Shown one piece after another: positions 1 through 64,000 of a stretch of DNA of 64,000 nucleotides; within the stretch, counting starts at the first letter, position 1; each line of letters starts with the position of its first letter. The notes beneath the pieces were generated by a model, which saw only the letters and a list, made by a program, of their open reading frames with translations, was not told the origin of the DNA and searched no databases. The position numbers and the translations under genes are program-made. The DNA comes from Nemertoderma westbladi (taxonomy: Eukaryota > Animalia > Xenacoelomorpha): NCBI GenBank assembly GCA_032718475.1, contig JAUCBJ010003066.1:2476-66475 (forward strand). The letters are read 5' to 3'.

Positions 1-490
1 CTCCATGGGTTGATCGCTCCTCCAGCTGAGCTTTCCACTGAGCTGTTCCTTGAACCTGGAGACTCACCCGTTGAAACCAAGTCTTTACGGCAACTTGCAA
101 CGACGTGTCTTGTCTTCGTTTAGAAGCCTCCTCAAAGGCTGATAAGATTAGCCTGATTCGTAGAATTCTTTCTCTAACTTGATAAAGCAGCAATCCCTGC
201 TCTTGAGGTCCTTGAGGTTGTTGAAACAGTTGTTCTTTTAATCGCTCTATAGAGCTGAAGAATCCCTGTGTGTATCCGGCTGCGGACCTCTTCCACACAG
301 CTGGATCGATGGTTTCCTTGGCTACTCCCATCCGGTGTATGTCTTCCCAGGCAGCTTCTGATAAATCAAACGGGAGTCCGGGTCCGGGGAAGTTCCATTG
401 CGACTCGACCATGGACTTCAGTTCTTCCCTTGTGTATCCAGCATAACTATCTCTAGTTGAACGCTGGCTTCTCGCCCAATCGATCTGGTG

Positions 491-886
491 TTATTCCACA
501 GCGATCAATAACCTAGTGAGTACGGCTGCAGGAAGGATGAGAAGGGGATCCGAATAAACCACATCCGTCATCCTTGCTCCGCGCTCGGGTGTCAGCTCTA
601 CAGTATCCTCACTACTGGAGCTGTTGGGCCATTGAGAAGTAAGTTCTTGACTAGCGGGTTGTTGCTGTTCCGCTGCTTCTTGGTCCCGCTTGACCTGAGC
701 TCGGGTGCCTATGATAGACCTACGATGTTGGACTAGCCTAGGTTCTGTTATTACTACTGGAGGGATGACCTTCCTCACAGTGGGAGGTGAACTGAACTTA
801 CGACTAGAGGGTTCTACACCTCTATCTGAGTCGCAGATAGTTACATCTAATAAACTGTCTGACAGGTTCTGCTTAGTATCAGACAT
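491..886 (-). pseudogene. Low-complexity ORF1/gag-like N-terminus, probably disrupted
   Basis: 131-aa S/P/Q-rich ORF with ATG; coding-like composition continues toward base 1 in shifted frames. No recognisable domain. Confidence 0.25.
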
Positions 887-1015
887 GACTAAGTATACCG
901 TTGAATGTCTACCGCTGTATTACAGTCTGAGCAAGTCTAGTAACTCAGTATTAACTGCTAGCCTAGTAATTAATTACCGGTACTGCTACTCAGTGTAGCG
1001 TGATATATAATATAT

Positions 1016-1260
1016 TAGAATACCGGTATGCTTATAGTATATATAACTATTATTACAGACTAGGTTTATCACCGAATACCGGTATAATTTTAGCACAAAT
1101 ATATATAAATATATAATAGGCCTATCGGGAATACCGGTACAGCTGACAGTTTGTAGTGTATATATAAGTATAGTTATTAACTGAATTAATTACAGAATAC
1201 CGGTATGCTTTCAGCACAAATATAAATATTATAATAGGCCTATCATAAATACCGGTATAT
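1016..1260. repeat. Degenerate ~60/120-bp repeats built on GAATACCGGTA
   Basis: AATACCGGTA at ~1019, 1075, 1130, 1196, 1248; the block ...agcacaaatat...ataataggcctatc...aataccggta occurs twice. Confidence 0.6.
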
Positions 1261-2289
1261 CAATTATTTTAGAATAATTGAATTTCTGAACTTTAAGGGT
1301 TACTTGGTTACTTTAACTTACTTTATTACCGTTATTTAAGCAGTAGTCCAACTGATATTGAGACCTAATTGTTATATGGTAGGCCTACTATTTATAAATC
1401 GTTAGATTTGATTTATAATATATATATACCCGTTTTAATGGGTTTAGTCAATGTTTGAAATAAATGTTTTTATTTCTGGGGAGTAATCACTACACAAAGC
1501 GGTGCGCTTTCAGTGAAGTGTTACTTATAGGACACTAAAACAAATAATTCTAATTTACCTAAGTTACTTAATACTACAAATTACGTACAATTCGGGTGAG
1601 ATTACAATCTCTAAATAAACACAAAAGTTTACAAAAAACACAAATACGAATTTTTAGGGTAATTTTACAAGAAGTCTACAAACCAGCCTAACAAAGGGTT
1701 AGAATTCTGGTTATTACAACGGACAGGGTACTACGGTATTTGAAATAATAAGTAGTAGTAAATACACTGCGTTGTCCAGATAGAAAAATACCACCGCCTG
1801 ACGACCTATAGCCGTATCGCTATAGGTTCTACGTTATGTATCACGGAGTGTTCCTACCTAGAAGTTAATAGAGCTAATCGAACGTGCCTATTAACCACTT
1901 TACAACACAAATATAATGCCTACACTAATTACTTTGGAAAGTACTGTACACTAAACCCTAAATTAGGTACGAGTACTTGTACGACAGATAATCAGTAGTT
2001 AAATATACTTGAACAGCTAAAAGAACCACGGCATCTGCTGGAGTGACCGATGCACAAAATCACCAGTCTTTACCTACGCCAAGCAGCCCGTGTAGTACCG
2101 GGGTTAATTTAACTATAGCGGTATGTATAACAAACACAATTACTGTAGGAACAAACTTGGGGAATGAATGTTGCGAATAATCGCATAAACTCTGAATAAT
2201 AAATATTACGCTACGCGTACAAACTACTCAAACGAAATGCAGACCGAACACTGACAGACTACTATCAAGCCTAAACAAACTACGGTATA

Positions 2290-2765
2290 TGCAGACTCCG
2301 AAATAATTAGGTAGTATGCGTTCTAACCCAGTAGTACGACTTATTCTTTAATTGGGGGTTTACCTTACAGCATTCGCTGCCCCTACTTCCTAACCGTTCT
2401 TTATCGGACAAGTGATCTACACACGCTGCAATCCGTTCAGACCTAATAACAGCCAGACAACTATCCAGCCTACAAATTATCTAAATAAAATTATACGCTA
2501 CCCGTACAGACTTACACAAACAAAGTACAGACTAAACGATGGCGGACTACTCTCAAGCCTAAATAAACTGCAGGACATGCAGACTCCGAAATGATTAGGG
2601 AGTATGCGTTCTAACCCAGTAGTACGACTTATTCTTTAATTGGGGGTTTACCTTACAGCATTCGCTGCCCCTACTTCCTAACCGTACTTAATCGGACAGG
2701 TGATCTACACACACTGCAATCCGTTCGGACCTAACAGCAATCAGACAACAGCTCAGCCTACAAAT
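2290..2765. repeat. ~190-bp direct repeat, period ~288 bp
   Basis: tgcagactccgaaa...gtagtacgacttattctttaattgggggtttaccttacagcattcgctgcccctacttcctaaccg...cagcctacaaat starts at 2290 and again at 2578. Confidence 0.85.
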
Positions 2766-2944
2766 CGTCTGTACAATCTGATCAGGTTTACACGCCTTCT
2801 GTTCAATACTGGCCTACAAATAAATAAAACTTGACAGAAATAAGTAAACCATATAAAGGAATAAGGGGTGATCAATCCCTAATCCCTTAACAGCCTACCG
2901 GTATGCAACAATCAAATCGAATAATACTAGTGTACTTATACGGA

Positions 2945-3070
2945 AGTACCGGTTAGGACAGCTAGGCCTACGGACCTACAGAAGTACCGGTTCTGGCAGT
3001 TGGACCTACGGACCTACAGCAGTACCGGTTCTGGCAGTTGGGCCTACTGACCTACAGATGTACCGGTTCA
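2945..3070. repeat. Short ~38-bp tandem repeat (3-4 copies)
   Basis: gtaccggttctggcagttggacctacggacctacag variants at ~2946, 2983, 3022, 3060. Confidence 0.75.
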
Positions 3071-5363
3071 GGTTTACCGGTTGACCGGTACTTTCAACTT
3101 TATTGCTTACTGCAATAAAGAAGCAATATCCTTTAATGTTCGCGCTTTTAGACCTTTGGCAGTTGAACCCGCCAAATTAAGATGTCTTCTAGATATTAAA
3201 TCGCTTTTTAGTCAATGACAAGTATTTGATTCACTACACTAGTCGAAACCAATCTGTGCGCGATCATTCACCCGCTGGATATTCCCGGGAGATTGGGTTC
3301 GACGGTTTAATTTTATTGCTATGTAAGCCTAATGTATTATTCGACTGACAGTATTATATAATCTCTGACAATATTATTCACCTTCGGGAATATTAACAGT
3401 TCCTTTAGGACGTGGCGCTTTATTTATATAAACAGAGTTATGACTTAAACTACTCACAACGATATGGCTTAATTATAATTCACATATATGGCGCATTCTT
3501 TAGGAAATGCTTCTTTAACAGACTCACTCGTACACAATGCTGCACAATACTGCACACTAATCTGCCAATCTTCACTGATTTTAGTCACATATAAAAGGAA
3601 CACAGACTGACTCATATAGGGTCTATCAAATAACATTAGATTCACTTCAAACCACTTTAACATAAGTCACAATCGTTATTGGTAACCTTTCTCTCTTACC
3701 TTCGGTATATCAAGAATATTGGGTGTCGGGGTTATTTCTCGTTATTCCAATATAATAATTCACCAACAAATATAATGAATAACCGACAACAAATAGCAGT
3801 ATACAGTATTGATTGAGCAGGTAAATTTTAGCAGCAGTTATTCAAGTGATTAAAAGCCAGTGATATTCACAGCCGCCAGTTAAAGGATATATGTCCTTAT
3901 AATTAAACCTACTAGTGTTGAGCTAAAAAGCAGAAAGCACAAAACACTACAAAGCCATTCTTTCGTGGCTTTGAAAAACTCGTGACTACTACTCTATACG
4001 AGGATACCAACTACCCTTATTCCACGAAGCTCCCGTTCAACACAGAGAAAGAGCAGTGAGATAGGAAAATTTCAGTTCAGTAGCTCTGTGATAGGTCAAA
4101 ATCAAGGCTAACTCAAATTCTATTGGGAGATACAAAAACAAGGCTATGACGCAACCTTTCTAGGCTGGTTGGCCGATTAAACAGAGCCCAGATACCTGCG
4201 TACAGCAAATCAGCCAATAAGCTGGTAGCTTGCGCTATTCGAGTTATAGATCCCCTTTTAGAGTATTCAGCGACTGGGGGGGAACTGGTTAGCAAGGCAA
4301 ACGAATCAGTTATCCCACAAAAGCTTTTACACCCCATAACACTTCAAATGGTTCTGTGTCACCGTAAATAGAATAAAATAACCTCGCGCCGGTGCAAAAC
4401 CATGCAAAATTTGAACGCCCATATCTCCGCTATTTTTCAACGAAATTCAAATTGTCTTACATATTTCGAATCCTTGTACGGTCAGCTTTTTATCAGTACC
4501 AACAAATCACTATAAGGTTGAAGAATAACTACGGTGTAACTGGTGTAATATTGCACATAATAACACTTTTTTTAAACGCATTTTTCTAAAGATTGAAAGC
4601 AAAAATAAAAATTCTGGCTCACCCAGTCAGTGGTGGGAGGTGAAACTATCTCTGTTTCAAATTTCATGCAATCTCATTAAGATTTGTAGAAAAATTAGGG
4701 GGGGGGGGGCGTGTCACTGAATTACGACACTATATTCTGGGACATGGTGTATAAAACATCACATATCATTGTGTTAAAGTTTCAGAATAGTAGCTTTATA
4801 AATAAAACAAATAGATTTGGGGTGATGGTCCAATTAATATATTAAAAATTAAAGCTTGAGAAATTCTACCAAAACCATTACACTTTTTATAGCAAAGGTT
4901 TTATAGTAGGTTTAGTAATGTTACAATACTTGATGAAAACTATTTTTGCAAAGTACTTATTATTTATTGGCACGCAGTCATCCAACGAAAATACTTTATA
5001 TTTCCTTCGCAACATTTTCACAATTTTATTGTTTATAGTTTTTATCAGCTTTTTCTTTTGAAAGGGTTTGCGGAAAAATATCAATTTTCGGGCCATTTTT
5101 GGAAATTACGAAAATGTGACTTAGTGCCACCACAGGCTTAATCCCGCACTGAGCTAGTTCCGTCAATAGAGATACGTATAATACTGTAAAGCAGCACCAA
5201 GCGGAGTGAAGCATTCATATAAATGAAAATAATACATTCTGGAATACGGTAATTGAAATTGTTTCCAGGTTAATGATTACTTTGCAGCGTTACGAGTAAT
5301 TCACCAGAACGGTGTTATGTTGACATAATGTAACAATAAGATATTCATTATCAACCTAATTAA

Positions 5364-5585
5364 ACCATGACCCGTAATATAGTGTTATTTTCTGATGACA
5401 ACTACTACTACGATCGGTGTGCTTCATTGCAGCTGCATTATATATATTTATATACTAGTTGTGTTTCAAACTTTACGCAATATGATCAAGATTTTTAGAA
5501 ACAATTTTTTTTTGGGGGGGGGGGGGTGGGGTGGGTCCGTGTCATCACAAATTTACACTATATAACGTGTCATGGTGAAATAGGG
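5364..5585. mobile_element. Degenerate TTAA-flanked MITE (piggyBac/Kolobok-like)
   Basis: Left accatgacccgtaatatagtgt is the inverted match of right acactatataacgtgtcatggt. The right end finishes ...atagggTTAA; the left end is preceded by TTAA but lacks the outer CCCTATTTC. A related end is at ~4727-4750. Confidence 0.4.
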
Positions 5586-5764
5586 TTAAAAGTGACCAGC
5601 AATTAATTTGTAATAATTTATTTTATTCGTTTCCTAGGATTTTATATTCTAGGTTCAGTATCTGATTTCCACGAAGTGCGCTATACGGTAATCTTTAATT
5701 TATCATTATAATAATAGCATTATCACTGTTAGTGAGTTCCAACATGGCCTAGATACCAGTAACA

Positions 5765-6067
5765 ATGCCACTGAGCTCAAACGGCAGTGAAGAGGATGTA
5801 TTTTACCAGCCCCACAAGTGTAACGTGAACGTGACATGCCCGCCAGAGGTTCCGAAACCGGGTTTCGAGCCTAAGATAAACCGATTTCGAGCTCTGGATA
5901 TGTTGTGGAATCGTCCTCGTCAGTGGTCGAACAGTATGTACCGACGTTATTTTATGGAGAGTGAAGATGAGTCTGTGATTCAACTGGAGGAAGTTCCTCA
6001 TTCTACTTCAAAGATAACAGCTAATATTGGTCGGTCTTGGTCCCAATACTTTTTTGCAAATATGTAA
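5765..6067 (+). CDS. Unidentified 100-aa ORF; possibly an upstream exon of the fibrinogen-like gene
   Basis: ATG-initiated ORF, more GC-rich than its flanks, preceded by acceptor-like ttcctag/ttctag at ~5637-5652. No recognisable domain; a splice link to 10951 is not established. Confidence 0.25.
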   Translation: MPLSSNGSEEDVFYQPHKCNVNVTCPPEVPKPGFEPKINRFRALDMLWNRPRQWSNSMYRRYFMESEDESVIQLEEVPHSTSKITANIGRSWSQYFFANM

Positions 6068-6362
6068 ATGTTTACTATGAATGTCTTTTTTTTACTAGCT
6101 ACTATTTTTGCTAGCTACTCACATAATGTGAAAACATGGAGTTGGAATTGGAATATTGATTGGCATTATATAATGTAGGTGGAGGTTTATTATACAGTAT
6201 ATTTCCATCTGTAGGCCTACCAGATATCATTTGTCTGTGAATCTAACTCACAGACATATTTATTAATTAATAATATATTTTTTTAATGTTTATTAGCGAA
6301 ATTATTATTAATAAAATAGTATATTAAACAGAATTTACAAATAATCATTAGAATAAATTATC

Positions 6363-6974
6363 GGCTAGAGTTCCGTACGTCCCCCCATTTTTAAAATGAC
6401 TTGAATTGCCCGTGTATTGTCGGTCATTTAATGTTATGGAATAGATTTTTTATATTGTACTATTGCATTTGTTTATTACATACAAATAGTTGATTTTTTA
6501 TAAAAATAACTTTATACGGTTCTCTGAATTTATATCTATTGCTTCACGGCGACAGTAGTCGTAAGATTCATTGACAGAGTATGAGTACAGTATATTATAT
6601 TAAGTACTTTTTCAGGCGCCAGTTTCACTCCCTCAAACCATGTTCCCTTTGTTATTGAAATTTCGTTGTCTCTACATTCTCCTTTTCTGCATCTAAATCT
6701 TCCAATTCCCTTAGTTTTTTCATTAAAATGCATGTCAGTGTGATGCACAGTGCATATCTTTTTTTTGGAAGAAGATTAACTCCCTGTAACCAGTTAATTG
6801 TCGATGTCCTGCCCCTGCACACGCTGTACAAATGACGGCGATTGTTAATGGAACACATTTTCTCTGCTTTTTTTAGAATGTTCTAGAATATTTAATTAGC
6901 GACGCTCAGGAAACATGGTGTTATGGTATAGTAAAAAAATCTCGCAAAATGGGGGGACGTACGGAACTGTTCCC
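6363..6974 (-). mobile_element. Merlin (IS1016/ISXO2-like) DNA transposon internal-deletion derivative
   Basis: TIRs GGCTAGAGTTCCGTACGTCCCCCCATTT / AAATGGGGGGACGTACGGAACTGTTCCC; 8-bp near-TSD aaattatc / agattatc. Frameshifted N-terminal transposase remnant WLQGVNLLPKK...RFRCRKGEC...ISITKGTWFEGVKL...VLNIIY (ORFs 6858-6652 and 6748-6536). Confidence 0.8.
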
Positions 6975-7194
6975 AGATTATCTAATAGAATATCTAATAG
7001 AATAGAATACAACTTCATTATAGTTATTACTAATTGTTACTGCATTATACAGTAGTTATTACTAATTGTTAAGAAAAGTGGTGGCAGATAGTTAGTAAGT
7101 AGTATAGGCTTGGCCGGCCTTGCGACAGTTAGACCCCACTCATGACTCATCGCTTAGGAATGTGACACCTAGGGTGTCATTGGCGCCAGACTGT

Positions 7195-7504
7195 CTGGGT
7201 GACACCTCCCAATTAGGCTAACTAGATCATAATTGACGGGTGTCATCAATTAATTAGTACATTCAATCCCTAATAGGTGTCTTATGACTCCTAATTAGGG
7301 TTTAATTGATTATCCTAATTAATCAGACCAATTGAACCCTATTTAAATTTGACCAATTGAGCGCTAATTGGTCTGATTAATTAGGATAATCAATTAAACC
7401 CTAATTAGGAGTCGTAAGACATCTATTAGGGATTAAATGTACTAATTAATTGATGACACCCGTCAATTGTGGTCTAATTAGCCTAATTGGCAGGTGTCAC
7501 CCAG
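7195..7504. repeat. Long near-perfect palindrome (~139-bp arms, ~32-nt spacer)
   Basis: ctgggtgacacct...aatcagaccaatt (7195-7333) is the reverse complement of aattggtctgatt...aggtgtcacccag (7366-7504) with a few mismatches. Confidence 0.9.
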
Positions 7505-8751
7505 TAAGCAACCGAGGGTGGACTCTCTATAGCCGAGGGGCACTTGTATAATAACTAATAATCACGAACCCCGTCCTCTTGTAATATACACCTAACTCTG
7601 CAGTAGTCAGTAGTAGTAGTAATAGTAGTTAGTAGTGGTAGTAAGTAGAATAAGAGTGAGAAAGAGAGAGAGAAAGAGAGAGAGAGTGAGAAGAAGTAGA
7701 GTAGAATAAGATACGGATTCATAATTATTTTATCAAACTCATGTACTACTTACTTCAATGTGCCAATTGTAATAATAATTAAACATATTATTCCGATTAA
7801 TCTGCGTTTGGCCCTATAAGATATTATACTGACGTATTTTATATTAATATATCCATGCGAGTAAACAAGAAGTGAAGTAAATGTTTATTATGATAGTTTT
7901 AAAAATAGATAATATCAACGGTCTAATAATAGATAATATACCAGAAATTGCCATTTGATCAGATGTATCAAAGCGGCGTCTTTAGTATAATACAATTCAC
8001 TCTGTTATATAATGTAAATATACTAAATCTATTTATAAATATATTATGAGCCCTACATTGTATATTTATCCTACAGGTAGACAATGTAGTATGTTAAAAC
8101 TCGATATAATTTGGTATAATGTATAACATATTACAAATAACACTGAGGCAGCTAAACTATATTGCAAAGAAATCAAATATCCTAAAGTAATATACTAGAC
8201 CCTCCCTCCACCCTATAAATAGTGTTCACCACCTACCCCACCCACCGCCCTCATTACTTCATAATAATGAAAGATAGTACTGGCGCTCCGGTCACTCCGT
8301 TCCCTCCGCTGGGGGGGTTAAGTGGTAGGTTTTGACACTATGCAAAATCCGAGCACAGAGTTAGAAGCGCATTGGATAGGCGAACATTACTTGCAGTGAA
8401 AGTATTTCCATACCTATTATAGTTTTCGAGATAGTCAGACATGAGTAGCAAAAATTTGAATTTTTTTCGGTAAAGTCTGATTTCACCGGTACCTGTCATC
8501 CGAAATATGGATTGTGATATATGGTTGGATGCGGGTCCACTAACTGTACATTCACATATTTTCAAGGAAAAAATTCGATCAAGGGTTTTCGAAATATTTT
8601 CGAATTACCGGAAGCAGACTTTGGACGACCATATCTCCGGTACCGGTAGGCCTATTGAGTCGAAATTTTTTTTAATCTACTTAGAACACTCCAGTGAATG
8701 TTTTTTAGTTTGAAAGTTTTGTCCCAAAATGCTCAGAAGTAATTTCGAAAA

Positions 8752-9358
8752 AACTGATCATTTCGCGATCATGATCTTTTGACCCCCTAGAATTGAACTT
8801 TTTTATGGTCAAATTTTGGCTACCCCCCCTAATTCGAGGGTGAGGAATCTTTTTGTAATGTTAAGTTTTTTCATACGGTGAACTCACAGGACTTGGTCTT
8901 CGAAATAAAACCGAAAACATGATCTTTCCTGATCATGGCCTGATCAAATCGCTTTTTGAAAATTTCGAAATGCTTAAAAGTTGCCCCTTCTTAATAGAAG
9001 CCGATTGGTAAAAAAAAAATCGCGGGTCTCAAACAAAGTTTTCGAGAAAATCGGGAAAAACCGAAAAACACGATCTTTTATGATCAGGAAGCTGATCTTG
9101 AGAACCGGTTGACCGATCGAGCCAATTTTTCTTTTAATCAACTCAGAATAGACCATTGAACATTTCTTACAATGAATGTTTATTAGAAAAATGCTTAGAT
9201 TCGATTTTAAATATACTGATCTTTTCGCGATCATGATCTTGAGTTTTGACCCACTAGACTTGAACTTTTTTATGCCCAAATTTTGGCTACCCCCCATAAT
9301 TCGAGGGTGAGGAATCTTTTTGTGATGTTAAGTTTTTCCATACGGTGAACTCCCAGGA
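8752..9358. repeat. ~140-bp internal direct repeat within the Polinton-like element
   Basis: actgatc.tttcgcgatcatgatctt...aattcgagggtgaggaatctttttgt.atgttaagttttt.catacggtgaactc.cagga at ~8753-8891 and ~9215-9358. Confidence 0.8.
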
Positions 9359-10950
9359 AGGTAAACCCATATGCTGCCTATCGATTGGCGCTGGTCCCAA
9401 GTCCGTAGCATTAGCGGTTCTGGACTTATCTCCATAGCAACGAGGTTGCTAGGGAGGCTAACTTTTTGACTCAAATTGGCCCTAGCCGGAGAACCGTAGA
9501 CTTTTGAAACGTAATGTATATGGGAAAAAGTCTTCTAGATAAATTTTGGGGGGGGGGGGGGTCTAGGAACATCCTATTGTTGGTTTTCGCTTAGTTTCCG
9601 AGAAAACCTTCTCCCCCAAATTCCGCGGAATCTATAAAGGCCTGCGCAAGACTAGTACCGTGGCCGAGCACGGATTCGGGTTCTCCGAACACGATAACCT
9701 GCGGTTGGGGCCCTTACATCCAGACAGTCTGGCGCCAATGACACCCTAGGTGTCACATTCCTAAGCGATGAGTCATGAGTGGGGTCTAACTGTCGCAAAG
9801 CTGGCCAAGCCTATACTACTTTAGTAGCCCCTGGCAAGATTGAATCCTCTGAGTCCTGCGCCCTCACCAAACCGAAGCTACGCAAGGAGCGACGACCACC
9901 GCGCAGACAGAGGGAGTTGGAACGGAGGAGCGCAAACTGCAGTCTCCGCCGTATACCCCCCAACACGCAGCCAGGACCCCTCTCACGCAGCCGAGACCCC
10001 TCTCACGCATGCCGACCCGCCTCTCCACGAGTGACTCGGTGAGAGGACGAATGAGGATTTGTGTCTCGGTGCACGAGACACCGTCTGTATTGCCCACCAG
10101 GGAGGTAAATTCTATCCTCCACTCCTCGCAGACGGATCTGCAGTGGTTCTTCTTGAACCTGCAGCGGGCTTCAAGAAGTGACTCTGTCGAGCAGTTGGTC
10201 TGGGAATACGAAGTTGCATTCAATAATTTTCGCATAATGAAGAAACAATATGTAGAGTTTTAAACGCTCAGCTAAATAATAATTAATATTCTAGGGCCCA
10301 ACAAAACATCAGAATTATAGCGATTTACGTCTCTAAATTTACACATTAGTATTTTGATAATATCTTTGAGAATATCTTTGCCACTTTTGGGTTAAATTTA
10401 AACGGTTTTCAGATTCGGAATCTACAGACGAAGGCGCTTCGAATGATATCTAGATTACATTTCAAAGACGAAAAATAAAGTCTACGGAGGTGGTTAAACA
10501 TTGCTGAATAAACCTTTTTTAAGGGCTTGTTGTATGGAAATAACTGAGAAATTAAAAAATCCAGCCAGGCCACCAGTAAGAAAAGGTGTCGATCTATTAT
10601 CATACCGAATTTCGTAGCTCGAATTTCGAATTTAAAAAACAATTAGGGGGGGGGGGGGGCTCCGACCCCCTAAAAATGGTTGTTGTATTAAGGGTTATGG
10701 TGCTATATTGAAAACATTATGAACAAAATCTAAAACTACACCAACTTCCAACAATCTAAAAAGTTAGTTAAAACAAAATAACTTAATGTGCAGGAAATTA
10801 ATGATATTTTACAGTATATTGCTACCTCTCAAATATTCCATTACATATAGTCCTATCTATTTACATGTCATATATTCACTTGTTTACATTGTATATTCCG
10901 TTGTGTTAGTTCGTCTCGTACCAATCGTATGTACTCTGTACCATCTTTAG

Positions 10951-12018
10951 GGAAGTGTTGATGGTATCAATAATAATAATAATAATAAGAAAAAAATTAT
11001 AAGAAAAATAAAAATTGGGCACCAAGTCCGACCAAAACTCCGGAATAAACGGCGTTTAATTATTGGACTTATTGCATTTGTGTTAGTGGCGACGGCAGCT
11101 GGTGTAATCGGTTGGTTTCTGGGAAATCAAGACAATAAAAATAATTTAGGGGTACCAACATCCACAGCCCCAAATACTACCGGCAATGTTACTACTGGTT
11201 GGGCGAGCAACACTGTTAGAGTCGATATGGACAATACGCTCACTCCCCCTCCCTTTACTTATCTTAATACTTTCCCTTCCACTACTCCCCTTCCCATTAC
11301 TCCCGCCCCCACTACTCCCACTCCAACTACTCCCCCTTCCAATCCCACAACCCCCCCTCCTACTACTCCCATTCCCACTGCTCCCACTCCCACTACTCCC
11401 CCTAGTACAACCACATTGTCCAATGATGATATATTATATAGGAAGTTTATCAACTGCGATACAAGTGTGACAGAATGTCTACCATATGCTCATTCTGATA
11501 CATGCGATAACCGAGCCGAGCAATATACCACCAAAGCTAAAGTCAGTGGTCTACATAATCTAAATACTAAGGGCAAGAAACTGAGATGCGATGGAGGTTG
11601 GGTCCTATTTTATAGACGCATCGCCAACAGTAACAGCTACTTTTGGTATAAAAATAAAGATTTCGCAAATGGATTCGGAGATTCAGATAAATCTTACTTT
11701 CTCGGCGTGTATAGTATCTACGTGCTGACACGATATAAAAATTGTTTCTTAAAGATCAACTTTGACAAATCGTCGAGAATCTACAGCAACTTTACAGTGT
11801 CGGGGCCTCCGAGCTATTATCTAATGATTACAAATTATACATATTCACATCCGACCGGTGTATTTGCTGATGGAACTTACGATCTCTCTGCCCTAAATAA
11901 CTCTAAGTTTAGACAAAGAAACTATGGATGGTGGACTGGGGGTGGAGGTACTCACCCAAATGAATGGAACCCTAAATCTCAAACATTAGAAATAAAACTG
12001 AAATGCTTGGTAACCTAA
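10951..12018 (+). CDS. Terminal exon of a type II membrane protein: TM helix, Pro/Thr mucin-like stalk, C-terminal fibrinogen-related domain (FReD)
   Basis: Frame is open from acceptor ctttag|GGA at 10951. Basic RNKRR, then hydrophobic LIIGLIAFVLVATAAGVIGWFLG, a PTT-rich stalk, and FReD motifs CDGGWVLFYRR, DFANGFGD, YFLG, YSNFTV, YGWW, LEIKLK. The start codon or upstream exon was not identified. Confidence 0.75.
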   Translation, partial: GSVDGINNNNNNKKKIIRKIKIGHQVRPKLRNKRRLIIGLIAFVLVATAAGVIGWFLGNQDNKNNLGVPTSTAPNTTGNVTTGWASNTVRVDMDNTLTPPPFTYLNTFPSTTPLPITPAPTTPTPTTPPSNPTTPPPTTPIPTAPTPTTPPSTTTLSNDDILYRKFINCDTSVTECLPYAHSDTCDNRAEQYTTKAKVSGLHNLNTKGKKLRCDGGWVLFYRRIANSNSYFWYKNKDFANGFGDSDKSYFLGVYSIYVLTRYKNCFLKINFDKSSRIYSNFTVSGPPSYYLMITNYTYSHPTGVFADGTYDLSALNNSKFRQRNYGWWTGGGGTHPNEWNPKSQTLEIKLKCLVT

Positions 12019-15000
12019 GTCTGATAATACATTAGAGATGAAACTGAAATGCTTGGTAACCTAAGTCTGATGATACATTAGAGATGAAACTGAAATGCTT
12101 GGTAACCTAAGTCTGATGATACATTAGAGATGAAACTGAAATGCTTGGTAACCTAAGTCTGATGATACATTAGAGATGAAACTGAAATGCTTGGTAACCT
12201 AAGTCTGATGATACATTAGAGATGAAACTGAAATGCCTGGTAACCTAAGTCTGATGATACATTAGAGATGAAACTGAAATGCTTGGTAACCTATGTCTGA
12301 TGATACATTAGAGATGAAACTGAAATGCCTGGTAACCTAAGTCTGATGATACATTAGAGATGAAACTGAAATGCCTGGTAACCTAAGTCTGATGATACAT
12401 TAGAGATGAAACTGAAATGCCTGGTAACCTAAGTCTGATGATACATTAGAGATGAAACTGAAATGCTTGGTAACCTATGTCTGATGATACATTAGAGATG
12501 AAACTGAAATGCTTGGTAACCTAAGTCTGATGATACATTAGAGATGAAACTGAAATGCTTGGTAACCTATGTCTGATGATACATTAGAGATGAAACTGAA
12601 ATGCTTGGTAACCTATGTCTGATGATACATTAGAGATGAAACTGAAATGCTTGGTAACCTATGTCTGATGATACATTAGAGATGAAACTGAAATGCCTGG
12701 TAACCTAAGTCTGATGATACATTAGAGATGAAACTGAAATGCTTGGTAACCTAAGTCTGATGATACATTATAGATGAAACTGAAATGCTTGGTAACCTAA
12801 ATCTGATAATATATTAGAGATGAAACTGAAATGCTTGGTAACCTAAGTCTGATGATACATTAGAGATGAAACTGAAATGCTTGGTAACCTAAGTCTGATG
12901 ATACATTATAGATGAAACTGAAATGCTTGGTAACCTAAGTCTGATAATATATTAGAGATGAAACTGAAATGCTTGGTAACCTATGTCTGATGATACATTA
13001 GAGATGAAACTGAAATGCTTGGTAACCTAAGTCTGATGATACATTAGAGATGAAACTGAAATGCTTGGTAACCTATGTCTGATGATACATTAGAGATGAA
13101 ACTGAAATGCCTGGTAACCTAAGTCTGATGATACATTATAGATGAAACTGAAATGCTTGGTAACCTAAATCTGATAATATATTAGAGATGAAACTGAAAT
13201 GCTTGGTAACCTAAGTCTGATGATACATTATAGATGAAACTGAAATGCTTGGTAACCTAAGTCTGATAATATATTAGAGATGAAACTGAAATGCTTGGTA
13301 ACCTATGTCTGATGATACATTAGAGATGAAACTGAAATGCTTGGTAACCTAAGTCTGATGATACATTAGAGATGAAACTGAAATGCTTGGTAACCTAAGT
13401 CTGATGATACATTATAGATGAAACTGAAATGCTTGGTAACCTAAATCTGATAATATATTAGAGATGAAACTGAAATGCTTGGTAACCTAAGTCTGATGAT
13501 ACATTAGAGATGAAACTGAAATGCTTGGTAACCTAAGTCTGATGATACATTATAGATGAAACTGAAATGCTTGGTAACCTAAGTCTGATAATATATTAGA
13601 GATGAAACTGAAATGCTTGGTAACCTATGTCTGATGATACATTAGAGATGAAACTGAAATGCTTGGTAACCTAAGTCTGATGATACATTAGAGATGAAAC
13701 TGAAATGCTTGGTAACCTAAGTCTGATGATACATTAGAGATGAAACTGAAATGCTTGGTAACCTATGTCTGATGATACATTAGAGATGAAACTGAAATGC
13801 TTGGTAACCTAAGTCTGATGATACATTAGAGATGAAACTGAAATGCTTGGTAACCTAAGTCTGATAATACATTAGAGATGAAACTGAAATGCTTGGTAAC
13901 CTAAGTCTGATGATACATTAGAGATGAAACTGAAATGCTTGGTAACCTATGTCTGATGATACATTAGAGATGAAACTGAAATGCTTGGTAACCTAAGTCT
14001 GATGATACATTAGAGATGAAACTGAAATGCTTGGTAACCTAAGTCTGATGATACATTAGAGATGAAACTGAAATGCTTGGTAACCTAAGTCTGATGATAC
14101 ATTAGAGATGAAACTGAAATGCTTGGTAACCTAAGTCTGATGATACATTAGAGATGAAACTGAAATGCTTGGTAACCTAAGTCTGATGATACATTAGAGA
14201 TGAAACTGAAATGCTTGGTAACCTATGTCTGATGATACATTAGAGATGAAACTGAAATGCCTGGTAACCTAAGTCTGATGATACATTATAGATGAAACTG
14301 AAATGCTTGGTAACCTAAGTCTGATAATATATTAGAGATGAAACTGAAATGCTTGGTAACCTATGTCTGATGATACATTAGAGATGAAACTGAAATGCTT
14401 GGTAACCTAAGTCTGATGATACATTAGAGATGAAACTGAAATGCTTGGTAACCTAAGTCTGATGATACATTATAGATGAAACTGAAATGCTTGGTAACCT
14501 AAATCTGATAATATATTAGAGATGAAACTGAAATGCTTGGTAACCTAAGTCTGATGATACATTAGAGATGAAACTGAAATGCTTGGTAACCTAAGTCTGA
14601 TGATACATTATAGATGAAACTGAAATGCTTGGTAACCTAAGTCTGATAATATATTAGAGATGAAACTGAAATGCTTGGTAACCTAAGTCTGATGATACAT
14701 TATAGATGAAACTGAAATGCTTGGTAACCTAAATCTGATAATATATTAGAGATGAAACTGAAATGCTTGGTAACCTAAGTCTGATGATACATTAGAGATG
14801 AAACTGAAATGCTTGGTAACCTAAGTCTGATGATACATTATAGATGAAACTGAAATGCTTGGTAACCTAAATCTGATAATATATTAGAGATGAAACTGAA
14901 ATGCTTGGTAACCTAAGTCTGATGATACATTATAGATGAAACTGAAATGCTTGGTAACCTAAGTCTGATAATATATTAGAGATGAAACTGAAATGCTTGG

Positions 15001-16191
15001 TAACCTATGTCTGATGATACATTAGAGATGAAACTGAAATGCTTGGTAACCTAAGTCTGATGATACATTAGAGATGAAACTGAAATGCTTGGTAACCTAT
15101 GTCTGATGATACATTAGAGATGAAACTGAAATGCTTGGTAACCTAAGTCTGATGATACATTAGAGATGAAACTGAAATGCTTGGTAACCTATGTCTGATG
15201 ATACATTAGAGATGAAACTGAAATGCTTGGTAACCTAAGTCTGATGATACATTAGAGATGAAACTGAAATGCTTGGTAACCTAAGTCTGATGATACATTA
15301 TAGATGAAACTGAAATGCTTGGTAACCTAAGTCTGATAATATATTAGAGATGAAACTGAAATGCTTGGTAACCTAAGTCTGATGATACATTAGAGATGAA
15401 ACTGAAATGCTTGGTAACCTAAGTCTGATGATACATTATAGATGAAACTGAAATGCTTGGTAACCTAAGTCTGATGATACATTAGAGATGAAACTGAAAT
15501 GCTTGGTAACCTATGTCTGATGATACATTAGAGATGAAACTGAAATGCTTGGTAACCTAAGTCTGATGATACATTAGAGATGAAACTGAAATGCTTGGTA
15601 ACCTAAGTCTGATGATACATTATAGATGAAACTGAAATGCTTGGTAACCTAAGTCTGATAATACATTAGAGATGAAACTGAAATACTTTGTAACCTAAGT
15701 CTGATGATACATTAGAGATGAAACTGAAATGCTTAGTAACCTATGTCTGATGATACATTAGAGATGAAACTGAAATGCTTGGTAACCTAAGTCTGATGAT
15801 ACATTAGAGATGAAACTGAAATGCTTGGTAACCTAAGTCTGATGATACATTATAGATGAAACTGAAATGCTTGGTAACCTAAGTCTGATAATACATTAGA
15901 GATGAAACTGAAATACTTTGTAACCTAAGTCTGATGATACATTAGAGATGAAACTGAAATGCTTAGTAACCTATGTCTGATGATACATTAGAGATGAAAC
16001 TGAAATGCTTGGTAACCTAAGTCTGATGATACATTATAGATGAAACTGAAATGCTTGGTAACCTAAGTCTGATGATACATTAGAGATGAAACTGAAATGC
16101 TTGGTAACCTAAGTCTGATGATACATTAGAGATGAAACTGAAATGCTTGGTAACCTAAGTCTGATGATACATTAGAGATGAAACTGAAATG
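11983..16191 (+). repeat. 46-bp satellite (~90 copies) derived from the last codons plus stop of the FReD gene
   Basis: Unit acattagagatgaaactgaaatgcttggtaacctaagtctgatgat. The first copy is the CDS end TLEIKLKCLVT*. Confidence 0.97.
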
Positions 16192-16442
16192 TCTAAAGTA
16201 ACAAATATAAAGAAACAAAGTAGAAGTACAGTAGGTTACTTATTGTTTTTGTGTAACAAAAAAAACACTTAAAATATCAACAAATAATATTCCAATAATA
16301 GAAAGAAATAGTTCGAACAACATGTTTTAATAATATCCTCTGAGTTACAATAAATATAAGAACGGCACTGCCGTAGGTCGTGAGGCCTCCGTTGGGAACG
16401 TCGGTTCCAGGAACCGCGGTAGGAATCCCATAAAGGATAGAT

Positions 16443-17628
16443 GGAACCCGTAGTCCCAAAGGTTACCCCGCGGGTTCCATCCAACCCGTAGACCCAACGG
16501 GTAACCCATGGGCTACATACAACCCGTAGACCCAACGGGTAACCCATAGGTTACATACAACCCGTAGACCCAACAGGTAACCCACGGGTTACATCCAACC
16601 CGTAGACCCAACGTGTAACCCTTGGGTTACTACTACCCGTAGACCCAACAGGTAACCCATGGGTTAAAACCAACCCGTAGACCCAACGGGTAACCCTTGG
16701 GTTACTACTACCCGTAGACCCAACAGGTAACCCATGGGTTACATCCAACCCGTAGACCCAACGGGTAACCCTTGTGTTACTACTACCCGTAGACCCAACA
16801 GGTAACCCATGGGTTAAATCCAACCCGTAGACCCAACGGGTAACCCCTGGGTTACTACAACCCGTAGACCCAACAGGTAACCCATGGGTTAAATCCAACC
16901 CGTAGACCCAACGGGTAACCCATGTGTTCCATCCAACCCGTAGACCCAACGGGTAACCCATGGGTTCCATCCAACACGTAGACCCAACGGGATACCCATG
17001 GGTTCAATCCAACCCGTAGGCCCAACGGGAAAGGCATGGGTTATATCCAACCCGTAGACCCAACGGGTAACCCTTGGGTTACTACAACCCGTAGACCCAA
17101 CAGGTAACCCATGGGTTAAATCCAACCCGTAGACCCAACGGGTAACCCATGTGTTCCATCCAACACGTAGACCCAACGGGATACCCATGGGTTCAATCCA
17201 ACCCGTAGGCCCAACGGGAAAGGCATGGGTTACATCCTACCCGTAGACCCAACGAGTAACCCATGGGTTACATCCAACCCGTAGACCCAACGGTAAACCC
17301 ATGGGTTAAATGCAACCCATGCAACCCAACGGGTAACCTATGGGTTACATCCGTCAACACAGCGGGTAACATGGGTTACATCCAACCCGTCAATTCAAAA
17401 GGTCACCAATGGGTGTCATCCAACACGTCAACCCAGCGGGTAACCCATGGGTTCCATACTATCCGTAGACCCAATGGGTTACATCCAATCTGTAGACCTA
17501 GCGGGTAACCCATAGGTTACATCCAGCCCGTAAACCCAGCGGGTAACCCATGGGTTCCATCCAACCCATTTACCCAACATATAACCCATGGGTTAGATCC
17601 AACCCGTAGACCCAACAGGTTACCCATG
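16443..17628. repeat. 38-bp palindrome-rich minisatellite (~30 copies, degenerating rightwards)
   Basis: Unit catccaacccgtagacccaacgggtaacccatgggtta; internal dyads acccgt/acgggt and taacccatgggtta. Confidence 0.93.
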
Positions 17629-17865
17629 TGTTTCTCACAGATACACTTCGCTGAGACTTCGCTGAGATGAGTTCGTATACATGCTGGGCAATTACAGATG
17701 GATACAACGCTGTGAGAATGCGGCGGCATCGCTGTTAAACTGCGTCCAAATGCGACTCATCACCACCAATGTGTATCTGTGAATTGGTACACTTATTATA
17801 TTTTTCTTTACCCTACTCTTATTATATTTAGTATTTACAACCAAATTAAATATGTGGATGGTTAA

Positions 17866-17871
17866 TTTATT
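17866..17871 (-). promoter_or_regulatory. Candidate polyadenylation signal for POLR3C
   Basis: AATAAA on the minus strand ~125 nt after the stop at 17997. Confidence 0.4.
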
Positions 17872-17996
17872 AATCTCTACAATCGGATAGAAAGCTCTAT
17901 ATAATTATTATTAACGACAACATTGAGTTCTGCTTCACAATATTAAAATTAAAAGTAGCATTTTATGAACAAATGTAATCAACCAATTACAATCCC

Positions 17997-18309
17997 TCAA
18001 GAACTCCCATGTATAGGTAGGTACTCCAAGTACAAAGACAATATAAATACGGTCTCGTCCACCTCTACTTCAGCCTTCTGTATCGCATTCAACCTTTTCT
18101 TCAGTAACTCCAACTGAACCTTCTCGGCGGGCGTCAGATAGTTCCTAACCTCCTGTATTTGTTCAGGGTCTGCATTGTCCTGGGTCAACTGTTCTACTAT
18201 AGAATCAACCTTGGTTCCCTGATCCAACAACCTTCTATTGTCCGAAGCCTCTTTCTCGCGCCGTAACATTAGATTCAACAAGGTCTTGTAACAATGTCCG
18301 AGAGCCACT
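17997..18309 (-). CDS. POLR3C: RNA polymerase III subunit RPC3/RPC62, exon 5 (last)
   Basis: Acceptor tttcctacag|A. Peptide (R)VALGHCYKTLLNLMLRREKEASDNRRLLDQ...YLTPAEKVQLELLKKRLNAIQKAEVEVDETVFILSLY matches the RPC62 C-terminus (HRCYKSIANL...ITAPERQQLE...QVDETIFLLESY). Phase matches exon 4. Confidence 0.92.
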
Positions 18310-21300
18310 CTGTAGGAAACAATATAAAACAATGTCTGTGAGCCGCGCCACTCTATAGGAAACAATATAAAACAATGTCTGTGAGCCACTCTATAGGAAA
18401 CAATATAAAACAATGTCTGTGAGCCACTCTATAGGAAACAATATAAAACAATGTCTGTGAGCCGCGCCACTCTATAGGAAACAATATAAAACAATGTCTG
18501 TGAGCCGCGCCACTCTATAGGAAACAATATAAAACAATGTCTGTGAGCCGCGCCACTCTATAGGAAACAATATAAAACAATGTCTGTGAGCCACTCTGTA
18601 GGAAACAATATAAAACAATGTCCGAGTGCCACTCTATAGGAAACAATATAAAACAATGTCTGTGAGCCACTCTATAGGAAACAATATAAAACAATGTCTG
18701 TGAGCCACTCTATAGGAAACAATATAAAACAATGTCTGTGAGCCACTCTATAGGAAACAATATAAAACAATGTCTGTGAGCCGCGCCACTCTATAGGAAA
18801 CAATATAAAACAATGTCTGTGAGCCACTCTGTAGGAAACAATATAAAACAATGTCCGAGTGCCACTCTATAGGAAACAATATAAAACAATGTCTGTGAGC
18901 CACTCTATAGGAAACAATATAAAACAATGTCTGTGAGCCACTCTATAGGAAACAATATAAAACAATGTCTGTGAGCCACTCTATAGGAAACAATATAAAA
19001 CAATGTCTGTGAGCCACTCTATAGGAAACAATATAAAACAATGTCTGTGAGCCACTCTATAGGAAACAATATAAAACAATGTCCGAGAGCCACTCTGTAG
19101 GAAACAATATAAAACAATGTCCGAGTGCCACTCTATAGGAAACAATATAAAACAATGTCTGTGAGCCACTCTATAGGAAACAATATAAAACAATGTCTGT
19201 GAGCCACTCTATAGGAAACAATATAAAACAATGTCTGTGAGCCGCGCCACTCTATAGGAAACAATATAAAACAATGTCTGTGAGCCGCGCCACTCTATAG
19301 GAAACAATATAAAACAATGTCTGTGAGCCGCGCCACTCTATAGGAAACAATATAAAACAATGTCTGTGAGCCGCGCCACTCTATAGGAAACAATATAAAA
19401 CAATGTCTGTGAGCCGCGCCACTCTATAGGAAACAATATTAAACAGTGTCTGTGAGCCGCGCCACTCTATAGGAAACAATATAAAACAATGTCTGTGAGC
19501 CACTCTATAGGAAACAATATAAAACAATGTCTGTGAGCCGCGCCACTCTATAGGAAACAATATAAAACAATGTCTGTGAGCCACTCTATAGGAAACAATA
19601 TAAAACAATGTCTGTGAGCCGCGCCACTCTATAGGAAACAATATAAAACAATGTCTGTGAGCCGCGCCACTCTATAGGAAACAATATAAAACAATGTCTG
19701 TGAGCCACTCTATAGGAAACAATACAAAACAATGTCTGTGAGCAGCGCCACTCTATAGGAAACAATATAAAACAATGTCTATGAGCCGCGCCACTCTATA
19801 GGAAACAATATAAAACAATGTCTGTGAGCCACTCTATAGGAAACAATATAAAACAACGTCTGTGAGCCGCGCCACTCTATAGGAAACAATATAAAACAAT
19901 GTCTGTGAGCCGCGCCACTCTATAGGAAACAATATAAAACAATGTCTGTGAGCCGCGCCACTCTATAGGAAACAATATAAAACAATGTCTGTGAGCCGCG
20001 CCACTCTATAGGAAACAATATAAAACAATGTCTGTGAGCCACTCTATAGGAAACAATATAAAACAATGTCTGTGAGCCGCGCCACTCTATAGGAAACAAT
20101 ATAAAACAATGTCTGTGAGCCACTCTATAGGAAACAATATAAAACAATGTCTGTGAACCACTCTATAGGAAACAATATAAAACAATGTCTGTGAGCCGCG
20201 CCACTCTATAGGAAACAATATAAAACAATGACTGTGAGCCACTCTATATGAAACAATATAAAACAATGACTGTGAGCCACTCTATAGGAAACAATATAAA
20301 ACAATGTCTGTGAGCCGCGCCACTCTATATGAAACAATATAAAACAATGACTGTGAGCCACTCTATAGGAAACAATACAAAACAATGTCTGTGAGCCATT
20401 CTATAGGAAACAATATAAAACAATGTCTGTGAACCACTCTATAGGAAACAATATAAAACAATGTCTGTGAGCCACTCTATAGGAAACAATATAAAACAAT
20501 GTCTGTGAGCCGCGCCACTCTATAGGAAACAATATAAAACAATGTCTGTGAGCCACTCTATAGGAAACAATATAAAACAATGTCTGTGAGTCGCGCCACT
20601 GTATAGGAAACAATATAAAACAATGTCTGTGAGTCGCGCCACTGTATAGGAAACAATATAAAACAATGTCTGTGAGCCACTCTATAGGAAACAATATAAA
20701 ACAATGTCTGTGAGTCGCGCCACTGTATAGGAAACAATATAAAACAATGTCTGTGAGTCGCGCCACTGTATAGGAAACAATATAAAACAATGTATGTGAG
20801 CCGCGCCACTCTATAGGAAACAATATAAAACAATGTCTGTGAGCCGCGCCACTGTATAGGAAACAATATAAAACAATGTCTGTGAGTCGCGCCACTGTAT
20901 AGGAAACAATATAAAACAATGTCTGTGAGCCGCGCCACTCTATAGGAAACAATATAAAACAATGACTGTGAGCCACTCTATAGGAAACAATATAAAACAA
21001 TGTCTGTGAGTCGCGCCACTGTATAGGAAACAATATAAAACAATGTCTGTGAGTCGCGCCACTGTATAGGAAACAATATAAAACAATGTATGTGAGCCGC
21101 GCCACTCTATAGGAAACAATATAAAACAATGTCTGTGAGCCGCGCCACTGTATAGGAAACAATATAAAACAATGTCTGTGAGTCGCGCCACTGTATAGGA
21201 AACAATATAAAACAATGTCTGTGAGTCGCGCCACTGTATAGGAAACAATATAAAACAATGTATGTGAGCCGCGCCACTCTATAGCAAACAATATAAAACA

Positions 21301-24300
21301 ATGTCTGTGAGCCGCGCCACTCTATAGGAAACAATATAAAACAATGTCCGAGTGCCACTCTATAAGAAACAATATAAAACAGTGTCTGTGAGTCGCGCCA
21401 CTGTATAGGAAACAATATAAAACAATGTCTGTGAGCCGCGCCACTGTATAGGAAACAATATAAAACAATGTCTGTGAGCCACTCTATAGGAAACAATATA
21501 AAACAATGTCTGTGAGTCGCGCCACTGTATAGGAAACAATATAAAACAATGTCTGTGAGTCGCGCCACTGTATAGGAAACAATATAAAACAATGTCTGTG
21601 AGCCACTCTATAGGAAACAATATAAAACAATGTCTGTGAGTCGCGCCACTGTATAGGAAACAATATAAAACAATGTCTGTGAGTCGCGCCACTGTATAGG
21701 AAACAATATAAAACAATGTATGTGAGCCGCGCCACTCTATAGGAAACAATATAAAACAATGTCTGTGAGCCGCGCCACTGTATAGGAAACAATATAAAAC
21801 AATGTCTGTGAGTCGCGCCACTGTATAGGAAACAATATAAAACAATGTCTGTGAGTCGCGCCACTGTATAGGAAACAATATAAAACAATGTCTGTGAGCC
21901 ACTCTATAGGAAACAATATAAAACAATGTCTGTGAGCCGCGCCACTGTATAGGAAACAATATAAAACAATGTCTGTGAGTCGCGCCACTGTATAGGAAAC
22001 AATATAAAACAATATCTGTGAGCCGCGCCACTCTATAGGAAACAATATAAAACAATGTCTGTGAGCCACTCTATAGGAAACAATATAAAACAATGTCCGA
22101 GGGCCACTCTATAGGAAACAATATAAAACAATGTCTGTGAGCCGCGCCACTCTATAGGAAACAATATAAAACAATGTCTGTGAGCCGCGCCACTCTATAG
22201 GAAACAATATAAAACAATGTCTGTGAGCCGCGCCACTCTATAGGAAACAATATAAAACAATGTTTGTGAGCCGCGCCACTGTATAGGAAACAATATAAAA
22301 CAATGTCTGTGAGCCGCGCCACTGTATAGGAAACAATATAAAACAATGTCTGTGAGCCACTCTATAGGAAACAATATAAAACAATGTCTGTGAGCCGAGC
22401 CACTCTATAGGAAACAATATAAAACAATGTCAGTGAGCCGCGCCACTCTATAGGAAACAATATAAAACAATGTCCGAGTGCCACTCTATAGGAAACAATA
22501 TAAAACAATGTCTGTGAGCCGAGCCACTCTATAGGAAACAATATAAAACAATGTCAGTGAGCCGCGCCACTCTATAGGAAACAATATAAAACAATGTCCG
22601 AGTGCCACTCTATAGGAAACAATATAAAACAATGTCTGTGAGCCGCGCCACTCTATAGGAAACAATATAAAACAATGTCTGTGAGCCGCGCCACTCTATA
22701 GGAAACAATATAAAACAATGACTGTGAGCCACTCTATAGGAAACAATATAAAACAATGTCTGTGAGCCGAGCCACTCTATAGGAAACAATATAAAACAAT
22801 GTCTGTGAGCCGCGCCACTCTATAGGAAACAATATAAAACAATGTCTGTGAGCCACTCTATAGGAAACAATATAAAACAATGTCTGTGAGCCGCGCCACT
22901 CTATAGGAAACAATATAAAACAATGTCTGTGAGCCGCTCTATAGGAAACAATATAAAACAATGTCTGTGAGCCACTCTATAGGAAACAATATAAAACAAT
23001 GACTGTGAGCCACTCTATAGGAAACAATATAAAACAATGTCTGTGAGTTGCGCCACTGTATAGGAAACAATATAAAACAATGTCTGTGAGCCGCGCCACT
23101 CTATAGGAAACAATATAAAACAATGTCTGTGAGTCGCGCCACTCTATAGGAAACAATATAAAACAATGTCTGTGAGTCGCGCCACTGTATAGGAAACAAT
23201 ATAAAACAATGTCTGTGAGCCGCGCCACTGTATAGGAAACAATATAAAACAATGTCTGTGAGCCGCGCCACTGTATAGGAAACAATATAAAACAATGTCT
23301 GTGAGCCACTCTATAGGAAACAATATAAAACAATGTCTGTGAGCCGCGCCACTCTATAGGAAACAATATAAAACAATGTCCGAGGGCCACTCTATAGGAA
23401 ACAATATAAAACAATGTCTGTGAGCCACTCTATAGGAAACAATATAAAACAATGTCTGTGAGCCACTCTATAGGAAACAATATAAAACAATGTCTGTGAG
23501 TCGCGCCACTGTATAGGAAACAATATAAAACAATGTCTGTGAGCCGCGCCACTCTATAGGAAACAATATAAAACAATGTCTGTGAGCCGCGCCACTCTAT
23601 AGGAAACAATATAAAACAATGACTGTGAGCCACTCTATAGGAAACAATATAAAACAATGTCTGTGAGTTGCGCCACTGTATAGGAAACAATATAAAACAA
23701 TGTCTGTGAGCCGCGCCACTCTATAGGAAACAATATAAAACAATGTCTGTGAGTCGCGCCACTCTATAGGAAACAATATAAAACAATGTCTGTGAGTCGC
23801 GCCACTGTATAGGAAACAATATAAAACAATGTCTGTGAGCCGCGCCACTGTATAGGAAACAATATAAAACAATGTCTGTGAGCCACTCTATAGGAAACAA
23901 TATAAAACAATGTCTGTGAGCCGAGCCACTCTATAGGAAACAATATAAAACAATGTCTGTGAGCCACTCTATAGGAAACAATATAAAACAATGTCTGTGA
24001 GTCGCGCCACTGTATAGGAAACAATATAAAACAATGTCTGTGAGCCGCGCCACTGTATAGGAAACAATATAAAACAATGTCTGTGAGTCGCGCCACTGTA
24101 TAGGAAACAATATAAAACAATGTCTGTGAGCCGCGCCACTCTATAGGAAACAATATAAAACAATGTCTGTGAGCCGCGCCACTCTATAGGAAACAATATA
24201 AAACAATGTCTGTGAGCCGCGCCACTCTATAGGAAACAATATAAAACAATGTCTGTGAGCCGCGCCACTCTATAGGAAACAATATAAAACAATGTCTGTG

Positions 24301-27300
24301 AGCCACTCTATAGGAAACAATATAAAACAATGTCAGTGAGCCATTCTATAGGAAACAATATAAAACAATGTATGTGAGCCACTCTATAGGAAACAATATA
24401 AAACAATGTCTGTGAGCCGCGCCACTGTATAGGAAACAATATAAAACAATGTCTGTGAGCCACTCTATAGGAAACAATATAAAACAATGTCTGTGAGCCA
24501 CTCTATAGGAAACAATATAAAACAATGTCAGTGAGCCATTCTATAGGAAACAATATAAAACAATGTATGTGAGCCACTCTATAGGAAACAATATAAAACA
24601 ATGTCTGTGAGCCGCGCCACTGTATAGGAAACAATATAAAACAATGTCTGTGAGTCACTCTATAGGAAACAATATAAAACAATGACTGTGAGCCACTCTA
24701 TAGGAAACAATATAAAACAATGTCTGTGAGCCACTCTATAGGAAACAATATAAAACAATGTCTGTGAACCGCGCCACTCTATAGGAAACAATATAAAACA
24801 ATGTCTGTGAACCGCGCCACTCTATAGGAAACAATATAAAACAATGTCTGTGAGCCACTCTATAGGAAACAATATAAAACAATGTCTGTGAGCCACTCTA
24901 TAAGAAACAATATAAAACAATGTCTGTGAGCCGCGCCACTCTATAGGAAACAATATAAAACAATGTCTGTGAGCCACTCTATAGGAAACAATATAAAACA
25001 ATGTCTGTGAGTCACTCTATAGGAAACAATATAAAACAATGTCTGTGAATCACTCTATAGGAAACAATATAAAACAATGACTGTGAGCCACTCTATAGGA
25101 AACAATATAAAACAATGTCTGTGAGCCACTCTATAGGAAACAATATAAAACAATGTCTGTGAACCACTCTATAGGAAACAATATAAAACAATGTCTGTGA
25201 GCCACTCTATAGGAAACAATATAAAACAATGTCTGTGAGCCGCGCCACTCTATAGGAAACAATATAAAACAATGTCTGTGAGCCACTCTATAGGAAACAA
25301 TATAAAACAATGTCCGAGTGCCACTCTATAGGAAACAATATAAAACAATGTCTGTGAGCCACTCTATAGGAAACAATATAAAACAATGTCTGTGAGCCGC
25401 GCCACTCTATAGGAAACAATATAAAACAATGTCTGTGAGCCACTCTATAGGAAACAATATAAAACAATGTCTGTGAGCCGCGCCACTCTATAGGAAACAA
25501 TATAAAACAATGTCTGTGAGCCACTCTATAGGAAACAATATAAAACAATGTCTGTGAGCCGCGCCACTCTATAGGAAACAATATAAAACAATGTCTGTGA
25601 GCCACTCTATAGGAAACAATATAAAACAATGTCTGTGAGCCGCGCCACTCTATAGGAAACAATATAAAACAATGTCTGTGAGCCGCGCCACTCTATAGGA
25701 AACAATATAAAACAATGTCTGTGAGCCACTCTATAGGAAACAATACAAAACAATGTCTGTGAGCAGCGCCACTCTATAGGAAACAATATAAAACAATGTC
25801 TATGAGCCGCGCCACTCTATAGGAAACAATATAAAACAATGTCTGTGAGCCACTCTATAGGAAACAATATAAAACAACGTCTGTGAGCCGCGCCACTCTA
25901 TAGGAAACAATATAAAACAATGTCTGTGAGCCGCGCCACTCTATAGGAAACAATATAAAACAATGTCTGTGAGCCGCGCCACTCTATAGGAAACAATATA
26001 AAACAATGTCTGTGAGCCGCGCCACTCTATAGGAAACAATATAAAACAATGTCTGTGAGCCACTCTATAGGAAACAATATAAAACAATGTCTGTGAGCCG
26101 CGCCACTCTATAGGAAACAATATAAAACAATGTCTGCGAGCCACTCTATAGGAAACAACATAAAACAATGTCTGTGAACCACTCTATAGGAAACAATATA
26201 AAACAATGTCTGTGAGCCGCGCCACTCTATAGGAAACAATATAAAACAATGACTGTGAGCCACTCTATATGAAACAATATAAAACAATGACTGTGAGCCA
26301 CTCTATAGGAAACAATATAAAACAATGTCTGTGAGCCGCGCCACTCTATATGAAACAATATAAAACAATGACTGTGAGCCACTCTATAGGAAACAATACA
26401 AAACAATGTCTGTGAGCCATTCTATAGGAAACAATATAAAACAATGTCTGTGAACCACTCTATAGGAAACAATATAAAACAATGTCTGTGAGCCACTCTA
26501 TAGGAAACAATATAAAACAATGTCTGTGAGCCGCGCCACTCTATAGGAAACAATATAAAACAATGTCTGTGAGCCACTCTATAGGAAACAATATAAAACA
26601 ATGTCTGTGAGTCGCGCCACTGTATAGGAAACAATATAAAACAATGTCTGTGAGTCGCGCCACTGTATAGGAAACAATATAAAACAATGTCTGTGAGCCA
26701 CTCTATAGGAAACAATATAAAACAATGTCTGTGAGTCGCGCCACTGTATAGGAAACAATATAAAACAATGTCTGTGAGTCGCGCCACTGTATAGGAAACA
26801 ATATAAAACAATGTATGTGAGCCGCGCCACTCTATAGGAAACAATATAAAACAATGTCTGTGAGCCGCGCCACTGTATAGGAAACAATATAAAACAATGT
26901 CTGTGAGTCGCGCCACTGTATAGGAAACAATATAAAACAATGTCTGTGAGCCGCGCCACTCTATAGGAAACAATATAAAACAATGACTGTGAGCCACTCT
27001 ATAGGAAACAATATAAAACAATGTCTGTGAGTCGAGCCACTGTATAGGAAACAATATAAAACAATGTCTGTGAGTCGCGCCACTGTATAGGAAACAATAT
27101 AAAACAATGTATGTGAGCCGCGCCACTCTATAGGAAACAATATAAAACAATGTCTGTGAGCCGCGCCACTGTATAGGAAACAATATAAAACAATGTCTGT
27201 GAGTCGCGCCACTGTATAGGAAACAATATAAAACAATGTCTGTGAGTCGCGCCACTGTATAGGAAACAATATAAAACAATGTATGTGAGCCGCGCCACTC

Positions 27301-30300
27301 TATAGCAAACAATATAAAACAATGTCTGTGAGCCGCGCCACTCTATAGGAAACAATATAAAACAATGTCCGAGTGCCACTCTATAAGAAACAATATAAAA
27401 CAGTGTCTGTGAGTCGCGCCACTGTATAGGAAACAATATAAAACAATGTCTGTGAGCCGCGCCACTGTATAGGAAACAATATAAAACAATGTCTGTGAGC
27501 CACTCTATAGGAAACAATATAAAACAATGTCTGTGAGTCGCGCCACTGTATAGGAAACAATATAAAACAATGTCTGTGAGTCGCGCCACTGTATAGGAAA
27601 CAATATAAAACAATGTCTGTGAGCCACTCTATAGGAAACAATATAAAACAATGTCTGTGAGTCGCGCCACTGTATAGGAAACAATATAAAACAATGTCTG
27701 TGAGTCGCGCCACTGTATAGGAAACAATATAAAACAATGTATGTGAGCCGCGCCACTCTATAGGAAACAATATAAAACAATGTCTGTGAGCCGCGCCACT
27801 GTATAGGAAACAATATAAAACAATGTCTGTGAGTCGCGCCACTGTATAGGAAACAATATAAAACAATGTCTGTGAGTCGCGCCACTGTATAGGAAACAAT
27901 ATAAAACAATGTCTGTGAGCCACTCTATAGGAAACAATATAAAACAATGTCTGTGAGCCGCGCCACTGTATAGGAAACAATATAAAACAATGTCTGTGAG
28001 TCGCGCCACTGTATAGGAAACAATATAAAACAATATCTGTGAGCCGCGCCACTCTATAGGAAACAATATAAAACAATGTCTGTGAGCCACTCTATAGGAA
28101 ACAATATAAAACAATGTCTGTGAGCCACTCTATAGGAAACAATATAAAACAATGTCCGAGGGCCACTCTATAGGAAACAATATAAAACAATGTCTGTGAG
28201 CCGCGCCACTCTATAGGAAACAATATAAAACAATGTCTGTGAGCCGCGCCACTCTATAGGAAACAATATAAAACAATGTCTGTGAGCCGCGCCACTCTAT
28301 AGGAAACAATATAAAACAATGTTTGTGAGCCGCGCCACTGTATAGGAAACAATATAAAACAATGTCTGTGAGCCGCGCCACTGTATAGGAAACAATATAA
28401 AACAATGTCTGTGAGCCACTCTATAGGAAACAATATAAAACAATGTCTGTGAGCCGAGCCACTCTATAGGAAACAATATAAAACAATGTCAGTGAGCCGC
28501 GCCACTCTATAGGAAACAATATAAAACAATGTCCGAGTGCCACTCTATAGGAAACAATATAAAACAATGTCTGTGAGCCGAGCCACTCTATAGGAAACAA
28601 TATAAAACAATGTCAGTGAGCCGCGCCACTCTATAGGAAACAATATAAAACAATGTCCGAGTGCCACTCTATAGGAAACAATATAAAACAATGTCTGTGA
28701 GCCGCGCCACTCTATAGGAAACAATATAAAACAATGTCTGTGAGCCGCGCCACTCTATAGGAAACAATATAAAACAATGACTGTGAGCCACTCTATAGGA
28801 AACAATATAAAACAATGTCTGTGAGCCGAGCCACTCTATAGGAAACAATATAAAACAATGTCTGTGAGCCGCGCCACTCTATAGGAAACAATATAAAACA
28901 ATGTCTGTGAGCCACTCTATAGGAAACAATATAAAACAATGTCTGTGAGCCGCGCCACTCTATAGGAAACAATATAAAACAATGTCTGTGAGCCGCTCTA
29001 TAGGAAACAATATAAAACAATGTCTGTGAGCCACTCTATAGGAAACAATATAAAACAATGACTGTGAGCCACTCTATAGGAAACAATATAAAACAATGTC
29101 TGTGAGTTGCGCCACTGTATAGGAAACAATATAAAACAATGTCTGTGAGCCGCGCCACTCTATAGGAAACAATATAAAACAATGTCTGTGAGTCGCGCCA
29201 CTCTATAGGAAACAATATAAAACAATGTCTGTGAGTCGCGCCACTGTATAGGAAACAATATAAAACAATGTCTGTGAGCCGCGCCACTGTATAGGAAACA
29301 ATATAAAACAATGTCTGTGAGCCGCGCCACTGTATAGGAAACAATATAAAACAATGTCTGTGAGCCACTCTATAGGAAACAATATAAAACAATGTCTGTG
29401 AGCCGCGCCACTCTATAGGAAACAATATAAAACAATGTCCGAGGGCCACTCTATAGGAAACAATATAAAACAATGTCTGTGAGCCACTCTATAGGAAACA
29501 ATATAAAACAATGTCTGTGAGCCACTCTATAGGAAACAATATAAAACAATGTCTGTGAGTCGCGCCACTGTATAGGAAACAATATAAAACAATGTCTGTG
29601 AGCCGCGCCACTCTATAGGAAACAATATAAAACAATGTCTGTGAGCCGCGCCACTCTATAGGAAACAATATAAAACAATGACTGTGAGCCACTCTATAGG
29701 AAACAATATAAAACAATGTCTGTGAGTTGCGCCACTGTATAGGAAACAATATAAAACAATGTCTGTGAGCCGCGCCACTCTATAGGAAACAATATAAAAC
29801 AATGTCTGTGAGTCGCGCCACTCTATAGGAAACAATATAAAACAATGTCTGTGAGTCGCGCCACTGTATAGGAAACAATATAAAACAATGTCTGTGAGCC
29901 GCGCCACTGTATAGGAAACAATATAAAACAATGTCTGTGAGCCGCGCCACTGTATAGGAAACAATATAAAACAATGTCTGTGAGCCACTCTATAGGAAAC
30001 AATATAAAACAATGTCTGTGAGCCGCGCCACTCTATAGGAAACAATATAAAACAATGTCCGAGGGCCACTCTATAGGAAACAATATAAAACAATGTCTGT
30101 GAGCCACTCTATAGGAAACAATATAAAACAATGTCTGTGAGCCACTCTATAGGAAACAATATAAAACAATGTCTGTGAGTCGCGCCACTGCATAGGAAAC
30201 AATATAAAACAATGTCTGTGAGCCGCGCCACTCTATAGGAAACAATATAAAACAATGTCTGTGAGCCGCGCCACTCTATAGGAAACAATATAAAACAATG

Positions 30301-33300
30301 ACTGTGAGCCACTCTATAGGAAACAATATAAAACAATGTCTGTGAGTTGCGCCACTGTATAGGAAACAATATAAAACAATGTCTGTGAGCCGCGCCACTC
30401 TATAGGAAACAATATAAAACAATGTCTGTGAGTCGCGCCACTCTATAGGAAACAATATAAAACAATGTCTGTGAGTCGCGCCACTGTATAGGAAACAATA
30501 TAAAACAATGTCTGTGAGCCGCGCCACTGTATAGGAAACAATATAAAACAATGTCTGTGAGCCGCGCCACTGTATAGGAAACAATATAAAACAATGTCTG
30601 TGAGCCACTCTATAGGAAACAATATAAAACAATGTCTGTGAGCCGAGCCACTCTATAGGAAACAATATAAAACAATGTCTGTGAGCCACTCTATAGGAAA
30701 CAATATAAAACAATGTCTGTGAGTCGCGCCACTGTATAGGAAACAATATAAAACAATGTCTGTGAGCCGCGCCACTGTATAGGAAACAATATAAAACAAT
30801 GTCTGTGAGCCACTCTATAGGAAACAATATAAAACAATGTCTGTGAGCCGCGCCACTCTATAGGAAACAATATAAAACAATGTCTGTGAGCCGCGCCACT
30901 CTATAGGAAACAATATAAAACAATGTCTGTGAGCCGCGCCACTCTATAGGAAACAATATAAAACAATGTCTGTGAGCCGCGCCACTCTATAGGAAACAAT
31001 ATAAAACAATGTCTGTGAGCCACTCTATAGGAAACAATATAAAACAATGTCAGTGAGCCATTCTATAGGAAACAATATAAAACAATGTATGTGAGCCACT
31101 CTATAGGAAACAATATAAAACAATGTCTGTGAGCCGCGCCACTGTATAGGAAACAATATAAAACAATGTCTGTGAGCCACTCTATAGAAAACAATATAAA
31201 ACAATGTCTGTGAGCCACTCTATAGGAAACAATATAAAACAATGTCAGTGAGCCATTCTATAGGAAACAATATAAAACAATGTATGTGAGCCACTCTATA
31301 GGAAACAATATAAAACAATGTCTGTGAGCCGCGCCACTGTATAGGAAACAATATAAAACAATGTCTGTGAGTCACTCTATAGGAAACAATATAAAACAAT
31401 GACTGTGAGCCACTCTATAGGAAACAATATAAAACAATGTCTGTGAGCCACTCTATAGGAAACAATATAAAACAATGTCTGTGAACCGCGCCACTCTATA
31501 GGAAACAATATAAAACAATGTCTGTGCACCGCGCCACTCTATAGGAAACAATATAAAACAATGTCTGTGAGCCACTCTATAGGAAACAATATAAAACAAT
31601 GTCTGTGAGCCACTCTATAAGAAACAATATAAAACAATGTCTGTGAGCCGCGCCACTCTATAGGAAACAATATAAAACAATGTCTGTGAGCCACTCTATA
31701 GGAAACAATATAAAACAATGTCTGTGAGTCACTCTATAGGAAACAATATAAAACAATGTCTGTGAATCACTCTATAGGAAACAATATAAAACAATGACTG
31801 TGAGCCACTCTATAGGAAACAATATAAAACAATGTCTGTGAGCCACTCTATAGGAAACAATATAAAACAATGTCTGTGAACCACTCTATAGGAAACAATA
31901 TAAAACAATGTCTGTGAGCCACTCTATAGGAAACAATATAAAACAATGTCTGTGAGCCGCGCCACTCTATAGGAAACAATATAAAACAATGTCTGTGAGC
32001 CACTCTATAGGAAACAATATAAAACAATGTCCGAGTGCCACTCTATAGGAAACAATATAAAACAATGTCTGTGAGCCACTCTATAGGAAACAATATAAAA
32101 CAATGTCTGTGAGCCACTCTATAGGAAACAATATAAAACAATGTCTGTGAGCCACTCTATAGGAAACAATATAAAACAATGTCTGTGAGCCACTCTATAG
32201 GAAACAATATAAAACAATGTCTGTGAGCCGCGCCACTCTATAGGAAACAATATAAAACAATGTCTGTGAGCCACTCTATAGGAAACAATATAAAACAATG
32301 ACTGTGAGCCGCGCCATTCTATAGGAAACAATATAAAACAATGTCTGTGAGCCACTCTATAGGAAACAATATAAAACAATGTCTGTGAGCCACTCTATAG
32401 GAAACAATATAAAACAATGACTGTGAGCCACTCTATAGGAAACAATATAAAACAATGTCTGTGGGCCACTCTATAGGAAACAATAGAAAACAATGTCTGT
32501 GAGCCACTCTATAGGAAACAATATAAAACAATGTCTGTGAGCCACTCTATAGGAAACAATATAAAACAATGTCTGTGGGCCACTCTATAGGAAACAATAT
32601 AAAACAATGTCTGTGAGCCACTCTATAGGAAACAATATAAAACAATGTCCGAGTGCCACTCTATAGGAAACAATATAAAACAATGTCTGTGAGCCACTCT
32701 ATAGGAAACAATATAAAACAATGTCTGTGAGCCACTCTATAGGAAACAATATAAAACAATGTCCGAGTGCCACTCTATAGGAAACAATATAAAACAATGT
32801 CTGTGAGCCACTCTATAGGAAACAATATAAAACAATGTCTGTGAGCCACTCTATAGGAAACAATATAAAACAATGACTGTGAGCCACTCTATAGGAAACA
32901 ATATAAAACAATGTCTGTGAGCCACTCTATAGGAAACAATATAAAACAATGTCTGTGAGCCGCGCCACTCTATAGGAAACAATATAAAACAATGTCTGTG
33001 AGCCACTCTATAGGAAGCAATATAAAACAATGTCTGTGAGCCACTCTATAGGAAACAATATAAAACAATGACTGTGAGCCATTCTATAGGAAACAATATA
33101 AAACAATGTCTGTGAGCCGCTCTATAGGAAACAATATAAAACAATGTATGTCTGTGAGCCGCGCCACTCTATAGGAAACAATATAAAACAATGTCCGAGT
33201 GCCACTCTATAGGAAACAATATAAAACAATGACAGTGAGCCGCGCCACTCTATAGGAAACAATATAAAACAATGTATGTGAGCCACTCTATAGGAAACAA

Positions 33301-36300
33301 TATAAAACAATGTCTGTGAGCCGCGCCACTCTATAGGAAACAATATAAAACAATGACTGTGAGCCACTCTATAGGAAACAATATAAAACAATGACTGTGA
33401 GCCGCGCCACTCTATAGGAAACAATATAAAACAATGTCTGTGAGCCACTCTATAGGAAACAATATAAAACAATGACTGTGAGCCGCGCCACTCTATAGGA
33501 AACAATATAAAACAATGTATGTGAGCCACTCTATAGGAAACAATATAAAACAATGTCTGTGAGCCGCGCCACTCTATAGGAAACAATATAAAACAATGTC
33601 TGTGAGCCGCGCCACTCTATAGGAAACAATATAAAACAATGTCTGTGAGCCGCTCTATAGGAAACAATATAAAACAATGTCTGTGAGCCACTCTATAGGA
33701 AACAATATAAAACAATGTATGTGAGCCACTCTATAGGAAACAATATAAAACAATGTCTGTGAGCCGCGCCACTCTATAGGAAACAATATAAAACAATGAC
33801 TGTGAGCCACTCTATAGGAAACAATATAAAACAATGACTGTGAGCCGCGCCACTCTATAGGAAACAATATAAAACAATGTATGTGAGCCACTCTATAGGA
33901 AACAATATAAAACAATGACTGTGAGCCGAGCCACTGTATAGGAAACAATATAAAACAATGTCTGTGAGCCACTCTATAGGAAACAATATAAAACAATGAC
34001 TGTGAGCCGCGCCACTCTATAGGAAACAATATAAAACAATGTATGTGAGCCACTCTATAGGAAACAATATAAAACAATGTCTGTGAGCCGCGCCACTGTA
34101 TAGGAAACAATATAAAACAATGACTGTGAGCCGCGCCACTCTATAGGAAACAATATAAAACAATGTATGTGAGCCACTCTATAGGAAACAATATAAAACA
34201 ATGTCTGTGAGCCGCGCCACTGTATAGGAAACAATATAAAACAATGTCTGTGAGCCGCTCTATAGGAAACAATATAAAACAATGTCTGTGAGCCACTCTA
34301 TAGGAAACAATATAAAACAATGTCTGTGAGCCGCGCCACTCTATAGGAAACAATATAAAACAATGTCTGTGAGCCACTCTATAGGAAACAATATAAAACA
34401 ATGTCTGTGAGCCACTCTATAGGAAACAATATAAAACAATGTCTGTGAGCCACTCTATAGGAAACAATATAAAACAATGTCTGTGAGCCGCTCTATACGA
34501 AACAATATAAAACAATGTCTGTGAGCCACTCTATAGGAAACAATATAAAACAACGTCTGTGAGTCGCGCCACTGTATAGGAAACAATATAAAACAATGTC
34601 TGTGAGCCGCGCCACTCTATAGGAAACAATATAAAACAATGTCTGTGAGCCGCGCCACTCTATAGGAAACAATATAAAACAATGTCTGTGAGCCACTCTA
34701 TAGGAAACAATATAAAACAATGTCTGTGAGCCGCTCTATAGGAAACAATATAAAACAATGTCCGAGTGCCACTCTATAGGAAACAATATAAAACAATGTC
34801 TGTGAGCCACTCTATAGGAAACAATATAAAACAATGTCTGTGAGCCGAGCCACTCTATAGGAAACAATATAAAACAATGTCTGTGAGCCACTCTATAGGA
34901 AACAATATAAAACAATGTCTGTGAGCCACTCTATAGGAAACAATATAAAACAATGTCTGTGAGCCGCGCCACTCTATAGGAAACAATATAAAACAATGTC
35001 TGTGAGCCATTCTATAGGAAACAATATAAAACAATGTCTGTGAGCCGCGCCACTCTATAGGAAACAATATAAAACAATGTCTGTGAGCCACTCTATAGGA
35101 AACAATATAAAACAATGTCTGTGAGCCACTCTATAGGAAACAATATAAAACAATGTCTGTGAGCCACTCTATAGGAAACAATATAAAACAATGACTGTGA
35201 GCCGCGCCATTCTATAGGAAACAATATAAAACAATGTCTGTGAGCCACTCTATAGGAAACAATATAAAACAATGTCTGTGAGCCGCGCCACTCTATAGGA
35301 AACAATATAAAACAATGTCTGTGAGCCACTCTATAGAAAACAATATAAAACAATGTCTGTGAGCCGCGCCACTCTATAGGAAACAATATAAAACAATGTC
35401 TGTGAGCCGCGCCACTCTATAGGAAACAATATAAAACAATGTCTGTGAGCCACTCTATAGGAAACAATATAAAACAATGTCTGTGAGCCGCGCCACTCTA
35501 TAGGAAACAATATAAAACAATGTCTGTGAGCCGCTCTATAGGAAACAATATAAAACAATGTCTGTGAGCCGCGCCACTCTATAGGAAACAATATAAAACA
35601 ATGTCTGTGAGCCGCTCTATAGGAAACAATATAAAACAATGTCTGTGAGCCGCGCCACTCTATAGGAAACAATATAAAACAATGTCTGTGAGCCACTCTA
35701 TAGGAAACAATATAAAACAATGTCTGTGAGCCGCGCCACTCTATAGGAAACAATATAAAACAATGTATGTGAGCCACTCCATAGGAAACAATATAAAACA
35801 ATGTCTGTGAGCCGCGCCACTCTATAGGAAACAATATAAAACAATGTCTGTGAGCCGCGCCACTCTATAGGAAACAATATAAAACAATGTCTGTGAGCCG
35901 CGCCACTCTATAGGAAACAATACAAAACAATGTCTGTGAGCCGCTCTATAGGAAACAATACAAAACAATGTCTGTGAGCCGCGCCACTCTATAGGAAACA
36001 ATATAAAACAATGTCTGTGAGCCACTCTATAGGAAACAATATAAAACAATGTCTGTGAGCCGCGCCACTCTATAGGAAACAATATAAAACAATGTCTGTG
36101 AGCCACTCTATAGGAAACAATATAAAACAATGTCTGTGAGCCACTCTATAGGAAACAATATAAAACAATGTCTGTGAGCCGTGCCACTCTATAGGAAACA
36201 ATATAAAACAATGTCTGTGAGCCACTCTATAGGAAACAATATAAAACAATGTCTGTGAGCCACTCTATAGGAAACAATATAAAACAATGTCTGTGAGTCG

Positions 36301-38933
36301 CTCTATAGGAAACAATATAAAACAATGACTGTGAGCCGCGCCACTCTATAGGAAACAATATAAAACAATGACTGTGAGCCGCGCCACTGTATAGGAAACA
36401 ATATAAAACAATGACTGTGAGCCACTCTATAGGAAACAATATAAAACAATGTCTGTGAGCCGAGCCACTCTATAGGAAACAATATAAAACAATGTCTGTG
36501 AGCCACTCTATGGGAAACAATATAAAACAATGTCTGTGAGCCGCGCCACTCTATAGGAAACAATATAAAACAATGTCTGTGAGCCGCGCCACTCTATAGG
36601 AAACAATATAAAACAATGTCTGTGAGCCGCGCCACTCTATAGGAAACAATATAAAACAATGACTGTGAGCCACTCTATAGGAAACAATATAAAACAATGT
36701 CTGTGAGCCGAGCCACTCTATAGGAAACAATATAAAACAATAAATGTGAGCCACTCTATAGGAAACAATATAAAACAATGTCTGTGAGCCGCGCCACTCT
36801 ATAGGAAACAATATAAAACAATGTCTGTGAGCCACTCTATGGGAAACAATATAAAACAATGTCTGTGAGCCGCGCCACTCTATAGGAAACAATATAAAAC
36901 AATGTCTGTGAGCCACTCTATAGGAAACAATATAAAACAATGTCTGTGAGCCACTCTATAGGAAACAATATAAAACAATGTCTGTGAGCCACTCTATAGG
37001 AAACAATATAAAACAATGTCCGAGTGCCACTCTATAGGAAACAATATAAAACAATGTCTGTGAGCCGCGCCACTCTATAGGAAACAATATAAAACAATGA
37101 CTGTGAGCCGCGCCACTCTATAGGAAACAATATAAAACAATGTCTGTGAGCCACTCTATAGGAAACAATATAAAACAATGTCTGTGAGCCACTCTATGGG
37201 AAACAATATAAAACAATGTCTGTGAGCCGCGCCACTCTATAGGAAACAATATAAAACAATGTCTGTGAGCCACTCTATAGGAAACAATATAAAACAATGT
37301 CTGTGAGCCACTCTATAGGAAACAATATAAAACAATGTCTGTGAGCCACTCTATAGGAAACAATATAAAACAATGTCTGTGAGCCGTGCCACTCTATAGG
37401 AAACAATATAAAACAATGTCTGTGAGCCACTCTATAGGAAACAATATAAAACAATGTCTGTGAGCCACTCTATAGGAAACAATATAAAACAATGTCTGTG
37501 AGTCGCTCTATAGGAAACAATATAAAACAATGACTGTGAGCCGCGCCACTCTATAGGAAACAATATAAAACAATGACTGTGAGCCGCGCCACTGTATAGG
37601 AAACAATATAAAACAATGACTGTGAGCCACTCTATAGGAAACAATATAAAACAATGTCTGTGAGCCGAGCCACTCTATAGGAAACAATATAAAACAATGT
37701 CTGTGAGCCACTCTATGGGAAACAATATAAAACAATGTCTGTGAGCCGCGCCACTCTATAGGAAACAATATAAAACAATGTCTGTGAGCCGCTCTATAGG
37801 AAACAATATAAAACAATGTCTGTGAGCCGCGCCACTCTATAGGAAACAATATAAAACAATGACTGTGAGCCACTCTATAGGAAACAATATAAAACAATGT
37901 CTGTGAGCCGAGCCACTCTATAGGAAACAATATAAAACAATAAATGTGAGCCACTCTATAGGAAACAATATAAAACAATGTCTGTGAGCCGCGCCACTCT
38001 ATAGGAAACAATATAAAACAATGTCTGTGAGCCACTCTATGGGAAACAATATAAAACAATGTCTGTGAGCCGCGCCACTCTATAGGAAACAATATAAAAC
38101 AATGTCTGTGAGCCACTCTATAGGAAACAATATAAAACAATGTCTGTGAGCCACTCTATAGGAAACAATATAAAACAATGTCTGTGAGCCACTCTATAGG
38201 AAACAATATAAAACAATGTCCGAGTGCCACTCTATAGGAAACAATATAAAACAATGTCTGTGAGCCGCGCCACTCTATAGGAAACAATATAAAACAATGA
38301 CTGTGAGCCGCGCCACTCTATAGGAAACAATATAAAACAATGTCTGTGAGCCACTCTATAGGAAACAATATAAAACAATGTCTGTGAGCCACTCTATGGG
38401 AAACAATATAAAACAATGTCTGTGAGCCGCGCCACTCTATAGGAAACAATATAAAACAATGTCTGTGAGCCACTCTATAGGAAACAATATAAAACAATGT
38501 CTGTGAGCCGCTCTATAGGAAACAATATAAAACAATGTATGTCTATGAGCCACTCTATAGGAAACAATATAAAACAATGTCTGTGAGCCGCGCCACTCTA
38601 TAGGAAACAATATAAAACAATGTCTGTGAGCCACTCTATAGGAAACAATATAAAACAATGTCTGTGAGCCACTCTATAGGAAACAATATAAAACAATGTC
38701 TGTGAGCCGCGCCACTCTATAGGAAACAATATAAAACAATGTCTGTGAGCCACTCTATAGGAAACAATATAAAACAATGTCTGTGAGCCACTCTATAGGA
38801 AACAATATAAAACAATGTCTGTGAGCCACTCTATAGGAAACAATATAAAACAATGTCTGTGAGCCACTCTATAGAAAACAATATAAAACAATGACTGTGA
38901 GCCACTCTATAGGAAACAATATAAAACAATGAC
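18291..38933 (-). repeat. 20.6-kb 38/43-bp satellite (~500 copies) filling POLR3C intron 4; unit = 3' splice acceptor plus exon-5 start
   Basis: Sense unit cattgttttatattgtttcctatag|agtgg(cgcgg)ctcacaga; the terminal copy runs straight into coding sequence. Confidence 0.98.
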
Positions 38934-38965
38934 TATACTTTTTTCCCTAGACGTCACCCACCCAC

Positions 38966-39126
38966 CTGACTACTTTCTGGATATCGACCGAGAAGTAATA
39001 TAGAGTCCGACTTGGCGACCGATCGGATGAGCGAGGAATCTCCCGCAAGTAAACGTAAGATTCCAGGAACATCTGGTACAATAACTGTTTGGTTTCCTTC
39101 GGCGGCAATAAAGCTATCGATTCTAT
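38966..39126 (-). CDS. POLR3C: POLR3C exon 4
   Basis: ttattgcag|ATA; IESIALLPPKETKQLLYQMFLESYVYLREIPRSSDRSPSRTLYYFSVDIQKVV (RPC62 motif EIPK..DHAPSRTFYLY.V); donor AG|GTGGGT. Confidence 0.93.
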
Positions 39127-39220
39127 CTGCAATAAATATATTACAGTCAAAGAGCTTCTAACCAAAACACTAAACTAATTCTCATTTTATTTGTGCCCCC
39201 CCCCCCTGATCCCTTCTCAC

Positions 39221-39663
39221 CTGTTTCTGATCCAGGGCTCCCTTCTCTAGTATCAACCGAAACAGTCGGGCTGACTTCGACCCGAATCTCTCCATCACTA
39301 TGGTAACCAGAGTCTCCCGTACCAGCAGTTGTACCCCGGACTTTATATTAACGGAGAACATCCCACCCCCGTCGTCCCCCGCCCGGGACACAAACGAGTT
39401 CGGGTCCTCAGCCATCATGTTGAGATAGGTGGTAACCATGGTTACGGAAGACTTAGTGTTGCCGGGGAGACCAGCGTGGACGCGGTGTGTGCTTATCGGT
39501 TCGGTGGAGGCGGCCCGGTAGACCGTGGTAACGCTGAGTCGCAGCACCGTCTGCACGATCTCGCCCGCTATTGGTCCGTAAGCGTTGGTTGTCACGGTAA
39601 CTAGGAGTTGGTCCCTCAGTGATTGGTGGAAACGGTCCGGGTTGATGTACCAACAGGAGGGGT
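39221..39663 (-). CDS. POLR3C: POLR3C exon 3
   Basis: cccgacag|AC; WYINPDRFHQSLRDQ...GDDGGGMFSVN...IVMERFGSKSARLFRLILEKGALDQKQ; donor CAG|GTGAGA. Confidence 0.93.
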
Positions 39664-39859
39664 CTGTCGGGAATTAATAATCAGTAATAAATTAATATGA
39701 TTGATTATGGTGGACACAAAACATAATGTACCTTTAAATAATAATAATTTTAAAAGAAAATTAGCGGAAATTATTAGATTATAACTCCGATATATTATCC
39801 AACTCTCATTCTACTAGGAATTCAATACTCGAGTCTGTGGTTAATAAATATTCGTTCAC

Positions 39860-40224
39860 CTTCCGGGCTTTTAGTTTCCGGAGTTCCGGAGAACTTCCGT
39901 TTCACTCCGCGGTCATTCAACTCGGTGAAATCGCTGTCCCGGACAAGGAAACCCGAGTCGGTATCCTGTTGCAGCAGAACGGGGGCCGTCGGAGTGGTTT
40001 GGGAGACCGCCGGACACCGACGTAGGAAGTGGGTGTGTACGAGATCGACGAAGGTCTCTCGGATGGAGTCCAGATCGCCGCTGTTCCCCTCCGCGATCAA
40101 CCGATCGCGCACGCGACTGATCAGCTCACCCCCCGTTAGTTCCCCCTTCATAAGCAATTCCTCGATAATGAGTTCACCGGTGTCCTGATAGAGGCGTTGT
40201 ATTACCATGGCATAACGAGGGAAT
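39860..40224 (-). CDS. POLR3C: POLR3C exon 2
   Basis: gtttgtag|A; RFPRYAMVIQRLYQDTGELIIEELLMKG...FVDLVHTHFLRRCP; donor G|GTGAAC; phase consistent with exons 1 and 3. Confidence 0.92.
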
Positions 40225-40362
40225 CTACAAACACAATACAAAAGGCTATATAGTTATCAGTTATCAAAATTCCCGAAAGAGTCCTTACTTTCAGAGGCTT
40301 CACAAATTTGAAAAATCCAATCACTGCTTTGCTGTACTTGCAGACATTGAGATCTAACTAAC

Positions 40363-40622
40363 CTTGGCCGCAGTAATATAGAAGACGGATTCACCGTATA
40401 ATAGACCAGACCATCCCCGCCTATCTTGAACCCAGCTATGTGTTGGTGTATAAGAACGCAGAGCGAGTTTTTTACTTGACTCGGTTTCATATTTAGCCGA
40501 CGGCACGAATCCCGAAGAGTGAGTGATCCTTTAGCCAACATTCCCGCCACAACCTCGCCGATCGTACTCCCGTATAACTCGCTACAAACAACTTTGCATA
40601 AACTGATCTCACGTTGCGCCAT
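40363..40622 (-). CDS. POLR3C: POLR3C exon 1
   Basis: ATG at 40622; MAQREISLCKVVCSELYG...QVKNSLCVLIHQHI...; donor AG|GTTAGT. The five exons total 1542 nt = 513 aa plus stop. Confidence 0.92.
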
Positions 40623-41400
40623 GGTACGGCCTCGGCCTATATAATCGTGGTACCCAACTGCCCAAACCATACGGGACAGCACGACACCGTATCGTATCCA
40701 ACAGGATATGCCAACTCAGCTCACTGCACTACACTACGGTAGCTCGATTAGCACTAAGATACTAAACGAATAGGCCTACCGGGAACGCAAGGCGCCAGGC
40801 CAGCAACACTCTTGGATAAATATAAAATTAAGTCCCAGCAACTTACTTTGATCTGAAGAATTTGAATTTCCCTCCTTTATTTCTTTGCATATCTAATCAA
40901 TAACAGTAGACTGAAGAGGGATATTTAAATTATTGTACGTTCTCAGATCATGCTGTCATGCAGATTACCGGTACAACATACCACAGTACGAGTACAACTC
41001 CTCTAGTACCAGTATTGTCACTGACACAGCAAACTACAATTCATATAGCTTTCAAGTGTCGAGGCAGGTGACGGCGTTGGCCTTGGTAGAGCGCGGGTTG
41101 GCGTCTAGGCGTTGGCGTTGGTAGAGCGCGGGTTGGCGTCTAGGCGTTGGCGTTGGTAGAGCGCAGTTGTAATCTCAGAAGATTCCGGTATCATATACTA
41201 ATAGAGTGATATAGTCCAGTAGTCTGGTAGTCGTAGTAGGCCTATTATAACAATAGGAGGCCTCCCCGACTGCCCGAGGGGAGGCACTCCACTTGCAGAC
41301 TTGGTTCTGTCCTTAAACTATTACTGCATTACAATACTGCAATACAATTAGCGTTACCAGTCAGTAACCGTCGTCCCACGAGACGGGACCCATGCACAAA
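40623..41400. promoter_or_regulatory. Inferred bidirectional promoter region between POLR3C and XPA
   Basis: Divergent start codons ~780 bp apart; no specific core elements assigned. Confidence 0.55.
41072..41165 (+). repeat. 35-bp tandem repeat (~2.6 copies) with a tRNA D-arm/A-box-like motif
   Basis: ttggtagagcgcgggttggcgtctaggcgttggcg; GGTAGA at 41085, 41120, 41155. Confidence 0.75.
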
Positions 41401-41609
41401 ATGTCGCGCCAAGAACAAAATACCCAGATCGAAATTTCTGTTAAACAACAGAAGAGAATCGATGATAATAAAACGGCAGCGCTTAAACGCCGCGATGCGC
41501 GTCTGAAACGCCGAGCCAATACATCGGACGTCGCAGAAGCAACGTCGAAAATAGGGCGAAATGAAGATGGTACCGGTAGTGATATGACGTCACTCGCTGC
41601 AAACGTGAG
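41401..41609 (+). CDS. XPA: XPA DNA damage recognition protein, exon 1 (alternative ATG at 41392)
   Basis: ...QQKRIDDNKTAALKRRDARLKRR... resembles the XPA N-terminal RIERNRQRAL..R motif; donor AG|GTTAGT in phase with exon 2. Confidence 0.8.
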
Positions 41610-41978
41610 GTTAGTTGTTTACTTGTTTAGAGTTTACTCAAAAGTCACACAGATCCATGCAGGCGATTGCGATAGGCCATCTAATATCTGCATATCAGCT
41701 ACCGCAGTAGTGTCAATGATGTCAGAAATATATGATGAAAGTTGAAAGTTTGTAAGAGCCTGTCTGGCTGGTCAAAGCTAAAACTGAGATTTATACATTC
41801 CGAATCCATTTCTTGTTTGAGGTTTGATTAACATTGGCGATTGCAGTAAGTTTTACTTTTGTTGACTAGCTAGGCCCTACACAACACATATATCCATTAG
41901 TAAAAATCATATTATAAACTTCACTTTATTTTTACTTTCATTTTCTGAAAGATTTTGTTTATTTCGGTTTATTTTTAG

Positions 41979-42236
41979 CGGGAATGTTTCGAGTATCTCC
42001 AAACAGATCCCAATCCCCAGACCTGTCGTTGACACAAACGCCGGATTCTTTCTAGAAGACGAACAACCCGTAGCTCATACGTCCTCCTCTGGTTCCCATA
42101 GTAACCGGAACTACCCGAAAGAGGACAAACCCAATCCGTTGACTTCCGAAAGATTCCAATGTTTGGAATGCCAAGAGAGATTCTTGTATTCTTTCTTGAG
42201 TCGGAACTTTGGGTTCAACGTATGCGATGGTTGCAG
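41979..42236 (+). CDS. XPA: XPA exon 2 (ERCC1-binding motif and C4 zinc finger)
   Basis: atttttag|C; VVDTNAGFFLEDE (cf. IDTGGGFILEEE) and CLECQERFLYSFLSRNFGFNVCDGCR; donor AG|GTAATA. Not in the ORF track. Confidence 0.92.
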
Positions 42237-42262
42237 GTAATATTTAATATTATATGTAGAGC

Positions 42263-43838
42263 GACGTTATGGACGTTATATGCCGTTATTTAGGTTAGGG
42301 ACGTTATGGCCGTTATTTACTGACGTTACTACCGTTATTTAGGGACGTTATAACCGTTATTTAGGGACGTTATAACCGTTATTTAGGGACGTTATGACCG
42401 TTATTTAGGGACGTTATAACCGTTATTTAGGGACGTTATGACCGTTATTTAGGGACGTTAAACCGTTATTTAGGGACGTTATAACCGTTATTTAGGGACG
42501 TTATGACCGTTATTTAGGGACGTTATAACCGTTATTTAGGGACGTTATGGCCTTTATTTAAGGACGTTATAACCGTTATTTAGGGACGTTATATGACAGT
42601 TATTTAGGGACGTTATGGCCGTTATTTAGGGACGTTATAACCGTTATTTAGGGACGTTATGACCGTTATTTAGGGACGTTATGACCGTTATTTAGGGACG
42701 TTACAACCGTTATTTAATGACGTTATAACCGTTATTTAGGGACGTTATATGACCGTTATTTAGGGCGGACGTTATGGCCTTTTCTTCGGGACGTTATGTC
42801 CGTTATTTAGGGACGTTATAACCGTTATTTAATGACGTTATAACCGTTATTTAGGGACGTTATATGACCGTTATTTAGGGACGTTATGGCCGTTATTTAG
42901 GGACGTTATAACCGTTATTTACTGACGTTATAACCGTTATTTACTGACGTTATAACCGTTATTTAGGGACGTTATGACCGTTATTTAGGGACGTTATAAC
43001 CGTTATTTAATGACGTTATAACCGTTATTTAAGGACGTTATGGCCTTTATTTAGGGACGTTATATGACCGTTATTTAGGGACGTTATGACCGTTATTTAG
43101 GGACGTTATATGACCGTTATTTAGGGACGTTATACGACCGTTATTTAGGGACGTTATGACCGTTATTTAGGGACGTTATATGACCGTTATTTAGGGACGT
43201 TATAACCGTTATTTAATTGCGTTATAACCGTTATTTAAGGACGTTATGGCCTTTATTTAGGGACGTTATATGGCCGTTATTTAGGGACGTTATAACCGTT
43301 ATTTAATGACGTTATAACCGTTATTTAAGGACGTTATGGCCTTTATTTAGGGACGTTATATGACCGTTATTTAGGGACGTTATGACCGTTATTTAGGGAC
43401 GTTATATGACCGTTGTTTAGGGACGTTATATGACCGTTATTTAGGTTAGGGACGTTATGACCGTTATTTAGGGACGTTATATGACCGTTATTTAGGGACG
43501 TTATATGACCGTTATTTAGGGACGTTCTAACCGTTATTTAGGGAAGTTATAACCGTTATTTATGGATGTTATGACCGTTATTTAGGGATGTTATGACCGT
43601 TATTTGGGGACGTTATGACCGTTATTTAGGGACGTTATATGACAGTTATTTAGGGATGTTATGGCCGTTATTTAGGGATGTTATGGCCGTTATTTAGGGA
43701 TGTTATGACCGTTATTTGGCCGTTATTTAGGGATGTTATGGCCGTTATTTAGGGATGTTATAGCCGTTATTTAGGGAAGTTATGGCCGTTATTTAGGGAT
43801 GTTGTGGCCGTTATTTAGGGAAGTTATGGCCTTTATTT
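42263..43838. repeat. 22/24-bp minisatellite (~70 copies) in XPA intron 2
   Basis: Unit tttagggacgttat(at)a/gaccgtta; ggttagg motifs near both ends and internally. Confidence 0.95.
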
Positions 43839-43894
43839 ATAAGGTTAGGTTTAGATTAATAATTAACCAATCAGGTTGTTTAATCCACTTCTAG

Positions 43895-44054
43895 AGACGA
43901 CAGACACAAACTTATCACTAAAACCAACGCTAAACAGACTTACCTTATTAAAGATGCCGACCTCGATAGACGGGAGCCGAGGTTGAGTTTCATTTCCCGT
44001 AAGAATCCCCATAACGATACTTGGGGGGAGATGAGGTTGTACTTGGAATCCCAG
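43895..44054 (+). CDS. XPA: XPA exon 3
   Basis: cacttctag|A; [53 protein letters not shown] (XPA [21 protein letters not shown]...KNPH...WGDMKLYL); donor CAG|GTATTT. Confidence 0.95.
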
Positions 44055-44777
44055 GTATTTAATTTATATTTTTTATTCCCATACTTATTCTGTTTACAAC
44101 TGCCCCCTGGAATTAAAATAAGGTCGGCGTTACGGCCCCCAATGTGAGCGGATTCAATTCCGCCTCACTATCCCCATAAAGTTGGGAAGTGGCGCTTTTT
44201 CAGCAATATTGGGGATACGAGATTAATCACAACTAATCTCGTATCGCACCCAATAACGGGGACAACACACAGCCCCGAAGGCCACACAAAGGGAGGTTAG
44301 AGGTCAAACCACCTCGAGAGGGAAAGTAACAGCAGCGGGGGTGGAAGCACTCCAACAGAGGTGGGAGCCGAGAATTAGATTATTAGCCAATAGGGGCGAG
44401 GAAAGCATCCGCTAGATAGAGAGGCCAAAGTAGTGTAGGGATGACAATCATATATTATATTGCATACCACTACCGGTCAATTCAGTTTACTCAGTCATCT
44501 AGCGCAGATCGGTGACATTTCGTACCGTCACCGTCACTACCGGTACAACATCTTATATTATATTTGCATACACTCTGACAACTGTGCTATTATATTCTAT
44601 ATCAGTATCTGCATTAAGCTATAACAATATTAGAACGATAACAACAAACTATCTTTTTCCCAATTACACGGTGACGCGTAACGTAATAATCCGTTCGGGA
44701 TCCCCTGATCCCGTCACACCCAAACCGGGGGGGTTCATCTTTATAACCATAGCAGAACATCAGCCCTGTACATCAAT

Positions 44778-46627
44778 TAATAATGCGAACTGTATGTAGC
44801 TAATAATGCGTACTGTATGCAGCTAATAATGCGTACTGTGTGTAACTAATAATGCGAACTGTATGTAACTAATAATGCGTACTGTATGTAGCTAATAATG
44901 CGTACTGTATGTAGCTAATAATGCGTACTGTATGTAGCTAATAATGCGAACTGTATGTAGCTAATAATGCGTACTGTATGTAGCTAATAATGCGTACTGT
45001 ATGTAGCTAATAATGCGAACTGTATGTAGCTAATAATGCGTACTGTATGCAGCTAATAATGCGTACTGTGTGTAACTAATAATGCGAACTGTATGTACTA
45101 ATAATGCGTACTGTATGTAGCTAATAATGCGTACTGTATGTAGCTAATAATGCGTACTGTATGTAGCTAATAATGCGTACTGTATGTAGCTAATAATGCG
45201 TACTGTATGTAGCTAATAATGCGTACTGTATGCAGCTAATAATGCGTACTGTGTGTAACTAATAATGCGAACTGTATGTAACTAATAATGCGTACTGTAT
45301 GTAGCTAATAATGCGTACTGTATGTAGCTAATAATGTGTACTGTATGCAGCTAATAATGCGTACTGTATGTATCTAATAATGCGTACTGTGTGTAACTAA
45401 TAATGCGAACTGTATGTAACTAATAATGCGTACTGTATGTAACTAATAATGCGTACTGTATGCAGCTAATAATGCGTACTGTATGTAACTAATAATGCGT
45501 ACTGTATGTAGCTAATAATGCGTACTGTATGTAGCTAATAATGCGTACTGTATGTAGCTAATAATGCGTACTGTATGTAGCTAATAATGCGTACTGTATG
45601 TAGCTAATAATGCGTACTGTATGTAGCTAATAATGCGAACTGTATGTAGCTAATAATGCGTACTGTATGTAGCTAATAATGCGTACTGTATGTAGCTAAT
45701 AATGCGTACTGTATGTAGCTAATAATGCATACTGTATGTAGCTAATAATGCGTACTGTATGTAGCTAATAATGCGTACTGTATGTAGCTAATAATGCGTA
45801 CTGTATGTAGCTAATAATGCGTACTGTATGTAGCTAATAATGCATACTGTATGTAGCTAATAATGCGTACTGTATGTAGCTAATAATGCGTACTGTATGT
45901 AGCTAATAATGCGTACTGTATGTAGCTAATAATGCGTACTGTATGTAGCTAATAATGCGTACTGTATGTAGCTAATAATGCGTACTGTATGTAGCTAATA
46001 ATGCGTACTGTATGTAGCTAATAATGCGTACTGTATGTAGCTAATAATGCGTACTGTATGTAGCTAATAATGCGTACTGTATGTAGCTAATAATGCGTAC
46101 TGTATGTAGCTAATAATGCGTACTGTATGTAGCTAATAATGTGTACTGTATGCAGCTAATAATGCGTACTGTATGTAGCTAATAATGCGTACTGTATGTA
46201 GCTAATAATGCGTACTGTATGTAGCTAATAATGCGAACTGTATGTAGCTAATAATGCGTACTGTATGTAGCTAATAATGCGTACTGTATGTAGCTAATAA
46301 TGCGTACTGTATGTAGCTAATAATGCGTACTGTATGTAGCTAATAATGTGTACTGTATGCAGCTAATAATGCGTACTGTATGTAGCTAATAATGCGTACT
46401 GTATGTAGCTAATAATGCGTACTGTATGTAGCTAATAATGCGAACTGTATGTAGCTAATAATGCGTACTGTATGTAGCTAATAATGCGTACTGTATGTAG
46501 CTAATAATGCGTACTGTATGTAGCTAATAATGCGTACTGTATGTAACTAATAATGCGAACTGTATGTAACTAATAATGCGTACTGTATGTAGCTAATAAT
46601 GCGTACTGTATGTAGCTAATAATGCGT
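44778..46627. repeat. 23-bp minisatellite (~80 copies) in XPA intron 3
   Basis: Unit ctaataatgcgtactgtatgtag. Confidence 0.97.
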
Positions 46628-46992
46628 TCTGCTGTTATAATTCACTTTGCAGTTTACCCCCATGGGAAGAATACCAGGTTTTCACTCAGAACAGAAGGGC
46701 TGAATCAAACCAAAACAATAAACAAATTTGTATCTGTACAGATAGAAGAAATAAGCTATAATTATAATGCACTTGATGAGAAATTTAAAAAATATAAATT
46801 CGTCATGTATGAAATGACAATAAAATTTCAACCGAGAAGTGAAAACCTGGTATTCTTAACATTGGCGAATTTTTAGGAATAGAGATTTTATTTTATTTCT
46901 TCAAATACCTAGATGGAAGGGAAGAAAGGCAAATTATTTTCCTAACAATGGCGGACTATTTTCTACCTAATGACCCCTGAATGAGTAATTAA

Positions 46993-47292
46993 AGGCCATG
47001 ATACACCACAGGAGCGGCGAGCGGCAGCGGCCGCGGCAAGCGGCCACTTTTTAAAAATAGAACACATTATTTTCTATGGGTGATGATACACCACAAATGG
47101 CTGCTGGCGCTCGCGGCTCCTATCGTGTATCATACTAAAAGTCGCCGCTCACATCGGCCGCTCGTCGCGGCCGCCCGCCGCTGCCGCTCGCCGCTCCTAT
47201 AGTGTATCATACTAAAAGTCGCCGCTCACATCGGCCGCTCGCCGCGGCCGCCCGCCGCTGCCGCTCGCCGCTCCTGTGGTGTATCATGGCCT
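46993..47292. mobile_element. 300-bp PIF/Harbinger-type MITE
   Basis: ~38-bp perfect TIRs AGGCCATGATACACCACAGGAGCGGCGAGCGGCAGCGG; TAA TSD (46990-46992, 47293-47295); internal ~77-bp duplication. Confidence 0.85.
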
Positions 47293-47714
47293 TAACCTTC
47301 CTCGTTGAACTGGATATTAATAACTGGTAAAACAGGTTTACAATATTTTTATTACTGATTTCTGTTTTTAACAATTTAACCATTTTTCTGACGTTTTACT
47401 TTCTGACGGTTTTCATTATCATTTTTCTGTTCTGGTTCTATCGGCAACCGGCCGGTACTAATTTCCTGTTTGACAATCGAGCGAGGTTAAGTATATGGGT
47501 CATTGGGAAAGAAGTTGTTTGTTTTCCATGTAATAAGTTAAAATTAAAATTTCCGTTAAAATTTGTGTGAAGTAAATTTTTAAATTGTGGAATTTTAATA
47601 AGGTTTAGTAACTAGATTGTCCCTATTATGTTCAGGAACTATTGTTCTAAAGTTTCGCTGACTATTTTGTTCTTACTAAATAAATAAATTTGAGTTGGGC
47701 TGTTCTTACTAAGT

Positions 47715-50700
47715 TGACAACCATTTTTGTTCTCATTAGGTTGGAAACTATTGTCTGTTCTCACTAGTTTCGGGAACTATTTTGTTCTCACTAGTTTCGG
47801 GAACTATTTTGTTCTCAATAGGTTCGGGAACTAATTTGTTCTCACTGGGTTGGAATCTATTTTTGTTCGCACTAGTTTCGGGAACTATTTTGTTCGCACT
47901 AGGTTCGGGAACTATTTTGTTCTCACGAGGTTGGAATCTATTTTTGTTCGCACTAGTTTCGGAAACTATTTTTTTCGCACTAGGTTCGGGAACTATTTTG
48001 TTCTCACGAGGTTGGAATCTATTTTTGTTCGCACTAGTTTCGGGAACTATTTTGTTCGCACTAGGTTCGGGAACTATTTTGTTCTCACGAGGTTGGAATC
48101 TATTTTTGTTCGCACTAGTTTCGGGAACTATTTTGTTCTCACTAGGTTCGGGAACTATTTTGTGCTCAATAGGTTCGGGAACTATTTTGTTCTCAATAGG
48201 TTCGGGAACTATTTTGTTCTCACGAGGTTGGAATCTATTTTTGTTCGCACTAGTTTCGGGAACTATTTTGTTCGCACTAGGTTCGGGAACTATTTTGTTC
48301 TCACTGGGTTGGAATCTATTTTTGTTCGCACTAGTTTCGGGAACTATTTTGTTCGCACTAGGTTCGGGAACTATTTTGTTCTCACGAGGTTGGAATCTAT
48401 TTTTGTTCGCACTAGTTTCGGGAACTATTTTGTTCTCACTAGGTTCGGGAACTATTTTGTGCTCAATAGGTTCGGGAACTATTTTGTTCTCAATAGGTTC
48501 GGGAACTATTTTGTTCTCACTAGGTTCGGGAACTATTTTGCTCTCAATAGGTTCGGGAACTATTTTGCACTCACAAGGTTCGGGAACTATTTTGTTCGCA
48601 CTAGGTTCGGGAACTATTTTGTTCTCACTAGGTTCGGGAACTATTTTGTTCTCACTGGGTTGGAAACTATTGTTTGTTCTCACTAGTTTCGAGAACTATT
48701 TTGTTCTCAATAGGTTCGGGAACTATTTCAGCTCACATGTTGACAACAATTTTTGTTCTCAATAGGTTGGAAACTATTGTTTGTTCGCTCTAGTTTCGGG
48801 AACTGTTTTGTTCTCACTAGGTTCGGGAACTATTTTGTGCTCAATAGGTTCGGGAACTATTTTGTTCTCAATAGGTTCGGGAACTATTTTGTTCTCACTA
48901 GGTTCGGGAACTATTTTGCTCTCAATAGGTTCGGGAACTATTTTGCACTCACTAGGTTCGGGAACTATTTTGTTCGCACTAGGTTCGGGAACTATTTTGT
49001 TCTCACTAGGTTCGGGAACTATTTTGTTCTCACTGGGTTGGAAACTATTGTTTGTTCTCACTAGTTTCGAGAACTATTTTGTTCTCAATAGGTTCGGGAA
49101 CTATTTCAGCTCACATGTTGACAACAATTTTTGTTCTCAATAGGTTGGAAACTATTGTTTGTTCGCTCTAGTTTCGGGAACTGTTTTGTTCTCACTAGGT
49201 TCGGGAAAAATTTTGTTCTCACGAGGTTGGAATCTATTTTTGTTCGCACTAGTTTCGGGAACTATTTTGTTCTCACTGGGTTGGAAACTATTGTTTGTTC
49301 TCACTAGTTTCGAGAACTATTTTGTTCTCAATAGGTTCGGGAACTATTTCAGCTCACATGTTGACAACAATTTTTGTTCTCAATAGGTTGGAAACTATTG
49401 TTTGTTCGCTCTAGTTTCGGGAACTGTTTTGTTCTCACTAGGTTCGGGAAAAATTTTGTTCTCACGAGGTTGGAATCTATTTTTGTTCGCACTAGTTTCG
49501 GGAACTATTTTGTTCGCACTAGGTTCGGGAACTATTTTGTTCTCACGAGGTTGGAAACTATTTTTGTTCTCACTAGTTTCGAGAACTATTTTGTTCTCAA
49601 TAGGTTCGGGAACTATTTCAGCTCACATGTTGACAACAATTTTTGTTCTCGATAGGTTGGAAACTATTGTTTGTTCGCTCTAGTTTCGGGAACTGTTTTG
49701 TTCTCACTAGGTTCGGGAACTATTTTGTTCTTAATAGGTTCGGGAACTATTTTGTTCTCACTAGGTTCGGGAACTTTTTTGTTCGCACTAGGTTCGGGAA
49801 CTATTTTGTTCTCACTAGGTTCGGGAACTATTTTGTTCTCACGAGGTTGGAAACTATTTTTGTTCTCACTAGTTTCGGAAACTATTTTGTTCTCAATAGG
49901 TTCGGGAACTATTTCAGCTCACATGTTGACAACAATTTTTGTTCTCAATAGGTTGGAAACTATTGTTTGTTCGCTCTAGTTTCGGGAACTGTTTTGTTCT
50001 CACTAGGTTCGGGAAAAATTTTGTTCTCACGAGGTTGGAATCTATTTTTGTTCGCACTAGTTTTGGGAACTATTTTGTTCGCACTAGGTTCGGGAACTAT
50101 TTTATTCTCACTATGTTCGGGAACTATTTTGTTCTCACGAGGTTGGAAACTATTTTTGTTCTCACTAGTTTCGGAAACTATTTTGTTCTCAATAGGTTCG
50201 GGAACTATTTCAGCTCACATGTTGACAACAATTTTTGTTCTCAATAGGTTGGAAACTATTGTTTATTCGTTCTAGTTTCGGGAACTGTTTTGTTCTCACT
50301 AGGTTCGGGAACTATTTTGTTCTCAATAGGTTCGGGAACTATTTTGGCTCACTATGTTGACAACAAATTTTTGTTCTCAATAGGTTGGAAACTATTGTTT
50401 GTTCGCTCTAGTTTCGGGAACTATTTTGTTCTCACTAGGTTCGGGAACTATTTTGTGCTCAATAGGTTCGGGAACTATTTTGTTCTCAATAGGTTCGGGA
50501 ACTATTTTGTTCTCAATAGGTTCGGGAACTAATTTGTTCTCACTGGGTTGGAATCTATTTTTGTTCGCACTAGTTTCGGGAACTATTTTGTTCGCACTAG
50601 GTTCGGGAACTATTTTGTTCTCACGAGGTTGGAAACTATTTTTGTTCTCACTAGTTTCGGAAACTATTTTGTTCTCAATAGGTTCGGGAACTATTTCAGC

Positions 50701-53250
50701 TCACATGTTGACAACAATTTTTGTTCTCAATAGGTTGGAAACTATTGTTTGTTCGCTCTAGTTTCGGGAACTGATTTGTTCTCACTAGGTTCGGGAAAAA
50801 TTTTGTTCTCACGAGGTTGGAATCTATTTTTGTTCGCACTAGTTTCGAGAACTATTTTGTTCGCACTAGGTTCGGGAACTATTTTGTTCTCACGAGGTTG
50901 GAAACTATTTTTGTTCTCACTAGTTTCGAGAACTATTTTGTTCTTACTAGGTTCGGGAATAATTTTGTTCTCACGAGGTTGGAATCTATTTTTGTTCGCA
51001 CTAGTTTGGGAACTATTTTGTTCGCACTAGGTTCGGGAACTATTTTGTTCGCACTATGTTCGGGAACTATTTTGTTCTCACGAGGTTGGAAACTATTTTT
51101 GTTCTCACTAGTTTCGGAAACTATTTTGTTCTCACTAGGTTTGGGGACTATTTTGTTCTCACTAGGTTCGGGAACTATTTTGTTCTCATTAGGTTCGGGA
51201 ACTATTTTGTTCTCAATAGGTTCGTGAACTATTTTGTTCTCAATAGGTTCGGGAACTATTTTGTTCTCACTAGGTTCGGGAACTGTATTGTTCTCACTAG
51301 ATTCGGGAACTATTTCAGCTCACATGTTGACAACAATTTTTGTTCTCAATAGGTTGGAAACTATTGTTTATTCGTTCTAGTTTCGGGAACTGTTTTGTTC
51401 TCACTAGGTTCGGGAACTATTTTGTTTTCAATAGGTTCGGGAACTATTTTGTTCTCACTAGGTTCGGGAACTATTTTGTTCTCAATAGGTTCGTGAACTA
51501 TTTTGTTCTCAATAGGTTCGGGAACTATTTTGTTCTCAATAGGTTCGTGAACTATTTTGTTCTCACTAGGTTCGGGAACTATTTTGTTCTCGCTAGGTTT
51601 GGGGACTATTTTGTTCTCACTAGGTTCGGGAACTATTTTGTTCTCATTAGGTTCGGGAACTATTTTGTTCTCTCTAGGTTTGGGAACTATGTTGTTCTCA
51701 CTATGTTCGGGAACTATTTTGTTCTCAATAGGTTCGGGAACTATTTTGTTCTCACTAGGTTCTGGAACTATTTTGTTCTCACTAGGTTCGGGAACTATTT
51801 TTGTTCTCACTAGTTTCGGAAACTATTTTGTTCTCAATAGATTCGGGAACTATTTCAGCTCACATGTTGACAACAATTTTTGTTCTCAATAGGTTGGAAT
51901 CTATTTTTGTTCGCACTAGTTTCGGGAACTATTTTGTTCGCACTATGTTCGGGAACTATTTTGTTCTCACGAGGTTGGAAACTATTTTTGTTCTCACTAG
52001 TTTCGGAAACTATTTTGTTCTCAATAGATTCGGGAACTATTTCAGCTCACATGTTGACAACAATTTTTGTTCTCAATAGGTTGGAAACTATTGTTTATTC
52101 GTTCTAGTTTCGGGAACTGTTTTGTTCTCACTAGGTTCGGGAACTATTTTGTTTTCAATAGGTTCGGGAACTATTTTGTTCTCACTAGGTTCGGGAACTA
52201 TTTTGTTCTCAATAGGTTCGTGAACTATTTTGTTCTCAATAGGTTCGGGAACTATTTTGTTCTCAATAGGTTCGTGAACTATTTTGTTCTCACTAGGTTC
52301 GGGAACTATTTTGTTCTCACTAGGTTTGGGGACTATTTTGTTCTCACTAGGTTCGGGAACTATTTTGTTCTCATTAGGTTCGGGAACTATTTTGTTCTCT
52401 CTAGGTTTGGGAACTATGTTGTTCTCACTATGTTCGGGAACTATTTTGTTCTCACTAGGTTCTGGAACTATTTTGTTCTCACTAGGTTCGGGAACTATTT
52501 TTGTTCTCACTAGTTTCGGAAACTATTTTGTTCTCAATAGATTCGGGAACTATTTCAGCTCACATGTTGACAACAATTTTTGTTCTCAATAGGTTGGAAA
52601 CTATTGTTTATTCGTTCTAGTTTCGGGAACTGTTTTGTTCTCACTAGGTTCGGGAACTATTTTGTTTTCAATAGGTTCGGGAACTATTTTGTTCTCACTA
52701 GGTTCGGGAACTATTTTGTTCTCAATAGGTTCGTGAACTATTTTGTTCTCAATAGGTTCGGGAACTATTTTGTTCTTAATAGGTTCGTGAACTATTTTGT
52801 TCTCACTAGGTTCGGGAACTATTTTGTTCTCACTAGGTTTGGGGACTATTTTGTTCTCACTAGGTTCGGGAACTATTTTGTTCTCATTAGGTTCGGGAAC
52901 TATTTTGTTCTCTCTAGGTTTGGGAACTATGTTGTTCTCACTATGTTCGGGAACTATTTTGTTCTCACTAGGTTCTGGAACTATTTTGTTCTCACTAGGT
53001 TTGGGATCTATTTTGTTCTCACTAGGTTCGGGAACTATTTTGTTCTCACTAGGTTTGGGAACTATTTTGTTCTCACTAGGTTCGGGAACTATTTTCATCT
53101 CAATAGGTTCGGGAACTATTTTGTTCTCACTAGGTTGGGGAACTATTTTGTTCCCTATAGGTACGGGATCTATTTTGTTCTCACTAGGTTCGAGAACTAT
53201 TTTGTTCTCACTACGTTCGGGAACTATTTTATTCTCAATAGGTTCGGGAA
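47715..53250 (+). repeat. 27-bp satellite (~200 copies, with higher-order subunits); unit = XPA exon-4 acceptor plus first 9 exon nt
   Basis: Unit ctattttgttctcactag|gttcgggaa; the last copy continues as coding sequence GTT CGG GAA CGA GCG. Confidence 0.97.
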
Positions 53251-53359
53251 CGAGCGCTTATTGTGTGGGAAAGTTGGGAGGCATTAGAGGAGGCCAAGGA
53301 AAAACAAACAGAAAATCGACAGGAATTGAAACAGAAAAAATTTGACAAAAAATTAAAAG
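53242..53359 (+). CDS. XPA: XPA exon 4
   Basis: ttctcaatag|GTT; [39 protein letters not shown] (cf. [20 protein letters not shown]...[10 protein letters not shown]); 118 nt; donor G|GTTAGA. Confidence 0.93.
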
Positions 53360-53627
53360 GTTAGAGTTGAATAATTACTGACTATTAACAGGTATAGGTA
53401 GGTATAGTACTACTTCATCAGTATTATTTGTTAATGTTGTTACTTTTTTTTGTCTTATCCTATTGTTTACGCTGCTCATAAAAAGTTTAGTGTTTCCGAT
53501 TCCGATAGCTATACTTTGTTGTTCCGGCCACGGTTAGGTTATTATGTCCTGCTGGTCCAGGATATGTTGACATCTACTGAACCAATAGTGAATATAATAA
53601 GTGGTAATAGTAGCAAATAATTAATTG

Positions 53628-54460
53628 TACTACTACTACTGGGTCGAGAGAGCTCGGACAGCGGAAATGAGATCCTTCCAGGCTTCCCGATTCTCCATAG
53701 TTGTCGCAATTTCGTTTCTCCCAAGTTCAGTATCCCTTTCAAGTTGATCTATATATGTTATGGCCGGTCGTCCACGACTACGCTTTCCATGAGTTGGTTG
53801 CCAGAAAAGTAGATCTGGTATGACCTCGTCTTTACTTCGCCAGCAGTGCCCACTGAATCTTAATCTGCGTTCACGGAGGGTGGTTGATACAGGTGGTATT
53901 GTACCATAAAGCTCGGCGTTTGTCATGTGTTGTCTCCAGCTGATGTTTAGGGCTGCCTTTAGTAGTCTTGTGTAGCAACCATCAATTCGTTGTTCAAGTG
54001 ATTTAGTCAGTGTCCAGGTCTCACCCCCATATAAAAATACACTTTCCACTGTGGCTCGAAAGAACTTAGTCTCCAGGTGCCTGGAGAGATCTGATTTCCA
54101 GATGGTATCCATTTTTGATAGAGCTTGTTGTTTGTTGATTAATATCAATGGTTGTCAAGTTTCCATCAACATTAAAGGTCATGAATTCGGTCTTGGTAGC
54201 ATTTATATGCAATCCAACCTCCTTAGCAGCCCTCTCCACTTTATTTAGTAGAAGCTGTGCATCTGCTAGCGTATTAGAGAGCAGGGCGATGTCATCCGCA
54301 AAGTCGGTGTCTGTGACTGTAGTTGCCGGATATCTACTACTTCTGCGTTCTTTTAGTGTGAATCCCAGGTCTTCACCCATTGTGGCCGTCCTCATTGCGT
54401 AATCCACCAGAACAATTACAAATAGTAATGTTGATAATGTGTCACATATCAGTGCCCATG
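53628..54460 (-). mobile_element. 5'-truncated, frameshifted non-LTR retrotransposon (RTE-like) fragment, antisense in XPA intron 4
   Basis: RT motifs LFVIV.VDYAMR, DFADDIALL, GLHINATKTEFM; C-terminal VFLYGGETWTL, RRLRFSGHCWR, GKRSRGRP; 3' (TAG)n microsatellite tail. Confidence 0.9.
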
Positions 54461-54666
54461 ATTAGATTGGGAAGGTTCTTTGACTTAATTCCTTCATAAT
54501 TTGATACAGAATAGAACAAATAGTGCAATTTGAAAAAAAACGCAATTGTTTAAATCCGGAGCGTTTCGTATAATCATATAAATCTTCAGCGAAATAGACG
54601 ACAAGGTAGACCTAGTCGTTTGGGAGGGAACAAAGAGCCATACAAGGCCACAACTACAACCAAGAC

Positions 54667-57600
54667 AAACTGAATCCACTTCTATAGGTTCAGTTACACC
54701 AAACTGAATCCACTTCTATAGGTTCAGTTACACCAAACTGAATCCACTACTATAGGTTCAGTTACACCAAACTGAATCCACTACTATAGGTTCAGTTACA
54801 CCAAACTGAATCCACTTCTATAGGTTCAGTTACACCAAACTGAATCCACTACTATAGGTTCAGTTACACCAAACTGAATCCACTTCTATAGGTTCAGTTA
54901 CACCAAACTGAATCCACTACTATAGGTTCAGTTACACCAAACTGAATCCACTACTATAGGTTCAGTTACACCAAACTGAATCCACTTCTATAGGTTCAGT
55001 TACACCAAACTGAATCCACTACTATAGGTTCAGTTACACCAAACTGAATCCACTACTATAGGTTCAGTTACACCAAACTGAATCCACTTCTATAGGTTCA
55101 GTTACACCAAACTGAATCCACTACTATAGGTTCAGTTACACCAAACTGAATCCACTACTATAGGTTCAGTTACACCAAACTGAATCCACTACTATAGGTT
55201 CAGTTACACCAAACTGAATCCACTTCTATAGGTTCAGTTACACCAAACTGAATCCACTACTATAGGTTCAGTTACACCAAACTGAATCCACTACTATAGG
55301 TTCAGTTACACCAAACTGAATCCACTTCTATAGGTTCAGTTACACCAAACTGAATCCACTACTATAGGTTCAGTTACACCAAACTGAATCCACTACTATA
55401 GGTTCAGTTACACCAAACTGAATCCACTACTATAGGTTCAGTTACACCAAACTCAATCCACTACTATAGGTTCAGTTACACCAAACTGAATCCACTACTA
55501 TAGGTTCAGTTACACCAAACTCAATCCACTACTATAGGTTCAGTTACACCAAACTGAATCCACTACTATAGGTTCAGTTACACCAAACTCAATCCACTAC
55601 TATAGGTTCAGTTACACCAAACTGAATCCACTACTATAGGTTCAGTTACACCAAACTGAATCCACTACTATAGGTTCAGTTACACCAAACTCAATCCACT
55701 ACTATAGGTTCAGTTACACCAAACTCAATCCACTACTATAGGTTCAGTTACACCAAACTGAATCCACTACTATAGGTTCAGTTACACCAAACTGAATCCA
55801 CTACTATAGGTTCAGTTACACCAAACTCAATCCACTACTATAGGTTCAGTTACACCAAACTCAATCCACTACTATAGGTTCAGTTACACCAAACTGAATC
55901 CACTACTATAGGTTCAGTTACACCAAACTCAATCCACTACTATAGGTTCAGTTACACCAAACTGAATCCACTACTATAGGTTCAGTTACACCAAACTCAA
56001 TCCACTACTATAGGTTCAGTTACACCAAACTGAATCCACTTCTATAGGTTCAGTTACACCAAACTGAATCCACTACTATAGGTTCAGTTACACCAAACTC
56101 AATCCACTACTATAGGTTCAGTTACACCAAACTGAATCCACTACTATAGGTTCAGTTACACCAAACTGAATCCACTACTATAGGTTCAGTTACACCAAAC
56201 TAAATCCACTACTATAGGTTCAGTTACACCAAACTGAATCCACTACTATAGGTTCAGTTACACCAAACTGAATCCACTACTATAGGTTCAGTTACACCAA
56301 ACTCAATCCACTACTATAGGTTCAGTTACACCAAACTGAATCCACTACTATAGGTTCAGTTACACCAAACTGAATCCACTACTATAGGTTCAGTTACACC
56401 AAACTGAATCCACTACTATAGGTTCAGTTACACCAAACTCAATCCACTACTATAGGTTCAGTTACACCAAACTGAATCCACTACTATAGGTTCAGTTACA
56501 CCAAACTGAATCCACTACTATAGGTTCAGTTACACCAAACTGAATCCACTACTATAGGTTCAGTTACACCAAACTCAATCCACTACTATAGGTTCAGTTA
56601 CACCAAACTGAATCCACTACTATAGGTTCAGTTACACCAAACTGAATCCACTACTATAGGTTCAGTTACACCAAACTCAATCCACTACTATAGGTTCAGT
56701 TACACCAAACTCAATCCACTACTATAGGTTCAGTTACACCAAACTCAATCCACTACTATAGGTTCAGTTACACCAAACTAAATCCACTACTATAGGTTCA
56801 GTTACACCAAACTGAATCCACTACTATAGGTTCAGTTACACCAAACTGAATCCACTACTATAGGTTCAGTTACACCAAACTGAATCCACTACTATAGGTT
56901 CAGTTACACCAAACTCAATCCACTACTATAGGTTCAGTTACACCAAACTGAATCCACTACTATAGGTTCAGTTACACCAAACTGAATCCACTACTATAGG
57001 TTCAGTTACACCAAACTGAATCCACTACTATAGGTTCAGTTACACCAAACTGAATCCACTACTATAGGTTCAGTTACACCAAACTGAATCCACTACTATA
57101 GGTTCAGTTACACCAAACTCAATCCACTACTATAGGTTCAGTTACACCAAACTGAATCCACTACTATAGGTTCAGTTACACCAAACTGAATCCACTACTA
57201 TAGGTTCAGTTACACCAAACTGAATCCACTACTATAGGTTCAGTTACACCAAACTCAATCCACTACTATAGGTTCAGTTACACCAAACTGAATCCACTAC
57301 TATAGGTTCAGTTACACCAAACTGAATCCACTACTATAGGTTCAGTTACACCAAACTCAATCCACTACTATAGGTTCAGTTACACCAAACTGAATCCACT
57401 ACTATAGGTTCAGTTACACCAAACTGAATCCACTACTATAGGTTCAGTTACACCAAACTCAATCCACTACTATAGGTTCAGTTACACCAAACTGAATCCA
57501 CTACTATAGGTTCAGTTACACCAAACTCAATCCACTACTATAGGTTCAGTTACACCAAACTGAATCCACTACTATAGGTTCAGTTACACCAAACTGAATC

Positions 57601-60277
57601 CACTACTATAGGTTCAGTTACACCAAACTCAATCCACTACTATAGGTTCAGTTACACCAAACTCAATCCACTACTATAGGTTCAGTTACACCAAACTGAA
57701 TCCACTACTATAGGTTCAGTTACACCAAACTGAATCCACTACTATAGGTTCAGTTACACCAAACTCAATCCACTACTATAGGTTCAGTTACACCAAACTC
57801 AATCCACTACTATAGGTTCAGTTACACCAAACTGAATCCACTACTATAGGTTCAGTTACACCAAACTGAATCCACTACTATAGGTTCAGTTACACCAAAC
57901 TGAATCCACTACTATAGGTTCAGTTACACCAAACTCAATCCACTACTATAGGTTCAGTTACACCAAACTGAATCCACTACTATAGGTTCAGTTACACCAA
58001 ACTGAATCCACTACTATAGGTTCAGTTACACCAAACTCAATCCACTACTATAGGTTCAGTTACACCAAACTGAATCCACTACTATAGGTTCAGTTACACC
58101 AAACTGAATCCACTACTATAGGTTCAGTTACACCAAACTGAATCCACTACTATAGGTTCAGTTACACCAAACTGAATCCACTACTATAGGTTCAGTTACA
58201 CCAAACTGAATCCACTACTATAGGTTCAGTTACACCAAACTCAATCCACTACTATAGGTTCAGTTACACCAAACTGAATCCACTACTATAGGTTCAGTTA
58301 CACCAAACTGAATCCACTACTATAGGTTCAGTTACACCAAACTGAATCCACTACTATAGGTTCAGTTACACCAAACTCAATCCACTACTATAGGTTCAGT
58401 TACACCAAACTGAATCCACTACTATAGGTTCAGTTACACCAAACTGAATCCACTACTATAGGTTCAGTTACACCAAACTGAATCCACTACTATAGGTTCA
58501 GTTACACCAAACTCAATCCACTACTATAGGTTCAGTTACACCAAACTGAATCCACTACTATAGGTTCAGTTACACCAAACTGAATCCACTACTATAGGTT
58601 CAGTTACACCAAACTGAATCCACTACTATAGGTTCAGTTACACCAAACTCAATCCACTACTATAGGTTCAGTTACACCAAACTCAATCCACTACTATAGG
58701 TTCAGTTACACCAAACTGAATCCACTACTATAGGTTCAGTTACACCAAACTGAATCCACTACTATAGGTTCAGTTACACCAAACTGAATCCACTACTATA
58801 GGTTCAGTTACACCAAACTGAATCCACTACTATAGGTTCAGTTACACCAAACTGAATCCACTACTATAGGTTCAGTTACACCAAACTGAATCCACTACTA
58901 TAGGTTCAGTTACACCAAACTCAATCCACTACTATAGGTTCAGTTACACCAAACTCAATCCACTACTATAGGTTCAGTTACACCAAACTGAATCCACTAC
59001 TATAGGTTCAGTTACACCAAACTGAATCCACTACTATAGGTTCAGTTACACCAAACTGAATCCACTACTATAGGTTCAGTTACACCAAACTCAATCCACT
59101 ACTATAGGTTCAGTTACACCAAACTCAATCCACTACTATAGGTTCAGTTACACCAAACTGAATCCACTACTATAGGTTCAGTTACACCAAACTGAATCCA
59201 CTACTATAGGTTCAGTTACACCAAACTGAATCCACTACTATAGGTTCAGTTACACCAAACTCAATCCACTACTATAGGTTCAGTTACACCAAACTGAATC
59301 CACTACTATAGGTTCAGTTACACCAAACTGAATCCACTACTATAGGTTCAGTTACACCAAACTCAATCCACTACTATAGGTTCAGTTACACCAAACTGAA
59401 TCCACTACTATAGGTTCAGTTACACCAAACTGAATCCACTACTATAGGTTCAGTTACACCAAACTGAATCCACTACTATAGGTTCAGTTACACCAAACTG
59501 AATCCACTACTATAGGTTCAGTTACACCAAACTCAATCCACTACTATAGGTTCAGTTACACCAAACTAAATCCACTACTATAGGTTCAGTTACACCAAAC
59601 TGAATCCACTACTATAGGTTCAGTTACACCAAACTGAATCCACTACTATAGGTTCAGTTACACCAAACTCAATCCACTACTATAGGTTCAGTTACACCAA
59701 ACTGAATCCACTACTATAGGTTCAGTTACACCAAACTGAATCCACTACTATAGGTTCAGTTACACCAAACTGAATCCACTACTATAGGTTCAGTTACACC
59801 AAACTCAATCCACTACTATAGGTTCAGTTACACCAAACTCAATCCACTACTATAGGTTCAGTTACACCAAACTCAATCCACTACTATAGGTTCAGTTACA
59901 CCAAACTGAATCCACTACTATAGGTTCAGTTACACCAAACTGAATCCACTACTATAGGTTCAGTTACACCAAACTGAATCCACTACTATAGGTTCAGTTA
60001 CACCAAACTCAATCCACTACTATAGGTTCAGTTACACCAAACTGAATCCACTACTATAGGTTCAGTTACACCAAACTGAATCCACTACTATAGGTTCAGT
60101 TACACCAAACTGAATCCACTACTATAGGTTCAGTTACACCAAACTGAATCCACTACTATAGGTTCAGTTACACCAAACTGAATCCACTACTATAGGTTCA
60201 GTTACACCAAACTGAATCCACTACTATAGGTTCAGTTACACCAAACTGAATCCACTACCATAGGTTCAGTTACACCA
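54667..60277. repeat. 34-bp highly homogeneous satellite (~165 copies)
   Basis: Unit tataggttcagttacaccaaactgaatccactac; main variants actg/actc and cttc/ctac; internal dyad ttcagtt/aactgaa. Confidence 0.98.
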
Positions 60278-60499
60278 GAGCCCGAGTTAGTACATTAATT
60301 TATTATGAGGTAACGAATTAGGGTTTTTCTGGTCTGGTACATTTAGACAGTAAAAGCATTAACCTATATTGTGCATATTATTACTATACCCAACTACAAC
60401 TCTAAGAATATCTAAGAATCGTAGCGGTGGAGGTTCAAATCCCAGTAACAGCTATTGAGATTTCGGACGATCTTACAAAGTCTTCGATAGTTATGAAAT

Positions 60500-63400
60500 C
60501 ATCATCCTTGGGAGTTAGTGCGGTACTCTCCATCATCCGTGGGAGTTAGTGCGGTACTCTCCTTCACCCTTGGGAGTTAGTGCGGTACTCTCCTTTACCC
60601 TTGGGAGTTAGTGCGGTACTCTCCTTTACCCTTGGGAGTTAGTGCGGTACTCTCCATCACCCTTGGGAGTTAGTGCGGTACTCTCCTTTACCCTTGGGAG
60701 TTAGTGCGGTACTCTCCTTCACTCTTGGGAGTTAGTGCGGTACTCTCCTTCACCCTTGGGAGTTAGTGCGGTACTCTCCTTCACCCTTGGGAGTTAGTGC
60801 GGTACTCTCCTTCACCCTTGGGAGTTAGTGCGGTACTCTCCTTCACTCTTGGGAGTTAGTGCGGTACTCTCCTTTACCCTTGGGAGTTAGTGCGGTACTC
60901 TCCTTCACCCTTGGGAGTTAGTGCGGTACTCACCTTCACCCTTGGGAGTTAGTGCGGTACTCTCCTTTACCCTTGGGAGTTAGTGCGGTACTCTCCATCA
61001 CCCTTGGGAGTTAGTGCGGTACTCTCCTTTACCCTTGGGAGTTAGTGCGGTACTCTCCTTTACCCTTGGGAGTTAGTGCGGTACTCTCCATCACCCTTGG
61101 GAGTTAGTGCGGTACTCTCCTTTACCCTTGGGAGTTAGTGCGGTACTCTCCTTTACCCTTGGGAGTTAGTGCGGTACTCTCCATCACCCTTGGGAGTTAG
61201 TGCGGTACTCTCCTTTACCCTTGGGAGTTAGTGCGGTACTCTCCTTCACTCATGGGAGTTAGTGCGGTACTCTCCTTCACCCTTGGGAGTTAGTGCGGTA
61301 CTCTCCTTCACCCTTGGGAGTTAGTGTGGTACTCTCCTTCACCCTTGGGAGTTAGTGCGGTACTCTCCTTTACCCTTGGGAGTTAGTGCGGTACTCTCCA
61401 TCACCCTTGGGAGTTAGTGCGGTACTCTCCTTCACCCTTGGGAGTTAGTGCGGTACTCTCCTTTACCCTTGGGAGTTAGTGCGGTACTCTCCATCACCCT
61501 TGGGAGTTAGTGCGGTACTCTCCATCACCCTTGGGAGTTAGTGCGGTACTCTCCATCACCCTTGGGAGTTAGTGCGGTACTCTCCTTTACCCTTGGGAGT
61601 TAGTGCGGTACTCTCCATCACCCTTGGGAGTTAGTGCGGTACTCTCCTTCACCCTTGGGAGTTAGTGCGGTACTCTCCTTCACCCTTGGGAGTTAGTGCG
61701 GTACTCTCCTTCACTCTTGGGAGTTAGTGCGGTACTCTCCTTCACCCTTGGGAGTTAGTGCGGTGCTCTCCTTTACCCTTGGGAGTTAGTGCGGTACTCT
61801 CCATCATCCGTGGGAGTTAGTGCGGTACTCTCCTTTACCCTTGGGAGTTAGTGCGGTACTCTCCATCATCCATGGGAGTTAGTGCGGTACTCTCCATCAC
61901 CCTTGGGAGATAGTGCGGTACTCTCCATCACCCTTGGGAGTTAGTGCGGTACTCTCCTTTACCCTTGGGAGTTAGTGCGGTACTCTCCATCACCCTTGGG
62001 AGTTAGTGCGGTACTCTCCATCATCCATGGGAGTTAGTGCGGTACTCTCCATCACCCTTGGGAGTTAGTGCGGTACTCTCCATCACCCTTGGGAGTTAGT
62101 GCGGTACTCTCCTTTACCCTTGGGAGTTAGTGCGGTACTCTCCTTTACCCTTGGGAGTTAGTGCGGTACTCTCCTTTACCCTTGGGAGTTAGTGCGGTAC
62201 TCTCCTTCACCCTTGGGAGTTAGTGCGGTACTCTCCATCACCCTTGGGAGTTAGTGCGGTACTCTCCTTCACCCTTGGGAGTTAGTGCGGTACTCTCCTT
62301 CACCCTTGGGAGTTAGTGCGGTACTCTCCATCATCCGTGGGAGTTAGTGCGGTACTCTCCATCACCCTTGGGAGTTAGTGCGGTACTCTCCTTCACCCTT
62401 GGGAGTTAGTGCGGTACTCTCCTTCACCCTTGGGAGTTAGTGCGGTACTCTCCTTCACCCTTGGGAGTTAGTGCGGTACTCTCCATCACCCTTGGGAGTT
62501 AGTGCGGTACTCTCCATCACCCTTGGGAGTTAGTGCGGTACTCTCCTTTACCCTTGGGAGTTAGTGCGGTACTCTCCATCACCCTTGGGAGTTAGTGCGG
62601 TACTCTCCATCACCCTTGGGAGTTAGTGCGGTACTCTCCATCACCCTTGGGAGTTAGTGCGGTACTCTCCTTTACCCTTGGGAGTTAGTGCGGTACTCTC
62701 CATCACCCTTGGGAGTTAGTGCGGTACTCTCCTTCACCCTTGGGAGTTAGTGCGGTACTCTCCATCACCCTTGGGAGTTAGTGCGGTACTCTCCATCACC
62801 CTTGGGAGTTAGTGCGGTACTCTCCTTTACCCTTGGGAGTTAGTGCGGTACTCTCCATCACCCTTGGGAGTTAGTGCGGTACTCTCCTTCACCCTTGGGA
62901 GTTAGTGCGGTACTCTCCATCACCCTTGGGAGTTAGTGCGGTACTCTCCATCACCCTTGGGAGTTAGTGCGGTACTCTCCATCACCCTTGGGAGTTAGTG
63001 CGGTACTCTCCTTTACCCTTGGGAGTTAGTGCGGTACTCTCCATCACCCTTGGGAGTTAGTGCGGTACTCTCCTTCACCCTTGGGAGTTAGTGCGGTACT
63101 CTCCTTCACCCTTGGGAGTTAGTGCGGTACTCTCCATCATCCTTGGGAGTTAGTGCGGTACTCTCCATCACCCTTGGGAGTTAGTGCGGTACTCTCCATC
63201 ACCCTTGGGAGTTAGTGCGGTACTCTCCTTCACCCTTGGGAGTTAGTGCGGTACTCTCCTTCACCCTTGGGAGTTAGTGCGGTACTCTCCTTCACCCTTG
63301 GGAGTTAGTGCGGTACTCTCCATCATCCTTGGGAGTTAGTGCGGTACTCTCCATCATCCATGGGAGTTAGTGCGGTACTCTCCATCACCCTTGGGAGTTA

Positions 63401-64000
63401 GTGCGGTACTCTCCATCACCCTTGGGAGTTAGTGCGGTACTCTCCTTTACCCTTGGGAGTTAGTGCGGTACTCTCCATCACCCTTGGGAGTTAGTGCGGT
63501 ACTCTCCTTCACCCTTGGGAGTTAGTGCGGTACTCTCCTTCACCCTTGGGAGTTAGTGCGGTACTCTTCATCACCCTTGGGAGTTAGTGCGGTACTCTCC
63601 TTCACCCTTGGGAGTTAGTGCGGTACTCTCCTTTACCCTTGGGAGTTAGTGCGGTACTCTCCTTCACCCTTGGGAGTTAGTGCGGTACTCTCCTTCACCC
63701 TTGGGAGTTAGTGCGGTACTCTCCTTCACCCTTGGGAGTTAGTGCGGTACTCTCCTTTACCCTTGGGAGTTAGTGCGGTACTCTCCTTTACCCTTGGGAG
63801 TTAGTGCGGTACTCTCCTTTACCCTTGGGAGTTAGTGCGGTACTCTCCTTCACCCTTGGGAGTTAGTGCGGTACTCTCCTTCACCCTTGGGAGTTAGTGC
63901 GGTACTCTCCTTCACCCTTGGGAGTTAGTGCGGTACTCTCCTTCACCCTTGGGAATTAGTGCGGTACTCTCCTTCACCCTTGGGAGTTAGTGCGGTACTC
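60500..64000. repeat. 31-bp satellite (>110 copies, runs off the window end)
   Basis: Unit cccttgggagttagtgcggtactctcc(ttc/ttt/atc)a. Confidence 0.98.

Follow-up and report, generated by a model that had tools for sequence, protein, structure and literature searches.

A minisatellite of 508 splice-junction copies in the last intron of POLR3C from Nemertoderma westbladi, and transcripts that join the last acceptor

How can an essential gene be spliced correctly when the acceptor of its last intron is preceded by hundreds of near-identical sites? This question is raised by POLR3C of the xenacoelomorph Nemertoderma westbladi, encoded on the minus strand of the window, i.e., the whole stretch of 64,000 nt of contig JAUCBJ010003066.1 analyzed here, 69% of which consists of tandem arrays. 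The gene model has five exons, a protein of 513 aa and introns of 138, 196, 94 and 20,656 nt (in order), with GT..AG at every one. An earlier note on this DNA had placed intron 4 at 38965-18310, with about 32 unique nucleotides after the donor and the other introns at 94-196 nt, and all of these figures were reproduced. The parts of the gene are as follows:

40363..40622, minus strand: exon 1, coding part, with the ATG at 40622 and HTH_9; contigs are spliced at 40363
39860..40224, minus strand: exon 2; its flanking introns (138 and 196 nt) are skipped in the read contigs X4 and X5
39221..39663, minus strand: exon 3, RNA_pol_Rpc82 and POLR3C_WHD, seen in read contigs
38966..39126, minus strand: exon 4, ending in phase 2, POLR3C_WHD, seen in read contigs
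18310..38965, minus strand: intron 4, the last intron, 20,656 nt, 99.8% array; exon 4 is joined to 18309 in X4 and X5
17997..18309, minus strand: exon 5, coding as far as the stop (103 aa), with the RPC3 helical hairpin, from Pfam and the homologue alignment
17832..17996, minus strand: 3' UTR with AATAAA at 17871-17866, assuming no further intron

The domain set of POLR3C/RPC62 (RPC3) is complete and correctly ordered (HTH_9, RNA_pol_Rpc82, POLR3C_WHD and, in exon 5, RPC3_helical; Pfam E values 3e-11, 6e-18, 6e-14 and 5e-17), four of the five exon pieces were matched, and the top homologue matches carry the name RPC3. A phmmer search with the protein found 239 relatives (top identity 43%), and the exon 4/5 junction is gap-free in the protein alignment, with 11 of 11 homologues aligned. 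None of 519 candidates passed in a word-based homologue search using exon 3, and the protein forms a long branch in a 53-row tree (quick method; rows taken from phmmer matches P0001-P0075 of 400-600 aa). A search with an XPA exon gave four hits among seven candidates (67-71%, the named one from Styela clava), not enough for placing the animal. Each of the five exons is intact and conserved. A 5' UTR extends upstream of the coding part of exon 1, the X4 contig reaching beyond 40700, and the length of this contig suggests that the transcript ends near 17832.

Intron 4 consists of a short unique head followed by a single array, whose likely seed spans the junction with exon 5:

38934..38965, minus strand: unique intron head of 32 nt with the sole donor, GTGGGT
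18310..38933, minus strand: array of the "mirage" class (discussed below), 508 head-to-tail units of 38/43 nt
18290..18334, minus strand: likely duplication seed, a CATTGTT pair (intron copy 18334-18328, exon copy 18296-18290)

Tandem Repeats Finder returned one array at 18304-38931 (508.7 copies, score 29,730), well above chance. Each unit is composed of 25 nt of intron end and 13-18 nt from the start of exon 5; 250 units are 38 nt long, 256 are 43 nt and two have other lengths, and only 66 distinct sequences occur among the 508, two unit types accounting for 228 of them. Blocks are duplicated internally at lags of 15, 30, 147-148 and 163-164 units, those at 147-148 spanning 44 and 25 units, and turnover within the array is concerted, with distinct edge units, as in mirages. 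A coding function of the array was ruled out, as most sites run into a stop within 14-52 residues and the longest frames reach about 235. The CATTGTT copies, which the earlier note had proposed as a plausible duplication seed, are placed at -25 and +14 relative to the true junction, exactly one 38-nt unit apart, as such a seed requires. Judged from this spacing the ancestral intron would have been 59 nt long; slippage between the two copies might have duplicated the junction once, and unequal exchange, to which the block repeats point, would then have enlarged and homogenized the array.

Read contigs on the exon 1-4 side of the array were compared from four of eight runs: X1, possibly the source run of the window's DNA, X2, a second DNA run, X4 (study P3) and X5 (study P2, from the same sample as X2). 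X4 and X5 were taken as RNA since they skip introns 1-3 at the GT..AG ends, which X1 and X2 retain. For three repeat words the depth in X1 was 298-349, 31-37 and 35-40 against assembled copy numbers of 325, 31 and 34.5, and the repeat-to-unique depth amounted to 0.92-1.19 of the window's copy number, a rough check given that depth does not equal copy number. Because of this fit the array is real, and it is likely long on both alleles; the reads hold it at about its assembled copy number, where the earlier note had allowed for a collapsed or absent array. In X2 the repeat lies at 61-81 times single-copy depth, or 0.18-0.25 of the window's count (depth only, at low cover).

Long tandem arrays are prone to misassembly, and each unit carries a weak GT one base past its AG; an assembly artefact or, alternatively, stepwise removal of the intron could be invoked on these grounds. 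Both are scarcely credible: read depth agrees with the assembled array, the junction is AG|AG so that use of the weak GT would gain or lose a base, and GTRAG was absent throughout the 20,656 nt, in which the true donor is the sole GTRNG. Recursive splicing via AG|GT ratchet sites, already considered unlikely in the earlier note, is thus excluded by the sequence.

In both X4 and X5 the loose end after exon 4 corresponds, as judged by eye, to the opening 30 nt of exon 5 (18309-18280 of the window), of which the nearest decoy matches just 20. The X4 contig is continuous from exon 2 to exon 5 at a depth of 1003 and unbranched at the exon 4 junction; a rival 5' junction survived assembly at a depth of 35, equal to 3.5-6% of the main contigs. 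The dominant transcript therefore joins exon 4 to the last acceptor, as had been predicted from the sequence, in two studies and in samples other than the 508-unit one (that of X5 likely has about 90-130 units on average), with rare products possible, as contigs attest presence, not absence, and steady-state RNA is blind to destroyed products. Spliced exon 4-exon 5 contigs are present, whereas their absence, together with an intact paralog, would have marked a dying copy according to the earlier note. The X4 and X5 contigs leave the repeat part of 38875-38935 uncovered; such gaps carry no evidential weight.

Given that the RNA comes from other samples, the long allele itself might splice poorly, the mRNA being supplied by short or array-free alleles or by a second gene copy, and the X2 repeat depth of about one fifth of that in X1 would be compatible with a short and a longer allele. 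However, an array-free allele or an identical second copy would halve the X1 ratios (again a rough check), X1 yields a single contig over exons 1-4 and no other version of it at 90% likeness, alternative letters do not occur in the RNA contigs, and the exons are intact. We regard this explanation as distinctly improbable.

What, then, distinguishes the acceptor in use from the sites before it? Four positions are needed here:

38907..38909, minus strand: first decoy acceptor (TAG); its use would make the intron 59 nt long and bring a stop after 25 residues
18391..18393, minus strand: decoy no. 507 (TAG, listed at 18390), the sole frame-keeping in-register decoy, whose use would add 27 aa
18338..18342, minus strand: predicted branch-point-like CTCAC with its A at -30, contributed by the last repeat unit
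18310..18312, minus strand: true acceptor (CAG), the last of the 509 sites and the sole in-register one having both CAG and a yTnAy motif

Counting the true one, there are 509 acceptor-like sites: 419 TAG, 84 TAC, four CAG and two others. The earlier note had spoken of about 500 decoy 3' splice sites, which is right for the 508 units, but the AG is kept in register in only 422 of the 508 decoys; in all 84 TAC units an AG is found two bases further on. The 59-nt intron that it had counted for the first decoy was confirmed, as was the early stop; its peptide was two residues off, the correct one being RVAHSHCFILFSIEWLTDIVLYCFL followed by the stop. Decoys 2-4 would give introns of 97, 135 and 173 nt. 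The reading frame is preserved by two of the 423 in-register AG sites, and decoy no. 507 differs from the junction found in the RNA contigs.

Apart from base -3, 388 of the 509 sites are identical to the true acceptor over -25..-1, and 103 are identical over -43..-1, while over -30..-1 no other site equals no. 509. One might suppose that the last site wins by local quality alone, through its in-register CAG and branch-point motif, an exon-side signal being unnecessary. In-register CAG is confined to the final 21 sites, and the three decoys that have it (nos. 489, 496 and 502) all lack an upstream yTnAy. Yet these three end one repeated unit type and so represent about one event rather than three, and the uniqueness of the combination is weakened by the 84 TAC units, in which a CAG arises two bases on, in most cases preceded by an identical CTCAC. 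Furthermore, a TAG acceptor is in use at intron 1 (gene model and contigs), and a preference of one base would hardly outweigh 419 competitors transcribed earlier, which leaves this explanation a slim chance. RNA structure has even less to recommend it, and we rejected the masking of decoys on the predicted unpaired probabilities. Each TAG decoy contains a CTATAG palindrome that is absent at the true site, and the AG is predicted to be unpaired with a mean probability of 0.41 in TAG decoys vs. 0.53 at the true site, but among 423 sites the latter comes only 42nd for the AG, 48th for the branch region and 207th for the tract, and introns 1-3 have values of 0.10-0.29 at their real acceptors, below the decoys; concealment by structure is thus very improbable.

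The difference lies rather downstream. In decoys the exon sequence amounts to 20 nt at most and is followed by U-rich intron: over +21..+120 the true site has a U content of 0.24, 0.61 purines and five GAA, as compared to 0.39-0.49 U, 0.36-0.43 purines and 0-1 GAA behind the 506 decoys examined (GAA counts being only a proxy for enhancers). Neither AATAAA nor ATTAAA occurs in the 20,656-nt intron, no donor or poly(A) signal follows the decoys in it, and an AATAAA sits 438 nt past the true acceptor. The array is the gene's own junction, amplified, and the dominant transcript is spliced at its last acceptor. We consider it probable that the decoys are ignored because commitment is made from the exon side, by exon 5 sequence together with the poly(A) signal, which the last copy alone possesses; this is the likeliest explanation because the decoys have no partner donor, poly(A) signal or exon-like sequence behind them. 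Terminal-exon definition may thus be what causes the choice of the last site. The donor of exon 4 would be held through the transcription of 20 kb and pair with an acceptor defined alongside 3'-end processing. Coupling to poly(A) alone fails to single out no. 509, since sites 501-508 lie just 481-762 nt from AATAAA; among the final sites, no. 509 might be favored by its CAG, the branch-like CTCAC and the adjoining exon. Donor and acceptor of introns of 94-196 nt are usually paired across the intron. The other introns of this gene are of that size, and decoys 2-4, at 97-173 nt, fall in the same range, an observation that speaks against exon-side definition. In human cells the terminal exon is defined between the poly(A) site at one end and the upstream 3' splice site at the other and last introns are removed late (PMC5473595, PMC5766209, in the parts available), but terminal introns are also described there as depending less on exon definition (PMC5766209), which counts against our explanation. 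These mechanistic papers concern human cells, and this animal may differ.

Alternatively, the decoys could often be used, as intron definition would have it, and their products, with early stops and 3' UTRs of up to 20 kb, be lost to nonsense-mediated or nuclear decay. This is unlikely, though it has to be reckoned with. Of the 422 in-register decoys all but one lead out of frame or to an early stop, for most of them within 14-52 residues, the introns to decoys 2-4 resemble the other introns of the gene, and in human ABCA7 the donor of the second repeat unit is detectably used and yields an out-of-frame transcript (PMC5954066, available in part). Against this, with 422 near-equal earlier sites, correct mRNA would make up well under 1% if the choice were unbiased or first-come, so that an essential gene has to favor the last site strongly even if decay operates. 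Decay of the EJC type relies on a junction downstream of the stop. Here the stop would fall in the last exon, with no junction behind it, and X4 is unbranched, even though the junctions to decoys would be pooled (the first 20 nt are shared by 149 and by 116 of the 422).

A further reading, to which we give only a small chance, sees the decoys as fully working acceptors that a short-intron animal skips only as its last intron waits for the poly(A) site, the final unit being tuned (CAG and a new, exon-derived branch point) to go on winning and array length (about 100 vs. 500 units between individuals) acting as a heritable control of delay or dose for an essential Pol III subunit. Most likely the array is a by-product that a repeat-prone genome tolerates and not a regulatory device.

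As to known systems, the array is a mirage minisatellite, a class described in amphioxus for Adh3, the globins BflGb6 and BflGb9, troponin C and PGBD5 (PMC3087553, PMC3902484; this and the following statements refer to the available parts of these papers). Its head-to-tail unit crosses a boundary between intron and exon in the host gene with a seed spacing equal to the unit length, and, as in BflGb6, the 3' end of the intron and the start of the exon are copied in tandem. Splice signals persist in many but not all units, here as AG in register in 422 of 508, and normal mRNA is made, here in the dominant contigs of two studies and in samples other than the 508-unit one. The unit of 38/43 nt falls inside the 10-72 bp of amphioxus Adh3, for which somatic instability is reported, and the length of amphioxus mirages varies between haplotypes (PMC3087553, PMC3902484). 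In contrast to amphioxus, the host is an essential housekeeping gene, with the array in its last intron and all others below 200 nt, and the 508 units (20.6 kb) compare with 3-7 in the globins and PGBD5, Adh3 copy numbers lying outside this comparison (PMC3087553, PMC3902484).

Two human VNTRs are donor-side parallels. The VNTR of ABCA7 intron 18 (25-bp unit, 298-10,678 bp in length, or roughly 12-427 units) is of similar scale, has a splice site opening its unit and is strongly length-polymorphic, but its authentic site is transcribed first, whereas the POLR3C acceptor is the last of 509; one decoy is detectably used there and length alters isoforms, whereas our contigs contain no decoy product (PMC5954066, in its available part). 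In F7 intron 7 the unit of 37 bp is near that of POLR3C, the first unit crosses the junction, and, as here, pseudo-sites are silent and the site adjoining the real exon wins; it is, however, a donor-side case with 5-9 sites whose pseudo-sites were proven functional by mutation, against 422 predicted sites on the acceptor side in POLR3C (PMC1557585, available in part). Both are explained by first-come choice, as the authentic donor is transcribed first. In POLR3C, with its other introns below 200 nt, the authentic acceptor comes last, behind 422 near-identical sites distributed along 20 kb. Failure is what first-come choice and intron definition would predict here, and success is what exon-side definition would.

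The giant introns of Drosophila Y genes, of megabase scale and tissue-specific expression, are filled with satellites of simple repeats. They share with POLR3C intron 4 the swelling of an intron of an expressed gene by tandem repeats, but these satellites, unlike the POLR3C units, are not known to be copies of the gene's splice junction. Intron gain by tandem duplication, in which a duplicated AG/GT proto-splice site gives rise to a new intron or exon (the Rogers model; PMC3087553, in part), was rejected for POLR3C, where the units carry no donor, one intron is kept and the protein is collinear with its homologues. Within the literature searched, from which subscription journals were mostly absent, the array is the largest acceptor-side case. 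It shows the extent of junction repeats that an essential gene can bear, and it is a warning that genes with such arrays will be cut short by gene predictors and in short-read assemblies. The mirage class being already known, what is gained is a sharp test case rather than a new system: a known kind in an extreme member, and a natural test of splice-site choice in which long and short alleles would offer a dose series.

The gene for POLR3C (RPC62/RPC3), which is essential, lies on the minus strand and comprises five exons with 513 codons, interrupted by introns of 138, 196, 94 and 20,656 nt. The four domains expected of the protein (Pfam) follow in the expected order, the last one on exon 5, and the exon 4/5 junction of the model is ungapped against all 11 aligned homologues. 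With identities to these homologues of 23-38%, vs 27-37% for exons 1-4, exon 5 is, as judged from the alignment, conserved to the same degree as the rest.

Intron 4 consists of 32 unique bases followed by a single tandem array of 508 units, of which 250 measure 38 nt and 256 measure 43 nt. In all there are 509 acceptor-like sites, the true one (exon 5 start, 18309) being the last. The 508 decoys end in TAG (419), TAC (84), CAG (3) or otherwise (2), and each of the 84 TAC units has an AG two bases further on. The frame to the natural stop is kept by sites 507 (adding 27 aa) and 509 only, and by one of 499 shifted AGs. TAC units, which lack the in-register AG, are concentrated in two duplicated blocks (window about 26800-31000 and 20600-24300, minus strand), in which as many as 23 of 50 units are of this type; towards either end of the array, unlike in these blocks, almost every unit is AG-intact.

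Runs X4 (study P3) and X5 (study P2) skip introns 1-3 precisely at the predicted GT..AG ends, whereas these introns are retained in X1 and X2, X5 and X2 being one sample; we therefore read X4 and X5 as RNA, on which their records are silent. In both, the loose end at 38966 was identified by eye as the start of exon 5 over 30 nt (18309-18280), of which the nearest decoy (no. 489) matches only the first 20. The X4 contig reads on without a break from exon 2 as far as exon 5 at a depth of 1003, and its extra 478 letters would finish near 17832, 34 nt beyond AATAAA. X4 also retained a minor 5' junction with a depth of 35, so competing junctions that make up a few per cent need not be lost in assembly. 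These spliced contigs, which derive from samples other than the 508-unit one, demonstrate the presence, not the absence, of splice products. The main competing explanation, that early decoys are used and their products then decay, gains from decoys 2-4, which would give introns of 97-173 nt, a normal size for this gene, and from the invisibility of destroyed RNA in steady-state contigs; we regard this explanation as fairly unlikely. In the minor 5' isoform of X4 (window 40846-40225, minus strand; depth 35 vs 510), splicing runs from a GTAAGT donor at 40846 to the acceptor of exon 2, and the start codon at 40622 is skipped. One X5 contig opens with 24 foreign letters joined to exon 3 at 39292, where there is no AG; it is probably a library chimera rather than a spliced leader.

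POLR3C was present in five of eight listed runs, four of which were aligned over 38875-40700. In X1, from which the assembly may derive, the depths of three repeat words were 9500, 1000 and 1100 vs 27-32 for unique contigs, giving ratios of 298-349, 31-37 and 35-40 vs window copies of 325, 31 and 34-35, although depth is not strictly copy number. Agreement of all three words to within 20% speaks against misassembly, and the unhalved ratios against an array-free allele or an identical second gene copy in the X1 sample. The intron crowded with decoy acceptors described in the earlier note is real and was correctly described, backed by spliced contigs and read depth. In X2, from a different study and with low cover, repeat words stood at 61-81 times unique depth, or 0.18-0.25 of the window count, which suggests about 90-130 units on average in that sample; set against X1, these low-cover depths hint at a polymorphic array length. 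That the long allele works follows only from its apparently occupying both homologues, the gene being essential; poor splicing of this allele seems very unlikely to us.

In their immediate surroundings the decoys are almost equal to the true site: over -25..-1, 388 of the 509 sites differ from it at -3 at most, and the same tract is combined with AG and a branch-like yTnAy in 360. The intron 1 acceptor in use is itself a TAG. It is improbable that the last site wins by local quality alone. Predicted folding did not single out the true site either (ranks 42, 48 and 207 of 423), and RNA structure as the explanation receives almost no weight. Beyond the true site the sequence is purine-rich and GAA-rich, and beyond the 506 decoys examined it is U-rich; a poly(A) signal lies 438 nt past the true site, and neither AATAAA/ATTAAA nor a second donor was found in intron 4. 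Only the last site thus has a real exon downstream. The array does not pass the tests for recursive splicing, which is exceedingly improbable here, nor those for intron gain.

The last acceptor is probably selected by commitment from the exon side. In terminal exon definition, exon 5 and its poly(A) signal would commit the last acceptor; for human genes, two papers describe that the poly(A) site is coupled to the 3' splice site upstream of it and that last introns are removed late (PMC5473595, PMC5766209), and the second also states that terminal introns depend less on exon definition (PMC5766209). Poly(A) coupling alone is unable to discriminate among sites 501-509, so that among these the choice likely falls to the site that directly adjoins exon 5 and alone combines an in-register CAG with CTCAC.

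Two copies of CATTGTT flank the true junction, at -25 and +14; their spacing of 38 nt equals the basic unit length, and slippage between them may have produced the first junction duplication. Written as a string of unit types, the array repeats itself exactly in blocks of 44 and 25 units spaced 147-148 units apart, and in shorter blocks at spacings of 15, 30 and 163-164, the pattern expected from unequal exchange, which would have enlarged the array and left these block repeats. Minus the array, intron 4 measures 59 nt, possibly its ancestral length. Tandem arrays make up 69% of the window, one of them within an XPA intron, which indicates that this genome readily expands short units. The surrounding features are:

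10951-12018, plus: fibrinogen-domain open frame (Pfam Fibrinogen_C), stopping within the first unit of the 46-nt array
11983-16191, plus: 46-nt array, 91 copies, copying the coding end of the fibrinogen-domain gene (last codons with stop)
41866-44054, plus: XPA (Pfam XPA_N, XPA_C), head-to-head with POLR3C
42295-43839: 22-nt array occupying nearly all of an XPA intron of about 1.66 kb; splice sites not copied; the intron's predicted acceptor is also TAG|AG
47725-53251: 27-nt array (9 codons per unit); both strands have long open frames
53639-54461, minus: broken reverse-transcriptase retroelement fragment (Pfam RVT_1)
54666-60277: 34-nt array, 165 copies, 98% matches, acceptor-like CTATAG|G in every unit; no host exon found nearby
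60502-64000: 31-nt array extending past the window end, with donor-like GTTAGT (plus) and ACTAAC..AG (minus), possibly another junction-derived array

The value of this locus is as a test of acceptor choice: among 423 sites with an AG the correct one comes last, in an essential gene with short introns. A literature search, with most subscription journals outside its scope, found no acceptor-side array this large. On the donor side, in human F7 intron 7 only the exon-adjacent one of 5-9 identical donors is used (PMC1557585), and ABCA7 intron 18 carries up to about 427 donor-bearing units, with use of the second unit detectable (PMC5954066). The POLR3C array shows the testable features of the mirage minisatellites of amphioxus, whose unit spans an intron/exon boundary of the host gene (PMC3087553, PMC3902484), with length variation between individuals hinted at by read depth, and is an extreme example of this already known kind.
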